Shown: piece after piece, positions 1-64,000 of the stretch
Layout: each line of letters begins with the position of its first letter
Numbering within the stretch: the stretch's first letter is position 1
Source: an uncultured Gammaproteobacteria bacterium
GTDB lineage: Bacteria; Patescibacteriota; Patescibacteriia; UBA9934; GWF2-40-263
Reading direction: 5' to 3'
DNA length: 64,000 bases
Assembly (NCBI GenBank): GCA_964402425.1
Contig: CAYOCD010000005.1
Coordinates: 6,064 to 70,063 of the forward strand
The notes under the pieces: model-generated
Database searches by the model: none
What the model saw: the letters and a program-made list of their open reading frames with translations, nothing else
What the model was told of the DNA's origin: nothing
Made by a program: the position numbers and the translations under genes

Positions 1-190
1 CGTCACCACACGCAGGTGAACCAACTTTTCCAATGGCATTATATTGTGTTTCATCCGCATTATTTTCCATGAAATTTTTTGGATGAAAAAAATGCTCTTT
101 CACAACATCTGTGTAGAACCAAGATTTGGTTTGATCATGAGAAGCGACGTCGCCTTGAGTACCCGCAACAGGTTCTTGTTTATGAGACAT
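1..190 (-). CDS. iscU: Fe-S cluster scaffold protein NifU/IscU-like, N-terminal part (gene runs off window start)
   Basis: Minus-strand translation from ATG at 188-190: MSHKQEPVAGTQGDVASHDQTKSWFYTDVVKEHFFHPKNFMENNADETQYNAIGKVGSPACGD, containing the IscU-type G-SPACGD motif. Starts 5 nt after the iscS stop, so likely the same operon. Confidence 0.7.
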   Translation of the reverse strand, partial: MSHKQEPVAGTQGDVASHDQTKSWFYTDVVKEHFFHPKNFMENNADETQYNAIGKVGSPACGD

Positions 191-194
191 AACG

Positions 195-1394
195 TTAGAG
201 CCAATATTTTTCATCCACACTTACGGGACTAATTGAACGAAGTGTTTGCACGAGAGGTGGAAGTGTTTTTAAGACGTAGTCGATATCAGCCTCTGTTGTT
301 GTGTGCCCAAGCGAGAAGCGCATGGAACCATGCGCAACCTCATAAGGAAATCCGAGAGCAAGAATCACATGAGACGGATCAAGAGATGCGGAAGTGCACG
401 CACTCCCGGTTGAAGCATAAATTCCAGCCGCATCAAGATACAAAAGAAGGGCTTCTCCTTCAATATCTATAAACGAAATATTTACATTGTTTGGTAAACG
501 ATGTGTACGATCACCATTCACGCGTGTGCGTGGAATAGATTCTAAAATGCCGTTTATAAGTTTATCGCGAAGTGGAATCAGTCGTATTGTCTCGGTATTT
601 TTTTCTTCTTGAACGATCTTGAACGCTTTTGCGAATCCGACGATCCCCGCAACATCTTCTGTTCCCGGTCTGAGACCACGCTCTTGCGCACCACCAAACA
701 TGAGAGGCTCGAGTTTGATTCCACGTTTCACATAAAGTAATCCTGTTCCTTTTGGTCCGTATATTTTTGGACTGTTCATGGTTAACATGTCGACATGCAA
801 CTTTTCTACGTTCATGTCGAGATACGCTGCCGCTTGGCATGCATCTGTGTGGAACACAAGATGCGGTAACTTATGTTCCTCGCGATATTTTTGAATCATG
901 TTTCCAATTTCTACAATGGGTTGAATCGTTCCAACTTCGTTATTGGCATACATGATCGAAACAAGAATTGTGTCTTCGGTCAATGCATCTTCGATCTGCT
1001 TCGGATCGATTATTCCCTCTTTACTTGGTTTCAAATACGTCACGCGAAATCCTTCTTTCTTTTCAAGACGAATGCAGGCTTCAAGCACCGCATGGTGTTC
1101 AAATGCGGTTGTGATGATGTGTGTACCGAACTGTTTGTTCATGCGCGCATAGCCAAGAATGGCGAGGTTGTCAGATTCTGTTCCGCCGGACGTAAACAAA
1201 AGTTCATCTGGACGAACATGTAAACAGTTCGCCATTGAAGCACGAGCTTCTCGTAATGCATCCGTCGCAACCTTTCCACGAGAATGAAAACTTGAAGGAT
1301 TGCCGTATTTATCTTTTAGGTACGGCAACATCACCTCCAAAACACGAGGATCAAGTGGGGTTGTTGCAGCGTGGTCAAGATAGATATCAGACAT
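195..1394 (-). CDS. iscS: cysteine desulfurase (class V aminotransferase, IscS/NifS family)
   Basis: 406-aa ORF, MSDIYLDHAATTPLDPRVLEVMLPYL...SSFHSRGKVATDALREAR...HVDMLTMNSPKIYGPKGTGLLYV. Start taken at second Met (1394) by analogy with IscS N-termini; 1415 also possible. Confidence 0.9.
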   Translation of the reverse strand: MSDIYLDHAATTPLDPRVLEVMLPYLKDKYGNPSSFHSRGKVATDALREARASMANCLHVRPDELLFTSGGTESDNLAILGYARMNKQFGTHIITTAFEHHAVLEACIRLEKKEGFRVTYLKPSKEGIIDPKQIEDALTEDTILVSIMYANNEVGTIQPIVEIGNMIQKYREEHKLPHLVFHTDACQAAAYLDMNVEKLHVDMLTMNSPKIYGPKGTGLLYVKRGIKLEPLMFGGAQERGLRPGTEDVAGIVGFAKAFKIVQEEKNTETIRLIPLRDKLINGILESIPRTRVNGDRTHRLPNNVNISFIDIEGEALLLYLDAAGIYASTGSACTSASLDPSHVILALGFPYEVAHGSMRFSLGHTTTEADIDYVLKTLPPLVQTLRSISPVSVDEKYWL

Positions 1395-1410
1395 AATGTT
1401 GAGAGAGTGT

Positions 1411-1440
1411 ATCAAAAAAGCCGCTGAAAATCAACGGCTT
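1411..1440 (-). terminator. rho-independent terminator after VIT gene
   Basis: Minus-strand hairpin AAGCCGTTGATTTTCAGCGGCTT followed by TTTTTT (A-run 1414-1419 on + strand). Confidence 0.5.
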
Positions 1441-1478
1441 TACCCTAAAGCGAAAACTCTTGGGTTTTTTTGCGTTGT

Positions 1479-2030
1479 TTATAACATGATAGGAACACCA
1501 AAGTTTTCACTAATGAATCTTCCGATCAGATATCCGATCAGTGCGGCTGAAAGGGAAACTATTACCATTTCAAATCCACTACGTACAAATGAACGTTTGG
1601 TAAAAATACCTGACCATGCTCCAACAATAAACAAAGATACAACAGTGAGAAGAATGGATGGTAAAAGTGCCCTAGAAATTGAGAGGAAAAAATACGGAGC
1701 AAGTGGGATAAACCCACCAAGAACATAAGAGACCCACATGACCAAAGCTCCACGAATGGGATGATTTTTAACATGGTGTTTTTTTCTTCCCTGTTCTTTC
1801 TCCCATTCATCTTCAGCCCCTTCTGCCGATCGAGAAGAAAGATAGCTTCCTGCGGCCATGGATGTACTTTCCGCCGCAATCAACACAAATCCGGAAAGAA
1901 TAACAACATATGTATTTTGTGTTCCCACAGCGATTCCTGTAATGGTTCCAAGAGTTGAAACGAGAGAATCTTCAAGACCAAACACAAGTTCGCGCATGGA
2001 TGAAAGAATAAAATGTCGAAACGATTTCAT
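1479..2030 (-). CDS. VIT1/CCC1-family (DUF125) iron/manganese transporter
   Basis: MKSFRHFILSSMRELVFGLEDSLVSTLGTITGIAVGT...ILSGFVLIAAESTSMAAGSYLSS; acidic loop EGAEDEWEKEQ; C-terminal TM helices. The longer ORF to 2396 is rejected because it runs antisense through tRNA-Cys; ATG at 2028-2030. Confidence 0.75.
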   Translation of the reverse strand: MKSFRHFILSSMRELVFGLEDSLVSTLGTITGIAVGTQNTYVVILSGFVLIAAESTSMAAGSYLSSRSAEGAEDEWEKEQGRKKHHVKNHPIRGALVMWVSYVLGGFIPLAPYFFLSISRALLPSILLTVVSLFIVGAWSGIFTKRSFVRSGFEMVIVSLSAALIGYLIGRFISENFGVPIML

Positions 2031-2111
2031 ACGTATTAAAACAAAAAAATTGATCAAACTTACCTCATCTAAGTTAACAAAACATTTTAAAAGCTGAACC
2101 TTGAAAAAGGT

Positions 2112-2141
2112 TTGAAACATTTGTCTAAACGCTAGTATACC
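2112..2141 (+). promoter_or_regulatory. sigma70-like promoter upstream of tRNA-Cys
   Basis: TTGAAA (2112-2117) ... TAGTAT/TATACC (2133-2141), about 55 nt upstream of the tRNA. Confidence 0.35.
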
Positions 2142-2194
2142 CGAACTCTTGATTCTCGAGAAAGAATTTGATACATTTCCATCGTCTTCAATTT

Positions 2195-2270
2195 GGCCTG
2201 ATGGCGAAGTGGTTAACGCGGCGGTCTGCAAAACCGCTATGCGAGGGTTCAACCCCCTCTCAGGCCTCCA
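2195..2270 (+). tRNA. tRNA-Cys (anticodon GCA), CCA encoded
   Basis: Manual fold: acceptor GGCCTGA/TCAGGCC 7 bp, anticodon stem GCGGT/ACCGC with loop CTGCAAA, T-arm GAGGG-TTCAACC-CCCTC, discriminator T then CCA. D-stem has 3 bp plus an A.A mismatch. Confidence 0.85.
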
Positions 2271-2329
2271 CCCTCTGACGCAACAAACAGATATTTGTTG
2301 AATCGAATGGTGGATTTTAGGAGGTATTC

Positions 2330-2530
2330 GTGTCGTTCTTTCTGTTTCTTCTATTCGGGGGATTATCGATCGTTTCTTATTATACAGAATGGCCACTATG
2401 GCTCACCATTACGTTTGCAATCCTGTCTGCTCTCTCACTTCTCTTCTTTCTTGCAAAAAGCCGCGTACATGGAGACATCCTTACTGATGCAACCGACTCA
2501 ATCCCTGATTTTATCGACTTTGATGACTAA
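2330..2530 (+). CDS. small hypothetical membrane protein (66 aa, two predicted TM helices)
   Basis: GGAGG 6 nt upstream of a GTG start; MSFFLFLLFGGLSIVSYYTEWPLWLTITFAILSALSLLFFLAKS...; followed immediately by a terminator. Confidence 0.4.
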   Translation: MSFFLFLLFGGLSIVSYYTEWPLWLTITFAILSALSLLFFLAKSRVHGDILTDATDSIPDFIDFDD

Positions 2531-2552
2531 CTCGCAATGGGCGAGTTTTTTT
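2531..2552 (+). terminator. rho-independent terminator
   Basis: CTCGC-AATGG-GCGAG followed by TTTTTTT. Confidence 0.55.
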
Positions 2553-2560
2553 AAAACAAA

Positions 2561-2594
2561 AACACCCGAGCATGTGCTCGAGTGTTTTTGTTTT
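2561..2594. terminator. bidirectional terminator hairpin
   Basis: Near-palindrome CACCCGAGCA-TG-TGCTCGAGTG flanked by AAAACAAAAA on the left and TTTTTGTTTT on the right; serves the convergent 3D-domain gene on the minus strand and the small ORF on the plus strand. Confidence 0.5.
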
Positions 2595-3252
2595 AAAAGA
2601 CTTCAACGGTTGCGTATTTTAATCCAAACTTTCTTGCTTCTTTAATATCCTTCATCCAAAAATCCATACGCTTATCATATCGGGCGTTCATACGGTCTTG
2701 AACCGTAAAGATGCGGTCGCCGTATAATTCAGGAATACGCACACGCGTTCCAAGTGGCAAAAAATTTGCCGCAACAACGTCTTCCTGATTGCGTTCACAA
2801 ACATTCATTCCTGATGCTGTAATACAAGGAGTATCATCGGTCTGTGCAGGATCTGACGTGTAAGCCGTCATTGGAATGGTGAACGTTTTGCGAGGACGAA
2901 TATCTTCAGAAACAGGAAGATTACCGTAAGGTTTTGTTTTGTTTTCCATCTCATTAATCATGAGAGCGACGGTTTTATGTTGCGTGGCTTGTTGACTGGG
3001 CGCCATATCCGCATTTGCCATTGCTGGAAAAAAAACATAAGAACCAATCATAACAACAAAGGCAACCACAGAGACATCAAAGGTGTGCTTTCGCACAAAA
3101 ACGATCTTTTGTGTCAATCTCATCAAGAAATTGGATGCGTAAAAAGCAACTGTTCGCACATATCCAAAATCGTTATCCCAAATAAAAGAGATTGTTTTGT
3201 TGATGTTCTTTTGAATTGTGTTTAAATCCTTTGTTAAGCGTTTATTTGTCAT
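2593..3252 (-). CDS. 3D-domain (MltA-like) cell-wall protein with N-terminal TM anchor
   Basis: C-terminal ...TASGMNV...VVAANFLPLGTRVRIPELYGDRIFTVQDRMNARYDKRMDFWMKD... matches the 3D domain signature with three conserved Asp; N-terminal hydrophobic helix. Confidence 0.7.
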   Translation of the reverse strand: MTNKRLTKDLNTIQKNINKTISFIWDNDFGYVRTVAFYASNFLMRLTQKIVFVRKHTFDVSVVAFVVMIGSYVFFPAMANADMAPSQQATQHKTVALMINEMENKTKPYGNLPVSEDIRPRKTFTIPMTAYTSDPAQTDDTPCITASGMNVCERNQEDVVAANFLPLGTRVRIPELYGDRIFTVQDRMNARYDKRMDFWMKDIKEARKFGLKYATVEVF

Positions 3253-3418
3253 ACCCGACGCTTCCTTCCTCCTACAGAAGATGCATTGGGCAGGGCAAAT
3301 ATCTTTTCATCAAAAAACCCTGTTTCCAGAGTGGCACAATCGTACCATAAAAACGGGATTTTGTCAATGGTTTTAGGAGGGTAGCAACTCTTTTTTTCGC
3401 TCAACAAAGCAAAAGTGG

Positions 3419-3440
3419 CCTTGTGGATGCCTTGTGGATT
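3419..3440. repeat. tandem direct repeat CCTTGTGGATG x2 in the PBP1A upstream region
   Basis: ccttgtggatg ccttgtggatt; each copy contains a TGTGGAT core (DnaA-box-like, 2 mismatches). Confidence 0.5.
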
Positions 3441-3482
3441 TTTTTGTAAAATTTGGGGAAATCGGGTATTCTAGACCTACTT

Positions 3483-6446
3483 ATGTCACAACACATTTAT
3501 AATAAACAAAGCTGGAAAAAATCAGGTCGCCCCCTCTCTGTTCCTCGTAAAATTTGGGAGACTTTCAGAAAAACGGCCATTGGAAAAAATCTTTGGCTTA
3601 TTTTTCTTTTTTTTGTCATTTTAGGATCTCTTTTTGCTCTCGGTCTCTTTGCTCTTGCAAGTCGCAATCTTCCAAGTCCAAGCAGCTTAACAGAAAGAAG
3701 AGTCTCACAAACAACTAAAATTTACGACCGTACAGGCGAACATTTATTATATGAAATTGCTGGAAATGAAAATCGCACGCTTAAACAATTTCAGTCCGGG
3801 TTTTGTGAACCAAATAATACAAACCTCTCATTAGATCCAAAAGGGATTCCTCTTTACGCGGTTCAAGCAACGATCGCTGCAGAAGATCGAAAATTTTGTG
3901 AACATGGTGGTTTTGACGTCAAAGGACTTGCGCGCGCCGTCTTTTTAAACCTGATTGGTCAACGCGTTGGTGGATCCACTCTTACACAACAACTTGTTAA
4001 AAATGCCATTCTTTCAAACGAAAAAACATATACACGTAAAATCAAAGAATTAATTCTTTCAATTGGACTTGAACAAAAGTATTCCAAAGATGAAATTCTC
4101 CAAATTTATTTCAATGAAATTCCTTATGGTTCAAGTTATTATGGAATTGAAGCCGCATCGCAAAACTTTTTTGGAAAATCCGTAAACGAATTATCTGTTG
4201 CGGAAGCCGCAACGCTTGCCGCCCTCCCAAAAGCCCCAACAACATATTTAAACAATCCAGACATGCTTCAAGCGCGTCGTAATTATATTTTAGGAGAAAT
4301 GCAAAAACTTGGTTTCATTGATAAAACAACTGTCGATTCTGCAAAATCTGCAGATACAGCTGTAAATATTCGCTTAACAAATATTACAGCTCCGCATTTT
4401 GTCATGGATGTAAAAGCAAAGCTGGAAGAAGATTATGGGAGACGCCATGTTGAAGAAGGAGGACTTCGTGTTATTACAACATTAGATTATGAACTCCAAA
4501 AAATCGCAGAAGAAGAAGTGAAAAATGGAGTTGAGGCCCGATCAGAACAATATGGATTTTCCAATGCATCCCTTGTTGCACAAGATCCAAAAACAGGACA
4601 AATCTTGGCTCTTGTGGGTTCGAAAGATTTCTTTGATAAAACAATTGATGGGCAAGTAAATGTTTCAACACGTCTTAGACAACCTGGTTCAAGTTTCAAA
4701 CCAATCGTTTTTGCAAAAGCTTTTGAACAAGGCTATACCCCAAATACCGTTCTTTGGGATGTCACAACAAACTTTCCAACAGATGTAGGTCAATACACCC
4801 CGAACAACTATGACTTAAAGGAACGCGGACCAATCATGATGAGAGACGCACTTCAAATGTCTCTTAATATTCCTGCTGTAAAAACAGTTTATCTGGTTGG
4901 TGTGGAACAGACTCTCGATTTTGCAACATCGCTTGGATATAGTTCATTTTCAAATCATGCCAATTTCGGTTTATCTATTGTTCTTGGAGGTGGAGAAGTA
5001 AAACTTGTTGAACATGTAAATACATATGCAACTTTTGCGAATGATGGAAAATTACATGAACAAGTATCGATTTTGAGAGTAGAAGATGCAAATGGAAGTA
5101 TTCTTTCTGAATGGAAACAAAAAGATCCAAAACAAGTTATAAGTGAAAATGCGGCACACATGATTTCAAATGTCTTGTCAGATAACAATGCTCGCGTTCC
5201 CGTTTTTGGTGCAAAAAGTTCCTTACAACTTGGTGATAGACCTGTCGCAGCAAAGTCTGGAACAACGAATGATTATCACGATGCATGGCTTATGGGATAT
5301 ACCCCCTCACTCGCAGCGGGTGTGTGGGTCGGAAATAATAATAACAAAGCCATGAAAAACAGAGCGGATGGATCTATTGTTGCAGGACCTATTTGGAATG
5401 CATTCATGAAACGTGCTCATGAAAAAACCCCAAATACAGCATTTCCAACCCCAGACATTCACCCAACAGGAAAACCCGTTCTTGATGGCTCTCTTGGAGC
5501 ACAAACACTTATTATTGATCGTGCTTCTCAAAAACTTGCTACTGAATTTACACCTGACACCTATAAAGAATCACGTGTGTATGGTGGATATCACGAAATT
5601 TTACATTTTGTTACCCCCTCAGAACCACAAGGATCTATTCCAGAAAAACCAGAAAATGATCCACACTATGCAGCCTGGGAAGCAGGCTTACAGACATGGC
5701 TTCAAAAACGACAACAAGAAACCGGAATACAACTCATCACAACAAACCCACCAACAGAACAAGATGATCTTCACATTCCATCGAACACACCAACTATTCA
5801 TATTCAATCCCCCATCAATAACACAATTATTAATAACTATTCACTCCCTGTTTCTCTCACAGCTTCTGCCCCACGAGGTATTTCGCATGTGGAATACTAC
5901 ATCGATGAATACTTTATCGGCTCCGTGCGTAATGGATTATTTGATACAGTTCTTACCATTCCAAACACCATTCCAAAAGGAATACACTCACTAAAAGCTG
6001 TTGCTTATGATGATATCGATAACAGTGCCTCAGATGTTGTCAGTATTCAAATAGAAGCAGAAACGCAAGAAAACATCCTCAGCCTTATTGATCCAAAAAA
6101 CGGTCAGATCATTGAAAAAACTTCTGGCTCCTATACCGTTGTTACAACCTTGAAAAATCCGCAAAGTATTTCAGCCGTCACCATCTTTGCAGAACAAGTT
6201 GGAACACAAACAAAAACAATCATCGGACACTTCACAGATCCAACATCTCCATTTGTAACAACTGAGTGGAATATTCCAAGTTCTGGTAAATGGGTTTTAT
6301 CTGCAACAGCTCAATCTAAATCCATTCCAGAAGTATTTACGACAGGTGGAAACGTCATAGAAATCAGAGGCTCTTTTTCTTCAGTACCTTCTAATACGTC
6401 AGAGATTTTTAAACCATCTCATTCACTTGATCCGTTCACACAATAA
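3483..6446 (+). CDS. mrcA: class A penicillin-binding protein 1A (glycosyltransferase plus transpeptidase) with roughly 330-aa C-terminal beta-sandwich extension
   Basis: GT51 motifs EDRKFCEHGG and GGSTLTQQ; TP motif SSFKP; N-terminal TM. ATG at 3483 preferred over the TTG at 3453. Confidence 0.9.
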   Translation: MSQHIYNKQSWKKSGRPLSVPRKIWETFRKTAIGKNLWLIFLFFVILGSLFALGLFALASRNLPSPSSLTERRVSQTTKIYDRTGEHLLYEIAGNENRTLKQFQSGFCEPNNTNLSLDPKGIPLYAVQATIAAEDRKFCEHGGFDVKGLARAVFLNLIGQRVGGSTLTQQLVKNAILSNEKTYTRKIKELILSIGLEQKYSKDEILQIYFNEIPYGSSYYGIEAASQNFFGKSVNELSVAEAATLAALPKAPTTYLNNPDMLQARRNYILGEMQKLGFIDKTTVDSAKSADTAVNIRLTNITAPHFVMDVKAKLEEDYGRRHVEEGGLRVITTLDYELQKIAEEEVKNGVEARSEQYGFSNASLVAQDPKTGQILALVGSKDFFDKTIDGQVNVSTRLRQPGSSFKPIVFAKAFEQGYTPNTVLWDVTTNFPTDVGQYTPNNYDLKERGPIMMRDALQMSLNIPAVKTVYLVGVEQTLDFATSLGYSSFSNHANFGLSIVLGGGEVKLVEHVNTYATFANDGKLHEQVSILRVEDANGSILSEWKQKDPKQVISENAAHMISNVLSDNNARVPVFGAKSSLQLGDRPVAAKSGTTNDYHDAWLMGYTPSLAAGVWVGNNNNKAMKNRADGSIVAGPIWNAFMKRAHEKTPNTAFPTPDIHPTGKPVLDGSLGAQTLIIDRASQKLATEFTPDTYKESRVYGGYHEILHFVTPSEPQGSIPEKPENDPHYAAWEAGLQTWLQKRQQETGIQLITTNPPTEQDDLHIPSNTPTIHIQSPINNTIINNYSLPVSLTASAPRGISHVEYYIDEYFIGSVRNGLFDTVLTIPNTIPKGIHSLKAVAYDDIDNSASDVVSIQIEAETQENILSLIDPKNGQIIEKTSGSYTVVTTLKNPQSISAVTIFAEQVGTQTKTIIGHFTDPTSPFVTTEWNIPSSGKWVLSATAQSKSIPEVFTTGGNVIEIRGSFSSVPSNTSEIFKPSHSLDPFTQ

Positions 6447-6448
6447 AT

Positions 6449-6483
6449 AAAAAAACAGTCTCGACGTTCGAGACTGTTTTTTT
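6449..6483. terminator. bidirectional terminator between convergent PBP1A and dnaN
   Basis: CAGTCTCGA-CGT-TCGAGACTG perfect stem flanked by an A-run and TTTTTTT. Confidence 0.7.
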
Positions 6484-6485
6484 AT

Positions 6486-7622
6486 TTATTGCTTGATAGG
6501 CATCACAATATATCGATGTTCGTTTGGCTTGTCTTTTGTTGTAAGAAGACAAGGGTTTGATGCATCAATCATTTGAAACAAGATTTGATCTCCGGACATA
6601 GATTGGAGACCATCTAAAAGATAGCGGAAATTAACCGTTACCGAATTATTCACGCCGGAAATATCTGCATCACATGTTGTTGTATTTTCTCCACGATTTA
6701 CATCAAGCGCCTGAACACTGACACGCTTATCTGAAGGTGAAAATAAGAGTGTTACATCAAACAATCCATTTTTTGAAAAAAGACTTGCTGTTTTTACAGC
6801 CTTTAAGAAATCATCACGATCAACCGTTGCTTGAGTCTGAAATTGTTTTGGAATGATTTGTTCGTAATCAGGATAATTTTCTTCAATCGTTCTTGAAACA
6901 AGCTCAACTGGGCCATACATGAATACAACCTGATTTTGTTTTACTTGCATGGTTATATAGGAAGGTAAATCAACCCCATCACGGAACACAGATAAAATAC
7001 GACTTACTTCTGAAAGTGTTTTTGCTGGAATAACCACACGAAAGTCTTGGACAGGACCACTTGTTACCGGAATTGTCTTCTCAGACAATCGATATGAATC
7101 GGTCGTTGCAAGAGTCAATCTCATCTCTTGCTGAAAGGGGTAAAAATGCATCAGGACACCTGTAAGTTCTGGACGTGACTCATTCGTTGCAACAGAAAAC
7201 AAAACCTGTGAAAGAGCAGTTTTTAAATCATCGATTGGAATCTGAAAACTCATTTCACCCTCCACTTTTGGAACAAGCGGAAAATCCGCTGCGTTCATTC
7301 CATGTATTTTTGTTTTGTGTCCTCCACACTCCACAAGAACTTGATCGCCATTTGTTTCAAGATGAATAACTTCATTTGGAAGCAAGGAAACGTAATCAAA
7401 AAACAATTTAGAAGGGATTGTAAATTCCCCTTGCTCATCAATTTTTCCTCGAACAGAACAGTTAATAGCAATTTCAAGATTTGTTGCGGTAAATCGCACA
7501 ATTCCTCCGTCCGCTTTTACGAGAACGTTTTGAAGAATAGGAAGATTCACATTTTTTGTCACTAAGTGACTTGTGATACTTAATCCTTGATGGAGGTTTT
7601 CTTGTGTGCAGGAAATCTTCAT
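6486..7622 (-). CDS. dnaN: DNA polymerase III beta sliding clamp
   Basis: 378 aa; MKISCTQENLHQGLSITSHL...GVLMHFYPFQQEMRLTLATTDSYRLSEK..., immediately downstream of dnaA. Confidence 0.95.
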   Translation of the reverse strand: MKISCTQENLHQGLSITSHLVTKNVNLPILQNVLVKADGGIVRFTATNLEIAINCSVRGKIDEQGEFTIPSKLFFDYVSLLPNEVIHLETNGDQVLVECGGHKTKIHGMNAADFPLVPKVEGEMSFQIPIDDLKTALSQVLFSVATNESRPELTGVLMHFYPFQQEMRLTLATTDSYRLSEKTIPVTSGPVQDFRVVIPAKTLSEVSRILSVFRDGVDLPSYITMQVKQNQVVFMYGPVELVSRTIEENYPDYEQIIPKQFQTQATVDRDDFLKAVKTASLFSKNGLFDVTLLFSPSDKRVSVQALDVNRGENTTTCDADISGVNNSVTVNFRYLLDGLQSMSGDQILFQMIDASNPCLLTTKDKPNEHRYIVMPIKQ

Positions 7623-7872
7623 AGGTTTTAGTTCTTTGGTTTAGAAAAAGAACTAAAGATAATGATAAGGGTGTGGATGAACTGTATAACTTTCTATTAA
7701 GCACTGTGTTAAGCAATTTTTTCGGAAAATTTCTTGTGGATGATTGTTGTGGAAAGGTGTGTGTAAAAATGTGGATAGAAATTTTACACAATTGACCTTC
7801 TTTTTGTCCCTCTTTTTTCCACAATGTTATCCAAATGGTTATCCATTTTTTACACACAAGGATAACATGTGA
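7623..7872. promoter_or_regulatory. dnaA-dnaN intergenic DnaA-box cluster (candidate oriC module)
   Basis: Several 9-mers within 1-2 mismatches of TTATCCACA/TGTGGATAA: TGTGGATGA x2, TGTGGATAG, TTTTCCACA, TTATCCAAA, TTATCCATT, in AT-rich sequence. Confidence 0.6.
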
Positions 7873-9288
7873 TTACGTTGTGTATAAACGTTGTTTAATA
7901 AGCTCAAGATCGTGTTGAAGTTTTTCGTCTCCTGTTAAACACTCCGAAATTTTTTCATACGCATGCATGGCTGTTGTGTGATCGCGTCCACCAAGCTCGT
8001 TTCCAATCGAAGGATAACTCGATTTCATCTCTTCTCGCATAAGATACATGATGATTTGTCTTGGAAACGCGAGTTTTTTCTCTCGGCTCTTTCCCAATAA
8101 ATCTTCTATACGAATATCAAAATAGATGGAAACTGTATGAATCAGTTGTTTTGGTGTGATGTTCTTTTTGAGAGAGGATGGTTGGAAACTGGTAAGAATT
8201 GGTTTGACAGTATCGAGTGTTGGACGAACATTTTTGAATTGGTGAAATGCAATCACTTTGTTTAATGCACCTTCGAGTTCTCGAACGTTTGTTTGTACAA
8301 TAGAAGCAATATGATTGAGAATATCATGTTCAATTTGATACACCTTTTCTCTACATTTTGACTCCAAAATTGCAACACGTGTTTCAAAATCTGGCGAACC
8401 AACATCTGCCATCATTCCCTGTTCAAGACGAGAAGAAAGACGTGCTTCAAGGGATGGGATCGCTTTTGGAGGACGATCTGAAGAAAAAACAAGTTGTTTA
8501 TTGTTTTGGAACAGTTGATTGAATGTATGAAAAAACTCTTCCTGTGTACTCTCTTTTCCTCCAAGAAATTGAATATCATCAATAAGAAGTGTATCAACCA
8601 TGCGATATCGATTCTTAAAATCATTCATTTTACCTGTGCGAAGGGCAGATACGTAATCATTTGTGAAGCGTTCACAAGTAATATAAAGGATACGAAGATT
8701 AGGGTTTTTCCGTAAAAGTTCGTTTCCAATTGCTTGAAGCAAGTGTGTTTTTCCAAGTCCTACACCTCCATAAATATAAAGAGGATTATAAACTCCACCC
8801 GGTTGACTGGATACAGCTTGCGCAGCTGCATGAGCAAGTTCATTTTGTTTTCCAACGATAAATGTTTCAAAACAATATTTTCCGTTTAATGAAAATTCAC
8901 CTGTTCGATTTTCTTGGATTTCTGATGGTTGTTCCGTAAAAAAATCTTTCGGTGTTTGTACTGGTGGCTCTTGTTGTTGAATGAAAACAGGTTGTGGTTC
9001 TGTTTTTCCTACAACAGGAACATTTTGAGCAGGAATTTGTCGTGTTTCAACACGAAAAGCAACATGTTTGATGTTTCCTCCTGTATGTTCTTGAACAGAC
9101 TTAATAATTTCACGTGCATGCTTCTTTTCAAGCCATGTAAGCGTAAACATGTTTGGAACACCAATCGTAAGAGAGTGTTCTGTTATTTCAGAAATAAATG
9201 TGCTTTTGAACCAAGTCGTGAAATTAGCTTTACTCAGTGACAATTCAAGTTCACCAAGAACAGCTTGCCAGAGTTCGATCGTGTTCAT
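7873..9288 (-). CDS. dnaA: chromosomal replication initiator DnaA
   Basis: 471 aa; Walker A GGVGLGKTHLLQAIGNE; C-terminal DNA-binding domain ...AFPRQIIMYLMREEMKSSYPSIGNELGGRDHTTAMHAYEKI... Confidence 0.97.
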   Translation of the reverse strand: MNTIELWQAVLGELELSLSKANFTTWFKSTFISEITEHSLTIGVPNMFTLTWLEKKHAREIIKSVQEHTGGNIKHVAFRVETRQIPAQNVPVVGKTEPQPVFIQQQEPPVQTPKDFFTEQPSEIQENRTGEFSLNGKYCFETFIVGKQNELAHAAAQAVSSQPGGVYNPLYIYGGVGLGKTHLLQAIGNELLRKNPNLRILYITCERFTNDYVSALRTGKMNDFKNRYRMVDTLLIDDIQFLGGKESTQEEFFHTFNQLFQNNKQLVFSSDRPPKAIPSLEARLSSRLEQGMMADVGSPDFETRVAILESKCREKVYQIEHDILNHIASIVQTNVRELEGALNKVIAFHQFKNVRPTLDTVKPILTSFQPSSLKKNITPKQLIHTVSIYFDIRIEDLLGKSREKKLAFPRQIIMYLMREEMKSSYPSIGNELGGRDHTTAMHAYEKISECLTGDEKLQHDLELIKQRLYTT

Positions 9289-9524
9289 AACGACAATTTA
9301 TGAGAAAAAACAATTGAAATACACAGATGAAGGAGTTTGATGTGGACTAGTGTAACTATTTATCCACAAGTGAGCAAGAGTGAGAATTGTTTGTAAAGCT
9401 CTTGATAAGTTGTGGATAGCATGTTAGTATCTGTGTACTTGTCCTGGCTAGCCACCTATTGCTTTATTAGGTATAAAGCTGGTCAGAGAAACCTGTTTAT
9501 CTTCAAAAGATTAATGTCGATTCT
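9289..9524. promoter_or_regulatory. dnaA upstream region with DnaA boxes; divergent rpmH promoter
   Basis: Perfect TTATCCACA at about 9359 and TGTGGATAG at about 9411, plus GATGTGGAC; candidate rpmH promoter TTGCTT...TATAAA. Confidence 0.55.
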
Positions 9525-9677
9525 ATGCCAAAGCGCACCCACCAACCAAAGAAGCTTAAACGCGTAAGAACACACGGTTTTCTTAAGCGAATGAGCACAA
9601 AAAACGGCCGAGAAGTTATTGCTCGTCGTCGTGCAAAAGGCCGCAAACGCCTTGCTCCAAAAGCAACAAGTAAATAA
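9525..9677 (+). CDS. rpmH: 50S ribosomal protein L34
   Basis: [50 protein letters not shown]; absent from the six-frame track because it is short; classic rpmH-rnpA order. Confidence 0.9.
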
Positions 9678-9683
9678 ACCCCT

Positions 9684-10022
9684 GTGTTTCCTTCCGTAAA
9701 TCGCTTACGAAATGAAAAAGATATCAAAACACTCTTCTCAAAAGGTAAGAGTGTTTTTGATGTCACGCTCGGCATCCGTTTTGCACCAAATAACCTTCCA
9801 ATTACACGTTTTACCGTTGTTGTCGGGACAAAAATCTCGAAACGGGCTGTGGTTCGAAACAAAATAAAGCGAAGAATACGTGGTATCGTTGAAAAGCGGC
9901 TCCTTGAGATCAAACCAGGGTTTGATGTACTATTCCTTGTAAAGAAGGAAACCATCGAACAAACACATAAACAGCTTGTTGAGCAGATTGAACGCATGTT
10001 TAAACGAGCAAAACTCGTATGA
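9684..10022 (+). CDS. rnpA: RNase P protein component
   Basis: 112 aa, basic; ...[16 protein letters not shown]...; follows rpmH. Confidence 0.85.
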
Positions 10023-10294
10023 AATTCCGATTTTGGATTCTACCAAGTTTGATCGTTCTTCTCGTAATTCGGATTTATCAGAAGACCTTGTCTTTTGACC
10101 ATGGTCTCATGAAGTTGTTTTACCCCAATGGGTATTGTCGATTTTATCCAACCTGTTCAGAGTACGGATATAGAGCAATCGAGAAATACGGCCTTATAAA
10201 AGGTGGATGGCTCACCGTGCGACGCATCCTTCGATGTAATCCGTTTAATAAAGGGGGAATCGACGAGGTTCCTGAACAAAAACACAGACATTAA
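10019..10294 (+). CDS. yidD: membrane protein insertion efficiency factor YidD
   Basis: Conserved motif [20 protein letters not shown]; 4-nt overlap with rnpA. Confidence 0.85.
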
Positions 10295-10310
10295 AGTCTG
10301 TGTTTTTGTT
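10282..10310 (+). terminator. rho-independent terminator after yidD (no yidC follows)
   Basis: ACACAGAC-ATTAAA-GTCTGTGT followed by TTTTGTT. Confidence 0.6.
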
Positions 10311-10351
10311 ATCCACAGACAAAAGTCTTATGTGGATAATGTGTTGATGAA

Positions 10352-11071
10352 CTATTTTTCCCAAAGCATTTCAAACATTTCTTTAAAAATATCCACCATA
10401 CTTGGCACTTCAATCACAACCGCAAGTGCGGTTTGGTCTGGGTTTACAACAAGAATCTTGTCGTCAAAGATATCCATCGTACTTTTAAATGTATGATTCT
10501 TGGGTAATACACGAACGTCTCGTAGAAGTTTTGTATCATCAGGACTTGCCTTAATAGAGTCTGCAGAGAGGAGAATACGAGTTTTGATCTTTGCATTTGC
10601 ACGATCGAACCGAAATTTCTGAAAAAAATCCGGATCAATTCCCTCCCAGGCTGTTGCACTTCCGATGGCAGAGTAGGATTTCCCTTTATATTCAACCAGA
10701 ATTCCTGTGTAAAAACGTTCAAGCTCCTGTTTGGTTTCAATAAAACGTAAGCCGACCGTTGAAACAGTTTGTTTCTCGATCGTTTTTAGTTCCGGAATGA
10801 TCGCCTCAAAGGATTCGAGGCGCTTTTCATATTGTCCGGCCACTTTATCAGGCTTTTCTGCTCGATAGAGTCTTTTTGATTTATGGAAATATGTAGAAGC
10901 AAAGCCTTTTTCATGCAAAGACTTAAGGATTGGATAAATTGTGGTGCGTTTAACTCCAACTTCTTTGGAAAGGGCGATGGCATTTCCTCCCCCAATCTTA
11001 AGTAAAGCAAGATATGTTCCAGCTTCATCTTCTGTTAACCCGAGGGTTTGAAGGGTAGAAATATGTGACAT
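10352..11071 (-). CDS. TrmB-family transcriptional regulator (winged HTH)
   Basis: N-terminus MSHISTLQTLGLTEDEAGTYLALLKIGGGNAIALSKEVGVKRTTIYPILKSLHEKGF is typical of TrmB; a paralog is at 38450. Confidence 0.75.
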   Translation of the reverse strand: MSHISTLQTLGLTEDEAGTYLALLKIGGGNAIALSKEVGVKRTTIYPILKSLHEKGFASTYFHKSKRLYRAEKPDKVAGQYEKRLESFEAIIPELKTIEKQTVSTVGLRFIETKQELERFYTGILVEYKGKSYSAIGSATAWEGIDPDFFQKFRFDRANAKIKTRILLSADSIKASPDDTKLLRDVRVLPKNHTFKSTMDIFDDKILVVNPDQTALAVVIEVPSMVDIFKEMFEMLWEK

Positions 11072-11116
11072 ATTTGTATGTCAAAATTTTACAACGTAAT
11101 TAATCTATTGTCAAGC

Positions 11117-11136
11117 TTTATCTAAATTTAGATAAA
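11117..11136. promoter_or_regulatory. perfect 20-bp palindrome TTTATCTAAATTTAGATAAA (candidate TrmB operator)
   Basis: Abuts the -35 (TTGACA, minus strand 11115-11110) of the divergent TrmB gene and lies 28 nt upstream of the -35 of the + strand gene pair. Confidence 0.55.
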
Positions 11137-11162
11137 ATATTTGCTAATTATGTCAGGAATCA

Positions 11163-11191
11163 TTGACAAAAAGGCAAAAAAGAGGTAAACT
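11163..11191 (+). promoter_or_regulatory. sigma70-like promoter for the 11295 gene
   Basis: TTGACA-17 nt-TAAACT. Confidence 0.5.
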
Positions 11192-11238
11192 GATGTCATC
11201 AAGAATGAGAGAGCGATAAGGAATCGCACCTCACTTGA

Positions 11239-11294
11239 GGAGAGAGTTCATTCGAAACAAGTCCTGACATTTAACGATCAGGCAAGGAGAAAAG
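11239..11294 (+). promoter_or_regulatory. conserved structured 5' leader, copy 1
   Basis: GGAGAGAGTTCATTCGAAACAAGTCCTGAC-ATTTAAC-GATCAGGCAAGGAGAAAAG-ATG; hairpin CCTGA/TCAGG directly 5' of the AAGGAG RBS; near-identical to 11730-11784. Confidence 0.5.
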
Positions 11295-11630
11295 ATGGAT
11301 AAGCATTTTGTCTTTTCTGTGTTCTCATCTGATTTTAGGGTGATTAACGGGGTGTTGCATACCTATGAGACGTGCCCATGCTCCATTAAATTTCCAAAAA
11401 ACAAGGAGGAGAAAGGGGTCTTCGTTCAGAAAATTACCGATTCGTTAAGAGAACTTGGGTTTTCTAAAGTAGTGGTTCACTATAGCCATTATAAAAACCC
11501 AATATTTGGTCCTGATCATTCTCTTTACGATCTCAGAGAATATATTCCCACTGCTCGGGGATCTTGCACAAGAATGCCCATACTCCCCGATTTGATCGAG
11601 ACAGAGTTCGATATGGGGAAACAGTCCTAA
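11295..11630 (+). CDS. hypothetical protein (111 aa)
   Basis: ORF with AAGGAG RBS 6 nt upstream; no recognisable family. Confidence 0.5.
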   Translation: MDKHFVFSVFSSDFRVINGVLHTYETCPCSIKFPKNKEEKGVFVQKITDSLRELGFSKVVVHYSHYKNPIFGPDHSLYDLREYIPTARGSCTRMPILPDLIETEFDMGKQS

Positions 11631-11729
11631 CCCATCGGACATTAAACCGAATTGAGTACACGACACTCGTGCTCTTTGGATGATGGGTTCCCTTCTGGGA
11701 TGATCAGTGGGTGCTGGTCAATCGAGATT

Positions 11730-11784
11730 GGAGAGAGTTCATTCAAAAAAGTCCTGACGTATGAAGATCAGGCAAGGAGAAGAA
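11730..11784 (+). promoter_or_regulatory. conserved structured 5' leader, copy 2
   Basis: GGAGAGAGTTCATTCAAAAAAGTCCTGAC-GTATGAA-GATCAGGCAAGGAGAAGAA-ATG; same stem, different loop. Confidence 0.5.
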
Positions 11785-12354
11785 ATGTTCAACGACAAAC
11801 GTGCCTATGCAAAGTTTCAAATCGAAAAGGCCGGCAAACACATGCAGGTCGTTACGTTTGAGCAGATTGAGGAGTTGCTCGGTGTGCAATTCAACGATGC
11901 TGTTTTACGCGAACATTTTAATCACGGGATTCGGTTGGGTGAATCCGAACTCCGTTTGTTTGGAGACACACACATTCTCATGCCAGGATTCCCCATCTCT
12001 ATCAACGACATGGAGTACAGCGAACAATGGAATAAGATGACGTGTCGATCCGCAGAGTTGGGTGGGTGGATCCTGATGCGTAAGACTCCGGCCAAATTTG
12101 GAACACCCATTCTGGCCGGAGAGTCCATTGCAAACATCCACGACGTCTTCTATGTGGACTTCATTCACAAGAAGCTCTTTGGGAAGCCACTGTTCGATTT
12201 CAATGGGTATGAAACCATTCGAACGTCGGACACGTGGGAACCGTTTTGCAAGTGTCGCGCCGGGTACAACCAATATCCAGATCGACGCAATCGCATTGAA
12301 GAGTTGAGTGAAACAGTTAGCAAAGACGACTTCATGGTGTATGTCATGAAGTAA
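11785..12354 (+). CDS. hypothetical protein (190 aa)
   Basis: Start set at the ATG after AGGAGAAGAA by analogy with copy 1; the in-frame ATG at 11761 lies inside the leader hairpin loop. No recognisable family. Confidence 0.5.
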   Translation: MFNDKRAYAKFQIEKAGKHMQVVTFEQIEELLGVQFNDAVLREHFNHGIRLGESELRLFGDTHILMPGFPISINDMEYSEQWNKMTCRSAELGGWILMRKTPAKFGTPILAGESIANIHDVFYVDFIHKKLFGKPLFDFNGYETIRTSDTWEPFCKCRAGYNQYPDRRNRIEELSETVSKDDFMVYVMK

Positions 12355-12360
12355 TCAATC

Positions 12361-12405
12361 AAAAACTGCGCGCACAGAAACGAATCTGTGCGCGCTATTT
12401 TATTT
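12361..12405. terminator. bidirectional terminator
   Basis: GCGCGCACAGA-AACGAA-TCTGTGCGCGC 11-bp stem flanked by AAAAA and TATTTTATTT. Confidence 0.65.
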
Positions 12406-12625
12406 CCACTTGTTTAATTCTTGTCGTCTTTCCTCTCACAATCTCGATCAAAGACTTTGCCACACCAAGATCCTCGGATAACACCTCCATAACAGCATCA
12501 TTCGCCTTGCCCTTCTCTGCAATCGCTGTGACGGAGATCTTTGCCGTTTCTTCATCAATCCATTCGATAGAGTTCTTTCGAGATCTTGGTTTTACGTGAA
12601 CTGTTATGATCACATGTATATTCAT
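12395..12625 (-). CDS. DUF167 (YggU/UPF0235) family protein
   Basis: MNIHVIITVHVKPRSRKNSIEWIDEE...; start at the internal Met (the longer ORF reaches 12670). Confidence 0.55.
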   Translation of the reverse strand: MNIHVIITVHVKPRSRKNSIEWIDEETAKISVTAIAEKGKANDAVMEVLSEDLGVAKSLIEIVRGKTTRIKQVEIK

Positions 12626-12676
12626 CGAGCTTGTCGAGATGCAAGCATGGCAGGTTTTCGACAAGCTCAAACGATA

Positions 12677-13522
12677 TTATTTGTTAATGTTGTTTCTCCA
12701 TTTTTGTAGCATTTTTACTTCCTTTGCACGAATATCATCGTCAGGGGTTTCGAGAAGTAAATCCACGTGTTGAAGATCAGAATGTTGTGTAAATAACTTT
12801 ATTCCCTGTTTACCGATAAGGCCATCGCCAATTTGTTCGTGACGATCTTTGTGACCATTCAGCTCGATTTTGGAGTCATTAACATGAGAGGCCACAATCT
12901 TTTTTATCCCTACAGTCTTTTTCATGATCACAACCAGCTCATTAAGTGTTGCTGGTGTGCGAATATCATAACCACTCGCAAATCCATGTTGGGTGTCATA
13001 ACAAATACCAATTTCCTTTCCGCGCTCAGCACCATGAATAAAAGCAGCAAGCTCTTCGAAATTATCTCCCATCACCATTCCAGCTCCAGCAGAATTCTCT
13101 ATCAGAAGTTGGCAGGTTCCTGTATAACCGTCCAGAATTCTGTTTAGGCCTTCAATCACCATTATCTCTGCTTCTTTTTGAGAAACATCTTTTGCAGAAC
13201 CTGGGTGAAACATCATTCCTTTAATACCAAGCTTACTTCCGCGTTCGAGTTCCTGCCGTAATATGGAATGAGAACCAAGACGGATGCGTGTTTCTGCGGA
13301 TGCAAGATTAATAATGTAAGGCGCGTGAATGTATGCGCTTTTGATTTTGTATTCCTTCATGGTTTGTTGAAACAGTTTTGCATCTTCATCTGTAATATCT
13401 TTTATATTTCCCCCTTGCGGTGGGCGTGAAAAAAATTGGAATGTTTCGCATCCAATCTCACCTGCATTTTTTGGACCATTCCAAAGTCCTCCAGCGGCCG
13501 ATACATGTGCTCCGACAGACAT
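12677..13522 (-). CDS. nfo: endonuclease IV (AP endonuclease family 2)
   Basis: 281 aa; ...AYIHAPYIINLAS...GMMFHPGS...ICYDTQHGFASGYD... Confidence 0.88.
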   Translation of the reverse strand: MSVGAHVSAAGGLWNGPKNAGEIGCETFQFFSRPPQGGNIKDITDEDAKLFQQTMKEYKIKSAYIHAPYIINLASAETRIRLGSHSILRQELERGSKLGIKGMMFHPGSAKDVSQKEAEIMVIEGLNRILDGYTGTCQLLIENSAGAGMVMGDNFEELAAFIHGAERGKEIGICYDTQHGFASGYDIRTPATLNELVVIMKKTVGIKKIVASHVNDSKIELNGHKDRHEQIGDGLIGKQGIKLFTQHSDLQHVDLLLETPDDDIRAKEVKMLQKWRNNINK

Positions 13523-13568
13523 AAAACAAAAGTAATGGCTTTTAATGCCATTACTTTATCATACGTTA

Positions 13569-14861
13569 TTACATTTTCACCACAACACTCTTCACAAGCT
13601 CAATTACCTTTCGGTTCAGGACAACTTGTTCAAAGTATTGGCGATATTCTGGAGAGTAGATGCGTTTCTTGTCTTCTGCGTCTTCATAACGCGCAGCGGA
13701 TTCATCGAGTTCTTTGTCGAGTTCTTCATCACTTACCGTTAAGTTTTCACGTTTTGCAATCTCACGCATCGCAATCGCTACTTTAATGCGCATGAGAGCT
13801 TGCGGAGTAAAATCAAGTTTCACTTGTGAGAGATCTTTTTTGAGTGATTGGATATATTTTTCAAAATCCATTCCTTGTTCTTCTACACGTGCTTTTAATT
13901 CACGGAGCATTTTTTCAATTTCTTCATTCAAGAGAAGATCTGGAATGTTTTCAAATTGTGTTTTGTTTGCAATGAGCTCGAGTGCTTCTTTTTCTTGGCG
14001 CATGCCTTCTTCACGAACTTTTTCATCCAAAAGATTTTTGTGAATAAGTTCTTTCATCATCGCAAAATCTTTTAAGCCAAGTGATTGTGCAAAAGCATCA
14101 TCCATTTGCGGAGGTTCAAGATGAAAAAGTTCTTTTAAAACAACATCAAAGTCAACATTTTGTCCGGCAAGAAATTCTTGTGCGTGTTCTGCGGGAAAAG
14201 AAAGGGTAAATGTTTTTGATTCTCCTTCTTTGAGTCCGATAAGCTGTTCTTTAAAACCAGGAATGTAATACTCTTCAGCAAGATATACGGCGTGATTTGG
14301 AGATTGTCCTCCTTCAATTGGCACACCAGCTTTTTTCATGTCCATGGAAATCACAGCCTTATCTGTTTCTTTTACAACCGAACCTGCTTCTGCGCGCACT
14401 TCTCGTGTTTGCATGCGTGTGAGATCTTTGAGAGCGAGTTCAATATCATGTTCAGCAATTTCCGGAATTTTTCCTTGAACGGACATCGTTTTAAAATCCG
14501 CAAGTTCTTTTATGGCTGGCATACGGACGACTTCTGCGGTAAAGACCAGTTCGTTTCCTGCGGCCATTTTTTCAACATCGATTTTTGGAGAACCAACAGT
14601 ATCGATTTCGTTTTTTAAAATAGCTTCAATGAAATAGGTGCGTACGATTTTTTCAAGCGCTTCTTCCATGATTTTTGCTTCTCCAACGCGTTGTTTCACA
14701 ATTTCATATCCCGCTTTTCCTGGACGGAATCCTGGAATGGTTGAGTGTTCAGAAATGTGTTCCGCAGCAGCTTCAAGGAATGGTTGTTGTTCGGAAACAG
14801 AGACTGTAAACGTAAGTTTAACATGTCCTTTTTCTTGTTCCTCAATTTGAATATTTGGCAT
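13569..14861 (-). CDS. tig: trigger factor
   Basis: 430 aa; N-terminal MPNIQIEEQEKGHVKLTFTVSVSEQQ...IPGFRPGKAG... ribosome-binding signature. Confidence 0.9.
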   Translation of the reverse strand: MPNIQIEEQEKGHVKLTFTVSVSEQQPFLEAAAEHISEHSTIPGFRPGKAGYEIVKQRVGEAKIMEEALEKIVRTYFIEAILKNEIDTVGSPKIDVEKMAAGNELVFTAEVVRMPAIKELADFKTMSVQGKIPEIAEHDIELALKDLTRMQTREVRAEAGSVVKETDKAVISMDMKKAGVPIEGGQSPNHAVYLAEEYYIPGFKEQLIGLKEGESKTFTLSFPAEHAQEFLAGQNVDFDVVLKELFHLEPPQMDDAFAQSLGLKDFAMMKELIHKNLLDEKVREEGMRQEKEALELIANKTQFENIPDLLLNEEIEKMLRELKARVEEQGMDFEKYIQSLKKDLSQVKLDFTPQALMRIKVAIAMREIAKRENLTVSDEELDKELDESAARYEDAEDKKRIYSPEYRQYFEQVVLNRKVIELVKSVVVKM

Positions 14862-14979
14862 AATTTTGGAGTGAATTTCTGCGAAAGTGTAACGAAGTTA
14901 GAGGATTGTGTCAATGTGATTGTTATGAAAGAGAGAAACAAAAATCGACCCACAGAGAGTGGATCGATTTTATTTTTTC

Positions 14980-16971
14980 TTAGACGAGGAATCCTACAAT
15001 GAGCAATGCAACAATGTTCAAAATTTTGATCATTGGGTTGATGGCAGGTCCTGCTGTGTCTTTGTATGGGTCCCCTACTGTGTCTCCTGTGACAGCTGCT
15101 TTATGTGCGTTTGATCCTTTTCCTCCATGATTTCCAGATTCAATATATTTCTTTGCGTTGTCCCAAGCTCCACCACCCGTTGTCATAGAGATTGCCATGA
15201 AGAGACCTGTGACAATAGAACCAATGAGAAGTCCTCCAAGAGCTTTTGGTCCAAAGGCGAATCCAACAACGATTGGTGCAAACACAGCGAGCAAGGAAGG
15301 AGCAATCATGTAGTTGATGGCTGCTTTTGTTACGATGTCTACAGCTTTTGCGTAATCTGGTTTTCCGGTTCCATCCATGATTCCTGGAATTTCACGGAAT
15401 TGACGACGAACTTCTTCTACAACAGAACCAGCAGCTTTTCCTACGGATTCCATGGCAAGAGCGGCAAACAAATAGGTGACAAGTCCACCAAGGAAGAGTC
15501 CGGAAAGTACGTACGGATCACTGATTTCAAAGACGACGAGTGAACCTTTTGCTGCAAGGGCATGAACGTAATCTCCAAAGAGAACGACCGTTGCAAGTCC
15601 TGCGGAACCAATTGCATATGCCTTGGTTACTGCTTTTGTTGTATTTCCAACGGCATCGAGTGGATCTGTAACATTACGAACGTCTTCTCCAAGATCGGCC
15701 ATTTCTGCGATTCCACCTGCGTTGTCTGTGATTGGACCAAAAGCGTCAATGGCGACAACAATTCCAGTGAGAGACAACATGGCCATTGCGGCAATCGCAA
15801 CACCATAAAGTCCAGCAAGAGAGTTAGCGATCAAAATTCCAAAGACAATGGTTAAAACAGGATACGCGGTTGATTTCATGGAAAGTGCGAGTCCTGCGAT
15901 GATGTTTGTTCCGTGTCCAGATTCAGATGCGGCTGCAAGATCTTTTACAGGTTGGTGATTTGTTCCTGTGTAATATTCTGTAATCAAGATCATGGCTGCT
16001 GTGATAACGAGTCCAAGAAGTGCAGAATAATAAACGTTCATAACGTTTAATCCTTCAATGCCTGCAAGCAAATATTTTGTAGCTGGATAAAAGGCGATGG
16101 CTGCAAGTGCTCCTGCAACAAACAATCCTTTATAAAGTGCATTCATGATGTTGCCATCTTTTCCAATTTTGATGAAAAGGGTTCCAACAATAGAACACAC
16201 GATTGCAATGGCTCCAAGAGCGATTGGATACATGATGGCTTGAGGGCTGTTTGCAAACAAGAGAGCTCCGAGCAACATGGCTGCAACAGATGTTACAGCG
16301 TATGTTTCAAACAAGTCTGCTGCCATTCCTGCACAGTCTCCAACGTTGTCTCCAACGTTGTCTGCAATAACCGCTGGGTTACGTGGGTCATCTTCAGGAA
16401 TACCTGCTTCTGTTTTTCCAACCAAGTCTGCTCCAACGTCTGCGGCTTTGGTAAAAATTCCTCCACCCAAACGTGCAAATACAGAGATGAGAGATCCTCC
16501 GAATCCAAGTCCGATGAGTGCGTTAATGTCTTGTGTCACCATGTAAAAAAGAGTGACTCCAAGAAGAGCGAGTCCAACAACGAAAAAACCTGTTACAACT
16601 CCACCACGGACAGCAACGTTCATAGCGGCAGAGAGTCCGGTTTTTGCCGCTTCTGTTGTACGAACGTTAGCTCGAACAGAGACAGACATTCCAATAAAAC
16701 CTGCGAGTCCAGATAAGACGGCTCCAACAAGGAATCCGATCGCAAGAGTCCATCCGAGTGCGTATACAAGAACGAAGAAAACAACAAGACCAATCAGACC
16801 AATCATTTTATATTGGCGCGCCATGTAAGCATTTGCGCCTTCTTGAATGGCAAGGGCAATTCCCTTCATTTTTCCTTCTCCGGCAGGAAGTTTTAAAATC
16901 CACTGAGTAAGATAAGCTCCGTAAATAAGAGCAAGCAAGCTTGCCCCTATGGCGTACATCGAAATATTCAT
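14980..16971 (-). CDS. hppA: membrane-bound H+/Na+-translocating pyrophosphatase
   Basis: 663 aa polytopic; [13 protein letters not shown] and DNVGDNVGD motifs. The many antisense ORFs inside it are compositional artefacts. Confidence 0.92.
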
Positions 16972-17214
16972 AAGATGTGTGCGGAAATGAAAATGACTAA
17001 AAACATGAGGCTATCGTAATGAGGTCTGTGCATTTTGTCAACGATTTTTCCATGGAAGAAATACGTTTTTTTATTTAATTTTAGCTGTAAAATACAAAAA
17101 AAAGTTTGACAAAACAGGAAAAAAAGCCTATAGTTCTAGTCACAAATTGCCCATAATGCATTTTTTATCAAACTTTCCATCAAACATTTTTTTGTTCGAT
17201 CAGCGCTCGTTGTT

Positions 17215-18453
17215 TTGCGATCTTTGATCATAGTCAAGCGGGTTGGAAAACCAATCGTTTTGGCTGTTGGACAACCGTTTAAGACGGTTGGGATTATTTT
17301 GATAAAATCAATCGGTGTTCCTGCTTATCGTGGAATATTTTTCATTCGTAGATTGGTTCACACAATTCTTCTTCCAGCGAAACATCGTTTTTTTTATTTG
17401 CTTTCAAATCGTTATACCATTCACATATTAATGATTGTTATTGTTGGAATTATTGGAGTGACAAATTTTCAAACACGTAATGTTCGCGCAGAGACATTTG
17501 GACAAAAAAGTATTTTGTATGCACTTGTGTCTGTTGACGATTCTGAAACCGTTGAGGTTGTGGAGGCGGGAAAATCCGTTTTAATTCCCGGAGGATCATC
17601 TAGTTATTTTGCGGATATTGCGCTTGATACACGTACACAATTTCAACAAGACGAATTTGATCAGGTGACAAAACCCACCCAAACCCCAACGACACAAACA
17701 CGCTCGTCTGTTGAAACGTATGTTGTAAAAGAAGGTGATACGCTTGGAAAAATTTCTGTGCGTTTTCAGTTAAGTATCAGTACAATTCTTTCAGCAAACG
17801 GGCTTACACTTCGCAGTACAATTCGTCCGGGTGATACACTCAAAATTCTTCCAGAAGATGGAATAATGTATAAGGTAAAAAGTGGCGATACTCTTTCTCG
17901 CATCGCACAAAAATATGATATTGGCGTACAAGATATCGCAACCGCTAATCAACTTCCTACAACGGTTGCTTTAAAAATTGGAGAAGAACTTCTCTTGCCG
18001 GGTGCAACAGCTATTGCTCCTCCGGCAGCAATTGCACGTGTACCTGTGAGTGTAAAAAACATCATTACAAAAACTCCTTCCCCAGCCCCAACAAGCACTG
18101 GATGGGTGTGGCCAACAAACTGGCACATCATTACGCAATATTATGGATGGAAACACACGGGAATTGATGTGGATGGAGACTATTCAACCTTTAGTATTGC
18201 GGCAAATGACGGTGTTGTAAGTTACGCAGGTTGGCGCACAGGTTATGGATTAACGGTTGAAGTGGATCATGGAAATGGTTTGAAGACACGATATGCACAC
18301 AATTCAAAGATTTTTGTGGGAGCGGGAGATGTCGTTGCTGCGGGTGAGCGTTTAGCACAAACAGGAACAACGGGACGTTCAACGGGAACACACTTGCACT
18401 TTGAGGTGATTTTGAACGGTAAATTCCAAAATCCACTGTCGTACGTTCGTTAA
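17215..18453 (+). CDS. LysM-LysM-M23 family metallopeptidase (peptidoglycan hydrolase)
   Basis: Two LysM repeats (YVVKEGDTLGKISVRF..., YKVKSGDTLSRIAQKY...) and M23 motifs (HTGIDV...GTTGRSTGTHLHFEV). Start uncertain; alternative ATG at 17431. Confidence 0.85.
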   Translation: MRSLIIVKRVGKPIVLAVGQPFKTVGIILIKSIGVPAYRGIFFIRRLVHTILLPAKHRFFYLLSNRYTIHILMIVIVGIIGVTNFQTRNVRAETFGQKSILYALVSVDDSETVEVVEAGKSVLIPGGSSSYFADIALDTRTQFQQDEFDQVTKPTQTPTTQTRSSVETYVVKEGDTLGKISVRFQLSISTILSANGLTLRSTIRPGDTLKILPEDGIMYKVKSGDTLSRIAQKYDIGVQDIATANQLPTTVALKIGEELLLPGATAIAPPAAIARVPVSVKNIITKTPSPAPTSTGWVWPTNWHIITQYYGWKHTGIDVDGDYSTFSIAANDGVVSYAGWRTGYGLTVEVDHGNGLKTRYAHNSKIFVGAGDVVAAGERLAQTGTTGRSTGTHLHFEVILNGKFQNPLSYVR

Positions 18454-19971
18454 TTAATCTTGTTGTAATCGTTGTCCTCTGAATTGTAATGCTTCTGCAA
18501 GATGATGTTCTTCAATGGATTCAGATCCTGCGAGGTCGGCGATGGTGCGTGCAACTTTTCGAATACGAGATGTTGCACGCGGTGAAAGAGATTGAGAATC
18601 AATGGCGAGCGACAAGAGTTTTTTTGCACTTGCTGTCATGGCACAAATTCGTTCAAGAAGTGCGGGTGAAATTTCTGCATTAAGATGACAAGTGGAATCG
18701 AAAAAACGATCCGCTTGTTTTTTTCTTGCATCAAGAATACGTGCACGAATAGAAATAGATGATTCGCCACGCACTTCATTTAAGAGGATCTCTTTTGAGA
18801 GATTGGCAACTTCAATACGTAAATCGAAACGGTCAAGAAGTGGTCCAGAAACACGTTTTTCATAATTTTGTCTTTGGAATGATGTGCAAACGCATCTTCG
18901 TTTTGGGTCGGACGCATATCCACACGGACACGGATTCATGGCGGCGATTAAAAGAAAACGTGCGGGAAATTTTACCGTTGCTTGTGCGCGTGAAATGGTC
19001 ACCGTTCCATCTTCGAGTGGGCCGCGTAAATGCTCAAGAACATGTCGTGGAAATTCAGGGAGTTCATCAAGAAACAGAACACCTCTGTGTGCAAGAGAAA
19101 TCTCCCCTGGTGTTGGCCAGGTTCCGCCACCCACAAGAGAGACGGCTGAGGAAGAATGGTGTGGAGATCGAAAAGGGCGTGTTTCAATAAGTCCATCCGA
19201 AGAAGTAAGTTCGCCCGCAATAGAAGCAATACTTGTGACTTCCATTGATTCTTCTTCTGTAAGCGAAGGAAGAATAGAAGGAAAAGAATGTGCGAGAAGG
19301 GTTTTTCCTGTTCCAGGGGGACCAGATAAAAGAATGTTATGTCCACCCGCAGCAGCGATTTCAAGTCCACGTTTTGCAAAATCCTGTCCTTTAATATAAG
19401 AAAAACAATTTTGTTCTTCTGATTTTTGTTCGCGCCGAATATAAATTGTTTTTGGTATGTTTGCGCGATTGAGCAGATGGTCAATAAGGACGCGTAAGGA
19501 AGAAACGCCATAGACATCCAAATCTTTTATAACAGCTGCTTCTTGTTCATTTTCTTTTGGAACAAACATGATTCGTTTTTGAATATGTCGGGCCATGCGT
19601 GCTGTTGTGAGAATACCTCTCACAGGACGAATAGAACCATCAAGAGCGAGTTCCCCCAAGACCACGGCGTGTTCAAGGGTGTGGGAGGGTATTTCTCCAC
19701 GTGCAACTAAGATAGAAAGTGCGATGGGTAAATCATAAAGCGGACCTTGTTTGCGTAAATCTGCGGGTGCGAGATTGACCGTGATGCGCCCTCGCGGAAA
19801 TGGAAAACCAGTATTTTTGAGGGCTGCGCGGATACGGTCGCGAGATTCTTTGATGGAAGTATCTGGCAATCCAACGATCGTAAAATTATTCATACCGTTT
19901 GAAACATCTGTCTCTACAGTGACTGGTACAGCATCGATTCCAGTTGTTGTGCTTGAAGTGATAGAAAACAT
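18454..19971 (-). CDS. comM: YifB/ComM Mg-chelatase-like AAA+ ATPase
   Basis: 505 aa; Walker A LLSGPPGTGKTLLA; C-terminal ChlI-like domain. Confidence 0.9.
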   Translation of the reverse strand: MFSITSSTTTGIDAVPVTVETDVSNGMNNFTIVGLPDTSIKESRDRIRAALKNTGFPFPRGRITVNLAPADLRKQGPLYDLPIALSILVARGEIPSHTLEHAVVLGELALDGSIRPVRGILTTARMARHIQKRIMFVPKENEQEAAVIKDLDVYGVSSLRVLIDHLLNRANIPKTIYIRREQKSEEQNCFSYIKGQDFAKRGLEIAAAGGHNILLSGPPGTGKTLLAHSFPSILPSLTEEESMEVTSIASIAGELTSSDGLIETRPFRSPHHSSSAVSLVGGGTWPTPGEISLAHRGVLFLDELPEFPRHVLEHLRGPLEDGTVTISRAQATVKFPARFLLIAAMNPCPCGYASDPKRRCVCTSFQRQNYEKRVSGPLLDRFDLRIEVANLSKEILLNEVRGESSISIRARILDARKKQADRFFDSTCHLNAEISPALLERICAMTASAKKLLSLAIDSQSLSPRATSRIRKVARTIADLAGSESIEEHHLAEALQFRGQRLQQD

Positions 19972-19982
19972 AAAATAGAAAT

Positions 19983-20012
19983 AAAAAAAGAACCCCTGAG
20001 GTTGTACTCAGG
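19983..20012 (-). terminator. terminator downstream of lspA
   Basis: Minus-strand CCTGAG-TACAAC-CTCAGG followed by GGTTCTTTTTTTAT. Confidence 0.5.
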
Positions 20013-20054
20013 AGTTCATTTATAGAAATAGGATATCTTATTTTTTTGTCTTTG

Positions 20055-20531
20055 TCAATCTATCTTGTTGACCGCGTGCTCTGCAGAGAGTCTTCGTGAT
20101 GAAATTAAAAGGAGAACGACACCAAGAACAATGAGAAGATCTGAAAGATTGAGAGCGGATCTTCCGAAGAAGATTAAGTAGTCGACGGTAAAACCATAAA
20201 AAATACGATCAAAAACATTTCCAACCGCACCGATTAATATAAGTGCACTTGAGAAAGCGATTTTAGGATGCGCTTTCACATTTTTGATGATCATGTCTAC
20301 TAAAAAATAACCGATGACAAGCGAGATTAATAAAATAAACTCTCGGCGAAAGGGGATATCAAACGCAAGCCCCCAATTTTTGTGAATTGCTAAATTCAAA
20401 ATGCTTGGATTGGTGAGGGTGCTTTCATCAGGAAAGTTCGTGAGAGCAAACGCTTTAATCCATTCATCTAATCCAACAAGAAGAATTGCTGGGAGGAGAA
20501 ACCAATAAAGATGTTTTGAAAAGTTTTTCAC
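20055..20531 (-). CDS. lspA: lipoprotein signal peptidase II
   Basis: 158 aa, four TM helices; NWGLAF and GAVGNVFDR...FTVDYL motifs. Confidence 0.85.
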   Translation of the reverse strand: MKNFSKHLYWFLLPAILLVGLDEWIKAFALTNFPDESTLTNPSILNLAIHKNWGLAFDIPFRREFILLISLVIGYFLVDMIIKNVKAHPKIAFSSALILIGAVGNVFDRIFYGFTVDYLIFFGRSALNLSDLLIVLGVVLLLISSRRLSAEHAVNKID

Positions 20532-20902
20532 ACTTCTTGTGTAAGGGTTTTTTTACATTGGATACAGGAACTTGAGGTTGGGCGCGCAAGAAGACGACGT
20601 TCATCGATTGGGAGATGACAGTATTTACACACACCATAATCACCCTTCTCAATCTGTTTAAGGGTAGATTCAACATCACGAAGTGCTTTTTCGAGCTCGT
20701 CTTCTAAAGAGAGGTTGTCAGAAAATTGTGCAACCTCAGAAGCATTTTCATCTTCTCCTTCTCCGTTGTTTGGGAAATCGGTTTGAAAATGATCATCCGA
20801 TGTTTTTGTATTTCTATGGGAAAATTTGGAGAGCTCTGTTTCAAGACGCAATTTTTCCGCCTCTAAAAGTGTTTTTGCTTTCGCAACAAGTTCCTTTTTC
20901 AT
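20528..20902 (-). CDS. DksA/TraR-family C4 zinc-finger protein
   Basis: Coiled-coil N-terminus plus C-terminal CKYCHLPIDERRLLARPTSSSCIQCK. Confidence 0.7.
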   Translation of the reverse strand: MKKELVAKAKTLLEAEKLRLETELSKFSHRNTKTSDDHFQTDFPNNGEGEDENASEVAQFSDNLSLEDELEKALRDVESTLKQIEKGDYGVCKYCHLPIDERRLLARPTSSSCIQCKKTLTQEV

Positions 20903-20996
20903 AGATTTGTGATGGAAAATCACCACCATTCATTTCTTTAATACTGAAAGTGTAGCATAAATAAGGAAAAGAAGATATGTTTGTTGAATTTTTGGT

Positions 20997-21020
20997 AAAA
21001 AAAAAGCCCCCGAAGGGGCC
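20997..21020 (-). terminator. rho-independent terminator closing the unassigned transcription unit
   Basis: Minus-strand GGCCCCTTCGGGGGC followed by TTTTTTTTT. Confidence 0.6.
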
Positions 21021-21365
21021 AGAAAATGAATGTGTCCGGCCCAGATATCGGGTTTTGTGCTCAACTTGTTTGAGAACGAAACTCGACATCCGCACCGGTA
21101 CAGCGTCTTCATTTTGAAGAGAGGCTCTTGTCACCTACCATTCAATGGTTTTACCCAGGCGAAGGTCGCAAGGATCTTCATAGTTTGGGCGAACCTAGAT
21201 CTGTTCGATTTTGTTTTTGTTTTTAATCAGAACAGTAGATGTGCGTGAGATCATATTTCCAGAATCATAATTCAAGCGTGGGGAGCTTGCCGACAGCTTT
21301 GGTCGGGATTGAGGAGGATCTCAGAGATGGAAAAGGTACGAAGTGATGTTTCACGATCACGTATC
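21021..21365 (-). ncRNA. unassigned roughly 350-nt transcription unit (candidate structured ncRNA)
   Basis: Minus-strand promoter TTGACC-17-TATTAT (about 21395-21367), no convincing ORF, and a strong terminator at 21020-20997. Checked by eye against tmRNA ends, RNase P P4 and the SRP domain IV motif; none found. Confidence 0.25.
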
Positions 21366-21419
21366 TATAATATCAAAAAATGACCTAAAGGTCAATCAAT
21401 CCTTTTTTGCTTTAATGAG

Positions 21420-21465
21420 ATAAAAAATGAGGTTGTGAAGCAATTTGTTGTTCACAACCTCATTT
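21420..21465 (-). terminator. terminator of the 21520 gene
   Basis: 15-bp perfect stem AAATGAGGTTGTGAA/TTCACAACCTCATTT followed by TTTTTT on the minus strand. Confidence 0.65.
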
Positions 21466-21519
21466 ATGTTTGAAAAGTTATCCACACTTTATACTACTTA
21501 TCCCATATTTATCCACAAC

Positions 21520-22809
21520 CTACTTACATAAGTGTATTGTGGTCGAAAACCACCCTGTTTTTACTCCGATACTTGAGAAATTCTGTGCAAAAAGCAAAAG
21601 AGGACTCGTGTTTGGGGAATGTGTATATTGATTTTGCATTTCCACAAGAGGTTGAAGGTTGATGCCGGCCACGTTACCTGAACAAATTTTGTTGATCGAT
21701 GTATTTCCTTCTTGTGCACGAAAAAGATTTTCCCTATTTGTTATGAAAACCTCTTTCTTTTTTGTGATTCCAGCAAGAATATCTGTGTTATTGATTTGAA
21801 TGCGATTTACTTGAGTTCCAAGCAAAGTGATTTGCTCTACGGAAATGGAATCGGTGTTTGCGACAAGTTCTTTAATAGAAGAACCGTCACTTAAAAATGT
21901 TTCTTGAATTTTTGGTGTATTTAATGCACGTATTTCTCGAAGAGCTTGTTCTGTATTTACTGCGTTTTTCGTACTCGTTTCTTTTGTTGAAAGAAAGAAT
22001 CCAATTCCTTGATCATCTTTTGTGAGAATAACTTGGCTTTTTTCTGTTGGAAGCATTGATAGATAGTGTAAAAATTGTGGATCAAGAACGGATTGCATGA
22101 GAGGGAGAAATGGCTCTAAGAAGTCTTTTGTTGTATTTGGCAAGAGTGGATTAGACAAATAGGCAATTGTCTCTTTTGGAATATGTTTTAATACAGGAAT
22201 GTTGTGTTGTGATTTTGGTAAAGAGATAAGAATGCGATTTTTTGTTGCGTACAGAAAAGATCTGTGTGATTGGTTTGTATCGATAAGTTCACCAATCCAC
22301 TGACGCCCTGGAAATGAAATACCTGGAATAATTTTTGCCCGTACCGAAATAGGCTTCAAAACCTCATGTTTTTCTGTGAACAAAACGATTCCTTTTTTAA
22401 TGGGCTGTACCGTAATCGATTGTGAATCAAGAAGTGATTGAGGGAGGGGTGTTTTTCCTGTTCGGATAGCAACAGACCGTGAACCATCTGCCTGTAAAAA
22501 GATAACAAATTCTCCCGAGATGTATTGAGATATATCTGAAAAAACAACAGATCGGTTTGAAATAAGAGGAAAATTCTTTGTTACAGATTCAACAGATCCC
22601 CCTTTTTTCCCACTGGTAAATAAGCGTACAGCCATGACAGTATTTTCTGGAGCGGCTGATAAAATCGTATCGCGTGTGAGCCAAAGAGTGAAAATCCAAC
22701 TTATTCCGACTGAAAGAAGTACCACTCCGAACGCCAGAAGCCAAACAACCCACCGAGTTCGGCGGGTTGTTTTGGAGTTTCTAGAGAGTGGAATGTTAAG
22801 GTGTTGCAT
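21520..22809 (-). CDS. hypothetical membrane-anchored protein (roughly 430 aa, single N-terminal TM)
   Basis: Long ORF with N-terminal hydrophobic helix WVVWLLAFGVVLLSVGISWIF; no recognisable family; overlaps the pnp stop slightly. Confidence 0.5.
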   Translation of the reverse strand: MQHLNIPLSRNSKTTRRTRWVVWLLAFGVVLLSVGISWIFTLWLTRDTILSAAPENTVMAVRLFTSGKKGGSVESVTKNFPLISNRSVVFSDISQYISGEFVIFLQADGSRSVAIRTGKTPLPQSLLDSQSITVQPIKKGIVLFTEKHEVLKPISVRAKIIPGISFPGRQWIGELIDTNQSHRSFLYATKNRILISLPKSQHNIPVLKHIPKETIAYLSNPLLPNTTKDFLEPFLPLMQSVLDPQFLHYLSMLPTEKSQVILTKDDQGIGFFLSTKETSTKNAVNTEQALREIRALNTPKIQETFLSDGSSIKELVANTDSISVEQITLLGTQVNRIQINNTDILAGITKKKEVFITNRENLFRAQEGNTSINKICSGNVAGINLQPLVEMQNQYTHSPNTSPLLLFAQNFSSIGVKTGWFSTTIHLCK

Positions 22810-25042
22810 TTTTCTTGAAGAATGGGCGCTTTGGACGGTCACCGGATCCTCCAGCTGCTGGAGGTCTTGGTGTTCCGCCCGCGCTTGGTGCTGGGCGTTC
22901 CGGATAAACGTTTCCAGGAGCCTCCTTCATGGAGAGACTGATCTTTCCATCTGGGTTGATCTCCATAACCTTTACAAAGACCACTTGGCCCATTTTTACA
23001 ATATCAGTTACGTTTTCAACGCGCCATGGGGCCATATTGCTTACATGAACCATTCCGTCTTTCTTTGGTAAGAACTCAACGATTGCACCAAAGTCCATCA
23101 CACGAACGACTTTTCCTTGATACACTTCGCCAACTTTTGCTTCGCGTGTCAAAGATTCGATCCAGGCTTTGGCTTGGTCGGCTCCATTTGAGTCTTTTGA
23201 TGTAATCATGACAAGTCCATCTTCTTCAATGTCGATCGCTTGGACGCCTGTTGTTGCAATGATCTCATTGATCATCTTTCCACCAGGACCAATTACAGAA
23301 CCAATAGATTCTGGGTTGATGCGAAGGGTGATGATACGCGGTGCGTAAGGTGAAAGATCTGGACGATGTGTGGTGATTGTGGCTGCCATCACATCAAGGA
23401 TCTTCAAGCGTGCTTCGCGTGCTTGGTTCACGGCTTGCGTAACCATTTCACGTGAAAGTCCTTTTGTTTTTGTATCCATTTGAATTGCTGTAATTCCGTC
23501 GCGGGATCCAGCGATCTTAAAGTCCATTCCTCCTTCACCATCTTCCAAATCTTGAAGGTCGGTCAAAACTTTGAATCGTCCCTTGTCGTCAGAGGCGAGT
23601 CCCATAGCAATTCCAGCCACAGGTGCTTTAATAGGAACTCCAGCGTCCATAAGGGCGAGTGTTGATCCACAGGTGGATGCCATTGAGCTTGATCCATTTG
23701 ATCCAAAAACTTCGGATACTGCGCGAATTGTATAGGGAAATACTTCTTTGTCCGGCATCATTCCGCGAAGAGCTTTTTCCGCGAGTCCACCATGACCAAT
23801 ATCACGACGAGATGGTCCACGAAGTGGTTTTACTTCTCCAACAGAGAATGGAGGAAAATTGTAGTGGTGGAAGTAGCGTTTTGTTCCAACTGTTTCCATT
23901 CCATCTAATGTTTGTTCGTCGCCAGGTGCGCCGAGGGTGATAACAGTAAGGACTTGTGTTTCTCCGCGCATGAAGTGTCCTGTTCCGTGTACACGTGGAA
24001 GTAATTGAACTTCCGCGAGAAGTGTTCGAATTTCATCCAATCCTCGACCATCGACACGTTTGTTGTCTTCAATGACGGCACGCGTGAGTTCGCTTTCAAG
24101 AACTTCAATCACGATATCTGTTCCATATTTGATTTGATCTTTTTCGACCCCTTTATCAATCAAGAATTGTTTTGTGCGTGTTTTTAATTCCGATTTCTGT
24201 GCAGAACGCTCTCCTTTTGTTGCTTGCGGTGCTTTGAAGAAAAGTTCCTTCACTTGTTCAAGGATGTAAGGACGAACCATATCCTCTACGGTTTTGCGAG
24301 CGGCGACAATTGCTTTTTCTTCTTCTGTTTTTGGAGAAAGCAAATCCACTTTTGTTTTACCTGCTGCTTTTACAACCTGATTGATAAGTTCTATTGGTTC
24401 TTTCAAATGTTTTTGTCCAAACCAGAATGCTTCCAAGACAACATTTTCTGGGGCTTCATTTGCTCCGGCTTCCACCATGATGATGGATTCGGTTGTTCCT
24501 GCGAAGGCGAGGTCGAGAAGTGATTTTTCGCGCGCTTCGTAGCTTGGGTTCAAAACCCATTCTCCGCCGATTTGTCCGACGCGTGTGCATCCGATTGGGC
24601 CATCCCATGGAATATCTGACATCGCGAGGGCACAGCTTCCGCCGATAAGCCCAAGAACATCTGGGTCGTTTTCGCCATCAAACGCGAGACAAGTGACAAT
24701 GACCTGAATGTCATTACGGATATCTTGGTTAAATAAAGGACGAAGAGCGCGATCAATGAAACGCGCCGTAAGAATGGCTTCGTCGGTTGGTCGTCCTTCT
24801 GTTTTCATGAAACGGGAGCCTTTGATGCGTCCTGCGGCATAAAGTTTTTCTTCGTAGTCAACCATGAGCGGAAGATAATCAATTCCATCACGCTTGTTTG
24901 AGCTGAGTGTTGCGGTTGCAAGAACAACCGTTTCTCCATATTGCACGAGACAAGCGCCGTTTGCTTGTGCTGCGTATTTTCCGACTTCGATCGACAAGGT
25001 TTTTCCGCCCCATTGTGTTTCGAACTTTTGGATTTTGTTCAT
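22796..25042 (-). CDS. pnp: polynucleotide phosphorylase
   Basis: 748 aa; two RNase PH domains, KH and S1; low-complexity Pro/Gly-rich basic C-terminal tail. Confidence 0.93.
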
Positions 25043-25171
25043 ATGTGTTGATTCTGCAGAAGCGTAAGATGTCGAGCAATTTCTCGAGATCTCGTTGTCT
25101 CTGCAGAATCGGGTTAATGGTTAGTCCGTGTAAGGTCTGTGATGTGCACAGACCTCTCACTGCATAATCAT
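25043..25171 (-). promoter_or_regulatory. structured pnp leader
   Basis: Two hairpins: AGGTCTGTG-CACATC-ACAGACCT and CTGCAGA...TCTGCAG. By established knowledge, pnp leaders are RNase III-processed. Confidence 0.35.
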
Positions 25172-25867
25172 TTAAAATTCGAGTCGTCGTCCACGAACAT
25201 CTTCTTGATCTTCTTTTGCGCTGGATGGCATAAAAAATCCTTGCGTTTCTTGTTCTACCTCATGTTCTTCATCTATATCATTTGAATCTGGAGGTGCAAG
25301 ATATTCCGGCTCATCATTGTAGGTTGGTTTTGCGTCATGTGATGACTTTTTCTCATATGCAGGCTTGAGAGCAGGCCCAATGAGATAGCGTTTTTTATTT
25401 TGTGACATGTCTCTGTGGGCATCCACCGCTTCTGTCAGAATGGAGGAGGTGGTTTCACCAAAGCTAATCAATTCTACGATGCGGCCGCGCGCTTGGCAAA
25501 ATTGTACAAGTGGCGCGTAGTCTCCATCACCAGACACAAGGACTACAACATCGAGCATGTCGAGCATACGAACGACATCAATAGTGAGTCCAACATCCCA
25601 ATCCCCTTTTTTATGGCCGGAAGCATACTCAATGAGATCTTTTTCACGAAGCTCGATCCCCGCCTTTTCAAGAGCATCGAAGAACGGACGACCTTCTTCA
25701 CCTTTTGTGCGGATGACATACGCCATTGCACGAATGAGTCGGCGTCCACCTGTTGCGTCTTCTACGATGTGTTTAAAGTCTACCTTGCGTTTAAAAAGAT
25801 AACGCGCGGAGTAATACATGTTTTGTGTGTCGATGAAAATGCCGACACGTTGGTCTGGGTGTTGCAT
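25172..25867 (-). CDS. NYN/LabA-like (PIN-fold) domain protein
   Basis: VGIFIDTQNMYY...GDWDVGLTIDVVRML...VLVSGDGDYAPLVQ; acidic C-terminal tail. Confidence 0.75.
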   Translation of the reverse strand: MQHPDQRVGIFIDTQNMYYSARYLFKRKVDFKHIVEDATGGRRLIRAMAYVIRTKGEEGRPFFDALEKAGIELREKDLIEYASGHKKGDWDVGLTIDVVRMLDMLDVVVLVSGDGDYAPLVQFCQARGRIVELISFGETTSSILTEAVDAHRDMSQNKKRYLIGPALKPAYEKKSSHDAKPTYNDEPEYLAPPDSNDIDEEHEVEQETQGFFMPSSAKEDQEDVRGRRLEF

Positions 25868-25945
25868 AAAAAAATGAAATGAATGAAAGGGCGAAAAAAA
25901 GGGTGTATAGCAAAGCGCACGAAAAAAAGTGTGTGCGAGAAAAAG

Positions 25946-25980
25946 TCAAAACCTCGCCTTGAAGGGCGAGGCTTTTTATT
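25946..25980. terminator. hairpin between rpsO and the NYN gene
   Basis: CCTCGCC-TTGAAG-GGCGAGG followed by CTTTTTATT, with an A-run upstream. Confidence 0.5.
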
Positions 25981-26242
25981 ACTTCAATTCCAATTCTTTT
26001 TTGAGTTTCAAAAACGCTTTTGCATCTTCGCGCTCAAGGTATTTGAGCAAGCGACGACGTTCGTTTACTTTTTTGATAAGTCCACGGCGTGATGAAAAAT
26101 CTTTTTTGTGATCTTTCAAGTGATCTGTAAGCTCAGAGATTTCTGAGGTCAAAATAGCAATCTGCACTTGTGGTGAACCTGTGTCAGACGCGTGCGTGCG
26201 AAACTTCTCAATAATTTTGAGTTTCTTTTTAACATCGAGCAT
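25979..26242 (-). CDS. rpsO: 30S ribosomal protein S15
   Basis: 87 aa; MLDVKKKLKIIEKFRTHASDTGSPQVQIAILTSEISELTDHLK... Confidence 0.9.
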   Translation of the reverse strand: MLDVKKKLKIIEKFRTHASDTGSPQVQIAILTSEISELTDHLKDHKKDFSSRRGLIKKVNERRRLLKYLEREDAKAFLKLKKELELK

Positions 26243-26357
26243 ATCTTTGTAAATTCATGCCGCCTAACCGAGAACCGGGAGCTCAATCCCGAAACCGAGT
26301 CAGGGGCCTGTGAGTTATGGGGGCATAATAAGGAAAATAGTCGACCTTGTCAATGGC

Positions 26358-26687
26358 CTATTGATACAACAAAATGCCGACAACAACTCCAATATCAACA
26401 AAAACCATGAGTATGTTAGGAAACCAGATAGGGGCTGCTTTGTGAAGCCAGCCGTAATAGGTCCAATAACAAGCGCTTACAAGATAGGTTACCCAGGTAA
26501 CAAGAGAAAGATTGGAAGCATTATGATGAACAAAAATCGTGACGAATTGTGGAATGGTGAGAAGAGGAACAACAACAGAGAGATAAGCAAAGCGATCCAC
26601 AAAACGGATAAACGATTTTTGAGTTGGTTTCAAAACTGATTCTTTACCTGTCTGTTTGCTCGCATGAAGATGATGAAGTCCGTTCAT
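26358..26687 (-). CDS. SemiSWEET / PQ-loop small sugar transporter (3 TM)
   Basis: ...TIPQFVTIFVHHNASNLSLVTWVTYLVSACYWTYYGWL...APIWFPN... aligns with bacterial SemiSWEET (PQ motif in TM1, W..YG). Confidence 0.6.
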   Translation of the reverse strand: MNGLHHLHASKQTGKESVLKPTQKSFIRFVDRFAYLSVVVPLLTIPQFVTIFVHHNASNLSLVTWVTYLVSACYWTYYGWLHKAAPIWFPNILMVFVDIGVVVGILLYQ

Positions 26688-26737
26688 AAAAGAGAAGAGA
26701 GAAAAGTATTTCCTAATGTTTGCTATAATACCATCCT

Positions 26738-27946
26738 ATGCAAGCTCATGATACGCGTCCCGCATTTTCTCATACGCATCGATTTTCGTTTGGACATACA
26801 CGAGCGCTTCCAACGCTCGCTCTCAATCGCCTGCTCGCCTTTGCTGCGTCGAGCATCATCGGACTTTTTCTTCCGATTTTTTTATTTGAGTTTTTTGATC
26901 GTTCTATTTTTGCTGTTCTGTTGTTTTATCTTGCAGATCAGCTCCTTAAGTTGCCGTTTTATGTGCCTGGTGCAAAATTATTTTCAAAAATTGGTTTAAC
27001 AAAGAGCATGATGATTGGGGTGATCGGACTTTCCGTTTTTTATTTTGTGTTTTTTTTGCTTGGATCACATAGTTCTATTCAACCACTCGTACTTATGGCA
27101 ATTGGGCTTGTATCCCTCATGATCACAAGTACACTTTATTGGTCTCCGTTTCATATTGATTTTGCAGAATTTTCGACAAAAGAAAAACGCGGGCGACAAG
27201 TGAGTGCTCTTTTTGTGATGCAGCATATTATTGGAGTGATCGGACCGATTGTTTCTGGTTTGATTATTCTTTATTACGGATATCGAGCAACGTTTATGGT
27301 TGGGTTTATTTTAGTGCTTTTTTCACTTGTTCCATTATTGTTTTTACCAAAACAAACGGTTCAATATGAATTTGGATATTGGCAAAGTTTTCGAGAATTG
27401 TTTTCAAAACGATTTCGTTCCATGTCATTTTCCATGATGGCTTTTGGAGCAGAAAATACGATTGGAATTGTTGTGTGGCCTATTTTTCTTTATACCCTTT
27501 TTAACGGAGATTATCTTGATATTGGTATTTTTTCCGCGGTTATTATTGTTGTAACGCTTTTGTTTCAGATTTTTGTTGGAAAAGAAACAGATAAAGTTTC
27601 TGCACAACGTATGCTTCGTATTGGGACGGGGTTATATGCGATTGGATGGATCTGGAAAGGACTTGTTCAAACAGTCGTTGGTGTGTTTGCAGCCTCCACG
27701 TTTCATAGTCTTGGATCGATTTTCTTGCAAACACCTATGGATGCGCTTACATATGAACAGGCGGCTGATGCAGGGCATTACATTGATGAATATACGGTTT
27801 TGCGTGAGATGTCTTTGAATATTGGTCGCATTTTAATTCTTGTGTTCCTGCTCATTTTAAGTCTTTCATTTTCTATCTCTGTTTCTTTTTTTGTCGCGGC
27901 AGTGATTTCACTTGGGATCAATCGTCTATCCCATGTTGTGACGTAA
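26738..27946 (+). CDS. MFS transporter
   Basis: 402 aa, about 12 TM helices. Confidence 0.75.
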   Translation: MQAHDTRPAFSHTHRFSFGHTRALPTLALNRLLAFAASSIIGLFLPIFLFEFFDRSIFAVLLFYLADQLLKLPFYVPGAKLFSKIGLTKSMMIGVIGLSVFYFVFFLLGSHSSIQPLVLMAIGLVSLMITSTLYWSPFHIDFAEFSTKEKRGRQVSALFVMQHIIGVIGPIVSGLIILYYGYRATFMVGFILVLFSLVPLLFLPKQTVQYEFGYWQSFRELFSKRFRSMSFSMMAFGAENTIGIVVWPIFLYTLFNGDYLDIGIFSAVIIVVTLLFQIFVGKETDKVSAQRMLRIGTGLYAIGWIWKGLVQTVVGVFAASTFHSLGSIFLQTPMDALTYEQAADAGHYIDEYTVLREMSLNIGRILILVFLLILSLSFSISVSFFVAAVISLGINRLSHVVT

Positions 27947-27950
27947 ACAA

Positions 27951-27985
27951 AAAAACATCCCGGGTCAGGGATGTTTTTTTGTTTA
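27951..27985. terminator. bidirectional terminator
   Basis: ACATCCC-GGGTCA-GGGATGT flanked by AAAAAAA and TTTTTTTG. Confidence 0.6.
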
Positions 27986-28056
27986 CGCATAAGCTCCTTC
28001 GTCGTGTCTCCTCAGGATAACGCGGCGGCGTGAGCGAAAGACTATTTATGGCCGCG

Positions 28057-28812
28057 TTATTTTCCAAGAGCTTTATCGATCGCTGCGGAAAGTGTTGCTT
28101 CTGGAACGGCTCCAGTGATTGGTGTTGCACTTCCGTCTTTTCCAATAACGAACGTTCCTGGGGTTCCGTTTACTCCTGCAGCTCCACCAGCTGCAGCTTG
28201 ATTCTGAACTTTTGTGAGATATTTCTTTGAGCTTACACAATCGTTGAACTTATTCATGTTCAACTTGTTGTCTCCTGCAACTTTCTTATAGAAATCTGCA
28301 TTGAGGGAATCTTGGTTTTGAAACATGGCGTCATGGAATTCCCAGAACTTTCCTTGTTCCGCCGCACATTCAGATGCAAGAGCGGCAGGTTCTGCTTGTG
28401 GGTGAAAGGAAAGAGGAAAATGACGGAAAACTAATCGAACTTGATCTTTATATTTTGCCATGACGGAATCAAGAGTTGGGGTGAATGCTCCACAGTATGG
28501 ACACTCGAAGTCGGAGTATTCAATCAGGGTGATAGGAGCTTTCTTGTTTCCTTTGATGTGGTCGTCATCGGATACAGTTGGAACAGTCCCTGTTGGGAGA
28601 GGCGCAGCTGCATCTGAAGGGTCGTTGTTAACAGCGATGGTATTTCCATTATTTGTTTCTGACGCAAGGCTGCCGATTGAGCAGCTGCCGCGGAACATAC
28701 AGGTTGCAAGTAAGATAAATCCAAGGGTTCCGATTCCAAGAATAGATGCACCGACACCAATCCAGAACGCTGTTTTTGATGGGATAACATCAAATAAATT
28801 TTGTTTTTCCAT
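28057..28812 (-). CDS. DsbA-family thiol:disulfide oxidoreductase
   Basis: N-terminal TM, CPYC active site, thioredoxin fold. Confidence 0.85.
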   Translation of the reverse strand: MEKQNLFDVIPSKTAFWIGVGASILGIGTLGFILLATCMFRGSCSIGSLASETNNGNTIAVNNDPSDAAAPLPTGTVPTVSDDDHIKGNKKAPITLIEYSDFECPYCGAFTPTLDSVMAKYKDQVRLVFRHFPLSFHPQAEPAALASECAAEQGKFWEFHDAMFQNQDSLNADFYKKVAGDNKLNMNKFNDCVSSKKYLTKVQNQAAAGGAAGVNGTPGTFVIGKDGSATPITGAVPEATLSAAIDKALGK

Positions 28813-28865
28813 AAATAGAGTAAAAGGGATGAATAGAAAGGTGAGTTGAGACTTGTTTATTGAAG

Positions 28866-29255
28866 TTACATTCCATGTGCAGATGCCATTTGCGGAAGAA
28901 AGAGATCAAATGGAATGGGGCCTGTCCGCGATCTGATATGTTCCATTCTTCCGATGCGACCTGTGAGCCCAAGGAATCGAACGAGTGTTTTTTCCAGGAT
29001 GCGTTTTGAAAAGAAGGTGAACAGGATGGTGGTTGCGAGAAGAATGGCTGTGAGTTCTTGGCTTAGGGTAATTTCTGGGGAGTGTTTTTCTGTGTGAAGT
29101 GGAGCGGAGGCGTGTTCAACGGAGCAATAAGGACCTTGTACAAAAAAGAGTGTTCCTGTTTGTACACATCCTGCAATGTTTGCGACAAGAAAACTCATCG
29201 CAAGAAGAGCGAATATGAGACTGATCGCAAGTGATCGCGGACAAGCACGAATCAT
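28866..29255 (-). CDS. hypothetical small membrane protein next to dsbA
   Basis: 129 aa, two hydrophobic helices; lacks the DsbB/VKOR CxxC, so not called as DsbB. Confidence 0.3.
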   Translation of the reverse strand: MIRACPRSLAISLIFALLAMSFLVANIAGCVQTGTLFFVQGPYCSVEHASAPLHTEKHSPEITLSQELTAILLATTILFTFFSKRILEKTLVRFLGLTGRIGRMEHIRSRTGPIPFDLFLPQMASAHGM

Positions 29256-29388
29256 AACGAGGGAATTATAGCAGATGAAAATATGAAAAGTGAGAATGCG
29301 TCAAGATGGAGCGAATATTCGCACAGAGAGATGATGTGTCGTATAATCTGAAAACAAAGTCTAAAGGAAAAGACCAGAATCGACGATT

Positions 29389-30309
29389 ATGAAACATCTT
29401 GATCAACTTATTACAGACTTTCTCGAGTATCTTGAAATTGAGCGCGGGCGTTCAAATCGCACGATCCGAAATTATGATTTTTATTTGCGACGATTTTCTG
29501 AATTTGCGCACAACCCATCACCAAAAGATGTTACACGCGACAAAATTCACGAATATCGTTTGTGGTTGAATCGTATGGAGAGCGGAAGACAGCGTGAACA
29601 ACTCTCAAAGAGTACACAGAACTATCATCTCATCGCTCTTCGTTCGTTTTTGAAATATCTTGCGCGTCAAGCTGTTGAAAGTTTGCCATCGGAACAGATT
29701 GAACTTGCAAAAACACCAATGCGACAAGTGGAATTTTTGGAAGTTGATGAACTTGATCGATTGCTTAAGGCTCCTGACAGGACTGCTGCTGGAATGATTG
29801 CTCTACGCGATAAGGCAATTCTTGAATTGTTATTTTCAACAGGTTTACGTGTGTCTGAGCTTTCAAATTTAAAAATAGAGAACGTAAATTTGAAGCGCGA
29901 TGAATTTACAATTCGTGGAAAGGGTGGAAAGACACGACTCGTGTTTCTTTCGAGTACAGCAAAAGATGCGATCAAAAGTTATTTTGAGAAACGCCGTGAT
30001 ACTTCCCCATTTATATTTGTTTCACATGATCGCGCAAAGCATGGGCGAGAAGAAACGGGGCCACTCACTCCTCGTTCAATACAGCGCATGGTTGAACGGT
30101 ATGCAACCGCTGTGGGAATTACAAAACATATTACACCTCATACATTGCGCCACACGTTCGCGACCGATCTCTTGCTTTCCGGAGCAGACATCCGATCGGT
30201 GCAATCCATGCTCGGTCACTCGAGTATCACAACAACACAGATTTATACACACATTACCAACAACCAGATGAAAGATGTGTATGAAAAGTTTCATGGAAAG
30301 AATCGCTAA
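29389..30309 (+). CDS. xerD: tyrosine site-specific recombinase XerC/XerD
   Basis: 306 aa; catalytic R..H..R..Y region HTLRHTFATDLL...LGHSSITTTQIYTHI. Confidence 0.88.
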   Translation: MKHLDQLITDFLEYLEIERGRSNRTIRNYDFYLRRFSEFAHNPSPKDVTRDKIHEYRLWLNRMESGRQREQLSKSTQNYHLIALRSFLKYLARQAVESLPSEQIELAKTPMRQVEFLEVDELDRLLKAPDRTAAGMIALRDKAILELLFSTGLRVSELSNLKIENVNLKRDEFTIRGKGGKTRLVFLSSTAKDAIKSYFEKRRDTSPFIFVSHDRAKHGREETGPLTPRSIQRMVERYATAVGITKHITPHTLRHTFATDLLLSGADIRSVQSMLGHSSITTTQIYTHITNNQMKDVYEKFHGKNR

Positions 30310-30387
30310 AGAAAAAATGACCACATGGTCGAAAGACTTTCATTGTCAAGAAAAACCACCCATAGCTTTCGCTGGGTGGTAGATTGA

Positions 30388-30907
30388 CTAGTAGGTCGGA
30401 ATTCCGGTGAGTTCTTTGATTTCCCGTACGTTCGGGGCGATGATTGTGTGCGCTCGCATGCCATGTTCGTGCAGAATTTCAAGCGCGAGCTTTTCTCCCC
30501 CCCCCCAGAAGCATCCAGTTTACGACGGCGTTCCTGAATGGGGGTCAATATGTCGATAATGCGATTTGCAAGCAAATGCTTGCAGTCACCACATCGAAGT
30601 GTTCCGTTCCTGCATCCGAATTGGATGTCCATTTCTTCTGCGGCAGTGTTGCACGAGAGTGCATACAGCTGATAAACGCGACACTTTTCCGGTTGACCAG
30701 GTTGGTCTTCGATGCGCGGCTCTTCGGATTTCTCGCTTGTGGTGTGATTGTCCGGCAAGCGTTTGTCTGCCTTCATGATCTTTTGACGGATCAAAAGTTT
30801 TTCGGATCTTTTGCAAGTTCAACAAAGTGACGTATCGCACCAAGGTAGTTACCAAGATGCAAAATACCTGTTGGCCGAATGCCTGACAGAATGATTTTTC
30901 GTTCCAT
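30388..30907 (-). pseudogene. trpS: tryptophanyl-tRNA synthetase remnant (internal deletion, premature stop, homopolymer frameshift)
   Basis: AAGGAG RBS then [38 protein letters not shown]-stop (TrpRS N-terminus with the GNY-GA motif). Another frame gives ...KIMKADKRLPDNH...YQLYALSCNTAAEEMDIQFGCRNGTLRCGDCKHLLANRIIDILTPIQERRR (TrpRS C-terminal third, degenerate KMSKS). A further frameshift at C10 (30497-30506) precedes ...EKLALEILHEHGMRAHTIIAPNVREIKE. Total 0.5 kb versus about 1 kb expected. Confidence 0.6.
30497..30506. repeat. C10/G10 homopolymer tract at the trpS frameshift
   Basis: Ten consecutive C; one extra C would restore the downstream TrpRS frame. Confidence 0.8.
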
Positions 30908-30990
30908 TGAAAACTCCTTGGAAAGGACAAGAAACTTTACGAGTTCCCCTGTTTGGAAGGTAAATGTTTTTTTGTGTATCTGTCAATCCT

Positions 30991-31509
30991 TTAGGTGTGA
31001 TTGATCCACGCAAGAAGTGTGTCGATGTGCGAGCGCAGCACGTGATCGATCTCACCGATTATTTTGACGTACCGGTTCTCGTCTGTGTTCCCGCAAGGGT
31101 CCACGATATCGGATTGTTCCCCGGACAGCCCTGTGAACAATCGTGTTTTCGAACGTTCTTCAGGAAATTGCTTCGTGAGCGAATTTGGTGCTTCAGAAAG
31201 AACAGACGTGTCCATAGCAATGACGACGTCGGCTGCACGCATTGCCTGAAGGTTGATCGGTGTCGCGACATGTTCCGAGATGTCGATTTCGTAACGCTCA
31301 AGAACAGAACGTGCTGCGGCATATTCCGAAACATAGCCGGACAGATTTGGAAATTTTGTCGGTGTTGTTCCTGCAGAGCCTTTCAGTCCACACGATTGAA
31401 CCCGGATGACTTCAGAGAGGTTTTGTTCGATCAGGATTTTTCGCAGGAGATGTTCGGCGATCACAGAGCGTGAAATGTTTCCCAGGCAAACGAAAAGAAC
31501 TGTTTTCAT
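30991..31509 (-). CDS. low-molecular-weight protein tyrosine phosphatase / ArsC-like
   Basis: P-loop VCLGNISRS (CX5R) near the N-terminus; DPCG motif. Confidence 0.8.
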   Translation of the reverse strand: MKTVLFVCLGNISRSVIAEHLLRKILIEQNLSEVIRVQSCGLKGSAGTTPTKFPNLSGYVSEYAAARSVLERYEIDISEHVATPINLQAMRAADVVIAMDTSVLSEAPNSLTKQFPEERSKTRLFTGLSGEQSDIVDPCGNTDENRYVKIIGEIDHVLRSHIDTLLAWINHT

Positions 31510-31615
31510 TGCGGCCTCTTATGGGCTGATTAAAACATTAGCCCATTTCGTTCTACTCGTTCAGAGATACGTTGTCAATTTCAAAAAAAATGAACACAAA
31601 CAAAAAACAGGTTGG

Positions 31616-32386
31616 TTAAACCTGTTTTATTTTTATGGATTGTACGAATTTTTTTGCGTTCGCCGGATCAATGCGTTGATCGTAGCCTCTTACATTTACT
31701 TCTTGTTTTTTTGCTGCTCCTTTTTTGAGGGCAGTGCTTACGATTGTTCCGTTTGCAAATTGGAAGAGTGCATTTACATTTTGTGCATCTGTTCCACTTC
31801 CGATGATGATGGGAAAATCCCCAACGGATTTTCTGACACGTTCAAGTTCATTTAAATCAGGTGCTTGTCCGGTCCATTTTCCTGTGATGATCAATCCATC
31901 AGAACCAGAGTTGATTGCTGCTTTTGCGGATTGTAAAATCGTTTTCTTTGAGAGGAGTTCAGCGTGCTTTACGTGAATGTCTGTAAAAATTGCAACGTGT
32001 TCTACACCAATGCGTTTACGATACGCAATGACTTTTTTTGCTTCGCCCTCAATAATTCCACATGCCGTTTTTACTTTATCGACAAATACAGGAATGCGTA
32101 TGAATTGAAGATTAAAAGTTTTTGCTAGAGAAAGAGCTGTTCGATAATCATTCCAGAGAACACTTACGCCGATAGGTAATTTTGTTTGTGGACGAATTTT
32201 TTCTATCAGATACGACATGGAAGTTATGATGGCTTGGTCAACAAATTCTGTGTGTGGAATGTCATAATTGTTTTCTAAAATGATTGCATCAAAACCGTCT
32301 GATTGAAACGCGGTCAAGTTTTTCAATGCAAAAGTAATGGGAGAGGTGTGATAAGGTCCTCGATTAAGCTGAATTCCTTGACACAT
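31616..32386 (-). CDS. BtpA/SgcQ-family TIM-barrel protein
   Basis: ...DAIILENNYDIPH...IIGSGTDAQNV... consistent with the BtpA family. Confidence 0.6.
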   Translation of the reverse strand: MCQGIQLNRGPYHTSPITFALKNLTAFQSDGFDAIILENNYDIPHTEFVDQAIITSMSYLIEKIRPQTKLPIGVSVLWNDYRTALSLAKTFNLQFIRIPVFVDKVKTACGIIEGEAKKVIAYRKRIGVEHVAIFTDIHVKHAELLSKKTILQSAKAAINSGSDGLIITGKWTGQAPDLNELERVRKSVGDFPIIIGSGTDAQNVNALFQFANGTIVSTALKKGAAKKQEVNVRGYDQRIDPANAKKFVQSIKIKQV

Positions 32387-32447
32387 GAGTCAGAATGTGG
32401 TTTTTTGAACGTGGGCTCGCGCATATTTGCGAACTCAGGGAACGAAC

Positions 32448-32948
32448 ATGAGTTTTCTTGTCTTCTTGATCGTGCTTGTTAGCAGCGGTCAACCTGTAAA
32501 GAGTTTTGAAACTCTTTATGTCCATCACCTTGATCATTTCGATGCACCACGTCCGTATCTTTCCGATGCAGAATACATGAAACGTGTTTTTGTACAGGCA
32601 AAAAAGTCTGGTGCAACAAAGCGGCAAATGCAGCGACTGTATCGGATCGCGCATGAGGAAACAAAGAATAGTCCTCGGGCGTGTGGAAAAAATGGATGCG
32701 GTCCTTTTCAACAACGCGTTCGTTCATTGTCTGAAAGATATGTGAATACAGAATACGTTCGAAATTGGTTTCGGTGGTTGCTTACAAACAAGCCAGGCTT
32801 CGCCGCCACAACCGCACTCGACATGTTGCAACGATGTGAAAATCTCTCAGGAGAATATTGGCGCTGTTGTTACGGCGGTGCGTATCGGTCAGAGTGTCGC
32901 ATCAAATGGGATAAGAAGTATCGAAAAGAACAAGAAGAAAAGACCTAA
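32448..32948 (+). CDS. hypothetical secreted Cys-rich protein
   Basis: Signal peptide MSFLVFLIVLVSSGQP; eight Cys in the C-terminal half. Confidence 0.45.
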   Translation: MSFLVFLIVLVSSGQPVKSFETLYVHHLDHFDAPRPYLSDAEYMKRVFVQAKKSGATKRQMQRLYRIAHEETKNSPRACGKNGCGPFQQRVRSLSERYVNTEYVRNWFRWLLTNKPGFAATTALDMLQRCENLSGEYWRCCYGGAYRSECRIKWDKKYRKEQEEKT

Positions 32949-32952
32949 CGAC

Positions 32953-32982
32953 CCCATCTTACTCAGATGGGATTTTTTTTAT
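32953..32982 (+). terminator. rho-independent terminator
   Basis: CCCATCT-TACTC-AGATGGG followed by ATTTTTTTTAT. Confidence 0.65.
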
Positions 32983-33038
32983 CAAAAAATCCTTCGAGTT
33001 TATCGAAAGATTTCTTATAAAAAGATAGATTTTAAATC

Positions 33039-33115
33039 TGGTGGCCCGAACTGGGGTCGAACCAGTGACCTTGGGCTTAGAAGTCCCCTGCTCTATCCAA
33101 CTGAGCTATCGGGCC
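33039..33115 (-). tRNA. tRNA-Arg (anticodon TCT), CCA encoded
   Basis: Reverse complement GGCCCGATAGCTCAGTTGGATAGAGCAGGGGACTTCTAAGCCCAAGGTCACTGGTTCGACCCCAGTTCGGGCCACCA. Perfect acceptor, D-arm identical to the E. coli tRNA-Arg UCU D-arm, T-arm ACTGG-TTCGACC-CCAGT. The anticodon stem has only 3 G-C pairs (G27.A43 and A31.G39 mismatches). Confidence 0.75.
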
Positions 33116-33358
33116 AGGTTTTTTAAAATCCATCTTTTTGATTCTGAACGAAGTGTGCTTTATCCAAAACCGATGTTTCGGTCGGCTCCGCGACCTATCC
33201 GACAGCGTTGTGGTTGAGCTGCCAAGCCGTTTAGAAAGCACCAAAAATATATCGAATTTTTGTTGATTTGTCAATCAACTCCTGTCTTTATATCTTGACT
33301 TTTCGTGAAAAATCGGTAATGATCCATTTTAGGATTGCTCATTACAGGAGAAGAAACA

Positions 33359-33979
33359 ATGAAGCTTCGTCTGATTGGTCTCACAGGCAACATGGGTTGT
33401 GGGAAAAGTACGGTTGCGGAATTGCTCGCGAAATTTCCGGATGTGGTTGTGTACAACACAGATCTCCTTTGGAGAGAAATGTTGCATGAACCATTTACGC
33501 GTGGTTATGTCAGATTTCTGATCGGTGAACACGCATATGTTGATGGTGTTCCAGAGATCACGATCATCAGTAAAGTTATTTTTGCGGATGATGAAAAACG
33601 TGCGGCACTTGAAGCGTTTGCAGGGTTGCATCTCATGACAGAAATTGTAGATCGTGCCGGAAAATTGCCAGACAAAATGCACGTGATTGAAAATGCCATT
33701 TTGTTTGAAAGTGAGAGTCTGAAATATTTTCCTGAACCAATGGAAGTGATCGTTGCGATATGCGACGAAGAAGAACAACTTCGTCGTGTTCTCTCTCGCG
33801 AAATTCCAGGACGCCCGAATCTTACGCGTGCGCAGTTTAATGCACGTGTTGCAAAGCAGTGGCCGCAAGCAAAAAAAGTTGCTCTCGCGACGCATGTCAT
33901 TGATACGTTCTGTTCCCTTCCCGAGCTCGAAGGTCGAGTGAAGGATCTGTACGCTCAACTCATTGGAGAAAAATCATGA
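33359..33979 (+). CDS. coaE: dephospho-CoA kinase
   Basis: P-loop GLTGNMGCGKST; start at the Met preceding the P-loop. Confidence 0.82.
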   Translation: MKLRLIGLTGNMGCGKSTVAELLAKFPDVVVYNTDLLWREMLHEPFTRGYVRFLIGEHAYVDGVPEITIISKVIFADDEKRAALEAFAGLHLMTEIVDRAGKLPDKMHVIENAILFESESLKYFPEPMEVIVAICDEEEQLRRVLSREIPGRPNLTRAQFNARVAKQWPQAKKVALATHVIDTFCSLPELEGRVKDLYAQLIGEKS

Positions 33980-34515
33980 GTCATACAGTCGGTGTTTACG
34001 CGGGTTCGTTTGATCTGTTTACCAAAGGTCATTTATGGGTTGCGGAACAAGGATCGAACTTGTTTGATAAGCTCATTATCGCTGTTGCTGTGAATCCGGT
34101 GAAGGCAAAGAAAACCATGTTTACCGTTGATGAACGTCTTGCACAAATCCGTGCATGTACGTCACATCTTCCGAATGTGGAAGTAACATTCTGCGAAAAA
34201 AAGTTTTTGCATGATTATGTGATGAGTCTCAAGGCAAACTGGATTCTGCGGGGCATTCGTGGTCCGAAAGATTATGAAGCTGAAGCAAGTATGCAAGACA
34301 TGGTTCGCGAGGCGCTTGAAAAGAAAAAGTGTACGTACGATTTGCAAACCGCATTCGTTCGTCCTCCGCATGACGTAGCTGTTGTGAGTTCAAGTGCGGT
34401 CAAAGAACTGATGGGATTTGATGGATGGGAAGAATTGGTTGAACAATTTGTCTCGCCGGAAATTCTTGAGTTGGTTATCTTGAAATTCAAGGAGGTGCTC
34501 CATGCAAACGTTTAA
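33976..34515 (+). CDS. coaD: phosphopantetheine adenylyltransferase
   Basis: GSFDLFTKGH (HxGH-type) motif; 4-nt overlap with coaE. Confidence 0.88.
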   Translation: MSHTVGVYAGSFDLFTKGHLWVAEQGSNLFDKLIIAVAVNPVKAKKTMFTVDERLAQIRACTSHLPNVEVTFCEKKFLHDYVMSLKANWILRGIRGPKDYEAEASMQDMVREALEKKKCTYDLQTAFVRPPHDVAVVSSSAVKELMGFDGWEELVEQFVSPEILELVILKFKEVLHANV

Positions 34516-35164
34516 AATTGAACCCCAATTTGCGTGGAAACGGTTGTGTAAAGAATTGAGAGTTGAGGAGGTAGATATTCAACTTGGCTTTCAGGAATTC
34601 GTGCAGCGCTATGGCGAACCACATCGCGTGTATCACACGCTCGCGCACATCATGGATTGTCTTGAACAATTTGAGCTTGTGCGAGATCAGTGTGAATATC
34701 CGCTTGCTGTTGAGATGGCAATTTGGTTTCACGATATTGCGTACGATGTGCAACGAAAGGATAATGAAGCACAAAGTCAAAGAGCTGCTCTGAAATTTTT
34801 GCATCGAGCGTATGCACAACAACGTCCGTCGCAGGATTTTGAAAACATCATTGCACTTACCACCCAACATATATATTTCACTGGGCACACAAGAACAGCC
34901 GAAAACCAGGATACACACATCATGGTCGATATCGATCTTTCGATCCTTGGCCGTGATTGGGAAACATACGAGCGCTACACAAAACAGATTCGGGAAGAAT
35001 ACAAAACGGTGTTGAAACCACTGTATGTTCTTGGTCGCAAGAAAATCATGAAGACATTTCTCAGTCGTCCTCGTATTTTTTTAACGCCGTTCTTTTCGGA
35101 ACGCTACGAACTTCAGGCTCGAAAAAATATCGAGCGTGAACTGAAAGAGTTGAAATACTTCTAG
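34502..35164 (+). CDS. HD-superfamily hydrolase (uncharacterised)
   Basis: YHTLAHIMDCL...WFHDIAYD metal-binding His/Asp pattern. Confidence 0.55.
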   Translation: MQTFKIEPQFAWKRLCKELRVEEVDIQLGFQEFVQRYGEPHRVYHTLAHIMDCLEQFELVRDQCEYPLAVEMAIWFHDIAYDVQRKDNEAQSQRAALKFLHRAYAQQRPSQDFENIIALTTQHIYFTGHTRTAENQDTHIMVDIDLSILGRDWETYERYTKQIREEYKTVLKPLYVLGRKKIMKTFLSRPRIFLTPFFSERYELQARKNIERELKELKYF

Positions 35165-35192
35165 CCTACTCTTATGAGTAGGTTTTTTATTT
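35164..35192 (+). terminator. rho-independent terminator
   Basis: CCTACTC-TTATG-AGTAGG followed by TTTTTTATTTT. Confidence 0.7.
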
Positions 35193-35233
35193 TCCTGATA
35201 AAGAAAAAACACATCTGTTAAGATGTGTTGAGG

Positions 35234-36228
35234 TTAGAATGGCATGTCTTGCATGGCGAACTTGGTGCGCACACCAGATTTTTCTTCGATGGTGCGTGCG
35301 ATATTAACTACGGCTTCAAATGAAGCGTCTGGGTCATGGTGTGTGGTGATGATGAGCTTTGGTTTGGCAAGACGTGCATGTTCAGCGGCTGCTTCAGCGG
35401 TAATGTGTCCAAATCCTTTGCGGGTTTCGTACATCTTTTCATCGTACTGAACTTCGGTCACCACAACATCAGCTTCATCCCACAATCAACAATGTTTTTG
35501 TCATAGATGTGACCATGTTCGTGGTCTAGAGTAACGACAATCACTTTTCCACCCCAAGTGAAACGGTAACCGTACGCTTGGTTTGGATGATACATAGGCA
35601 AAACTTCGACCTTGATATCACCACCGATAGAGCATGATAGATGAAATGTTGAGTTTTCCTTTACGGTTGTGTACTTGCGCTTCGATGCGAGCCACACATG
35701 TTTGACCGGAAAGGTTGGCCAAGCGAATACGCGTTCTTCCATGACACGTTCAATTGAGTAACCATCGTGCATACCGCCAAAGAATTCAATCTCTGTATTT
35801 GGACTGTAGATAGGTTTGAACGACTGAATGCCGTAGAGGTGATCGCCGTGTACATGCGAAAAGATAACATAGATCTTGAGCGGTTTTTTTGGAGAGATGA
35901 GTCCTGCACTCATCATGGCTTTTCCAAGATACTCAGGGTGTGCATTATGTGTTTTGAGAAATTTACCCATGAAGTCATCGACTTCTCGCCAGGTAATTCC
36001 GGGTGTGAGGTGGTCTTTGATGAGCTCATTTCCAAGCCCAATGATTCCACTTCCTGTATCAAAAACAACAATCGTATCTGCAAACTTGAGTGTATGACAC
36101 GTAGTCTGTCCGCCCAGCTGTGGGTTATAAGACGCAAAGGAGCCTTGTGTACCATAGAAACGGCCGCGTGGCCTCATCAACTCCATCATTGTTTCGTTGA
36201 CAAGTGGTAATCCTAATGAGAGTGTCAT
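35234..36228 (-). pseudogene. MBL-fold metallo-hydrolase disrupted by one frameshift
   Basis: The upstream ORF has HVHGDH (HxHxDH) and ...LDHEHGHIYDKNIVD; the -1 frame continues (L)WDEADVVVTEVQYDEK...GHITAEAAAEHARLAKPKLIITTHHDP. The two ORFs overlap at 35458-35485. Confidence 0.55.
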
Positions 36229-36530
36229 GGGTTTTCCTCCTGAAAATTGGAAGGTACTTCCGAGTGAGGTTCATTCCTCATTTCAGCAGGTAACACCATG
36301 TTCCCAGCTGAAGTAAAGATGAGAAACAGTAAGCAAATATCTTCTTTTTGTCAATGGATTTACTAAAGGTAAATCAAGCGACCCCATTTTTGCCACAAGA
36401 ACAGTTTAAAATGTTTGTCATAATTGAAAATACTGTTTGTCGAAGAGATCGACAACATGTAGGTTGTTCTAGAGCTTTATATATTGCCAATAATTCATCT
36501 ATCCTTTATAATCGTCCCGTTAGCCTTCAT

Positions 36531-36606
36531 GGCGGTCATGGTGAAAAGGTTATCACAGGGGTTTGTGGTACCTCTATTACGGGTTCAATTCCCGTTGACC
36601 GCCCCA
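36531..36606 (+). tRNA. tRNA-His (anticodon GTG) with encoded G-1 and CCA
   Basis: G-1 then GCGGTCA...; D-arm GTGA/TCAC; anticodon stem GGGGT/ACCTC with loop TTGTGGT; T-arm ACGGG-TTCAATT-CCCGT; discriminator C. The overlapping ORF 36348-36650 is rejected. Confidence 0.85.
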
Positions 36607-36614
36607 CAAAAAAA

Positions 36615-36645
36615 CTCTCGGTTTTTCCGAGGGTTTTTTTATTTT
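36615..36645 (+). terminator. terminator after tRNA-His
   Basis: CTCGG-TTTTT-CCGAG followed by GGTTTTTTTATTTTTAT. Confidence 0.6.
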
Positions 36646-36653
36646 TATAGAAC

Positions 36654-36683
36654 CGTTGACCAAAATGTTTTTTTTCTTTACAC
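36654..36683 (+). promoter_or_regulatory. sigma70-like promoter
   Basis: TTGACC-17-TACACT about 40 nt upstream of the ATG at 36726. Confidence 0.5.
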
Positions 36684-36725
36684 TCTGCCAACTGTCTCAA
36701 AAAGATGACAGTCGGAGTGTAGCTC

Positions 36726-37775
36726 ATGGTTGAAGTGATTAAGCGTTTCAAGTCGTTTCATCTGAGTCCATCTATTCGTGTGGGCGGTGGACACATCATT
36801 TCCTTGTGTGCACCACTTAGAACGCTCATGGCTTATGCCGCCATTCAGGAGTGGAATCCGCATCATATTGTTGCATTCGGTCAAAACGGTGCTGTGCCCG
36901 GATTGACGAAGGCGAGCATTGAGGCACACATGATTGTGATTGTGGGTGACCACAATATGGCAGATGTTGCTGGATCGATCGATAAGACGATTTTGCACGC
37001 GCTTTTGCAGGATGAATTCGACTACGCAAACATGATTGCAGGGTTTCACAACGGTGTTCAAATCGTGAACTTCGGAAGTGCTTTTGCAACAAATCCGTTT
37101 GGTGAGTACATCACGGACGTTTTGTTTAGGACGTTTTTTGATCGCGAGAATCAAGTTAAGTATTCGAGTGGTGTTTCAAACACGCTTTTGTTCATTGGTG
37201 GCGAGAAAGATCGCACGTTGTACGCAAAGATTGCGGGACGTGATGGAACTTATAAGATGTTGCCAAGTCCGTTCGCGGGTGTGGTGGAATCGCGTCATGC
37301 GGTGGTTGGTAAGAACATCTTGCTCATGGCTGGATTTGATCGCAAAGACATTTTTGCGATCGATGCAGAGTCGATCGTCGACTTTTTGTCAGAATCCGAA
37401 TCCGTGCTCATGTGGTCAGAACAGCGCATTGCTCACAGTATCGAAGATATTGCTGTGGTTGATGGTTCGCCCGACACGGTGATTCTCACGCTTTCGGACG
37501 GTTCGTTTCGTCTTGTGCCGATTACGGTTCGTTTTGTACAAGATAATCTTGTTCTCAATACGAGTACAGCAGAAGGAATCTGCCTTGAAGATCTTGGTGG
37601 CGAGATTCTCTCGCCGATCGTGCGCGTTGCGCACAATGGCCATCTCATCTTGGCAGATCGTCACAACACCTCTGCCCTTTTGCGGTTTGATCGCTCAACA
37701 AATTTCGGTCCGAAGTTTGTGGACATGGTTCGTCGCACAATGATGCGTAAACTTTCCGCACATTCTCTTAGCTAG
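36726..37775 (+). CDS. hypothetical cytoplasmic protein (349 aa)
   Basis: Long ORF with its own promoter and terminator; no recognisable family. Confidence 0.55.
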   Translation: MVEVIKRFKSFHLSPSIRVGGGHIISLCAPLRTLMAYAAIQEWNPHHIVAFGQNGAVPGLTKASIEAHMIVIVGDHNMADVAGSIDKTILHALLQDEFDYANMIAGFHNGVQIVNFGSAFATNPFGEYITDVLFRTFFDRENQVKYSSGVSNTLLFIGGEKDRTLYAKIAGRDGTYKMLPSPFAGVVESRHAVVGKNILLMAGFDRKDIFAIDAESIVDFLSESESVLMWSEQRIAHSIEDIAVVDGSPDTVILTLSDGSFRLVPITVRFVQDNLVLNTSTAEGICLEDLGGEILSPIVRVAHNGHLILADRHNTSALLRFDRSTNFGPKFVDMVRRTMMRKLSAHSLS

Positions 37776-37784
37776 ACAGACCCT

Positions 37785-37845
37785 TTCCTCGCAATCTCAT
37801 GCGGGGATTTTTTTAAATAAAAAACCCCACAAAATATTGTGGGAT
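37785..37845. terminator. convergent terminator pair
   Basis: + strand CCTCGCAATCTCATGCGGGG followed by ATTTTTTT; minus strand CCCACAATATTTTGTGGGG followed by TTTTTTATTT. Confidence 0.5.
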
Positions 37846-37856
37846 GAGGATCGACA

Positions 37857-38306
37857 TTATGTCGATAAGGCAGGAAGGACTCCTCCAGAGTTCTCAAACA
37901 CGGTTCCAGGGTTTGCTCCACAGACAAAGCAGTAGATTGGAACTATTTCCGGATCCGCAAAGGTTGCAAGACCACAGTTCGGACAATAGTCTGAGCTTGG
38001 GGTAAGAAGGGTGTGTAATGTGCGACCCCAGTCCCCTAATGTGTGGAGGTGATGACGAGCACACCACTCCATCAGATGTTTGTGACACGTTTCATTGAGC
38101 CCTACAAACACAACGTTTAGATCGGGAGAGAGATCTGCTGCGAGCAAGAGCTTGCACCTACGTGCGAGTTCGAGCATGGATGGATTGCGTTCATCTGCGT
38201 CGAAATGAATGATACACATGGTCATAAGCTCCTTCATTCGAATTTGTTTCGCGATTTGTTGCGTTTTGGAAAATGGGCAGTGGGTCGTTTCAGTTTGAAG
38301 GAACAT
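37857..38306 (-). CDS. hypothetical protein with C-terminal zinc-ribbon (CPNC...CFVC)
   Basis: AAGGAGG 5 nt upstream of the ATG; 149 aa. Confidence 0.5.
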   Translation of the reverse strand: MFLQTETTHCPFSKTQQIAKQIRMKELMTMCIIHFDADERNPSMLELARRCKLLLAADLSPDLNVVFVGLNETCHKHLMEWCARHHLHTLGDWGRTLHTLLTPSSDYCPNCGLATFADPEIVPIYCFVCGANPGTVFENSGGVLPALST

Positions 38307-38388
38307 ATGAGCCTCCTTGAGGCGTTGTAGAGAGTTTCTTTTCCAGCTTCAAGATAAGCATAACCGATCTCTGTAAAGACAAAAGAGG

Positions 38389-38411
38389 TGTTGTCGACTT
38401 TTTCGACAACA
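38389..38411. promoter_or_regulatory. inverted repeat TGTTGTCGA-CTTTT-TCGACAACA (candidate operator of the second TrmB paralog)
   Basis: 9-bp perfect arms with a 5-nt spacer immediately upstream of the regulator ORF. Confidence 0.45.
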
Positions 38412-38449
38412 TTTTGACTTCTGAATCATGGCATGAGATTCTAGAATAT

Positions 38450-39223
38450 ATGCATATGAACTACACATCTGACATTCTTAAAGGACTCGAGGCCTTTGGT
38501 CTTGACGAAAAAGAAGTCAAAGTTTATCTCGCTGGTCTTGAAATGGGAACTGCGACCGTGCTTGAGCTCTCTCGTCGAACAGAATTACCAAGAACTACGC
38601 TCTATCCTATTCTTGAAAGACTCGAACAACATGGAGTGTTTAAGGTTGGTAGACAAAAAAATACCACGGTTTACATTGCAGAGCTTCCGGACGTATTGAA
38701 TCGTCAGCTCGAGGATCGTGCGACTCTTTTTTCCAAAACACTTCCCGCCCTTCAAACGATTCGTGGATCTGTGAACGAAGGTCCGGGTGTAACGTTTTAT
38801 GAAGGGTCAGATGGATTTAAGCGTGTATGGAAAGCGATTATCGGATCTGGGGTGAAAGAATATCGATTGATCACAAGTGGAACGGGTTTACTCGATTATG
38901 TTAAAGAACCGTACATTGTAAAGCGTGTGATTGCAGAACGTTTGCAAAAGAAAATTTTGAGTAAGCAGCTTATTCCGGAATCGCGCGATGCTCGAAAGAT
39001 TGTGGAGAAAGATAAAGAAGAGTTACGTGAATCACGATTCCTACCGGTTGGAACCGTGTTGCCCTCTACCGTTATTATCTTTGCAGATCAGGTGGCATTT
39101 ATTACAACACGTAAAGAAAATACGATGATTCTGCTCGCCTCTGGCGATGTTGCGCTCACGTATAAAACATTATTTGAGTTGATTTGGGAGAAAGCGGATA
39201 AGGGAGAGAGCAAAAAGGTCTGA
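38450..39223 (+). CDS. TrmB-family transcriptional regulator, paralog 2
   Basis: ...ILKGLEAFGLDEKEVKVYLAGLEMGTATVLELSRRTELPRTTLYPILERLEQHGVF...; same C-terminal ...LWEK ending as paralog 1. Start ambiguous (TTG 38414, ATG 38450 or 38456). Confidence 0.7.
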   Translation: MHMNYTSDILKGLEAFGLDEKEVKVYLAGLEMGTATVLELSRRTELPRTTLYPILERLEQHGVFKVGRQKNTTVYIAELPDVLNRQLEDRATLFSKTLPALQTIRGSVNEGPGVTFYEGSDGFKRVWKAIIGSGVKEYRLITSGTGLLDYVKEPYIVKRVIAERLQKKILSKQLIPESRDARKIVEKDKEELRESRFLPVGTVLPSTVIIFADQVAFITTRKENTMILLASGDVALTYKTLFELIWEKADKGESKKV

Positions 39224-39252
39224 AGAAAACAAAGATACGAGCTGATTCGTGT

Positions 39253-39309
39253 CTTTTTTTATTCCTTTCCTCCCCTTTTACCCTTTCCGCCTTTTCCACC
39301 CTTCTGTTA
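39253..39309 (+). repeat. roughly 55-nt polypyrimidine (CT-rich) tract upstream of polA
   Basis: tctttttttattcctttcctccccttttaccctttccgccttttccacccttctgtt, with only about 5 purines. Confidence 0.6.
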
Positions 39310-39322
39310 AACTGTTCCGTAC

Positions 39323-42058
39323 ATGAACTCCCCCAATAAAACCCTTTATATTCTTGACGGAAACGCCCTTCTTCATCGCGCGTGGCATGCGGTTCCTCCG
39401 CTTGCTACAAAAGAAGGACTGATCGTAAATGCTGTTTACGGTTTTACAAATGTGGTTGAAAAAATTCGCTATAGCTTTAAACCAGATTACCTTTGTGTTG
39501 CATGGGATCTCCCAGGGAAGACGTTCCGGCACGAGGCTGTCGAAAGTTATAAAGCAACGCGCGCAAAAAAAGAACCGGAATTGTACGCACAGATTCCGAT
39601 GATTCAGGAATTATTATTGTCGTATCATGTTCCGTCATACAGCATGCCTGGATATGAAGCTGACGATGTGATTGGAACGATCGCAGAAATTGTCAAAAAA
39701 CAAAATGTGAATGTGGTGATTGTGACGGGAGATATGGATGCACTCCAATTGGTGGATTATCACGTTCGTGTCCTTTCCTTTATAAAAGGGGTTTCAGAAA
39801 CGAAGCTATATGATGAAGCGGCTGTAGTTGAGCGTATTGGACTTAAACCAGAACAACTGATTGATTATAAAGCATTGCGTGGAGATACATCTGACAACAT
39901 TGCGGGCATCGCGGGCATTGGTGAGAAAGGTGCCCTCGAGCTCATTCAAAAGTTTGGAACGGTTGATGGAATCTTTGAGGCACTGAAAAAAGGTGAGGTG
40001 TCTTCTAAGTTTGCAAAAAAACTTGAAGGCAAAGAAAATGTTGCAGAAGAATCCAGGATGCTCGTGACAATTATCCGTGATGTTCCGATTGAGTTTCATC
40101 TTGATGAAACGGTTTATCAATCACCAAATCTCGATTCCCTTCTTGAACTGTTTCGTAAATATGAATTTAGATCATTGTTGCGAAAATACTCGACAGCGAT
40201 GAGTGATTCTGAAATGTCTCCTCCTCCAATGGATGACATGAGCGGATCTAGATTCGTTGTCGCAGAACCTGAGAATTTGGTGAGTCCTATTGAAGAACCA
40301 CAAGCGCAAGAGTTCGCGTCAAAACGCGGCGCGATTATCAGAATTATTCACGAGCTTCCGCTTCTAGAATCTGCTCTTGAAAAAATCAAAGAAGAAACAT
40401 TGGGAATTTTGCTTGGGACACAAACACCAGATCTCTTTGGTGCAACACACGCTGCATTTGCGATCTCAGACGGGTCGCATGTGGTTTGTGTGATGAACCC
40501 ATCGAGAGCACATTTAGATCTGCTTCATAAAAAGATTTTACGTGCAGAAAAAGTAGTGGTGCATGATGAAAAGTTTTTGATGCACACACTTGATTGGAAA
40601 TTCACGAATGAAGTTTTCGATGTCATGATTGCTTCGTACCTTTTGAATGCAGGTTCACGTTCGTACGACATTGGCACAATTCTCAACGAAGAACTTGGAG
40701 TGAAGAATGCGGAACTTTCCGTTTCGTACACGAGCGAAAAAGATTACAAAAAACTTGCGGAGCTCGCACAGCATTTGCCTGCGCTTGAAAAAGTTCTTCG
40801 CAAAAAATTACAGGAGACAAAACAAGAGTATGTGTATGATCAGATCGAAATGCCACTCATTCCTGTGCTCTATAAAATGGAAGAAAAAGGCATTGAGGTT
40901 GATGTAAAAGCGCTCGGAGTCTTTTCAAAAGAGCTTGCAAAAAATATTACAAGTCTTGAGAAAAAGATTCGTGATATTGCCGGAGAAGACGTAAACGTCA
41001 ATTCCCCATCGCAGCTTGCACATGTCCTCTTTGAAACTCTTGGTCTCTCAACAAAACAGATTAAGAAAACAAAAACAGGATTCTCAACAGCTGCGAGCGA
41101 ACTTGAGAAGCTAATGGAAGAACATGAAATCGTGCCAATGATCTCGGAGTATCGCGAACTCGCAAAGTTGCAGTCTACGTACGTTGAGGCACTTCCACGA
41201 CAAGTCGCAAAAGATGGTCGTATTCATACAACATACAATCAAACGATCGCAGCAACAGGTCGCCTTTCATCGATCGATCCAAACTTGCAAAACATTCCGA
41301 TCCGCACAGAACTCGGTCGCGAAATTCGCAAAGCGTTTGTTGCGGCAAAAGATTGTGTGCTCGTGTCTGCCGACTATTCGCAGATCGAGCTTCGTCTTGT
41401 TGCGATCCTTGCAAAGGACAAACCGTTTATTGATGCATTTACGCATGGTGCGGATATTCACACACGCACCGCTTCCGAGATTCTGGAAGTTCCAGAGAGT
41501 GAAGTCACAAAAGATCAACGTCGTGCGGCAAAGGCGATCAATTTCGGCGTTCTCTATGGCATGGGTCCAAGATCCCTCGCGCGAGGAACTGGACTCAGCA
41601 TGGCGGAAGCGAAAACGTTTATCGAGAAATACTTCACCATTCACAGTGCTGTACGTGAGTATCTCGATTCACTGAAACGAAAAGCACATGATGACGGATT
41701 TGTTCAAACATATTTTGGACGTCGTCGATACTTTCCTGAAATCGAATCCGGCATGCAAATGCTCATCGCGCAAGCGGAGCGCATGGCGCAGAACATGCCG
41801 ATTCAAGGAACGCAGGCGGATATTGTGAAGATGGCAATGTTGTCTGTGGATGGTTGGCTCAAACAAAGTCAGCTTCGTGCACATATCTTGCTCCAAGTTC
41901 ACGACGAACTTGTGCTCGAGGTTCATAAAGATGATGTTCCACTCGTCTGCAAAGGGTTGAAAGAGATGATGGAAGGAGTTGCAACATTCGAGATTCCACT
42001 TGAAGTGGAAGTAAAGAAGGGAGAGAATTGGGGGGAGATGGAGGTTATGTCATCCTGA
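39323..42058 (+). CDS. polA: DNA polymerase I
   Basis: 911 aa; 5'-3' exonuclease N-terminus (LYILDGNALLHRAWHA), and polymerase motifs A (DYSQIELR), B (RRAAKAINFGVLYG) and C (QVHDELVLE). Confidence 0.93.
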   Translation: MNSPNKTLYILDGNALLHRAWHAVPPLATKEGLIVNAVYGFTNVVEKIRYSFKPDYLCVAWDLPGKTFRHEAVESYKATRAKKEPELYAQIPMIQELLLSYHVPSYSMPGYEADDVIGTIAEIVKKQNVNVVIVTGDMDALQLVDYHVRVLSFIKGVSETKLYDEAAVVERIGLKPEQLIDYKALRGDTSDNIAGIAGIGEKGALELIQKFGTVDGIFEALKKGEVSSKFAKKLEGKENVAEESRMLVTIIRDVPIEFHLDETVYQSPNLDSLLELFRKYEFRSLLRKYSTAMSDSEMSPPPMDDMSGSRFVVAEPENLVSPIEEPQAQEFASKRGAIIRIIHELPLLESALEKIKEETLGILLGTQTPDLFGATHAAFAISDGSHVVCVMNPSRAHLDLLHKKILRAEKVVVHDEKFLMHTLDWKFTNEVFDVMIASYLLNAGSRSYDIGTILNEELGVKNAELSVSYTSEKDYKKLAELAQHLPALEKVLRKKLQETKQEYVYDQIEMPLIPVLYKMEEKGIEVDVKALGVFSKELAKNITSLEKKIRDIAGEDVNVNSPSQLAHVLFETLGLSTKQIKKTKTGFSTAASELEKLMEEHEIVPMISEYRELAKLQSTYVEALPRQVAKDGRIHTTYNQTIAATGRLSSIDPNLQNIPIRTELGREIRKAFVAAKDCVLVSADYSQIELRLVAILAKDKPFIDAFTHGADIHTRTASEILEVPESEVTKDQRRAAKAINFGVLYGMGPRSLARGTGLSMAEAKTFIEKYFTIHSAVREYLDSLKRKAHDDGFVQTYFGRRRYFPEIESGMQMLIAQAERMAQNMPIQGTQADIVKMAMLSVDGWLKQSQLRAHILLQVHDELVLEVHKDDVPLVCKGLKEMMEGVATFEIPLEVEVKKGENWGEMEVMSS

Positions 42059-42096
42059 GGGAGTTTGATGACCGAAGGGTCTCTTCGGAAAGTAAA

Positions 42097-42125
42097 ACCA
42101 TCGCACAATGCGGTGGTTTTTTTGT
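42097..42125 (+). terminator. terminator after polA
   Basis: ACCAUCGCA-CAA-UGCGGUGGU (one G-U pair) followed by TTTTTTTGTTG. Confidence 0.55.
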
Positions 42126-42198
42126 TGCTTGCGACACGCATCGATCAACGATACAATCCACTTACTTAACGGCGGGGAGATCCTTCGCCTTGCTCAGG

Positions 42199-43182
42199 AT
42201 GACACAGAATATGTTGTTATTTGTCTACGGCGATGACTCGTTCCGCACACAGGAAAAAGTCTCGCAACTCAAATCTGCGTTTCGTGAGAAACATGATCCA
42301 ACCGGTTTAAACACGGTTGTTTTTCCGTCTGCGGAAGGAAAGTTGGTTGCGGGAGATGTGATTCAAGCGGTGACGACCCTCCCCTTTTTATCTCCTCGAC
42401 GCATGGTGATTATTCGTGATCTGATTGACTCCGTAAAAAAAGATGATCTTGCGCTTTGGGAATCAGGATTATCAAGAACACCAGATTCAACGATTGTGAT
42501 TTTGTGGGAATCAAAAGCGGTCGATGCAATCGAAAAGAAACCGTTGTTTAAAACATTAAAAGAACATGCACAGATTCACTTGTACCCATTTCCTGCTCTC
42601 GCAGGTACATCGCTCACAACGTGGATTGCGGATCGTTGTAAGTCGAAAGGATCTGCAATCGAATCCGGTGCACTTCGTGCGCTCATTGAGCGTGTTGGTG
42701 CGGATCTGTGGCTCATGAGTCATGAGATCGATAAACTTGTTGCGTACGCAAACGGTGCCACGATCACAGAAACAATGGTCACACAACTTGTGCAAGCAAA
42801 CTTTGAAGGAAAGATTTTTGATCTCGTCGATGCACTTTCGCGCAAAGACGTTCGTGCAACTGTTCGCATGCTTGAAGAAGAACGTTTCGCTGGTTCCGAT
42901 GATTACTATTTGATGAGCATGTTCTCACGTCAGATCCGTCTGCTTCTCGGTGCGCGTTCTGTACTTGACGAGAATCCGCGAGCGGACAAGAACATCATCG
43001 CAACAGAATTAGACGTTCATCCATTTGTTGCGTCCAAACTCGTTACACAAGCAAAAAACTTTTCGCTCACACAACTTCTTGATGCGCACACTCAACTCTT
43101 TGAGTTTGATCGTGCGATGAAGAATGGCGGAATGAGCGCAGATTTGGCGGTGGATCTTGTCACATTACGATTAATCGCTTGA
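42199..43182 (+). CDS. holA: DNA polymerase III delta subunit
   Basis: MTQNMLLFVYGDDSFRTQEKV...; promoter TTGCGA-17-TACAAT upstream; the ORF extension back to 42028 is rejected. Confidence 0.75.
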   Translation: MTQNMLLFVYGDDSFRTQEKVSQLKSAFREKHDPTGLNTVVFPSAEGKLVAGDVIQAVTTLPFLSPRRMVIIRDLIDSVKKDDLALWESGLSRTPDSTIVILWESKAVDAIEKKPLFKTLKEHAQIHLYPFPALAGTSLTTWIADRCKSKGSAIESGALRALIERVGADLWLMSHEIDKLVAYANGATITETMVTQLVQANFEGKIFDLVDALSRKDVRATVRMLEEERFAGSDDYYLMSMFSRQIRLLLGARSVLDENPRADKNIIATELDVHPFVASKLVTQAKNFSLTQLLDAHTQLFEFDRAMKNGGMSADLAVDLVTLRLIA

Positions 43183-43200
43183 CCATCAAGCGATTTTTTA
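43174..43200 (+). terminator. terminator overlapping the holA stop
   Basis: TCGCTTGA-CCA-TCAAGCGA followed by TTTTTTA. Confidence 0.5.
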
Positions 43201-43204
43201 TTCA

Positions 43205-43732
43205 CTACAAACATGTTCCCCACAATCCAACTTTATTTTTCTTTGCATTTTTTTGCTCCTCTCGAAATTCTTTTTGGTATTGGTATGGAATCTTATAGGT
43301 ATATTCTTTTGCATATCCTTCCTGAATAAGGAGAAGATTGATATTTTCTTCATCAAGAAATACATAACGCAGCAGTCGATCGTATTTATCGCGATCATCT
43401 TGTGATGGATCTTTTTCTAGTCGCACTATTTTATGAGTGAGTAGTTCTTTTGTACGAGCAGAGGCTTCTGGTCCGTAACATTGAACAGGACGATTTGGAG
43501 CAACGGTTTCTGGAGTATTCATGCCGATAAATCGGATGGTTTCTGGTTTTTGATTCAGTGCAACAACAATGGTGTCCCCATCAACAACACGGATGACTTG
43601 TGATTCAGATGCTGTTTTTGCCTGTTTGGCATCAAGTGACTGGACGTTAGTTGATGAATAAAAAAACCATGAGAAAATAATACTGATAACAGCAACAAGA
43701 ATTGAATGTATTTTCTTTTGTGTGAGAATCAT
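43205..43732 (-). CDS. thermonuclease (staphylococcal nuclease-like), membrane-anchored
   Basis: ...VIRVVDGDTIVV...IRFIGMNTPETV...KYDRLLRYVF... SNase fold motifs. Confidence 0.75.
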   Translation of the reverse strand: MILTQKKIHSILVAVISIIFSWFFYSSTNVQSLDAKQAKTASESQVIRVVDGDTIVVALNQKPETIRFIGMNTPETVAPNRPVQCYGPEASARTKELLTHKIVRLEKDPSQDDRDKYDRLLRYVFLDEENINLLLIQEGYAKEYTYKIPYQYQKEFREEQKNAKKNKVGLWGTCL

Positions 43733-43874
43733 ATGTTGATCTATTTTATCGTATAAAAAAAGAACTCCCAAATGAATTTATCATTCAGGAGTTTTTTTAT
43801 AAAGAAAGTTTCTCAAGAAAAATATGTATTGTCAACGGATAAAAATAAAAATGGATCAGAAGATCCATTTTTAT

Positions 43875-44144
43875 TTATTTTGTTTTAAGCGCGTTCACTT
43901 TTTTTGTGAGACGTGATTTCAAACGTGCGGCTGTATTTTTTTTGATGACGTTTTTTGAAACGGCTTTATCAAATTTCTTGCTCACAAGTTTTGCAATTTC
44001 TGTCGCTTCTGCGAGATTTTTTGCGTCAACCAATTTGCGCAATTTTACGCGAAGAGATTTGATTTCTGCATTGATGACTTTGTTGTGCTGTGCACGTTTT
44101 TCATCTTTGCGCATCTGTTTTTTGGCGTTGTCTTTGTTTGGCAT
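43875..44144 (-). CDS. rpsT: 30S ribosomal protein S20
   Basis: 89 aa, basic, Ala/Lys-rich. Confidence 0.85.
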   Translation of the reverse strand: MPNKDNAKKQMRKDEKRAQHNKVINAEIKSLRVKLRKLVDAKNLAEATEIAKLVSKKFDKAVSKNVIKKNTAARLKSRLTKKVNALKTK

Positions 44145-44252
44145 AGTGTAATAAATAATTTTCAGGACAAGATGGAAAGGCTATATCTTCCTTTGCATCT
44201 TTCACATTCCGTGAGAGCGATACGGATTGGTCGAAGTTTAAGCGAAAATCCC

Positions 44253-45365
44253 CTAATCGTCAAGCATTTGACTTCCTTGTTCGATTTCGATGGGCTCAAG
44301 GAGTTTTCCTGCCGCTCCTTGTGTAATACGAAAGACATCTTTATCAACTTTTTTAAGCTCACCGGTTGAGGCATTGAAGGCTCGAACGGTTGTTTCTAGG
44401 TTTTTTCCAAGCTTATTATGATAATCTTCATAGGCTTTCATGTGTTTTATGAGAGCCTCAGCTTGAAGTTGGATATCTTTGACGGAATCTTCGATTTGTA
44501 AGGCTTTCAGTCCAAGAATGACAGTTTGAAGATAGGCAAAGAATGATGTTGGAGCGACGATCATGACCCCTTTTTCAAAAGCGTATTCGATGAGATTTCG
44601 TGCATTTACCTTTACGGCTCCCACACTTGAATTGATCAGGTTATGATAAACACCTTCTGCTGGAATAAACATGAAGGCAAAATTTGTCGTTCCTTTGTCT
44701 GGACGGATGTATTTTGATGTCTCATCGATTCGTTTTTTAACATCAGATTTAAATTCTTTTTCCAATTGTTCACGTAAGGCTGCATCTTGTTCATTAGAAA
44801 TTTTATTGTAATTCTCAAGAGAAAATTTGGAATCAATAGGAATCAACATCTCTTTAATGTGAATGACGGCATCCGGGATCAGTTTTTGGCCGGACGTTTC
44901 ATCTATACCGAGATCATATTGCATTTCATATTGTCCCGGGGCGAGAACTTGCCCAAGAAGGGATTCAAGCCAATATTCCCCAAGGATTCCACGGTGTTTT
45001 GGATTTTTGAGAATGTTTTCCAAGCTTTGAAGTTGTGTGGAAAAGCCCAAAACTTGCTTGTTTGTTTCGTCGAGTTTGGTGAGCTTTTCTGTTACGTCTC
45101 GAATAATTCCCGAAGTATTTTGAAAGTTTTTCTGCAGAGTTGACGATGATTCTGTCAGGTTTTTCATCATGCGATCTGACATGAGATCTAATCGGTCTGC
45201 AACTTCGCGGCGTTGGTTGTTGGTGGTTTCCTGAAGTTCTTTGCGGAGCTCGGTAAGTGTTTGTTGAAAAGAGGATTGATCAAAGGTTCCGGCTGGTTTT
45301 TTTGTGAAAAGAAAGATGATAATTGCAAGAAGCAAAAGAAGAATGATAATTTCAACAGGTGACAT
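44253..45365 (-). CDS. rmuC: DNA recombination protein RmuC
   Basis: N-terminal TM, long coiled-coil, then the RmuC C-terminal domain. Confidence 0.82.
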   Translation of the reverse strand: MSPVEIIILLLLLAIIIFLFTKKPAGTFDQSSFQQTLTELRKELQETTNNQRREVADRLDLMSDRMMKNLTESSSTLQKNFQNTSGIIRDVTEKLTKLDETNKQVLGFSTQLQSLENILKNPKHRGILGEYWLESLLGQVLAPGQYEMQYDLGIDETSGQKLIPDAVIHIKEMLIPIDSKFSLENYNKISNEQDAALREQLEKEFKSDVKKRIDETSKYIRPDKGTTNFAFMFIPAEGVYHNLINSSVGAVKVNARNLIEYAFEKGVMIVAPTSFFAYLQTVILGLKALQIEDSVKDIQLQAEALIKHMKAYEDYHNKLGKNLETTVRAFNASTGELKKVDKDVFRITQGAAGKLLEPIEIEQGSQMLDD

Positions 45366-45590
45366 AGGCTTTACGGTAAATGTTAAAGAAACGTATAATG
45401 ATCGAGGTTCATTATAGCATGCGACTAAAATAGTATTGATTATTTTACGACGCATGTAACATGAACGGCAAGCCCTAAATATTTTGATAGCGTGTCTGTG
45501 CTGGGTGAGTGTGGTGCAAATGCGTACATTGAAGTACTCTCAAGTAACGCACGAAAATCACCCTGGTGGATTGCAAAATAGTTAAGGCTT

Positions 45591-45666
45591 GTCCTCGTAG
45601 CATAAATGGATAGTGCTGTAGCGTCCTAAGCTATAGATGGGGGTTCAATTCCCTCCGGGGACACCA
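45591..45666 (+). tRNA. tRNA-Arg (anticodon CCT), CCA encoded
   Basis: Acceptor GTCCTCG/CGGGGAC with one U-G pair; anticodon stem GTAGC/GCTAT with loop GTCCTAA; T-arm GGGGG-TTCAATT-CCCTC. The D-arm still needs a consistent fold. Confidence 0.82.
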
Positions 45667-45703
45667 TTTACCTGAAAATAAGCGTTTAATATTTATATCA
45701 ACG

Positions 45704-45750
45704 AAAAATTGCTGAAATGCAACTAATACATTTCAGCAATTTTTTATTTG
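45704..45750. terminator. strong bidirectional hairpin after tRNA-Arg
   Basis: 16-bp perfect stem AAAAATTGCTGAAATG / CATTTCAGCAATTTTT with a 9-nt loop and T-run. Confidence 0.65.
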
Positions 45751-46531
45751 TGGATTTTATGTGTTGTTTCGCTCAAAGTTTTACGTTTGTTTGTGTTTTT
45801 TCACGTGAAACATTTTTTTGTATGTGTGGGTGGTGTTTCTTGGCTGTAAAAATCATCATTTTAAATGAATCATTCATAATGATTGGTAATATTCTGTTTT
45901 AATCTATTTTCACACTAAAACGTTTTGTGATTATTCATGATCTTTATGCTTCAAAGCTTGTGATGCTGTTTAATGTTGATTTCAAGAGTTTTTTAGCGAT
46001 ATCTTATATATTTGATGAAATAAATAGTATTTATATTGTGTTTGATGTCAGTTGTAAATATTTATGAATTTTGAGCAGGATACGGCAAAAATATAATTCT
46101 ATAAGGAAATGAACTATTAAACGTAGTGGAAGCAAGAAATCACTTCAATGAAGTATTGTGACAATGTAATTGTTCAGTCTCTTGAATGAGATATTTTTTA
46201 AATACCAGATCATGTCTGGTATTTGTGTTTCACATGAAACGTTTGCTGATAGCTGTATGAGTGCTTGAAGTTAAACATCCACACATTCTTTGAATGGGCA
46301 GAGAAATGGATTGTGTTTGAATGTAATAAATGAAGTTGGTAAAGACGGTGTCTCTATAAGGTTTACTTATGCACAATCTGTGCCCAACTAGATAAAATAT
46401 AAGTAAATTATACACAGGTTGTCTACAATGGTGTAGACAAAAATAGTAAATTGTGGATAACTCCGGAAAAGAGCGTTTTTATGTTGTTTTCAGAATGAAT
46501 TATCGAGAAAAAAAAGGAAAAGATCATTTAT

Positions 46532-46591
46532 TTTATCTAAATTTAGCGTAAATATGGCTTGACGAAATTTGTTGTTCATGGTACACTGTGT
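46532..46591 (+). promoter_or_regulatory. surface-operon promoter with an upstream TrmB-palindrome half-site
   Basis: TTTATCTAAATTTAG (46532-46546) matches 15 of 20 positions of the 11117-11136 palindrome. It lies 12 nt upstream of TTGACG-17-TACACT (46559-46587), and the ATG is at 46608. Confidence 0.5.
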
Positions 46592-46607
46592 GGGTAAAGG
46601 TAATGAT

Positions 46608-47519
46608 ATGAGCAAGCTTGTTGCCGCCTTTGTTCTTGTGGGGTTTTTTATATACACAAATCCCGTAACAGCAGAGATGACATCCACAAACTACCAGATC
46701 CGATGGGACTCCTTAACAGAGGGGGGTTCTGATACATCCAATTCGGAGACCTACGGAGTCCATGATTCTGTAGGTGGAAATGCCCTTGGTGGTTCTACGA
46801 GTGAAAGCTATCAAACAGATAGTGGATATAGAGCAGGTATCATTGATCAGGTCATTACATTCGACATTTTGCTTCAAAATAGCTCTGACTATCGATCAGT
46901 GGATGCGCGTATCGGAACGACCGTGTCTCTTTCAAACACAACAGGACTTTCTGTGGGGGCATATATCGCACTTATGCAAGATCATGGGGAAAATCAGGTT
47001 ACAGCCGTTGGAAAGATTGTAAGTATTTCCTCAGGAGTTTCTTTGACGGTGGATTCCTGGTCAGACAATGGAACAACACCGACCATCGATGGCACAAATG
47101 ATTTACTTTATCTTTTGAATGGGTCAGCGATTGAACTTGGATGGTTGAGGTCATCAGATGTGTCAACGGCCGTTATAGGATACGAGGTTACTGCCGATCT
47201 CGATAACGGTTATTCTGTTCAACTCATGACATCAGGCAGTCTTTCAAATGGAACACAGTCAATTACAAGTGTTGCAGACGGTTCGGTCACTGTTGGGTCA
47301 GAAGAATATGGGGCACGTTCCTCGGACACAAGTATTTCGACATCCACATTTGATACGCAAGACACGGCTCTTACGACATCATTTCAAGATATTGCAACAG
47401 AATCTTCAGCAAAATATGACAATAGACATTTTCTTACATTGAAAGCAGCTGTTACGTCAGCAGCAGGAAGCGGAACTTATTCGCAATCCATCACATTGAT
47501 TGCATCCGGCAATTTCTAA
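46608..47519 (+). CDS. secreted hypothetical protein (roughly 304 aa, Ser/Thr/Gly-rich)
   Basis: Signal peptide MSKLVAAFVLVGFFIYTNPVTA; first gene of a translationally coupled 4-gene block. Confidence 0.6.
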   Translation: MSKLVAAFVLVGFFIYTNPVTAEMTSTNYQIRWDSLTEGGSDTSNSETYGVHDSVGGNALGGSTSESYQTDSGYRAGIIDQVITFDILLQNSSDYRSVDARIGTTVSLSNTTGLSVGAYIALMQDHGENQVTAVGKIVSISSGVSLTVDSWSDNGTTPTIDGTNDLLYLLNGSAIELGWLRSSDVSTAVIGYEVTADLDNGYSVQLMTSGSLSNGTQSITSVADGSVTVGSEEYGARSSDTSISTSTFDTQDTALTTSFQDIATESSAKYDNRHFLTLKAAVTSAAGSGTYSQSITLIASGNF

Positions 47520-47520
47520 T

Positions 47521-48438
47521 ATGAATGTTCGCACGATTCTTCCCTCTCTCATCCTCTTTGCTCTTCCGCATCTGGCATATGCGGCGGCTGTTTCGCCTGC
47601 GGTGATTGATCTGGAGGGTGGGCGTGGTGAAGAGGTGGAGGCAGCATTTACCGTCATCAATACACAAGCAACGGATCAAACATATTACCTCGACACCCTT
47701 TCATTTCAAGCAAAAGATGAAACGGGAGAGCCAAGATTTCTTACAGAAGAAACATCGAACGATCTTTCAACATGGGTTTCGTTTCCTCTAGATCAAATCA
47801 GTGTCCCTGCAAGATCTAAAGTGGATGTTCCCTTTTCCGTTCAAATACCGGTTGATGTTTCTTCTGGAAGTTATCAATCTGCAATCACGGTCTCGAGTGC
47901 TCCTGCAGAAGTGGTTGCAACAAACGGAGCCATTATAGAAGCAAAAACAGCAACACTTGTTTTCCTCCTTATAAAAGGAGAGACAACAAAAAAAGTTGCC
48001 TTGCTCGATTTTGTGTCAAAAGACAAGTCAATTCGATCAGATGTTCATACGTCCTTTACCTTTCGTCTGCAGAATCAGGGGAATGTATATGCTGTGCCGG
48101 AAGGACAAATCGTTTTAAAAGATCTGTTTGGTCGGAAACTTGGGGCGATTGATATCAATGAGACAAAACAACGTATTCTTCCTGCAACAACACGATCGTT
48201 TCAAGCGTCAGATCAAAAAGCGGTTGGATTTCTGGATGTCTTAAAGGATCAAATGAATCATTTCTCGATTGGTCCTGTAATAGCAACGCTTTCAATAAAC
48301 TTTGGTGAAGGATTTGAGCCCATTCAAACAACTACATCGTTCTGGTATGTGCCACATCAGTTAATTCTCTCCGTTTTTCTCTTCGTTGGACTACTTACGG
48401 TCGGGTATCAAATCCTTTCAAAACATAAAAAAACGTAG
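47521..48438 (+). CDS. secreted protein with a C-terminal TM anchor (roughly 306 aa)
   Basis: Signal peptide MNVRTILPSLILFALPHLAYA; C-terminal helix LILSVFLFVGLLTVGYQIL plus a KHKKT stop-transfer; its ATG is 1 nt after the upstream stop. Confidence 0.6.
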   Translation: MNVRTILPSLILFALPHLAYAAAVSPAVIDLEGGRGEEVEAAFTVINTQATDQTYYLDTLSFQAKDETGEPRFLTEETSNDLSTWVSFPLDQISVPARSKVDVPFSVQIPVDVSSGSYQSAITVSSAPAEVVATNGAIIEAKTATLVFLLIKGETTKKVALLDFVSKDKSIRSDVHTSFTFRLQNQGNVYAVPEGQIVLKDLFGRKLGAIDINETKQRILPATTRSFQASDQKAVGFLDVLKDQMNHFSIGPVIATLSINFGEGFEPIQTTTSFWYVPHQLILSVFLFVGLLTVGYQILSKHKKT

Positions 48439-48439
48439 T

Positions 48440-51400
48440 GTGTGCCAAAAACGCTTATCCATTATTTCGAACATTGTTTCAATCGCGGTCATTTTGACGG
48501 CGCTTGTGACGGCTGTTCGAGTGGATGCAGCAACCGTGACGAGTGCAAATGATTATGTTTCAACGCTTGTAGCGTCGGAACTCGCAAATCATGAGGTGCT
48601 CTTTACAACTCCATCAGGAATTTCAGAGGGTCAAACAGTGACGCTTACGTTTGGTTCCGGATTCACCACAACTTCTATTACAGAAGATGATGTAGATGTT
48701 GCGGATGATTCCACTGAACTTACAACAGCGGCAACTTGTGCGGGTTCTGAACAAGCTTCTGTTGCGATTGCTTCGAATATCATGACACTCACAATTTGTG
48801 CAGGTGATGGTGGTGCCATTGCAGCGACAAGTGCTGTGCGTGTTCGTATTGGAACGAATGCAACAAGTTCTGGAATAGGAATGAATCGCATGACAAATCC
48901 ATCAAGCGCAAAAAATCATTTTGTGACGATTGGTGGAACATTTGGAGATGCAGGTTCGATTGCTTTACCTGTTCAATCAAGCTCAAGTGCTGTAAGTGTG
49001 ACGGCAACGATTCCATCTGTGGGAATTTCTGCTCCAAGCGGAAATGGATGTACAGAAAACTGCAATTTTGTGAATCAACAAGATGCGACTCCGCCTGTAA
49101 TAAGTGCGGTTGTTGTTTCTGGTATGACATTAAACGGAGCAACTATTTCTTGGACAACAGATGAAAATGCAAATTCGCGCGTAAATTATGGTTTGACGAA
49201 TGAATTTGAATTGGGTTTTGTTCTTGATGCATCTCTTGTTAAAAGCCACACCGTTTCCCTTACGGGTTTGCAAGAAGGTAAGATGTACTATTTTCAAGTG
49301 AAGTCTGCGGATCAGTCGAATAACATTGCGACGTATTCGACGACCACTTTCAATACACTTGATCCAACAGCACCAGTTCTTTCCAATGTTGTTGTGACGA
49401 ACATCACACAATCTTCTGCAACGATCAGCTGGAACACAAATGAGAACACGACAAGTGTTCTTGATTATGGGCTTACAGCAAGTTATGGAACGAATTTAAT
49501 GAGTGCCGCGTTTACCCAAAATCACTCATTTCATCTTTCTGGATTACAAAGCGGAATGACATATCATTTCCGTGTGAAATCGCAAGATGCTTCTGCAAAC
49601 ATAACAACATCGACAAATCAATCGTTTGCAACGCTTGCAAATTTGGCACCAACAAACGTTGCAGCCCTCACGATTCTTCCAGGGGACAAAAAATTGACAC
49701 TTGTATGGTCAAATCCAACCGATGTGGATTTTGCTGGTGTTCGTGTTTTGCGATGTGGTTCTGGATTTCCTAGTGGTCCGACAGATATTTCCTGTTCGGT
49801 TGTTTTAGATAACAGTTTCACTCAAACACTTGTTCAAACAGGTCTCACAAACGAGACAACATATTATTATGGCGTCTTTTCAAAAGATACTACTTTGCAA
49901 TTCGCTTCTGGTGCTCTTGCTTCGGGCAAACCAAGCGCTCCAGAAATAGAGGTGCTAAGTACGTGTGGAGATTTGGTCTGTAGCGCAACAGAATCAAGCT
50001 CTTCATGTCCTGCCGATTGTTCAGTGCCTTCTCAAGGCCCTGTCTGCGGCGATGCTATTTGTGCAGGTTCCGAAACAACCACAACATGTTCGGTCGATTG
50101 TGCGGTCCAAACGCCATCGAAAACACAAACTTCTGAAACCATCGGGAGCACATGTGGAAATGGAGTGTGTAATGATTCGGAGTCAACGTTTACGTGTGCA
50201 GCTGATTGCAAGGTAACTGTACCAACAGAGTCAACAACTCCCGGGTCAGGAGTTGGAACACTTCGTTATACAGATGTGCAATTCTCTGTCGGAAACGGAG
50301 CTGTACAATTATCAAACACCAATGGTTACATAGATGTTTTGCCTCGCACACCATTGTCCGTGCGTGTGCCGGCAACAAATATTGGAATTGGTATCGATCA
50401 CGTTCGTCTTGCGATTGGTGCCGAAACGTTCATTCTGCGTCCTGTAACACGGATGAGTGCTTCATCCTTATCGGCGTCTCTTATCGTCGCCGCGTCTACA
50501 GATGACGTATCCGTTCTTTTTTACGAAGCAGATGTCTTAACACCGAGCGCATTATCGCTCAATCCTGTGACGATTTTCGTAGAGTATGAAAATGGTCAAA
50601 CGATCAACGCTTCTTCGTTTCTGCGTGTTGTCGCTCCGGGCGTCACGCATGAAATCATCGATGGAGAAGAAGCTGTCGTCGCGGGAACAACAGTAACGTT
50701 GTACCAAGTTGTCGGAACTTCTGGTTCTGTATGGGATGGGTCACCCTACAGTGCACAAAATCCAACAACAGCAACAACAAACGGATTGTTTGCGTGGTAT
50801 GTTCCAAATGGGCTTTATCGTGTCCGTGCAGAACAGGCTTTGTATGATTCAGTCGACACACCTGTGCTCGATGTGAAAAACAACATCGTCAATCCACGCA
50901 TCTTGATGACACCTCTTGTTCAAGTTGAGGAAACCCCTCTGCAAACGGCGACGGAAGCCGTGCTTGCAGCGGTCGTCAGTCAAGAAACGGTGAAACAAGT
51001 CACTATAGCAATTCAAAAAATTACAGAATCAAAACCAGTTCAAGCTGTTACCGAACAATTGGAAACAATCCGAGAAATCCCTGCTGTTCAGACAGCAGTA
51101 GACGCCTCGGTTCCAACACTGATCGTCTCTGCTGGAACAAGTGTGGTTGTGATGTCGATCGCGTTCGATTTTCTCCCGTTTGTTCAATATCTTTTTACAG
51201 CGCCTGTTCTCTTTTTAGGGCGAAGCAAACGAAAAGGATTCGGAGTGATTTATAACGCAATCAGTAAAGAGCCAATTGGCCTGGCTGTTGTGCGTCTTTA
51301 TCAGGTAAAAGATGAGCAAGAGCGAATAGGTAAATTGGTAAAAAGTCGTGTGACAGACAAAGGTGGACGATTTTATTTCTTGGTTCAACCAGGAACGTAT

Positions 51401-52030
51401 CGTTTGATGGTCACAAAAGCCGGGTTTCAGTTCCCGACTCAACATCTCACAGCCAAAAAAGAGGATGTTCAATTCACAGACTTGTACCACGGAGAATTGT
51501 TACGCGTGACAGAAGCCGATGCGGTTATTACCCCTAATATTCCGATCGATCCTTCCGTGACAGCGAAATACCAAGAGCCTAAGAATATCAAATGGCATGC
51601 GCGTTTACGCGTGATTCAGCACTCAATCGCCTTTTCCGGCGTCTTACTTTCCTTTGTTTTTGCCATTATCCGACCGAACGTGCTTGCGGCCGCGATGGTG
51701 CTTCTCCAAATTGGAATCTATTTATTTGTGCAACGACTCGCAAAACCTCGCAAACCAAAATCTTGGGGGATTGTTTATGACAAGAAGACCGGACGCCCCG
51801 TTTCAAACGTGGTTGCTCGTATCTTCGAGCCTAAATATAACAAGCTTCTTGAAACACAAGTTACCGACAGCAAAGGACGATACTCCTTCCTTCTCGGGCC
51901 GGCTGAGTACTATGCCGTGTTTGAAAAGGAAGGGTATCGATCCACTCAAGTGAGTCCAATCGATTTCTCAAAAGATAAAGAGGCAAAAGATTTCTCCATG
52001 GATATTCGTTTGTTAACCAAAGAGACATAA
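48440..52030 (+). CDS. giant surface protein 1 (roughly 1196 aa): signal peptide, FN3-like domains, three Cys-rich repeats, carboxypeptidase-regulatory-like domains and C-terminal TM helices
   Basis: GTG start 1 nt after the upstream stop gives the signal peptide MCQKRLSIISNIVSIAVILTALVTAVRVDA. FN3-like ...ATISWTTDENANSRVNYGLT... twice. Repeats CGDLVCSATESSSSCPADC / CGDAICAGSETTTTCSVDC / CGNGVCNDSESTFTCAADC. ...GRFYFLVQPGTYRLMVTKAGFQ... and ...GRYSFLLGPAEYYAVFEKEGYRS...; hydrophobic helices near the C-terminus. Confidence 0.7.
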   Translation: MCQKRLSIISNIVSIAVILTALVTAVRVDAATVTSANDYVSTLVASELANHEVLFTTPSGISEGQTVTLTFGSGFTTTSITEDDVDVADDSTELTTAATCAGSEQASVAIASNIMTLTICAGDGGAIAATSAVRVRIGTNATSSGIGMNRMTNPSSAKNHFVTIGGTFGDAGSIALPVQSSSSAVSVTATIPSVGISAPSGNGCTENCNFVNQQDATPPVISAVVVSGMTLNGATISWTTDENANSRVNYGLTNEFELGFVLDASLVKSHTVSLTGLQEGKMYYFQVKSADQSNNIATYSTTTFNTLDPTAPVLSNVVVTNITQSSATISWNTNENTTSVLDYGLTASYGTNLMSAAFTQNHSFHLSGLQSGMTYHFRVKSQDASANITTSTNQSFATLANLAPTNVAALTILPGDKKLTLVWSNPTDVDFAGVRVLRCGSGFPSGPTDISCSVVLDNSFTQTLVQTGLTNETTYYYGVFSKDTTLQFASGALASGKPSAPEIEVLSTCGDLVCSATESSSSCPADCSVPSQGPVCGDAICAGSETTTTCSVDCAVQTPSKTQTSETIGSTCGNGVCNDSESTFTCAADCKVTVPTESTTPGSGVGTLRYTDVQFSVGNGAVQLSNTNGYIDVLPRTPLSVRVPATNIGIGIDHVRLAIGAETFILRPVTRMSASSLSASLIVAASTDDVSVLFYEADVLTPSALSLNPVTIFVEYENGQTINASSFLRVVAPGVTHEIIDGEEAVVAGTTVTLYQVVGTSGSVWDGSPYSAQNPTTATTNGLFAWYVPNGLYRVRAEQALYDSVDTPVLDVKNNIVNPRILMTPLVQVEETPLQTATEAVLAAVVSQETVKQVTIAIQKITESKPVQAVTEQLETIREIPAVQTAVDASVPTLIVSAGTSVVVMSIAFDFLPFVQYLFTAPVLFLGRSKRKGFGVIYNAISKEPIGLAVVRLYQVKDEQERIGKLVKSRVTDKGGRFYFLVQPGTYRLMVTKAGFQFPTQHLTAKKEDVQFTDLYHGELLRVTEADAVITPNIPIDPSVTAKYQEPKNIKWHARLRVIQHSIAFSGVLLSFVFAIIRPNVLAAAMVLLQIGIYLFVQRLAKPRKPKSWGIVYDKKTGRPVSNVVARIFEPKYNKLLETQVTDSKGRYSFLLGPAEYYAVFEKEGYRSTQVSPIDFSKDKEAKDFSMDIRLLTKET

Positions 52031-52042
52031 TTAAACGGAGGT

Positions 52043-55000
52043 ATGTTTACGCAATGGCGAAAACAATTTGTTTCAACACTCCTTGTCGTCACTTTTTTTG
52101 TGGCGATGATTAGTGTTGCACAAGCGGCAATCGCACCTCCGAATATTTTGAGTTATCAAGGGCGATTATTAAACTCAAATGGTGTTCCGGTGACAAGTTC
52201 AACGGCTTCCATTAAGTTTAAATTATACGATTCCGCATCTGGCGGAACGTGTTTGTGGTCAAACTCGAGTTCAACCTGTGCGACGGAAACCGCTCATACA
52301 GTGACATTGAGTTCGGGTTTGTTCAGTGAAAATTTAGGTGATACGGCTGCAAGTTATGCAGCCATCCCAAGTACGGTTTTTGCAGACAATGCAGCTGTAT
52401 ATCTTGGAATTACAATTGGTTCTGATTCAGAAATGTCGCCACGCAAACGCATGACAGCTGCACCTTATGCGTTGAATGCACAAACATTAGATGGTTTGGA
52501 TTCTACAAGTTTTATGCAAACGGGGGTTGCTATTTCTGGAGCATCACCATTTGTTTTTGAAGGTGCGATCGATGACGCATTTGAAACAACGTTTGCCATT
52601 ACAAATCCAACAGCAGGAAATACAATCACGTTTAAAAATGGTTCTGGAACAGTTGCTTTTTTATCAGACATTACAAATATATCAGCGGATTCGTTGAATT
52701 TTACAGATTTTGCGGATGCATTAACGCTTGATGCTGCTACGACAATTTCAGGAAACATACTTTCATTAAATGAAAACTCAAATTTTGCTGTAAACATTAA
52801 TACGGGTACATCAAGTGGAGCTCTAACGTTAGGTGGAGGGTCAGGAACTGTTGCCATTAATTCTTCTGATTGGGATATTGATGCAACAGGGGTGATGACA
52901 GGTATAGGCAACACAACAATTGATGGAAAAATTTCCGTGAACCCAGCTCTTATCAGTTTACCGGTTCAAGATGGATCAACATCTACTCAATGGGGGGCTC
53001 TTTTTGGTGAATCTGCATCTACAGTTACATATACGGGCGGACAAGCTTCAGAATCCTTGTTCATGTTTAACGGTTTTGCTCAGCCAACACTTGAGTCATC
53101 GGTGACAACAGCATTTACAAATGCGGCAACGATGTATATTGCAAACGCACCAGTCGCAGGAACAAATACGACCATTTTAAATCCGTATGCCCTTGTTGTC
53201 GCGGCAGGGAATACAAAACTCGGAGGTGATTTGGCATTAAATGGTGGAAACATGACCACCTCTTCTTCAACATTTAATTTGATCGATAGCGTTACAACAT
53301 TAAGCATTGGAGCTTCGGCAACAGAAATAGATATCGCAAATAATAACGGACTCGGACACACAATTAAGATTGGAGGAAATACAGACACAAACTTGATCCG
53401 AATCGGTTCCTCTGCGGAAGATGGGGGAAACACAGCTGCAGACACAATTAGAATTGCAACAGGATCAGGAGGGGCAGACACAATCCAAATTGGTAACAGT
53501 AATGCTTCTACCCTCTTGTCTCTTACAGGAGGTGATGATTGGTCCATCACTTCTGCCGGAGTTCTTACGGTTGCATCCTGTTCTGGTTGTTCCGGGGGTG
53601 GATTTGTAGATGGAAATGTTACATCTCCTTCGATTGCTTTTTCAGCAGACGCAAGCGCAGATACAGGGTTTTACCGTATTGGTGAAAACAATATTGGTGT
53701 TGCAACAAATGGAGTAAAAGTTGTTGATATCGGAGCAACAACAATTGATCTTGGTGCAACCACCGCAACAACTCTTCATCTTGGTGCGGGTGGTGCAATC
53801 GCACGCGCAATTAATATTGGTACAGGAACAGGTGCTGACACGATCACTATTGGAGGCGGAACAACAGGCGCAGACACAATCCATATTGGAAATAACCTCA
53901 CCAACCTCTCCTCGATCGTCATTGGTGGAACGGGATTTACGACAAATTCTATTGCAATTGGAGCAGACCTTTGGAAAATTTCTGCAGATGGCGTAGCATC
54001 TTTTGATTCAATTGCTTCAACATCAACCAGTGCGACGGTTTCACTTTTTACAACCCTTGCTGCAGGGGGTGTCTTAGATTTTGCTGATGCAACTCCAACA
54101 TTGAATATTCAAAAAGGAGCTGGGTCACATACATTAAATATTGGTGGTACAGGAGCCGATACAATTTCCATCGCAACAAACAACACAACTTCTGATACTG
54201 TATTCATTGGAAATACGGCCTTAGTAACAAATGTCTCTTTGACGGGAGGAAGTGCGGGTGGAGTTTTTATTAATGATTTTGCTGGAACAACAAAAACATA
54301 TATTGGTGGAAATGGGGGATTTGACGGAACAGATACTGTGCAAATCTCAACAGACGCAACATCTGCAGACACCTTAACATTCGGAAATGCAAACACAGGA
54401 ACAACACTTGCGTTAACAGGAGGTAATGATTGGAGTATTACAACCGCAGGCGCGTTATCTATTGGAGTTGGGGGAAAATTTACAGTCGCTGCAACAGGAA
54501 TTGCCGCCGCTAATTTAAATGCAACCGCAACAACAAACGGTTTGTGTCACAGTGGGGCAAACGTTGATGCGGCAACAGATACAACACGCGATCTTGTTGC
54601 TTGTAGCGGTGCGCCGGGTGACTATGCGGAGTGGCATGAAACGGACGGAACTGTTCAAAGCGGTGACATTGTTGCGGTAACAGGCGGAACATTTACATAT
54701 AGCGCATCAGAGAGCGATGCATTTACAGGAGAAATTTTGCCAGAAAAAACACAAAAGACCCTTCCTATTTTGACCGCAGCAACATCAAACCAAAGCGAAG
54801 ATGTTCTTGGAGTTGTTTCCACATCTCCAAACCAAACCATCGGATCGGATGTGCGCGATCAAGGTGCACACCCACAACCAATTGCTCTTGTTGGGCGTGT
54901 TCCTGTGAATGTGACAAATGAAAATGGTTCGATTCAAGTTGGTGATTACATTACAACATCTTCTGTTCCTGGAAAAGGAATGAAAGCAACGCTTGCCGGG

Positions 55001-56614
55001 CGTGTTATCGGTATTGCTCTTACAGGAATGAGTGGTGCAAGCGGACAGGTCACTGTGCAGGTAACAAACTCTTGGTATTTTGGAGCCCTCATTGGAAATG
55101 ACGGAACATCCACATTACTTACAGATACGGTTGTTGTTGCTCCTCTCCAAAATGCTTCAGCCTCCACACAAACATTTGATTCCTATGGCCTCGCTCTTCG
55201 CGGATCGGCTTGGGATGGAAATCAAGCACAAGCTGTTTCCATGATGTTTAAAAATAAAGTAACAGACGGAACAAATTATCGACTGTCTGTTCGTAACACA
55301 ACAGACAGTGAGGTTGCCTACATCACAAATACAGGAACCATGCAGGTTGCAGGAGATATGGTTGTTGGTGGAAAGATTTATCCATCAAACTTGGGTGGAA
55401 TTCAAACAGACAAATATATCTATTATGACGGTTCTACAGGACCAGGCGGAGACTTCATGCGAACAAACGCAAGTGGATGGTCAACGGGATCTTATGACTT
55501 TGCCGAAATGTTCCCATCAAGCGATTCGCTTGTTCCGGGTGATGTGGTTGTATTCTCATCGACAAACATTCACGTAAAACGATCAACAAAGAAAGACGAG
55601 AAATCGATCGCGGGTATCGTTTCCACACGTCCAGGATTCCTTGCAGGTGAAAATACGCCAGGATCTTATCCTATCGCTCTTGCGGGTCGTGTGCCAACAA
55701 ACGTAAACAATGAAAATGGTTCCATTGCTGTTGGTGATCCGCTTACAACATCTAGCGCATCTGGTGTTGCCATGAAGGCAACGGAGCCAGGCCCAATCGT
55801 TGGGTATGCTCTTGAACCATTCGATGGAACAAATGGATCCATTACCGTTTTTGTCAGTGCAGGATATTGGGGAGGGGACGCAACAAGTTCTACACCTGGT
55901 GCGGATAATCGAGCGTCGCTGTTTGGATCTTCGCATAGCGAATCGATGACCATGCTCTCCATGAGTGGAAATATCAACATGAACGGAAATGAGATTTCAA
56001 ATATTGGACGCATGGCCGGCCTCTCAAATTCATGGAGTATTGAAGTGGATGGAACAATCAAAACAGAAGCATTGTTGAAGACGGTGATTGTCGGACAAAA
56101 TAATCAAAAAGTTGAGACGATCGCCACAACATCACCAGAAGCTATCATTACACTTTCTGGGTCATCTACCTTAAAGGACGGAATGGTGGAAGTTCGATTC
56201 GTAGATGTGAACAAAGATTTTGGAAACGTGATTTCAGCTATTGCTCCGATTCGTGTGGTTGCAACACCAAATGGTCCAGTCTCTTTGTATGTCTCTGAAA
56301 AAGATCAAAATCACTTTGTCGTAAAGAGTTTTGGCGGAAATGCATCGGATGTTGAGTTCGATTGGGTGGTTACAGGATACAGAAAAGGATTTGAACCAAA
56401 AGAGACAACAAATGCACAAGCATCTGTTGCTGCAGAGTCTTTCTCTGAGTCGAATTTGATCCAGAGCTCTGAGCAAGAAACAACAAGCGTTGTTTCCGAA
56501 ACAAATACGGTAGAACTTTCAGATGTTTCAGCATCCTCGCCGAGTGCGAGCACAACAACTGTCGATCCTTCCGTGATAAACGTCGATGCACTCGCGCCGA
56601 CGCTTTCACCTTGA
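52043..56614 (+). CDS. giant surface protein 2 (1523 aa): secreted fibrous/tail-fibre-like repeat protein
   Basis: Signal peptide ...FFVAMISVAQA; N-terminal ...ILSYQGRLLNSNGVPV...FKLYDSASGG..LWS...LNAQTLDGLDSTSF...; Gly/Thr/Ala-rich beta-helix-like repeats (...LSLTGGDDWSITSAGVLTV... / ...LALTGGNDWSITTAGALSI...); duplicated C-terminal module D[YF]AE[WM]...GD[IV]V...IALxGRVPxNVxNENGSIxVGD...MKAT. Confidence 0.7.
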   Translation: MFTQWRKQFVSTLLVVTFFVAMISVAQAAIAPPNILSYQGRLLNSNGVPVTSSTASIKFKLYDSASGGTCLWSNSSSTCATETAHTVTLSSGLFSENLGDTAASYAAIPSTVFADNAAVYLGITIGSDSEMSPRKRMTAAPYALNAQTLDGLDSTSFMQTGVAISGASPFVFEGAIDDAFETTFAITNPTAGNTITFKNGSGTVAFLSDITNISADSLNFTDFADALTLDAATTISGNILSLNENSNFAVNINTGTSSGALTLGGGSGTVAINSSDWDIDATGVMTGIGNTTIDGKISVNPALISLPVQDGSTSTQWGALFGESASTVTYTGGQASESLFMFNGFAQPTLESSVTTAFTNAATMYIANAPVAGTNTTILNPYALVVAAGNTKLGGDLALNGGNMTTSSSTFNLIDSVTTLSIGASATEIDIANNNGLGHTIKIGGNTDTNLIRIGSSAEDGGNTAADTIRIATGSGGADTIQIGNSNASTLLSLTGGDDWSITSAGVLTVASCSGCSGGGFVDGNVTSPSIAFSADASADTGFYRIGENNIGVATNGVKVVDIGATTIDLGATTATTLHLGAGGAIARAINIGTGTGADTITIGGGTTGADTIHIGNNLTNLSSIVIGGTGFTTNSIAIGADLWKISADGVASFDSIASTSTSATVSLFTTLAAGGVLDFADATPTLNIQKGAGSHTLNIGGTGADTISIATNNTTSDTVFIGNTALVTNVSLTGGSAGGVFINDFAGTTKTYIGGNGGFDGTDTVQISTDATSADTLTFGNANTGTTLALTGGNDWSITTAGALSIGVGGKFTVAATGIAAANLNATATTNGLCHSGANVDAATDTTRDLVACSGAPGDYAEWHETDGTVQSGDIVAVTGGTFTYSASESDAFTGEILPEKTQKTLPILTAATSNQSEDVLGVVSTSPNQTIGSDVRDQGAHPQPIALVGRVPVNVTNENGSIQVGDYITTSSVPGKGMKATLAGRVIGIALTGMSGASGQVTVQVTNSWYFGALIGNDGTSTLLTDTVVVAPLQNASASTQTFDSYGLALRGSAWDGNQAQAVSMMFKNKVTDGTNYRLSVRNTTDSEVAYITNTGTMQVAGDMVVGGKIYPSNLGGIQTDKYIYYDGSTGPGGDFMRTNASGWSTGSYDFAEMFPSSDSLVPGDVVVFSSTNIHVKRSTKKDEKSIAGIVSTRPGFLAGENTPGSYPIALAGRVPTNVNNENGSIAVGDPLTTSSASGVAMKATEPGPIVGYALEPFDGTNGSITVFVSAGYWGGDATSSTPGADNRASLFGSSHSESMTMLSMSGNINMNGNEISNIGRMAGLSNSWSIEVDGTIKTEALLKTVIVGQNNQKVETIATTSPEAIITLSGSSTLKDGMVEVRFVDVNKDFGNVISAIAPIRVVATPNGPVSLYVSEKDQNHFVVKSFGGNASDVEFDWVVTGYRKGFEPKETTNAQASVAAESFSESNLIQSSEQETTSVVSETNTVELSDVSASSPSASTTTVDPSVINVDALAPTLSP

Positions 56615-56657
56615 AGTGTCGTGTTCTTTCTGTGTCCACAATTTCATAACAAAAAAT

Positions 56658-56685
56658 ACACGCTCCCCACGCGTGTGTTTTTTGT
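56658..56685 (+). terminator. terminator closing the surface operon
   Basis: ACACGC-TCCCCAC-GCGTGT followed by GTTTTTTGTT. Confidence 0.6.
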
Positions 56686-56707
56686 TCTGTATCGCTCGTG
56701 TTAAAAT

Positions 56708-59053
56708 GTGTCCATTATGAATCGTACACTTTCTCTTTCCCTTCAGCTTTTGCAGTCAGCTCGATGGGTGTTTCTTTCGTTCATTTTTTTATTTCCACTT
56801 TTTTTCCTTCCATTTACCTTGGGGCCGCTTGAAATCAATAAACAAACATTGTTGCTACTTTCTGTTTGTGCGTCTCTCGTTTTGCTTATTGGGGCGTTTT
56901 TATTAAAAAAAGAGGTTCGTCTCAGATTCGGATGGGTGCATGTGTTCCCGCTTTTGATGGTCGGAGTGTTTATTGCGTCTGCTTTTTTTTCGCTCGCGCC
57001 ATATACATCTTGGGTTGGAACAAATGGTTCGGAATACATGAGTGTTCTTACTTGGATCGGTCTCGCTCTCTTGTTTTATCTCTGTACATTGTTTGCCTCT
57101 GAACTTTCTTTATCTCGTTTGCCTTGGGTGGTACTTACGTTCAGTGCAAGTTTGGTTGGTCTTTTTGGTGTCTTGTCTTTGTTTGGAGTTTCAATCCTTC
57201 CATTTTTCCCTGCGCTTGCTGTGTCTGCGTTTAATACAATTGGAACCGTTAATACATTTGCTGTTTTTCTTATCTGTGTGAGTTTGCTTGCGTGTACACG
57301 ACTCATGACAGATTCGATTTCTGTAAAAAAAAGTTGGAAACGCGTTGCTCTGATGACGGGAATCGGGCTTGTTTTTTTAGAAATGTTTATCGTTTTGCTT
57401 TTATTGGATTATGCACTGCTTTGGATGTTGCTTTTATTCGGGTGTGCATCTATTTTTACATTTGTTTTGTTCCGATCCCGAACCTTTCCATCTCTAAAAA
57501 CGCTTTTTATCCCCGTTATCTTCACAGTTTTGAGCCTTCTTTTTTGGCTCTTCTTACCAAGTCCGTTTCAAACGAAGCTTCCTCTCGAAGTTTCGCCTTC
57601 ATTCAAAACAAGTTTATTTATTTCAGACTCAGTTTTACGTAATCGACCCATGTTTGGATCAGGTCCTGGAACCTATGCCATGGATTACACCAAATATCAT
57701 CCGCTCTCCATCAATGAAACAGATTTTTGGAATACACGCTTTGATCGTGCGTCCTCGTTTGTCTTAACGCTTGCACCAACGGTAGGGTATTTTGGTATCG
57801 GTGTGTATCTTTTTTTCATTCTTTTTCTGTTTTACGAATCTGTATCAAACCTTATAAGACAAAAACAAGAAGAAGAATGGATTGATGTGTTTCATGTGTT
57901 TATACCTTGGCTTGCGATTGTGCTTGCCTCGTTTTTGTTTGCCTTTAATATAACCCTTGTTATCACGCTCATACTTTTGTCTGGGTTGCTTGCGTCAAAA
58001 TTGATTCAAAAAGAGTCCCATCTTACATTTTCTCATAATAAGTTCATTGCTCTTTTGTCTGCTGGTTGTTTTATTGCCTTACTTTTTTCTTTGTTCATCG
58101 GTATCTTTTTGACAACAGGTCGATACGCTGCTGAAACTGCTTATGCAAAAGCGGTTCGTGCAGATCGTTCGCATACAGAGACAAAAACCATTGTGACAGA
58201 GCTTGATCGTGCCGCAACGCTCAATCAATGGAATGATGATTATGTACGGAATTTGTCCGCGGCTCTTTTGCTGCGCGTTCAAGATGAATTAAAAACTGTT
58301 TCGCCTAATAGTCCGCTTTCAGATGTCTCAAAACAGTATTTGCGAGCACTTATGGCTGCATCAATAAATGCCTCTGCACGCGCAACAGAATTATCCCCGA
58401 ATAATGTATCTAACTGGCTTGCCCGCGGAGAAGTTTATAGATCCTTATCTGGACTTGTTGATAAAGCAGCAAATTTTTCTCTTGATGCCTATACACACGC
58501 AATCGATCTAGAGCCCACAAATCCAAGTCATTGGATGGAACGCGGAAAAACACACATGACGCTTGCAGATCTTTCGCAGCCCCTTATGGTGTCTTCGGAT
58601 GTTCATGTTATGGCTCAGGCAAAGAAAGATTGGGAGACGGCGCTTGGTGAAGCAAAAAAAGATTTTACAAAAGCAACAGAATTAAAATCCAATTTTGCTC
58701 CAGCTCATTATCAACTTGCTCTTGTGTATGAACGCGAAGGAAATCTTGATCTTGCAATTTCAAAATTAGAAAGTGTTCAGAAATATAACGATACAGACAT
58801 TGGAGTCGGATTCATGCTCGGTACGCTGTATACCAAGCGTGGGAGCACGGGGGATTTTGAACGGGCCAAACAAACATTTTTGCATGTGATCGCTCTTGCT
58901 CCTTCTTATAGTGACGCGCATTGGTTTCTTGCTTCTATTTATGAAAAATTCGGAGATAAAACACGTGCTATCGCAGAAATTGAAACTGTGTTGAAATTAA
59001 ATCCGGATAATCAGATCATTAAAACACGTTTAGAAAAACTAAAAAGACCATAA
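56708..59053 (+). CDS. O-antigen ligase/polymerase-like polytopic membrane protein with C-terminal TPR repeats
   Basis: 781 aa: about 12 TM helices, then TPR-like repeats (...ARGEVYRSLSG...AYTHAIDLEPTNPSHWMERGKTHM...HYQLALVYEREGNLDLAISKLESV...). Confidence 0.7.
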   Translation: MSIMNRTLSLSLQLLQSARWVFLSFIFLFPLFFLPFTLGPLEINKQTLLLLSVCASLVLLIGAFLLKKEVRLRFGWVHVFPLLMVGVFIASAFFSLAPYTSWVGTNGSEYMSVLTWIGLALLFYLCTLFASELSLSRLPWVVLTFSASLVGLFGVLSLFGVSILPFFPALAVSAFNTIGTVNTFAVFLICVSLLACTRLMTDSISVKKSWKRVALMTGIGLVFLEMFIVLLLLDYALLWMLLLFGCASIFTFVLFRSRTFPSLKTLFIPVIFTVLSLLFWLFLPSPFQTKLPLEVSPSFKTSLFISDSVLRNRPMFGSGPGTYAMDYTKYHPLSINETDFWNTRFDRASSFVLTLAPTVGYFGIGVYLFFILFLFYESVSNLIRQKQEEEWIDVFHVFIPWLAIVLASFLFAFNITLVITLILLSGLLASKLIQKESHLTFSHNKFIALLSAGCFIALLFSLFIGIFLTTGRYAAETAYAKAVRADRSHTETKTIVTELDRAATLNQWNDDYVRNLSAALLLRVQDELKTVSPNSPLSDVSKQYLRALMAASINASARATELSPNNVSNWLARGEVYRSLSGLVDKAANFSLDAYTHAIDLEPTNPSHWMERGKTHMTLADLSQPLMVSSDVHVMAQAKKDWETALGEAKKDFTKATELKSNFAPAHYQLALVYEREGNLDLAISKLESVQKYNDTDIGVGFMLGTLYTKRGSTGDFERAKQTFLHVIALAPSYSDAHWFLASIYEKFGDKTRAIAEIETVLKLNPDNQIIKTRLEKLKRP

Positions 59054-59064
59054 TGTTCTATCCA

Positions 59065-59098
59065 CACCCGCACCTTGTGTCTGCGGGTGTTTTTGTTT
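59065..59098 (+). terminator. rho-independent terminator
   Basis: CACCCGCA-CCTTGTGTC-TGCGGGTG followed by TTTTTGTTT. Confidence 0.65.
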
Positions 59099-59252
59099 AG
59101 CATATTTTTTGTAAAATGTGCACGGCTCTTTTATGCTCCGAAACCTCGCGCACACGCCGATCATCCATAAATGCCTAGTCCTCGCATATTGAGGACGCGA
59201 GCGCACAAAAGCTACCATTAAAGGTAAGCCAGGTTGGCAGATGGAGGTCCCA

Positions 59253-59426
59253 ATGCGGAAGCATGAATTGTCGGAAGCGTTTTACCAGTTTGGAATCGGT
59301 GGTTGCCGTGCTCCGGAAGTCCCAAGTCCGTTTTCTTTGCCTTCGCGTGAAACCCTTTGGGATAAAACGCCGCACAAGAATCCGGTACGTAAGACCAAGG
59401 TGCCAGTCTATCCCTATGCCTACTGA
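59253..59426 (+). CDS. small hypothetical protein (57 aa)
   Basis: GGAGG 5 nt upstream of the ATG; no recognisable family; low-confidence gene. Confidence 0.3.
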   Translation: MRKHELSEAFYQFGIGGCRAPEVPSPFSLPSRETLWDKTPHKNPVRKTKVPVYPYAY

Positions 59427-59570
59427 GTGCATCCTCACGATTCTTTGAAAGAAGGGTCGTTTTTTATTGCATAATCGGTTGACAGCTCTGTGACTTGGCG
59501 AGGGGTGTGTGTTGTGTTATCCTCTGACCTTGTTCTTTTTATTGGAGGAATCTTGGAATCACATAAACAC

Positions 59571-60734
59571 ATGCTTCGCAATTTACGACTCCTTTTCTGG
59601 GGTCGTGCATTTTTGGAGACAAAAGCACTCGCAGCCATCATGATTTTGTTTTTTCAATCACGTGGCCTCAAAATGGATGAGATCTTTTATCTCACGATCG
59701 CTTGGTCTCTGACAGCACTCGTGTGTGAAGTGCCGAGTGGATATTTGGCAGATGTTATTGGACGCAAAAAAACTATCTTAATAGGCACAATTCTTTTTTT
59801 TGCGTCTCAAGTGCATCGTGTGTATGCAACAAGCTATTGGGAATTTGCATTTCAATTTGTGCTCATGTCCGCTGCGTTTTCTTTTTTCTCGGGCACAGAA
59901 GAAGCTTTGTTGTATGAGAGTCTAAAAGCGACCGGACGTGAAGATGAAATGCTTGCTCAAAACGGTCGTCTCAGTTCCGCGCGTCAAATCTTCAAAATGT
60001 TTACGCCGCTCATTGGATCAGTTATTGCGATTGATCTGACAGATGTGCAGTACAGCATTTTACTTTGGGTAGATGTTGTTACGGCTCTTGTTGCGTTTGG
60101 AATTTTCTTGTTCCTTGTTGAGCCCCCACATGTGAGACATGTTTTGGAAGAAGAAGTTGGAATTTTTGCTGAAAGCTTAAAAACCTTAAAAGCCAATCCA
60201 TGGATGATGCGTGTGAGTCTCAATAAGATTCTGGTATTTTCAGGGGCATTCTTTACCTGGCGTGTGTACCAGCCAATCTTATCGGAGCATGGCATCACAG
60301 CCATTTGGCTCGGTGTGTTTTACTTCCTTTCAAGTGCGTTTGGGTTTCTTGGAACATGGTTTTTAGGAGCGATCGAAAAACGGTTTGGTCTTGTGTTCTT
60401 CATGACGTGGACGATTATTATTTCGCTTGCCATGTACCTCATTGGGATTTTTACTTCGACTCCCATCCTCCTGTTCATTGCGTTTCTTGTCATTATCACC
60501 ATTTCGATTCTTCGCGAACCAGCGTTTTCTCATTTGGTGAATGGATACGTTCAATCAAAGAGTCGTGCCACCACACTTTCGAACCTTAATATGTTCAGAA
60601 GTGTTGTCGATATTCCTCTCATCTTTCTTGCCGCCATCATTTCGATGATGGATCTACGTTATCCGCTCGTATTTGGATTCGTTCTTTGTCTTGTTGCTCT
60701 CCTTGTGTTTCCGGTTCGGGAACAGAAAAACTAG
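59571..60734 (+). CDS. MFS-type transporter, paralog A
   Basis: MFS motif A SGYLADVIGRKKTIL; about 12 TM helices; tandem paralog of 60863-62062 (same N-terminus ...LRNLRLLFWGRAFLETKAL...). Confidence 0.7.
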   Translation: MLRNLRLLFWGRAFLETKALAAIMILFFQSRGLKMDEIFYLTIAWSLTALVCEVPSGYLADVIGRKKTILIGTILFFASQVHRVYATSYWEFAFQFVLMSAAFSFFSGTEEALLYESLKATGREDEMLAQNGRLSSARQIFKMFTPLIGSVIAIDLTDVQYSILLWVDVVTALVAFGIFLFLVEPPHVRHVLEEEVGIFAESLKTLKANPWMMRVSLNKILVFSGAFFTWRVYQPILSEHGITAIWLGVFYFLSSAFGFLGTWFLGAIEKRFGLVFFMTWTIIISLAMYLIGIFTSTPILLFIAFLVIITISILREPAFSHLVNGYVQSKSRATTLSNLNMFRSVVDIPLIFLAAIISMMDLRYPLVFGFVLCLVALLVFPVREQKN

Positions 60735-60862
60735 AATCAGCATCGTAATTCATTGCGATGTTTTTTTGTTTTAGTTTTTAAAAAATACAAGTGAACGGGC
60801 GTATTTGTATTTGAAGGTGGTATTGTGTTAGGATTTTGGTGTGTTCTTTGGAGGTGAGAGGA

Positions 60863-62062
60863 ATGGAATATCATCAAAAAATGCGTAGAAATCTTAGGTT
60901 GTTATTTTGGGGGCGCGCATTTTTAGAAACAAAAGCTCTTTTAGCAATCATTGTACTTTTTTACATTCACCGAGGTGTTTCACTTGAACAAGTGTTTTAT
61001 CTTAATATTGTTTGGTCTATTACATCATTGATAACGGAAATTCCTTCTGGGTATCTTGCAGATCGTCTCGGTTTGAAGCGTATGATGCTTCTTGGCTCTG
61101 TGCTTTTTTTTATCTCTGTTTTTGGTAGATATTTTGTCACAGGGTTTTGGGAATTCGTTTGGGTTTTTGTTGTTATGGCTAGTGCTTTTTCATGTTTTTC
61201 TGGAACAGAAGAAGCGTTGTTGTATGAATCTCTAAAAGAGAATGGACAACAGCAATACATGACAAAATTCAACGGCCGATTATTCTCGGCTCGCTCCTTA
61301 TTTCGAATTGCTGTTCCAACTATTGGTGCGTATATTGCGAAAGATTTGTTTGAGTGGCAGTTTTTGCTTGTGAATTCAATCGATGCAATAGCGGCCATTG
61401 TTGCATTTGCGATTTTTCTTTTTCTGACTGAACCATACTCTAAAAAGAGTGTTGCAAAAAGGGAAATTGGAATTTTCAAACAAAGCCTTGAAACAATAAA
61501 AGAACACCCTTGGATGTTGCGAGTTGTCCTTAATAAGTTTTTGGTTTTTTATGCACTGTTTTTCACAGCGCGTGTACACCAACCACTTTTTATTGAAAAT
61601 GGAATTTCTACGATTTGGATTGGCTGGTTCTTTCTTTTTGTAAGTTTTTTTTCCTATATAGGAACAAGGCATCTTGGCTTCCTTGTGGAAAAATTTGGAA
61701 GTCGCCGATTCTTGTTTTGGACAGCTGTTGCGATCATTGTGTTTCTCGTGATTAGTATCACATCAGCAACTCCCTGGATTGTCTTTGTTGGGCTGCTTCT
61801 TGTGGAAGTTTTTTCTACAATTCGTGATCCTGCCTTTTCAGATCTGATAAATCATTGTGTAGAATCAGGAAGTCGCGCGACTACTCTTTCAAACCTGAAT
61901 TTGATTAAGGGTTTGCTCGATATCCCCATTCTTCTTTTGGCAGGTTATGTTTCATCTATGGGCACTCATTACCCGCTTATGATCGGAATTTTGACGTGTC
62001 TTCTTGCTCTTGTCGTGTTTCCCATTAAAAAAACTGATGAGTCTTCATGCCACACAAAATGA
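60863..62062 (+). CDS. MFS-type transporter, paralog B
   Basis: GGAGG 9 nt upstream of the ATG (MEYHQKMRRNLRLLFWGRAFLETKAL...); SGYLADRLGLKRMML motif. Confidence 0.7.
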   Translation: MEYHQKMRRNLRLLFWGRAFLETKALLAIIVLFYIHRGVSLEQVFYLNIVWSITSLITEIPSGYLADRLGLKRMMLLGSVLFFISVFGRYFVTGFWEFVWVFVVMASAFSCFSGTEEALLYESLKENGQQQYMTKFNGRLFSARSLFRIAVPTIGAYIAKDLFEWQFLLVNSIDAIAAIVAFAIFLFLTEPYSKKSVAKREIGIFKQSLETIKEHPWMLRVVLNKFLVFYALFFTARVHQPLFIENGISTIWIGWFFLFVSFFSYIGTRHLGFLVEKFGSRRFLFWTAVAIIVFLVISITSATPWIVFVGLLLVEVFSTIRDPAFSDLINHCVESGSRATTLSNLNLIKGLLDIPILLLAGYVSSMGTHYPLMIGILTCLLALVVFPIKKTDESSCHTK

Positions 62063-62075
62063 TTGTGCGGTTTTT

Positions 62076-63029
62076 TTATTGAGTAATCTCTTTCGCAAGC
62101 TTTGCCGCTTGTTTTGATTTCGCAAAAAAGTATCCAACGATTACGAATGTGACGGCTGGTGAAAACCAGCTTGGGACATGAATACCGAAACTATCGACGA
62201 TCATGACTCCACCCAAGACAAGAATGGAATACATGGCTCCGTTTTTGAGGAAGATGTATTTTTTGATGCGATCAATGTTTCCGATGGTGAATTGTCTGAC
62301 CACAATCGCTCCGAGACCATTTCCGAGAAGAATAAGTGGAACGGAAAGGGTAAACGCAAACGCTCCAAGGACTCCGTCGATAGAGAACGTAGCATCAATC
62401 ACCTCAAGGAACATGATCTTTGAAAGATCAGACATGCCGGAAGATCCGTTTGTGCCACCCTTTCCAGACATGAGCATCTCTTCCGCTCTTTCCGCATTTT
62501 GTTTGAATCCGTGCGTGATGAAAAAAGCGGTTGAACCAATAACAGCACCGAATGCCATAATTGGATTGATCTTCATCATGTACCAAACTAAGACCGCAAG
62601 GAAAATAGAGACAACCGAGTAAAACCAGATGCCGTTTCTAAGGAAAAACTTTTCATGTGGAAGACCAAAGTGTTTATCTTCCAAAAAGAGCCAGTGGAAA
62701 AAGAGAAAAATCAGGAATGTTCCACCACCCGCAAGGAGGATAGGGGCAGATTTTTCTACCGCCTCAATGACATGCGGATCGCCACTAAATGTGGCAGTGA
62801 ACGCTTCAATGGGTCCGAGTCCTGGGGTGGCAAACCAAACAATAATCCAGGGAAGTAGTCCGCGAACCATGACGACCGCAAAGATGATTCCCCAGAACAA
62901 AAACCACTTTTTGGCTTTTTCGCTCATGGTGTGAAGAACTTCCGCATTAATGATGGCGTTATCTATTGATGAAATGGTCTCAAAGAGACAAAGACCCGCG
63001 ACGATGAGGATAATAGAAAAAAAATCCAT
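62076..63029 (-). CDS. TerC/DUF475-family integral membrane protein
   Basis: ...LFETISSIDNAIINAEVL... TerC signature; multiple TM helices. Confidence 0.65.
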   Translation of the reverse strand: MDFFSIILIVAGLCLFETISSIDNAIINAEVLHTMSEKAKKWFLFWGIIFAVVMVRGLLPWIIVWFATPGLGPIEAFTATFSGDPHVIEAVEKSAPILLAGGGTFLIFLFFHWLFLEDKHFGLPHEKFFLRNGIWFYSVVSIFLAVLVWYMMKINPIMAFGAVIGSTAFFITHGFKQNAERAEEMLMSGKGGTNGSSGMSDLSKIMFLEVIDATFSIDGVLGAFAFTLSVPLILLGNGLGAIVVRQFTIGNIDRIKKYIFLKNGAMYSILVLGGVMIVDSFGIHVPSWFSPAVTFVIVGYFFAKSKQAAKLAKEITQ

Positions 63030-63137
63030 AAGGTATTTTGTGGTGGAATATTGCTATTTCTGTTTAGTGTGAATAGTTTAGCACAAAGCTGAATTTTAGT
63101 TCCGGTGATATACTGTTTTTGATTAATTATTCTCTCT

Positions 63138-64000
63138 ATGCAAGAAAAACCTTCTTTTGTTGAAATGTCACCCATTGCAGATAAAAAGCGTCTTCAGTCA
63201 GATCTTGATAAAGCACTTGTTCAGTATTCAGAGGTGCGTCGAAGCGAAGGTTCGAAACCTGCACAAGAAAAATTTCTGACCCTTTTTCGTCAGTTTGCAG
63301 AAACAGACGTTAGTTTTGGTGCTGGCTACTTAACAAAAACCACAAAAAAAGAATACGGATATAGATTTTTGGGAAACACAGAAGCAATCATGATTGGGAT
63401 CGTGGCTGAATTTGATCCGAATCAAGCTATGCAAATATTCCTTGCGGAATTTTGTACAAAAGAACAACAAATAAAATACCCATCACAATTACGTTCATCA
63501 TGGGCAGCCTCAATTATTACGCCTGAAAACGCTGAAGCGATTTTTACAAATCTTGAATCCCATACCCCAAATGCTGCGTTAGCAGAGATGTACACACATG
63601 AAGATTTTAAACGCATGTTAGTAGATAAAGCTATTCTTTCCGCAGCAGAACAAAAAAACGTGGATCGAGTTTTGGAATTAACACCAGATAATTCATATAA
63701 AACATATAACGACAACATTTCAAAGCTTATTTCTGAAACCATGCTTGAACGTTTGGGTAAAGAAGGACATGAAACAGATCCAAAAAAACAGGAACAGCTT
63801 GTTTTGAATGCGCTTACCGCGCGTGTGACACACATAAATTCGAAGGAGGATGTTTGTTTCGCATTAGATACAAAAATACAAGAAATTTTAGATGGAATGT
63901 CAGAGGAGGCTATTTGGAAAATGGCAGAAAAATCTAAAGATGCTCTTAAACATACCCTAGAAGAAGAAGTTCTCTTGCGTATTGCACAAAAAAATCCAGA
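63138..64000 (+). CDS. hypothetical protein, 5' part (runs off window end)
   Basis: Open frame from ATG 63138 with no stop before 64000 (MQEKPSFVEMSPIADKKRLQSDLDKALVQYSEVRRSEG...); not in the ORF track because it is unterminated. Confidence 0.45.
   Translation, partial: MQEKPSFVEMSPIADKKRLQSDLDKALVQYSEVRRSEGSKPAQEKFLTLFRQFAETDVSFGAGYLTKTTKKEYGYRFLGNTEAIMIGIVAEFDPNQAMQIFLAEFCTKEQQIKYPSQLRSSWAASIITPENAEAIFTNLESHTPNAALAEMYTHEDFKRMLVDKAILSAAEQKNVDRVLELTPDNSYKTYNDNISKLISETMLERLGKEGHETDPKKQEQLVLNALTARVTHINSKEDVCFALDTKIQEILDGMSEEAIWKMAEKSKDALKHTLEEEVLLRIAQKNP

Follow-up and report, generated by a model that had tools for sequence, protein, structure and literature searches.

The archaeal regulators TrmB and TrmBL1 have the motif TATCAC-N5-GTGATA, the glycolytic motif of the Thermococcales, and we know of no TrmB motif that resembles GCTAA-NN-TTAGC, the palindrome with which this paper is concerned. 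For class I activators, typical sites are those of CRP at -61.5 or -71.5. The CIRCE element, TTAGCACTC-N9-GAGTGCTAA, has the words TTAGC and GCTAA in common with the palindrome, but their arrangement and spacing are opposite, and this identification was rejected.

For CPR bacteria, the Pam pilus has been described as a CPR-specific surface filament, with the operon present in Saccharimonadia and Microgenomatia; genes for MFS transporters were reported near the pam operons, and in a term search the words 'promoter' and 'TrmB' were absent from the paper (bioRxiv 10.64898/2026.03.03.709456). A literature search revealed neither a described transcription-factor motif or regulon for CPR surface filaments nor any publication dealing with promoter motifs or TrmB regulators of CPR bacteria. 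These bacteria are mostly uncultured and host-attached, and the palindrome described here would represent a first testable regulon for host-contact structures.

The stretch of 64,000 nucleotides analysed here (the window) spans an origin region, with dnaN (6486-7622), dnaA (7873-9288), rpmH, rnpA and clusters of DnaA boxes. The minimum of the cumulative GC skew is located near 6-8 kb, and the skew does not put the origin at the surface-filament operon. The palindromic element, designated the box, was identified both in the control region of a TrmB-like regulator gene close to dnaA and upstream of this operon, with the following features:

46608-59053, plus strand: surface-filament operon, with the ATG of gene 1 at 46608, followed by the genes 47500-48438, 48386-52030, 52043-56614 and 56708-59053
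46559-46587, plus strand: surface-operon promoter, TTGACG /17/ TACACT with a TG-extended -10; conservation extends over the entire core promoter with its spacer
46529-46551, plus strand: box copy 2, core TCTAA-AT-TTAGC at 46536-46547, separated by 11 nt from the downstream -35 of the surface operon, core centre at about -52.5
11117-11136, no strand assigned: box copy 1, the perfect 20-bp palindrome TTTATCTAAATTTAGATAAA, core TCTAA-AT-TTAGA at 11121-11132, between divergent promoters
46389-46400, plus strand: a third 12-mer, TAGATAAAATAT, overlapping a -10-like TAAAAT and judged to be outside the system

Gene 1 of the operon codes for a pilin-like secreted protein of 303 amino acids. Its scores against the NCBIfam models PamT and Pam_pilin_C (NF058579 and NF058581) are 49.8 versus 240 and 25.3 versus 55, both being sub-threshold. 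In the structure model, the N-terminal 81 residues have a pLDDT below 50, as would be expected for a donor-strand-like segment, without showing one. A fold search against the PDB gave no match at E <= 0.001, and the resemblance to chaperone-usher pilins was weak and non-significant. The operon is similar to the pam operons in being a surface-filament operon, in the weak matches of gene 1 and in the presence of MFS transporter genes nearby, but it scores far below the family cut-offs and its lineage is Uhrbacteria-like. Judged from these sequences, it may be a distant Pam-like system in that lineage, which is not among the classes listed in the preprint. Two MFS transporter genes follow the operon, at 59490-60734 and 60836-62062.

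The DNA upstream of the operon shows several further features. In relatives, a gene for a HAD hydrolase is present between rmuC and the surface operon; in the window, this interval (45591-46568) contains instead a tRNA-Arg(CCT) gene and about 900 nt of AT-rich DNA without open reading frames. Four DnaA boxes were identified (within 46367-46460 and at 46589-46597), one of them perfect (TGTGGATAA, 46452-46460) and three with one mismatch. At least one perfect TTATCCACA is present within 350 nt upstream in 46 of 63 homologous loci (among L055-L134), and the density of perfect boxes is 2.88 per kb upstream versus 0 per kb in the adjacent coding DNA. The half-site TTATCTAAA of the palindrome was rejected as a DnaA box: it has two mismatches to TTATCCACA and is not among the 35 matches with at most one mismatch. 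An inverted repeat, TTGTCTACA-N4-TGTAGACAA, is located at 46420-46439, some 120 nt before the -35 of the surface operon. Near and distant relatives have kept it, with TGTCTAC or GTAGACA in 47 of 63 loci, and its half-site is the same as that of a repeat in front of a TrmB paralogue in locus L047. Two parS-like sites were found, TTTTTCACGTGAAACA at 45797-45812 with one mismatch and TGTTTCACATGAAACG at 46226-46241 with two, the latter also being present in the relatives L051-L054.

A preliminary description of the window, made from the letters alone, had pointed to the palindrome TTTATCTAAATTTAGATAAA at 11117-11136 and to the word TTTATCTAAATTTAG at 46532-46546 upstream of the surface-operon -35, and both are located where it had placed them. 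The longest stretch common to the two sites is an exact 18-mer in inverted orientation, since 46529-46546 (TATTTTATCTAAATTTAG) is the reverse complement of 11122-11139; both copies therefore face the same way relative to their respective downstream genes. The copy at 46532 had been regarded as a half-site; instead, it is a full canonical site with the right arm TTAGC (46532-46551). The third 12-mer exists as described, one base off the reported position (46389-46400 instead of 46390-46401), but its place in the system was not retained: the DNA around it is absent from an 84 % relative, the region is unconserved in L052, and the word, which overlaps the -10-like TAAAAT, is probably a chance match. 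Searches of the window with the half-sites TTTATCTAAA, ATCTAAATTTAG and KCTAANNTTAGM, with mismatches allowed, stayed at background level and yield no regulon alone.

Promoters were compared from 80 metagenome loci with gene 1 homologues of 40-82 % identity, which gave 50 non-redundant promoters. In 46 of these, the box is located exactly 11 nt upstream of the TTGAC of the -35; loci whose promoter has no box are, for example, L082, L098, L123-L128 and L133. The consensus, which many CPR (Patescibacteria) lineages conserve, consists of a T-tract, GCTAA-NN-TTAGC and an A-tract; it is palindromic, with a core of 12 bp and palindromic flanks of up to about 28 bp, and at some surface-operon loci near-perfect 28-bp palindromes are present. 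Almost no variation is seen at the G and C of GCTAA/TTAGC, which are present in 37-39 of 39 sites. In the clade of the window, the left arm is TCTAA instead of GCTAA. Among relatives with a gene 1 of 70-84 % identity, TTT[T/C]ATCTAAATTTAG[C/T]nnAAATATrGC-TTGAC is kept and the flanking DNA has diverged; box copy 2 is conserved in L051, L052, L054 and L055-L057.

A box matrix was built from 39 distant surface-operon (pilus) promoter sites, with the clade of the window excluded. It ranks 46532-46551 first in the window (18.1) and 11117-11136 second (13.9). The shuffle maxima of the matrix per 64 kb have a median of 11.2 bits and a 95th percentile of 16.1, above the 13.9 of the site at 11117. Matrix scores of such short AT-rich sites overlap with the shuffle maxima, and the case thus rests on positional conservation across genomes; conservation of both sequence and spacing is what is decisive for a functional element. 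On this comparison of sequences, the assignment of the 11117 and 46532 sites as copies of one functional cis-element is supported, the palindrome at 11117 being, by the same comparison, a derived, species-specific version of the box. The spacer of the surface-operon promoter is also conserved across lineages (46565-46587; L055-L134), with the pattern TTGACtacatttnGTATTCATGnTATAMT, which points to an additional protein contact or to an operator that overlaps with the core promoter.

For the regulator locus, the features are:

10352-11071, minus strand: TrmB-like regulator gene, 239 amino acids, TrmBL2-like architecture, Pfam TrmB match at 1.1e-14
11086-11114, minus strand: promoter of the TrmB-like gene, TTGACA (11114 to 11109) /17/ TAAAAT, with 11 of 12 matches
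11078-11097, minus strand: O1, an imperfect inverted repeat (GTGTYG-N8-TGACAC in consensus) that overlaps both the -10 TAAAAT and the predicted start
11151-11167, minus strand: O2, GTCAATGATTCCTGACA, overlapping the divergent -35 and with the same TGTC-N10-GACA spacing as O1
11163-11191, plus strand: divergent promoter, TTGACA /17/ TAAACT, serving the array of variable small genes, with the box centre at about -71.5
11295-11630 and 11761-12354, plus strand: two small unrelated genes with a repeated leader, a species-specific cassette array

The protein encoded by 10352-11071 matches PF01978 with 54.4 bits (cut-off 25.6) at residues 7-74, the N-terminal winged helix-turn-helix. Its AF2 model (pLDDT 86) contains a helix at 74-106 and an alpha/beta domain at 108-238, and the top Foldseek matches were full-length TrmBL2 (5box/5bpd, E 2e-13) in addition to PLD-fold proteins. 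As modelled, the protein has the TrmBL2-type build, with a long dimerisation helix and a PLD-like C-terminal domain. With the equivalogs for sugar-sensing TrmB and TrmBL1 (NF040851 and NF047390), only 23 and 49 bits were obtained versus cut-offs of 600 and 650; these alignments cover just the N-terminal 100 or so residues, and the protein has 239 amino acids versus a family length of about 340. By these sequence criteria, the regulator is a member of the TrmB family devoid of the sugar-binding part, and not a sugar-sensing TrmB. In total, 243 homologues were identified, with more than 50 % identity across CPR lineages, and the family ranges over Uhr-, Magasanik-, Moran-, Kerfeld-, Falkow- and Wolfebacteria. 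The predicted winged-helix domain, long helix and PLD-like domain thus resemble archaeal TrmB, TrmBL1 and TrmBL2. The system differs in belonging to a bacterium (CPR) and in the short protein without a sugar-binding subdomain, and the binding to DNA is a predicted one here.

The upstream regions of the regulator gene were aligned for 43 orthologous loci (the species of the window and 42 other genomes), anchored on O1. O1 is present in about 41 of the 43 across CPR lineages, usually 1-11 nt before the ATG. The O2 pattern, GTCAA-N7-wrACA, was found in 30 of the 43 regions, with a background expectation of 0.022 per 60 nt, and in 23 it lies exactly 70 nt from O1. The half-sites of O1 and O2 and of the repeats at TrmB paralogues (TGTC/TATC...GACA/GATA) resemble the archaeal TrmB/TrmBL1 motif. 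WhiA, with the motif GACAC, is a possible lead to a binder of O1. With an O1 matrix, the window site scores 22.4 and the next best 10.0, which is within shuffle noise; a second credible O1 site was not found in the 64-kb window, the surface operon included, so that O1 gives no link to that operon. Neither O1 nor O2 was found at the surface operon.

The palindrome had been said to abut the regulator -35, and the promoter geometry agrees with this, the gap being 2 nt. Box copy 1 is located at a fixed 36 nt from O1, at an offset of -39, as in L007, L008, L010, L025, L028 and L030; in L047, the offset is -40. In every lineage of the alignment, a shorter element, GGCTWA, precedes O1 by a constant 36 nt; it is located within an ancestral promoter, TTGACA-17-TATAAT, or, in the clade of the window and in L022, before a newer -35, and in L025, L028 and L030 the box is located inside the promoter spacer. 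At -39/-40, the box is the top match of the 8.7-kb locus in L001, L007, L008, L010, L022, L025, L027, L030 and L047; in L028, it ranks second. About 10 of the 43 loci contain a full box at this offset, and most others contain just the GGCTWA half-site or none. In the relatives with 94 %, 92 % and 90 % identical proteins, the sequence of the site is TTTGTTTAAATTTAGATAAT, TTTAGCTAAATTTATTATAG and TTTGGCTAAATTTAGTATAA, respectively, with one arm kept in each, and the perfect 20-bp symmetry is found in this species only among the loci compared. This rapid turnover among relatives of 90-94 % identity implies weak constraint on the site at the regulator gene. In the 90 % relative L007 (GCA_026395055.1), a MITE-like insertion of about 125 nt with long terminal inverted repeats was noticed between O1 and the ATG (around 3875-4000).

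The divergent promoter and its leader are conserved in L007-L010, L138 and L139. The genes behind it had been described as twin hypothetical genes, a term that does not apply: they are mutually non-homologous and absent from the closest relatives. The repeated element is the leader, with copies at 11239-11297 and 11730-11787, one before each small open reading frame; it has no match in Rfam, and its fold is unremarkable (z = -1.6). The variable slot sits behind the conserved promoter and a 5' leader of about 75 nt. Each close relative has different, unrelated small open reading frames there (11198-12354 in the window; L007 2100-3650; L008 2040-3780; L011 and L014), and the slot looks like a hypervariable cassette array.

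A second gene of the TrmB family was identified in the window by Pfam and had been missed in a tblastn search with the L034 paralogue. The encoded protein is 30 % identical to the first, and the gene is located upstream of polA-holA:

38414-39223: second TrmB-family gene, 269 amino acids from TTG 38414, probable ATG at 38456
38390-38412, no strand assigned: perfect inverted repeat TGTTGTCGA-N5-TCGACAACA (9+5+9) in front of the second TrmB gene

A sister repeat, TTGTCGA-N5-TCGACAA, is present at 36438-36454 upstream of the gene for tRNA-His, and from their sequences the two repeats likely form a small separate regulon. Repeats of the TGTC/TATC type are present at every TrmB paralogue promoter examined in which a repeat is recognisable, among them TGTCAT-N7-GTGACA (L028), GTGTCAC-N9-GTGACAC (L042) and TATTGTCTA-N5-TAGACAATA (L047). 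The simplest reading of these sequences would be that TrmB-family proteins bind TGTC-type repeats here and that another factor recognises the box.

Further box copies were found at other genes. In the window, a third candidate precedes a peptidase gene:

17070-17089, plus strand: candidate box copy 3, core TTTAA-TT-TTAGC at 17074-17085, matrix score only 6.8
17215-18453, plus strand: LysM-Peptidase_M23 gene, candidate regulon member

Copy 3 is located 20 nt upstream of the TTGACA (17106-17111) of the promoter of this gene, with TATAGT at 17129-17134 and the box centre at about -61.5. Its right arm TTTAGC and its spacing are kept in two relatives, L135 (score 11.2) and L136 (14.6). Rejected was a match at 3395-3414 upstream of a gene for a class A penicillin-binding protein, which has weak arms, no -35 at the proper distance and a score (13.2) below the shuffle 95th percentile. 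In other lineages, strong boxes precede the -35 of genes for small secreted proteins by 9-11 or about 20 nt, others overlap the core promoter of a TrmB paralogue of about 390 amino acids, and very strong ones lie between the gene for a second TrmB paralogue (L028, L034) and a divergent gene for a secreted protein. In the TrmB-like loci, 15 matches of at least 14 bits were found in 349 kb.

Relative to the predicted start sites, the box centres are located at about -52.5 for the surface operon, -61.5 for the M23 peptidase gene, -71.5 for the divergent small genes and -47.5 for the regulator. The arrangement resembles that of class I activators, with a dyad-symmetric box that precedes a sigma-70-like promoter at a strictly constant distance and with the copies at -52.5, -61.5 and -71.5 about one helical turn apart; activation is putative. 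It differs in that the box is unrelated to the CRP/FNR consensus, -52.5 is not a canonical CRP position, the start sites are predicted ones and the phase of the other copies is not shared by the one at the TrmB-like promoter (-47.5). With the UP element, the site of the alpha C-terminal domain of RNA polymerase, the box has in common the AT-rich DNA at about -40 to -60 of a strong-looking promoter, but its G and C positions are invariant, its dyad is exact and it is also found inside promoter spacers. Because of the invariant G and C, the box is not an UP element.

Three other explanations have to be weighed. A functionless chance recurrence of AT-rich sequence is suggested by the word statistics at first sight: the preliminary description had held that a 15-mer is unlikely to recur in 64 kb, and this argument fails, since by chance the window should contain about 11 pairs of identical 15-mers, and half-site searches with one mismatch are at background. 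For exact 18-mers, however, only 0.2 pairs are expected per 64-kb window, and the present pair is the sole one that is not a local hairpin; for perfect palindromes of at least 20 bp the expectation is 0.085 per window, and the 20-mer with up to three mismatches has 2 matches in the window, with two or more found in 0 of 100 shuffles. Sequence and spacing conserved in dozens of other genomes contradict chance, which is hardly credible as an explanation. An architectural role, with the box as a bending site for a nucleoid protein or as intrinsically bendable DNA, is also quite improbable. At the surface operon, the upstream DNA would be wrapped onto RNA polymerase, and at the regulator O1 and O2 would delimit a 70-bp loop with the box close to its apex. 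The AT-rich core with its phased T- and A-tracts would fit, as would the constant distances from O1 and O2, which put the box about halfway between the two, the location at -40 to -60, which is that of UP elements, and the likeness of the regulator to TrmBL2, for which the crystal entries hold four chains. However, the near-invariant G and C indicate base-specific recognition, the exact dyad symmetry is suggestive of specific contacts by a dimer, and similarity to the IHF consensus is poor; on inspection, WATCAANNNNTTR was rejected, since the window copy deviates from it at two positions and the canonical box does not resemble it.

It is possible, if rather unlikely, that the neighbouring TrmB-like protein (10352-11071) itself binds the box as a dimer, represses or tunes its own promoter, and directs the divergent genes and the surface operon; such control of all three had been proposed in the preliminary description. 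The box adjoins the regulator gene, 2 nt from its -35, and has a fixed position in several orthologous control regions, including the spacer position in L025, L028 and L030, which is that of classical self-repression; protein and box are both highly conserved over the same lineages, and the second TrmB paralogue of L028 and L034 has very strong boxes between its gene and the divergent secreted-protein gene. But in most orthologous regulator regions the box is a half-site or absent, O1 and O2 being far more widespread, and the full palindrome is missing even from the 94 % and 92 % relatives. The recognisable repeats at TrmB paralogue promoters are also of the TGTC/TATC type, like the archaeal motif, and not of the GCTAA type. 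What the orthologues conserve as candidate sites of this protein is O1 (about 41 of 43) and O2 (30 of 43, fixed at -70) instead of the box, and the assignment of the box to it is not supported. From the one-regulator model, the part that stands is the regulon joining the regulator and variable-gene region with the surface operon. Since the pattern of boxes would also be expected of a self-repressing activator, a TrmB-family binder, including the neighbouring protein, stays compatible with the data.

The reading preferred here, with a probability of about one half, is that a dimeric protein other than the neighbouring TrmB-like protein binds the box and that the TrmB-like protein binds O1 and O2. 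Bound just upstream of the -35, the dimeric DNA-binding protein would help RNA polymerase in an activator-like manner at surface-related promoters, and it would also modulate promoters of TrmB paralogues. It would be another factor, possibly another paralogue of the TrmB family. The TrmB-like protein would bind O1 and O2 and thereby repress its own gene and the divergent variable genes; O1 and O2 flank the box and overlap both divergent promoters, which fits with autoregulation and control of the variable genes. We infer protein binding, the direction of regulation and the identity of each binder from the sequences, positions and conservation described above. The presence of box copies at these promoters points to one regulon, comprising the surface operon and the control region of the TrmB-like and variable genes, to which the LysM-M23 peptidase gene probably belongs. 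In its mode of action, the box would then resemble an upstream activator site or an operator of the classical type. The 12-bp core, which dozens of genomes have at a constant position, offers a handle for finding the regulator, and the box could predict genes switched together with the filament, for example those for the LysM-M23 hydrolase and for small secreted proteins. It is also a lesson that a regulator encoded beside a palindrome is not necessarily its binder: the earlier assignment was attractive but unsupported.

An extended circuit, in which a network of TrmB-family paralogues together with DnaA couples expression of the filament and host-attachment genes to replication or the cell-cycle state, is conceivable, though we consider it unlikely. 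In many CPR bacteria, the surface operon would then have a conserved control region of several parts: the box at -52.5, the TTGTCTA...TAGACAA repeat, similar in kind to those at promoters of TrmB paralogues, and one to three perfect DnaA boxes, with the parS-like sites nearby in this genome. The circuit would be completed by the copy of the box at the TrmB-like gene, the neighbour of dnaA.

Two minor observations concern isolated sequence matches. A box with a score of 17.3 is present at 4144-4163 of L011, inside the coding sequence of the TrmB-like orthologue in the conserved region of the recognition helix, and is probably a coincidence of codon choice. In the window, an intergenic stretch of 29 nt (37804-37832) is 90 % complementary to 46636-46664, the part of gene 1 coding for the signal peptide, with antisense pairing or chance as possible explanations.

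Follow-up and report, generated by a model that had tools for sequence, protein, structure and literature searches.

Why should two adjacent genes whose products have no detectable similarity be introduced by the same short leader? The question arises in a 64,000-nt stretch of DNA (the window, meaning the whole of the stretch analysed) in which a leader of about 56 nt stands in two copies, at 11239-11294 and 11730-11784, each ending at the start codon of a different gene. The first-pass annotation had read the leader as a cis-regulatory RNA that co-regulates a two-gene cassette. The array of genes belongs to one clade of Candidatus Uhrbacteria, a group of tiny uncultured bacteria, and we compared it across eight related genomes. 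We show that the leader belongs, as one module among several, to a structured mRNA architecture in a hypervariable operon of small orphan genes. The leader is just the 3' end of a longer intercistronic unit (11621-11784), itself conserved and structured, that the first-pass annotation had missed.

The array lies divergent from a gene for a winged-helix regulator of the TrmB family (10352..11071, minus strand; Pfam PF01978, E = 1e-14), homologues of which (86-100% identity) flank the same variable slot in the relatives. Between the two divergent promoters stands a perfect palindrome, ATCTAAATTTAGAT (11120..11133), an operator candidate read from the sequence. In an alignment of the intergenic regions its core, CTAAATTTAG, is largely kept, with deviations in L023 and L030 (L numbers are our handles for loci), and it may bind the TrmB-like regulator. 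The candidate promoter of the array, TTGACA-17-TAAACT (11163..11191, plus strand; 10/12 matches in a promoter scan), lies in a region kept in all relatives, and its -35 box overlaps an inverted repeat, TGTCA-N8-TGACA (11151-11168). The same scan found no promoter-like site on the plus strand between gene 1 and gene 2, and the operon layout suggests that the array genes are co-transcribed. With the transcription start predicted from the -10 box, the primary transcript would carry a structured 5'-proximal domain (11199..11238, plus strand), in which an outer helix, UCAAG/CUUGA, encloses a hairpin, GCGAU-AAGGA-AUCGC. The outer helix covaries, reading UCGAG/CUCGA in L024 and AUCAAGA/UCUUGAU in L030.

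Gene 1 (11295..11630, plus strand; from the list of open reading frames) encodes an orphan protein of 111 aa, which had no homologue outside its own species among 5.8 billion proteins; the gene is absent from sister species. Gene 2 (11785..12357, plus strand) encodes a lineage-restricted protein of 189 aa, corrected here from 190, and is conserved as the array's last gene in this sub-clade, with orthologues at 84-91% identity. Public gene callers often extend it to 197 aa by starting at an ATG within the hairpin loop (11761), a codon missing from the orthologues. An exhaustive phmmer search with gene 2 returned only its own family, a 203-aa relative, and one protein of 3309 aa that carries six copies of the gene 2 N-terminal region. 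The lack of similarity between the two products, asserted from the start, is borne out by BLASTP (E = 6.2), and tandem duplication of gene 2 as the source of gene 1 was rejected, no protein or DNA similarity having been found. Neither product matches Pfam or PADLOC, and structure prediction, which had been proposed for both, yielded unusable AlphaFold models (pLDDT 45 for gene 1 and 40 for gene 2). A bidirectional intrinsic terminator found by a terminator scan (12368..12395; an 11-bp stem with 8 GC pairs and T-runs on both strands) ends the array as well as a convergent DUF167 gene.

Both leader copies are present where they were first placed. Exactly two occurrences of GGAGAGAGTTCATTC exist in the window, at 11239 and 11730, and exactly two of GTCCTGAC-N7-GATCAGGCAAGGAG, for which 0 are expected (100 shuffles). 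A repeat search recovers the pair as repeats D1 and D2, with a spacing of 490/491, and nothing further like the leader occurs anywhere in the 64 kb window. Copy 1 (plus strand; model R2 match at E = 4e-11, with stem covariation) is made of a purine-rich linker, GGAGAGAGUUCAUUCGAAACAAGU, a stem of CCUGA (11263-11267) and UCAGG (11278-11282), and the Shine–Dalgarno sequence (SD) AAGGAG at 11284-11289. Copy 2 (plus strand; repeat and model R2 matches) has the same linker, CCUGA at 11753-11757, UCAGG at 11768-11772, and AAGGAG at 11774-11779. The start codons, 11295 and 11785, each stand 5 nt past AAGGAG. The 56-nt repeat is 90% identical, with the differences mostly in the loop and in the bases just 5' of the ATG. 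The gapless consensus of the first-pass annotation does not fit copy 2, as the copies differ by a 1-nt indel (GAAACAAGT vs AAAAAAGT); and the loops, called fully different, have 7-nt cores (ATTTAAC and GTATGAA) that differ at only 4 of 7 positions. The hairpin alone is weak, at about -5 kcal/mol, and as single sequences the two copies fold no more stably than shuffles (z = +1.1 and +0.3). The case for a real hairpin is therefore comparative rather than thermodynamic.

In the eight related genomes, one to six orphan genes, mostly unrelated, occupy the slot that lies beside the TrmB-like regulator and near dnaA, and the genes within a slot are mostly without detectable similarity to each other (L019, L022, L023, L024, L026, L030, and L032). 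Two of the six genes in the L030 slot both look REC-like. Pfam searches with seven further array proteins and PADLOC searches with the six L030 proteins gave no match, with one exception, a PycTM-like effector encoded by the last gene of the L030 array. A module that array proteins seemed by eye to share (C-x-C ... helix ... VVxY) was dropped, since BLAST gave nothing significant (best E = 0.29). In three loci of sister species (L013, L015, and L017), gene 1 is missing, while the regulator, one leader, and the 189-aa gene are present, with an intergenic region equal to the window's in length and sequence. There the single leader stands directly before the 189-aa gene, and the regulator, the promoter, and the 5' UTR are shared with the window. 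Gene 1 and one leader copy thus constitute a 491-bp gain/loss difference. What gives the window its two leader copies is a cassette, made up of gene 1, its 3' element, and a leader, in front of the leader and the 189-aa gene; in the closest relatives these two stand alone. In L022 the same leader and the same spacer enclose another first gene (259 aa); this slot 1 gene is a distant paralogue of gene 2 (24% identity, E = 2e-9). That the repeat might reflect a local duplication free of constraint had been named at the outset as fatal to a functional reading. Half of this holds: a local gain or loss of the cassette made the two copies, as the sister species have one copy and no gene 1, yet the element is still under constraint. 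The leader is not a stand-alone riboswitch-like element.

The constraint is seen in the hairpin that precedes the SD. A short hairpin lies 0-6 nt before the ribosome-binding site in 20 of the 22 array genes that have a separate upstream region in the eight genomes, and it precedes orthologues and unrelated genes at the same locus alike. A stem of at least 5 bp that ends within 4 nt of the SD is found in 15 of 17 leaders, compared with 15% of shuffles and, under a loose criterion, 39% of the other genes of the window. In an alignment with hand-chosen stems and trimmed loops, 94.4% of cells are paired and the covariation score is 0.66 vs 0.30, a value reached by none of 500 shuffles. The stem takes the forms CCTGA/TCAGG, CCCGA/TTGGG, CCCGA/TCGGG, GGCGAT/ATCGCC, and GACGA/TCGTC, with pairing kept throughout, and the loop varies from 4 to 10 nt without conserved sequence. 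Between species, the 5' UTR and the leader outside the loop are nearly 100% identical (0-1 changes over about 75 nt), compared with only 71-84% identity at four-fold degenerate sites (16-29% different). These comparisons support the pre-SD hairpin as a selectively maintained RNA feature, and the original view of the leader as a conserved element stands: it precedes orthologues in related genomes, and its stem shifts in sequence while pairing is kept. A DNA operator reading of CCTGA-N-TCAGG was rejected; the spacing of 4 to 10 nt argues against a dimeric operator, and the sequence is replaced in other copies.

The larger part of the unit lies upstream. A two-domain structured RNA element (11621..11737, plus strand; model R1 match, 113 bits, E = 1e-23) follows gene 1, the UAA stop codon of which (11628-11630) falls inside the start of the element. 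Its P1 domain (11630-11688, plus strand) has a 7-bp stem, ACCCAUC/GAUGGGU, then a 5-bp middle helix and a 6-bp terminal hairpin; its P2 domain (11691-11731, plus strand) is a long bulged hairpin that is closed by the first two G's of leader copy 2. A two-hairpin element of about 115 nt follows most array genes, from the stop-codon region on, giving 13 spacer copies in seven loci. In an alignment fitted to the model, 95.2% of cells pair (slid controls, 30-43%) and 16 of 34 pairs have double, compensatory changes, a result reached by none of 500 shuffles; these 13 spacers, like the 20 leaders, derive from only eight genomes, all closely related, with many paralogous copies among them, so that the independent events are far fewer than the cells. 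RNAalifold recovers the same fold. A covariance-model search, the kind of check first suggested for the leader motif, favors a conserved structure. R1 matches array spacers only. It found three held-out copies at E = 1e-16 to 1e-22, and neither R1 nor R2 has a copy outside the array in the 64 kb window and about 120 kb of related loci.

Several features bear on what this element is. The spacer cells contain 47 G-U vs 6 A-C combinations, which puts pairing at 95% for the sense strand and 86% for the antisense strand; the minimum free energy (MFE) of the window spacer is -38.3 kcal/mol sense vs -28.8 kcal/mol antisense, and two other copies have z-scores of -4.9 and -5.3. The spacer also follows terminal genes, just before a true terminator (L023 copy B and L032 copy 3), and so belongs to the upstream cistron rather than serving as a sensor for a downstream gene. 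One spacer subtype adjoins four different upstream genes (in the window, W, and in L022, L030 copy B, and L032 copy 3). The P1 outer stem and parts of the terminal loop (ACGACACUC) are kept in sequence beyond the needs of pairing. Several copies also have a helix, alternative to P1 or a pseudoknot (GUCC/GGAC, with AGCC/GGCU as its covarying form), that competes with P1 or stacks on it. A separate observation is that the motif AGTCCTRAC recurs at the 5' edge of the pre-SD hairpin and of the spacer in several arrays, the L023 junctions excepted.

Known families and wider searches supplied no counterpart. In Rfam 15, leader and spacer have no match at E <= 10, a scan of the whole window placed nothing on them at the gathering threshold, and four other loci (nine copies) gave no match at E <= 1. 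A metagenome scan for the spacer pattern returned two matches only, both the same chance match in a large ORF of an organism with 55% GC; two of four matches in a genome scan (Verrucomicrobia and Gammaproteobacteria) are GC-rich chance matches; a viral contig scan and phage BLAST gave no match to the elements. A self-cleaving ribozyme (hammerhead, twister, pistol, hatchet, and others) was considered and has no Rfam match. The hammerhead-like string GGAUGA...CGAAC was rejected because its core positions vary by eye, to GUGUGA, GAUUGA, and GGACGA in other copies. The idea that the 7-bp P1 stem is tRNA-like or serves as an RNase P substrate was also set aside; ARAGORN finds nothing there, and no further support emerged.

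What might such an architecture do? Each cistron is preceded by a single-stranded purine- or A-rich linker, a short hairpin that ends 0-6 nt before the SD, and then the SD and start codon. Judging by sequence and predicted structure, we give about an even chance to the reading that the conserved structures act on RNA as operon punctuation, through processing or stability. P1 and P2 would be barriers at the 3' end or double-stranded processing sites, the A-rich linker would be the likely entry point for an endonuclease, and the pre-SD hairpin would become a 5'-proximal structure that protects or positions the downstream cistron. In this way every interchangeable gene would have a standard, self-contained setting for its expression. 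The near-identical non-coding repeats would, as a by-product, supply homology for the gain, loss, and replacement of the genes between them. Two observations count against parts of this proposal. Partition-function modelling leaves SD accessibility unchanged when the stem is disrupted in silico (0.48 natural vs 0.51-0.53), so that insulation of the ribosome-binding site by the hairpin is without support. In addition, the first cistron, which already has a 5'-terminal structured domain, carries a pre-SD hairpin too, and a model in which the hairpin purely protects a processed 5' end fails to explain it.

The first-pass annotation favored regulation. On this view, which can be extended to the larger element, the leader hairpin would act as a small riboswitch or as the site of an RNA-binding protein, through which a signal sets the translation of every cistron. 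A hairpin does abut the SD in nearly every cistron, the conservation of the P1 outer stem and ACGACACUC beyond pairing is typical of a protein or tertiary contact, and the alternative helix that competes with P1 in several copies could be a switch. The leader itself fits this poorly. Its 5-bp stem comes with no conserved loop or junction nucleotides, where a riboswitch has an invariant unpaired core, and with no expression platform: the SD lies outside the stem and is not sequestered, its modelled accessibility is independent of the stem, and no terminator follows. The stem sequence is replaced outright in other copies, which makes a sequence-specific ligand or protein site on the leader unlikely. 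The spacers behind terminal genes have no downstream cistron to regulate, and Rfam recognizes neither leader nor spacer. Overall we regard the regulatory switch as unlikely, if with some residual weight. At the other extreme, the repeat could be a passive by-product, a spacer and leader copied by recent local duplication or recombination and similar without function. The single copy in sister species, which traces the second window copy to a recent structural event, and the near-identity of the sampled strains of the window's species across the locus (1 SNP in 1.3 kb) are in keeping with it. This reading is already disfavored and we consider it very improbable: leader and spacer are far more conserved between species than expected under neutrality, the helices hold their pairing through compensatory changes, and the differences between the window copies gather in the loop and just before the ATG. 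Least credible of all is a role on the opposite strand, in which the leader hairpins would be weak minus-strand intrinsic terminators, with the A-run as T-run, against antisense read-through from convergent genes. Both hairpins do come up as minus-strand candidates in a terminator scan (CCTGATC...GTCAGG, then ACTTTTTTGA or ACTTGTTTCG), but their stems are limited to 5-6 bp and 3 GC pairs, the T-run is confined to copy 2 and its L017 allele (other leaders have ACTTGTTTC or none), other stem classes lack it, and a strong bidirectional terminator already stands at 12368-12395. We give this almost no credence.

A different class of explanation places the function in DNA. The structured repeats could be attC-like sites that fold as single strands, with a site-specific recombinase inserting, excising, and shuffling the orphan-gene cassettes and any effects on RNA being secondary. 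The layout recalls a chromosomal integron: one to six co-oriented, promoterless orphan ORFs behind one promoter, each with a near-identical imperfect-palindrome repeat of about 115 nt, within the 60-140 nt expected of such repeats. In integrons, repeats of about 120 bp flank cassettes mostly of unknown function (PMC8876359). Very close relatives keep the repeats constant yet differ in the genes they carry, one spacer subtype sits beside four different upstream genes, and AGTCCTRAC marks several element edges, albeit not the L023 junctions. The defining core is missing, however. attC sites carry R'' (RYYYAAC) and R' (GTTRRRY) at the repeat ends, with the crossover in G|TT (PMC8876359). No RYYYAAC...GTTRRRY pair is present here: the outer stem AACCCATC/GATGGGTT has AAC and GTT outside rather than inside and is followed by CCCTTCT, and in 13 of 13 copies there is no GTTRRRY complementary to the 5' end. 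The functional structure of integrons is the folded bottom DNA strand (PMC8876359), whereas the pairing and folding energies given above favor the top, mRNA strand. The constant neighbor of the array is the TrmB-like regulator; no integrase with attI and Pc adjoins it within the flanks covered, and no recombinase was found among the Pfam-annotated genes of those flanks, which cover about 10 kb to each side in the window's species (L005, where no tyrosine recombinase appears) and at most 4-5 kb in L022-L032. Ordinary homologous recombination would have sufficient substrate in the 56-nt repeat at 90% identity and the spacers. We therefore think an attC-like mechanism quite improbable. A broader version would make the locus an integron-like cassette system of the CPR without classical integrase or attC core, in which the repeats serve both as exchange points, through an unknown recombinase or RNA- or ssDNA-guided recombination, and as standard expression punctuation, under one TrmB-family regulator beside the replication origin. 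To this we allow a slim chance.

The resemblance to integrons with VCR-type attC sites, including integrase-less CALINs, lies in the layout: co-oriented promoterless genes, mostly of unknown function, behind one promoter, a near-identical imperfect-palindrome repeat of about 115-120 nt after each gene, and content that varies between relatives. Integron repeats are also transcribed and influence the expression of downstream cassettes (PMC8876359). The array departs from them in the missing GTTRRRY/RYYYAAC core, in the TrmB-like regulator that takes the place of integrase and attI, in mRNA-strand pairing, and in having a P2 domain and a pre-SD hairpin module, which have no integron counterpart.

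Operon punctuation by RNA structure has parallels elsewhere. REP/BIME, ERIC, and the Neisseria Correia hairpins act as barriers to 3' exonucleases or as RNase III substrates and so set differential mRNA stability. Like the array elements, whose transcription the operon layout suggests, they are hairpin-forming repeats between co-transcribed cistrons. They differ in having tens to hundreds of dispersed copies per genome; in the 64 kb window and about 120 kb of related loci, the array elements occur only inside the one array, and no MITE signature (terminal inverted repeat, target duplication) was seen. The ompA, ermC, and aprE leaders are 5'-proximal stem-loops that stabilize mRNA and act at the true 5' end of the transcript. 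They share with the array a small hairpin near the 5' end or upstream of the SD, a free SD, and a sequence that may vary if it pairs. In the array the hairpin is internal, about 65 nt from the start of the primary transcript or about 150 nt past the previous stop, and would need cleavage to act in their manner. The plastid intercistronic element, IEE, is a short element between cistrons that makes each operon gene a stable, translatable unit (PMC2230500). We propose it as a possible functional analogy, with no sequence or structural relationship; the IEE works in an organelle with ends defined by protein, and processing of the array is only predicted.

A conserved set of RNA hairpins between the interchangeable orphan genes of one Candidatus Uhrbacteria operon is previously undescribed, and the two-hairpin element of about 115 nt makes a well-supported candidate for a new family of structured RNAs. 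The genomes of CPR/Patescibacteria are tiny, and both their post-transcriptional control and their ways of acquiring accessory genes are very little known. This locus provides a compact and well-delimited case in which a non-coding RNA architecture is strongly constrained while the genes between its modules are exchanged among close relatives. Should the elements define processing or stability, the operon would be a natural example of "plug-and-play" design; a further role in exchange would make them a new kind of cassette system.

In the window, the origin-proximal block dnaA (minus strand), rpmH, rnpA, and yidD (7873-10294) is followed immediately downstream by a TrmB-family regulator (10352-11071, minus strand; Pfam PF01978). 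The variable array beside it is thus no more than about 3 kb from the probable replication origin. A promoter scan places a sigma-70-like promoter for the array at 11163-11191; gene 1 (a 111-aa ORF, 11295-11630), a 154-nt gap, and gene 2 (a 189-aa ORF, 11785-12357) follow, and a strong bidirectional terminator (12368-12395) closes the unit. Near the predicted transcription start, the primary 5' UTR contains a further structured domain, whose outer helix covaries (UCAAG/CUUGA, UCGAG/CUCGA, AUCAAGA/UCUUGAU). The divergent promoter region between regulator and array (11072-11200) is dense in operator-like symmetry: a perfect palindrome, ATCTAAATTTAGAT, at 11120-11133; TGTCA-N8-TGACA at 11151-11168, overlapping the array -35 box; GATGTCATC at the predicted transcription start, 11192-11200; and further TGTCA copies near the regulator's own promoter. 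The cores of these symmetries are kept in most relatives.

The first-pass annotation had described one leader before two unrelated genes, and so it is: GGAGAGAGTTCATTC occurs exactly twice in 64 kb, the hairpin motif GTCCTGAC-N7-GATCAGGCAAGGAG exactly twice in the window and in none of 100 shuffles, and gene 1 has no detectable similarity to gene 2. The two copies (11239-11294 and 11730-11784) are a shared, near-identical repeat with one indel; 3 bases before the ATG and 4 of 7 loop-core bases differ, so the loops are not fully different as had been stated. Gene 2, earlier given as 190 aa, has 189 aa from 11785. Public calls extend it to 197 aa from an ATG inside the hairpin loop (11761); we rejected this start since it lacks an SD and is missing in orthologues, where 11785 is conserved. 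Searches of Pfam and PADLOC with both proteins, and of Rfam with the leader/spacer region (E <= 10) and nine copies in four other loci (E <= 1), returned no match. Folded alone, the CCUGA/UCAGG hairpin reaches about -5 kcal/mol, a weak value no different from that of shuffled sequence; its significance is therefore decided by comparison with other genomes.

Across nine loci, all 20 leaders share the same order: an A-rich linker, a hairpin, 0-6 nt, the SD, 5-8 nt, and the start codon. Loops measure 4-10 nt, and the stems fall into the classes CCUGA/UCAGG, CCCGA/UUGGG, CCCGA/UCGGG, CCUGA/UCGGG, GGCGAU/AUCGCC, GGCGAUC/GAUUGCC(U), GGCGGU/AUUGCC, and GACGA/UCGUC, plus two imperfect ones. In a covariance-model search, as proposed at first pass, the leader model R2 matches these leaders only. 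The R2 alignment mis-registers one stem class and understates pairing, and pairing figures come from a loop-trimmed alignment: 94.4% of cells are paired, and 3 of 5 stem pairs show double changes (21 cells). Covariation in this alignment scores 0.66 versus 0.30, and 0 of 500 shuffles came as high. In an independent count, a stem of at least 5 bp ending no more than 4 nt from the SD was present in 15 of 17 leaders, compared with 15% of shuffled leaders and 39% of other window genes. Among the window and four related Candidatus Uhrbacteria loci (L013, L015, L017, and L022), the non-loop 5' UTR and leader are essentially invariant while four-fold sites are 71-84% identical, which demonstrates purifying selection.

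The leader forms the 3' end of a larger structured unit, itself conserved. The gap between genes 1 and 2 is homologous to the intergenic gaps of other arrays, and RNAalifold folds this spacer (window 11621-11737) into two adjacent extended hairpins. In P1, an outer stem of 7 bp (ACCCAUC/GAUGGGU) leads through a 5-bp middle helix to a terminal hairpin of 6 bp. P2, about 16 bp long, is a bulged hairpin, and its last pairs take the first two G's of the leader's GGAGAGAG. The covariance model R1 (114 positions, 34 pairs) matches array spacers only, on the sense strand, in the window and all fetched related loci, and recovers three copies of locus L032 left out of its training (E = 1e-22, 2.5e-21, and 8e-16). 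Over 13 copies, 95.2% of cells are standard pairs (30-43% in slid controls) and 16 of 34 pairs change on both sides; the covariation score, 0.36 versus 0.19 shuffled, was reached by 0 of 500 shuffles. Covariation is clearest in the P1 middle helix: CCGAA/UUUGG, CCGAA/UUCGG, CUCGGA/UCCGAG, CUGAA/UUCAG, CCAGA/UCUGG, and CUUGAA/UUCAAG. The alignment holds 47 G-U versus 6 A-C cells, so that the mRNA strand is 95% paired and the opposite strand 86%. The window copy folds at -38.3 kcal/mol sense versus -28.8 opposite, with the structure reproduced on the sense strand, and two other copies give z = -4.9 and -5.3. The spacer begins at or just after the upstream stop codon (the gene 1 UAA lies inside it) and also stands 3' of the last gene in two arrays, directly before a genuine terminator; it thus belongs to the upstream cistron and is no sensor for the downstream one. 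Viral contigs and phage genomes that we searched held nothing like it.

Several smaller sequence features recur in these elements. GUCC just before P1 can pair with GGAC just after the P1 5' strand (window 11624-11640), a helix that would either form an H-type pseudoknot with P1 or replace it. Equivalents exist in L022, L023 copy A, L026, L030 copies A and B, and L032 copies 1-3, covarying to AGCC/GGCU in L023 and L032; the minimum-energy fold of L032 copy 2 takes this helix instead of P1. The helix is missing from both L019 copies, L023 copy B, and L030 copy C. AGTCCTRAC recurs at window 11260-11269, 11623-11632, and 11749-11758, where it borders both pre-SD hairpins on their 5' side (AAGTCCTGAC) and opens the spacer (CAGTCCTAAC). 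L022, L026, and L030 show the same pattern and L023 does not; the motif may be a marker of exchange junctions or a coincidence. Both leader hairpins have GATC/TGATCA in the region of the 3' arm, and the P2 stem has it too (window 11276, 11704, and 11767); in relatives it also occurs in the P1 terminal hairpin, a notable concentration beside replication-origin genes.

The genes between the structures come and go. A search of 5.8 billion proteins found gene 1 homologues solely within its own near-clonal species; gene 2 orthologues are 84-91% identical. L013 and L015 have the regulator, an intergenic region equal in length and nearly identical in sequence, one leader, and then directly the 189-aa gene, as does Candidatus Uhrbacteria RIFOXYB2_FULL_45_11 (GTDB genome, L017; L014 is the same sequence, with 60 nt upstream of the gene only). 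Gene 1 plus one leader copy is hence a 491-bp presence/absence difference, and a direct repeat flanks it. L022 has the same two leaders and spacer around a different first gene, a 259-aa paralogue of gene 2 (24% identical). Ranked by gene-2 nucleotide distance, the loci run L013, L017, the window, and then L022 and L015 as a pair. Loci with two genes fall at dispersed points of this order, implying a minimum of two or three events of gain, loss, or replacement among genomes differing at 16-29% of four-fold degenerate sites.

Further relatives were reached by a regulator protein search, taking homologues at 86-94% identity; those at 76% or less have a different context, without the array. The slot is constant in position, between the dnaA-rpmH-rnpA-yidD block and DUF167-nfo-tig genes, and its contents vary: 141, 81, 87 aa and more in L019; 121 and 200 aa in L023; 148 aa in L024; 119 and 129 aa in L026; 153, 223, 98, 146, 172, and 183 aa in L030; and about 124, 109, and 63 aa in L032. 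Compared with one another, slot proteins show no significant similarity except the gene 2/L022 pair, and none has a Pfam family except the last of L030 (444-995, minus strand of the locus), which matches the Pycsar transmembrane effector PycTM (PF18967; PADLOC E = 7e-14). Two other L030 genes have the appearance of receiver (REC-like) domains, a hint, together with the effector, that defence or signalling genes can occupy the slot. In L026 (1416-2153 and 4285-5016), a second TrmB-family gene stands at the far slot end, together with unrelated opposite-strand genes, so the slot can also accept larger insertions. The N-terminal region of gene 2 (window 11785-12354; residues 20-96, around THILMPGF..INDM) has matches in a 203-aa protein (P0126) and in six repeated stretches of a 3309-aa one (P0125, E = 3e-8), and may be a small domain also found in giant proteins.

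The most interesting rival is an attC-like role of the repeats in DNA recombination. The layout strongly resembles chromosomal integron arrays (PMC8876359), but the defining features fail: the repeats lack an RYYYAAC/GTTRRRY core, the roughly 10 kb on either side in the window's species and the flanks available for relatives (4-5 kb or less) contain no integrase, and the strand bias is opposite to expectation, favouring the mRNA strand. Ordinary homologous recombination between 56-nt leaders and 115-nt spacers suffices for the gene flux. A local duplication, the alternative raised at first pass, is real insofar as the repeat flanks a gene 1 cassette gained or lost relative to relatives; its function-less version is contradicted by constraint and covariation.

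The same constraint and covariation uphold the earlier proposal of a conserved cis-regulatory RNA element in part. A regulatory switch is unlikely for the leader, whose stem sequence is replaced wholesale, and is a possibility for the P1/P2 element, whose outer stem and loop show sequence conservation and of which several copies may form an alternative or pseudoknot helix. Variable spacing and wholesale replacement exclude a dimeric DNA operator at the leader hairpin and make a sequence-specific protein site unlikely; antisense termination by these hairpins is very unlikely.

We favour RNA punctuation, in which the structures would divide a polycistronic mRNA: P1 and P2 may be 3' barriers or double-strand-specific cleavage sites, the single-stranded A-rich linker an endonuclease entry point, and the pre-SD hairpin the 5'-proximal structure of the downstream cistron. 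Processing or stability as the specific mechanism stands at roughly even odds. Modelling did not support a hairpin that keeps the SD accessible. The first cistron carries the hairpin despite an existing 5' structured domain, so the hairpin may play some role in initiation.

In function, the nearest analogues are the repeat hairpins transcribed between genes (REP/ERIC/Correia), along with intercistronic processing elements, for example the plastid IEE (PMC2230500); in organisation, the nearest is the chromosomal integron. Membership tests place the locus outside the integrons and the dispersed repeats, and it is unrelated to the IEE in sequence or structure. On the sequence evidence, from only eight closely related genomes with many paralogous spacer and leader copies and model-fitted or hand-trimmed alignments, the RNA structures of the array are conserved, strand-specific, covarying, and confined to this operon in the window and fetched loci; their positions with respect to stop codons, SDs, and starts follow a fixed grammar, and the genes between them are exchanged. 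Selection probably maintains them as cis elements that act at the RNA level in a cassette-like operon, and we rate the locus as a swappable orphan-gene operon with a proposed RNA punctuation of three modules, specific to this lineage.

Follow-up and report, generated by a model that had tools for sequence, protein, structure and literature searches.

A probable young pseudogene of a [4Fe-4S]-type tryptophanyl-tRNA synthetase in a Candidatus Uhrbacteria population

The stretch of DNA analysed here (64,000 nucleotides, or 64 kb, hereafter the window) carries on its minus strand, at 30907-30388, a 520-bp remnant of trpS, a gene whose intact length is 1,065 bp. We put at about 0.85 the probability that this remnant is a young pseudogene of the bacterial [4Fe-4S]-type tryptophanyl-tRNA synthetase (TrpRS) in an uncultured, groundwater-type population of Candidatus Uhrbacteria; the XerD cluster places the organism, as judged by sequence, in this group of the CPR/Patescibacteria. 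In kind the locus is ordinary, a recent pseudogene of a known enzyme family that holds a hypervariable homopolymer. The first-pass annotation had described trpS as decayed, with part of its interior deleted, a stop codon that comes too early and a homopolymer that shifts the frame, so that some 0.5 kb out of roughly 1 kb remained next to xerD, and this description is borne out both by the anatomy of the locus and by homology far above chance.

Anatomy of the remnant and of the deletion

The remnant and its immediate surroundings comprise the features listed below, where L034 denotes the contig of a sister Uhrbacterium that has an intact 354-aa TrpRS at the same position and was found via its neighbouring phosphatase gene.

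30914 to 30919, minus strand: Shine-Dalgarno sequence AAGGAG, read from the sequence, 6 nt upstream of the trpS ATG at 30907
30791 to 30907, minus strand: N-terminal 38 codons of trpS with the HIGH-type motif HLGN, followed by TGA; 37 of 38 residues identical to residues 1-38 of the L034 TrpRS
30792 to 30794, minus strand: deletion junction with TTG microhomology, 550 nt missing (codons 39-221 plus 1 nt), from nucleotide comparison with L034
30507 to 30794, minus strand: middle segment (about L034 residues 222 to ~319), one base out of frame with the N-terminal ORF
30582 to 30683, minus strand: predicted [4Fe-4S]-binding motif C-x22-C-x6-C-x2-C, with Cys codons starting at 30683, 30614, 30593 and 30584
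30497 to 30506, minus strand: frame-shifting G10 homopolymer (C10 on the plus strand); GGT GGT or GGC GGC in sister genes
30388 to 30495, minus strand: last 35 trpS codons and TAG (30390-30388) in a third frame; 81% identity to L034 residues 318-354
30351 to 30379, no strand assigned: terminator-like hairpin CCACCCA...TGGGTGG, followed on the gene strand by a run of T, in the gap where trpS and xerD converge

An intact ribosome-binding site (30919-30914) and 38 N-terminal codons closed by TGA (30793-30791), both reported earlier, can be read directly from the sequence, as can the start codon at 30907, and the intergenic region upstream of trpS has 83% identity to that of the intact gene in L034. 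In a tblastn comparison with the window, the intact L034 TrpRS aligned over residues 1-38 (97% identity) and 222-354 (~79%), and residues 39-221 were absent, in agreement with the earlier statement that the catalytic core is missing. The 183 missing codons leave the Rossmann-fold catalytic domain incomplete, as the deletion took out most of its core together with the KMGKS loop, and because these parts are absent we infer that no working synthetase is made from this locus.

The alignment to orthologous loci of relatives, which had been proposed as a check, thus set an intact 354-aa trpS in the sisters against a 550-nt deletion here and resolved the breakpoints at the nucleotide level. With a slash at the breakpoint, the left flank in L034 reads ...AACTTTTG/TATGTTC... 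and the right flank ...CCTGAATTG/ATTCGTCAA..., and the window reads ...AACTTTTG/ATCCGTCAA... across the junction. In codons, AAC TTT TGT ATG of L034 corresponds to AAC TTT TGA TCC in the window, that is, the TGA of the N-terminal ORF is made by the deletion junction itself. The lengths add up, as 1,065 - 550 + 6 (two extra Gly codons) - 1 (G10 instead of G11) gives 520 bp. The 550 nt were excised in one event, by illegitimate recombination or slippage, with a TTG microhomology at either end. A deletion between 18-nt imperfect direct repeats (30777-30794 and 30805-30822) was considered as well and rejected, since both copies remain and the junction lies in the TTG microhomology.

The C-terminal 133 codons of the remnant lie in two further frames that are split by the G10 tract. 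The middle segment, which is the start of the tRNA anticodon-binding domain and carries a KIMKADK sequence, is translated up to TPIQERRRKLDASGGG in the second frame, and the third frame gives EKLALEILHEHG...TGIPTY (EKLALEIL...GIPTY). The frame changes at the junction and at the G tract have the same sign and are each mended by one added base, which confirms the frames described earlier, including the point that one more G restores the last 35 codons. The tract is the only G/C homopolymer of at least 7 bases in the 64-kb window. Apart from these lesions, the remnant is devoid of additional stops and retains both the ribosome-binding site and the terminator-like hairpin; the latter is also kept 3' of the intact trpS in L034 and is absent from the terminator listing for the window. 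An Rfam search for a T-box or other regulatory RNA upstream of the remnant, run at a permissive threshold, returned tRNA-Arg only.

Synthetase type and age of the lesion

Both halves of the remnant match the NCBIfam model TIGR00233 (trpS) with E values of 6.7e-8 and 5.4e-10. Once its frames are corrected, the remnant gives a product of 171 aa that reaches 68.6 bits with this model (E 5.8e-19), compared with 253 bits for the intact L034 TrpRS, which is above the curated cut-off of 176.75 bits. The N-terminal ORF is matched by Pfam PF00579 (residues 4-33) and by TIGR00233 (residues 3-35), and its HIGH-type signature, HLGN, occupies residues 17-20 of the 38-aa ORF. At the other end, the C-terminal helical anticodon-binding domain is present (TIGR00233 positions 217-327; residues 239-333 of 2g36_A), and the C-x22-C-x6-C-x2-C motif occurs with exact spacing both in the remnant and in L034. 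This motif was defined in TmTrpRS, where it binds a [4Fe-4S] cluster in the anticodon-binding domain (PMC2954223), and the broken gene is accordingly assigned, as a prediction, to the bacterial [4Fe-4S] type of TrpRS.

The KMSKS loop is absent from the remnant, its counterpart in the intact L034 enzyme (KMGKS, residues 204-208) being located inside the deleted interval. The first-pass annotation had taken IMKAD for a degenerate KMSKS; this was a misassignment, since the true motif is deleted and IMKAD belongs to the downstream KIMKADK (from residue 226), which is conserved in the closest intact genes and in some more distant ones (L034, P0295 and P0144), with the variants KIKKADK in two further sister genes (L038 and L039) and KILKADK in P0294.

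The remnant has barely diverged beyond what is seen among working genes. The dN/dS ratio of its C-terminal part against the sister genes (L034, L038 and L039) is 0.09-0.10, compared with 0.08 between intact genes, and dN itself is not elevated (0.115-0.124 versus 0.144 between intact genes). In an alignment with 27 intact relatives, all 20 invariant columns are kept; of the 21 in which conservation reaches at least 85%, 19 are kept too, and the other two have an H-to-Y and an R-to-H replacement. This near absence of decay, together with the four retained cysteines and the lack of extra stops, dates the loss as recent, the inactivation being young relative to the divergence of the lineages compared.

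The near-absent signal of relaxed selection is, as such, compatible with a recent pseudogene and with a retained function alike.

The deletion and the G tract across assemblies

Exact-protein look-ups recovered the same 520-bp remnant in contigs filed under ~19 other sample or assembly accessions (JGI, ENA and Logan), 99.9-100% identical to the window, although the number of truly independent samples is smaller than this accession count, as some of the JGI, ENA and Logan assemblies may share libraries. Outside the tract, the remaining 510 bases of the remnant show 0 differences in all contigs that span it entirely; one further contig (L033) covers only its start. Over some 108 kb of pairwise alignment, differences other than the tract amount to 6 SNP positions, a 4-bp indel and a 77-bp deletion. 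The deletion is thus firmly established as a real feature of this population. A true genome with a full-length trpS, whose deletion and frameshift would stem from a collapsed or chimeric assembly as had been suspected at first, is very improbable. Homopolymers are indeed sites of short-read assembly error, and two contigs (L023 and L031) end exactly at the tract, but the 550-nt deletion is present, with an identical junction, in each of the ~20 contigs spanning the whole remnant and comes out of the JGI, ENA/MEGAHIT and Logan pipelines and out of many samples. In addition, no intact-gene contig of the same population was among those returned, and the nearest intact genes fetched (L034, L038 and L039) are only ~79% identical to the C-terminal part of the remnant.

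Within the remnant, the assemblies vary at the G tract alone, and 12 of the 18 contigs reading through it show a difference there. Of the samples, 5 have a tract of G9, 6 (the window among them) of G10, 4 of G11 and 1 of G13. The frame is open at G5, G8 and G11 (also at 14), of which G11 is the length that restores it here, and in-frame lengths account for 4 of the 16 sampled, with about one-third expected by chance. The relatives encode the corresponding Gly-Gly without a long G tract, and by this comparison the long tract arose in the lineage of the window. The variation in its length is probably real slippage, and part of it could be Illumina or assembler error. The one-base repair that had been proposed for C10 exists in nature, as exactly such a G11 allele occurs in other assemblies (P0001), where gene callers predict an ORF of 129-135 aa. 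In this allele a 135-codon ORF, containing the whole anticodon-binding domain, starts at a TTG, with a 4-nt overlap with the TGA upstream.

Since the G11 ORF holds a complete anticodon-binding domain and the remnant is free of further decay, some residual function is conceivable on sequence grounds. A phase-variable small protein would be its most elaborate form: in the ON state (G11), a stand-alone [4Fe-4S] anticodon-binding domain of 129-135 aa would be expressed, possibly coupled in translation to the 38-aa N-terminal peptide, and would serve in a new tRNA-binding or regulatory role. We regard this as improbable. The tract does vary (9, 10, 11 and 13) across samples in an otherwise invariant remnant, the TTG start of the G11 ORF overlaps the TGA stop, and all Fe-S ligands and invariant residues are kept; on the other hand, in-frame lengths are no more frequent than by chance, the internal TTG has no Shine-Dalgarno sequence, and the retention of residues is equally well explained by recency (dS to the relatives is saturated and the population is clonal). 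The surrounding cluster is, moreover, undergoing piecemeal loss, and an exhaustive search, with its short matches viewed as a whole, brought out no family of stand-alone TrpRS C-terminal domains. Still less credible, to the point of being nearly dismissed, is the restoration of a functional TrpRS by recoding, which the first-pass annotation had named as a possible refutation. Long G tracts promote transcriptional slippage, and the two frame changes, of one base each and of the same sign, could in principle be bridged by such slippage or by -1 ribosomal frameshifting at the junction and the tract; but even a perfectly recoded product would comprise only 171-173 aa, still without residues 39-221 and thus without the catalytic core, and would remain at 68.6 bits against the 176.75-bit cut-off, and the supply of a core in trans by a separate gene is unsupported within the window. 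A young pseudogene remains the preferred reading.

Genomic neighbourhood and tryptophan charging

The surroundings of the remnant contain the following features, with the variable segment extending over 30310-32984.

29389 to 30309, plus strand: xerD-type tyrosine recombinase gene (Pfam PF00589/PF02899), convergent with trpS
30306 to 30330, no strand assigned: second junction, at which sisters have ~2.6 kb (PLP-dependent decarboxylase and EamA); homology to L034 8427-11018 is absent from the window
30991 to 31509, minus strand: LMW phosphotyrosine phosphatase gene (Pfam PF01451), 93% protein identity to the L034 copy
31616 to 32386, minus strand: btpA/sgcQ-family gene without the conserved segment at its N-terminus, which has been lost, the Pfam match beginning at profile position 28
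33039 to 33115, minus strand: tRNA-Arg(TCT), which bounds the variable segment on its other side

Besides L034, intact TrpRS genes occupy the same position in L038 and L039 (MGFD01000014.1; OGL99137.1; Ca. Uhrbacteria bacterium RIFOXYB2_FULL_45_11). The gene order in the sisters is tRNA-Arg, TrmB, orf, PfkB, M20 peptidase, orf, TrpD-like, BtpA, LMW phosphatase, TrpRS, PLP-dependent decarboxylase, EamA transporter and XerD. Homologues of PfkB, the M20 peptidase, the TrpD-like protein, the decarboxylase and EamA were found nowhere in the 64-kb window. The LMW phosphatase is the one gene of the cluster that is apparently intact here; in btpA, the VHFxPLxG segment shared by L034, L038 and L046 is replaced, according to the alignment, and one sample (L030) has lost a further 77 bp of this gene. 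In Rifle Uhrbacteria whose XerD is 93% identical, the gap between xerD and tRNA-Arg is ~400 bp and holds none of the cluster genes. A distant Uhrbacterium (GCA_016187485.1; TrpRS 51% identical) has the TrpD-like, BtpA and LMW phosphatase genes divergent from TrpRS, on the side of which lie a Trp 2,3-dioxygenase-like gene and a PLP decarboxylase, and parts of the neighbourhood recur in other contigs with related CPR-type TrpRS (L045, L035-37 and L042). Comparative gene order thus shows an old neighbourhood, conserved in Uhrbacteria, in which the TrpD-like, BtpA and LMW phosphatase genes adjoin TrpRS and a Trp dioxygenase and/or PLP decarboxylase, and the broken gene is a member of this conserved tryptophan-related cluster, which is being lost in the lineage of the window. 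Our literature searches found no description of a TrpRS-dioxygenase-decarboxylase neighbourhood.

The first-pass annotation had placed the decay at a recombinase-flanked site. This part of it was not supported: xerD occupies this place in relatives whether or not they have the cluster, and it is a conserved neighbour of the housekeeping type with no sign of involvement in the deletion. The junction itself does not look like a product of site-specific recombination, because a 3-nt TTG microhomology is typical of illegitimate recombination or replication slippage. A tRNA-associated integrative island was likewise rejected, as no tRNA-derived or att-like direct repeats were found in 29000-34000, xerD is kept without the segment, and the cluster is conserved across Uhrbacteria.

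Tryptophan is in normal use in this organism (0.92% of residues in the long ORFs of the window), and TGA terminates 5 of these 28 long ORFs, which together call for a TrpRS activity. An alternative genetic code had come into question because all four stops in the frame of the N-terminal ORF are TGA; it was discarded in view of the same 5 of 28 long ORFs and because the frame past the TGA does not encode TrpRS-like sequence. A deletion carried by a population assembled from many samples suggests that the gene is dispensable and hence that another trpS exists; we infer that a functional copy encoded outside the window takes care of tryptophan charging, which would also explain the spread of the loss through the population. 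In the 64-kb window no second trpS was found (tblastn with the intact sister TrpRS; best other match E 0.12). A scan for TrpRS of species-representative genomes, a set to which the genome of the window does not belong, returned only one close relative, and a metagenome scan a single sister contig; the nearest TrpRS cluster listings and the best candidate in them (P0319) yielded no TrpRS that could be assigned to the same population or to those Rifle relatives that lack the cluster.

That the only trpS was lost, and that Trp-tRNA now comes from a host or partner or is made by another enzyme, could be argued from the fact that the broken copy belongs to the type which carries the TrpRS annotation in CPR, at the conserved Uhrbacterial position, and that no other copy turned up in the 64-kb window or in the scan of species-representative genomes. 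We consider it highly unlikely, given that Trp codons are used at normal frequency, that the search covered 64 kb of the genome, and that close relatives without the cluster at this locus must also encode a TrpRS elsewhere. To our knowledge, no bacterium imports charged tRNA or lacks a TrpRS. Multiple TrpRS genes per genome are documented both in CPR and in organisms with an Fe-S TrpRS (PMC5370408, PMC2954223): some CPR carry additional TrpRS genes, TrpRS-A (PMC5370408), and in some organisms the Fe-S TrpRS is found beside a second TrpRS (PMC2954223).

As to which copy has been broken, the earlier suggestion of a decaying duplicate is not supported: the gene sits where sister Uhrbacteria keep an intact TrpRS that passes TIGR00233, within the conserved cluster. 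It may, judging from these comparisons, represent the ancestral or canonical TrpRS of the lineage and not an extra one. In favor of a canonical copy, the intact sister passes the equivalog model, the type is annotated as TrpRS across CPR, and purifying selection is strong; an auxiliary copy would be in line with its dispensability here, its absence from the syntenic site in the Rifle relatives, and its tight linkage to tryptophan-consuming enzymes. We would advance only tentatively, as a doubtful possibility, that the broken copy is the canonical Fe-S TrpRS, already replaced by a different (possibly horizontally acquired) TrpRS, and/or that the G tract is an ON/OFF switch for the 135-aa [4Fe-4S] domain protein. 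If the canonical copy is indeed the broken one, a synthetase displacement would have been caught just after the event.

In the young-pseudogene reading, the microhomology deletion has spread through the population, and neighbouring genes have then been lost piecemeal. The decarboxylase, EamA and TrpD-like block are gone, btpA is N-terminally damaged and only the phosphatase is intact in appearance, and the Gly-Gly coding stretch has become a G9-G13 homopolymer. Annotations should record a trpS pseudogene here; gene callers now give 'hypothetical proteins' of 38, 104, 129, 135, 156 or 157 aa by tract length. More generally, the locus offers a clean, dated example of gene loss in small CPR genomes, with a runaway G tract as the only changeable site left, and the loss of an aminoacyl-tRNA synthetase implies TrpRS redundancy or displacement in the clade. 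The comparison also exposed the Uhrbacterial neighbourhood in which TrpRS is accompanied by a TrpD-like protein, a tryptophan dioxygenase-like protein and a PLP decarboxylase.

Among known systems, the T. maritima TrpRS (TM0492, PDB 2G36) is the best solved-structure match (2g36_A, E 1.1e-12); it has the same C-x22-C-x6-C-x2-C spacing, and its N-terminal HIGH region aligns. In contrast to this enzyme, the window copy is frameshifted and lacks residues 39-221 (catalytic core and KMSKS), and the intact relatives hold an extra KIMKADKRLPDN... insertion ahead of the first cysteine. TmTrpRS has in turn been compared structurally with TrpRS II of Deinococcus radiodurans (PMC2954223). The TrpRS genes of the sister Uhrbacteria (L034, L038 and L039) share with the remnant the BtpA-LMWPc-TrpRS...XerD position and the downstream terminator hairpin; unlike it, they encode 354-368 aa and are followed by the PLP decarboxylase and EamA transporter genes, both missing from the window. 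A further likeness is to homopolymeric contingency loci, such as those of Neisseria, Haemophilus and Campylobacter, which undergo poly-G/C phase variation: here, too, a G/C tract of at least 9 bases in a coding region is polymorphic in length between samples and toggles the frame, whereas the gene around it had been inactivated by a deletion beforehand, and in-frame lengths are not enriched. Finally, auxiliary synthetases, namely TrpRS-A in CPR and TrpRS II of D. radiodurans, which pairs with nitric oxide synthase, set a precedent in that a genome can hold more than a single TrpRS, with an Fe-S TrpRS next to a second one, and in that TrpRS genes can be linked to genes of tryptophan metabolism; compared with TrpRS-A, which is of archaeal type, the gene described here is of the ordinary bacterial/CPR type.

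Reading frame and similarity of the trpS remnant

Similarity between the window and L034, a sister Uhrbacteria contig with an intact trpS at the same position, is mosaic, with positions 30792-32330 and 30330-30794 of the window differing in this respect. Nucleotide identity to L034 reaches 95% in the LMW phosphatase gene (LMWPc) and 94% at the trpS N-terminus, whereas the C-terminal part of trpS is only 77% identical, no nearer to L034 than to L038, another sister contig with an intact copy. This drop implies that recombination once took place with a breakpoint in trpS, either within the deleted interval or beside it.

Across the remnant (window 30388-30907, minus strand), all four stops in the frame of the N-terminal ORF are TGA. 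We judged this to be a coincidence, because the frame is not TrpRS-like and TGA is also the stop codon of 5 of the window's 28 long ORFs. Two Logan contigs of the same population end exactly at the homopolymer (L023 at window 30506 and L031 at 30497), as would fit a tract whose length varies within a sample, or reads of low quality there.

A related trpS is possibly also truncated:

L007:239-893, related trpS on an 893-bp contig (ENA ERZ18668069)

Its product shares ~82% amino-acid identity with that of L034 over residues 1-147; homology is gone entirely past approximately codon 147, and a stop follows at codon 169. This gene may have been truncated independently in a different lineage; alternatively, the short contig may be chimeric.

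Damaged btpA and the segment up to tRNA-Arg(TCT)

31616-32386, minus strand, btpA without the conserved N-terminal VHFxPLxG segment
32427-32948, plus strand, 173-aa ORF containing several cysteines and, at its N-terminus, a hydrophobic segment
33019-33139, inverted repeat with 31-nt arms (81% complementary) on both sides of the tRNA-Arg(TCT) gene

The VHFxPLxG segment is present in BtpA of L034, L038 and L046, and the assembly from JGI sample 3300042542 (L030:1-3559) has an additional 77-bp deletion in btpA (window 32230-32306). Taken together, the missing segment and the further deletion suggest that decay of the whole cluster is still under way.

The 173-aa ORF, with no match in Pfam or NCBIfam, stands at the place of the TrmB-PfkB-M20-TrpD-like block of the sister genomes. 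The inverted-repeat arms consist partly of the acceptor stem and AT-rich flanks; just upstream, one assembly (L026) carries a 4-bp indel at 32978-32981.

TrpRS neighbourhood in related CPR genomes

Our literature searches found no description of a neighbourhood combining TrpRS, TrpD-like, BtpA, dioxygenase and decarboxylase genes. Such a neighbourhood recurs around related CPR-type TrpRS genes in L034-L038, L042, L045 and L046-L049 (GCA_016187485.1 JACPJO010000003.1 and Logan contigs), and among its carriers the Uhrbacteria name is attached to GCA_016187485.1 and RIFOXYB2_FULL_45_11. At these loci, with TrpRS identity down to 50%, the genes beside TrpRS encode BtpA/SgcQ, an LMW phosphatase and a TrpD-like homologue of anthranilate phosphoribosyltransferase. 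After TrpRS comes a gene for a tryptophan 2,3-dioxygenase-like protein, one for a group II PLP decarboxylase, or both.
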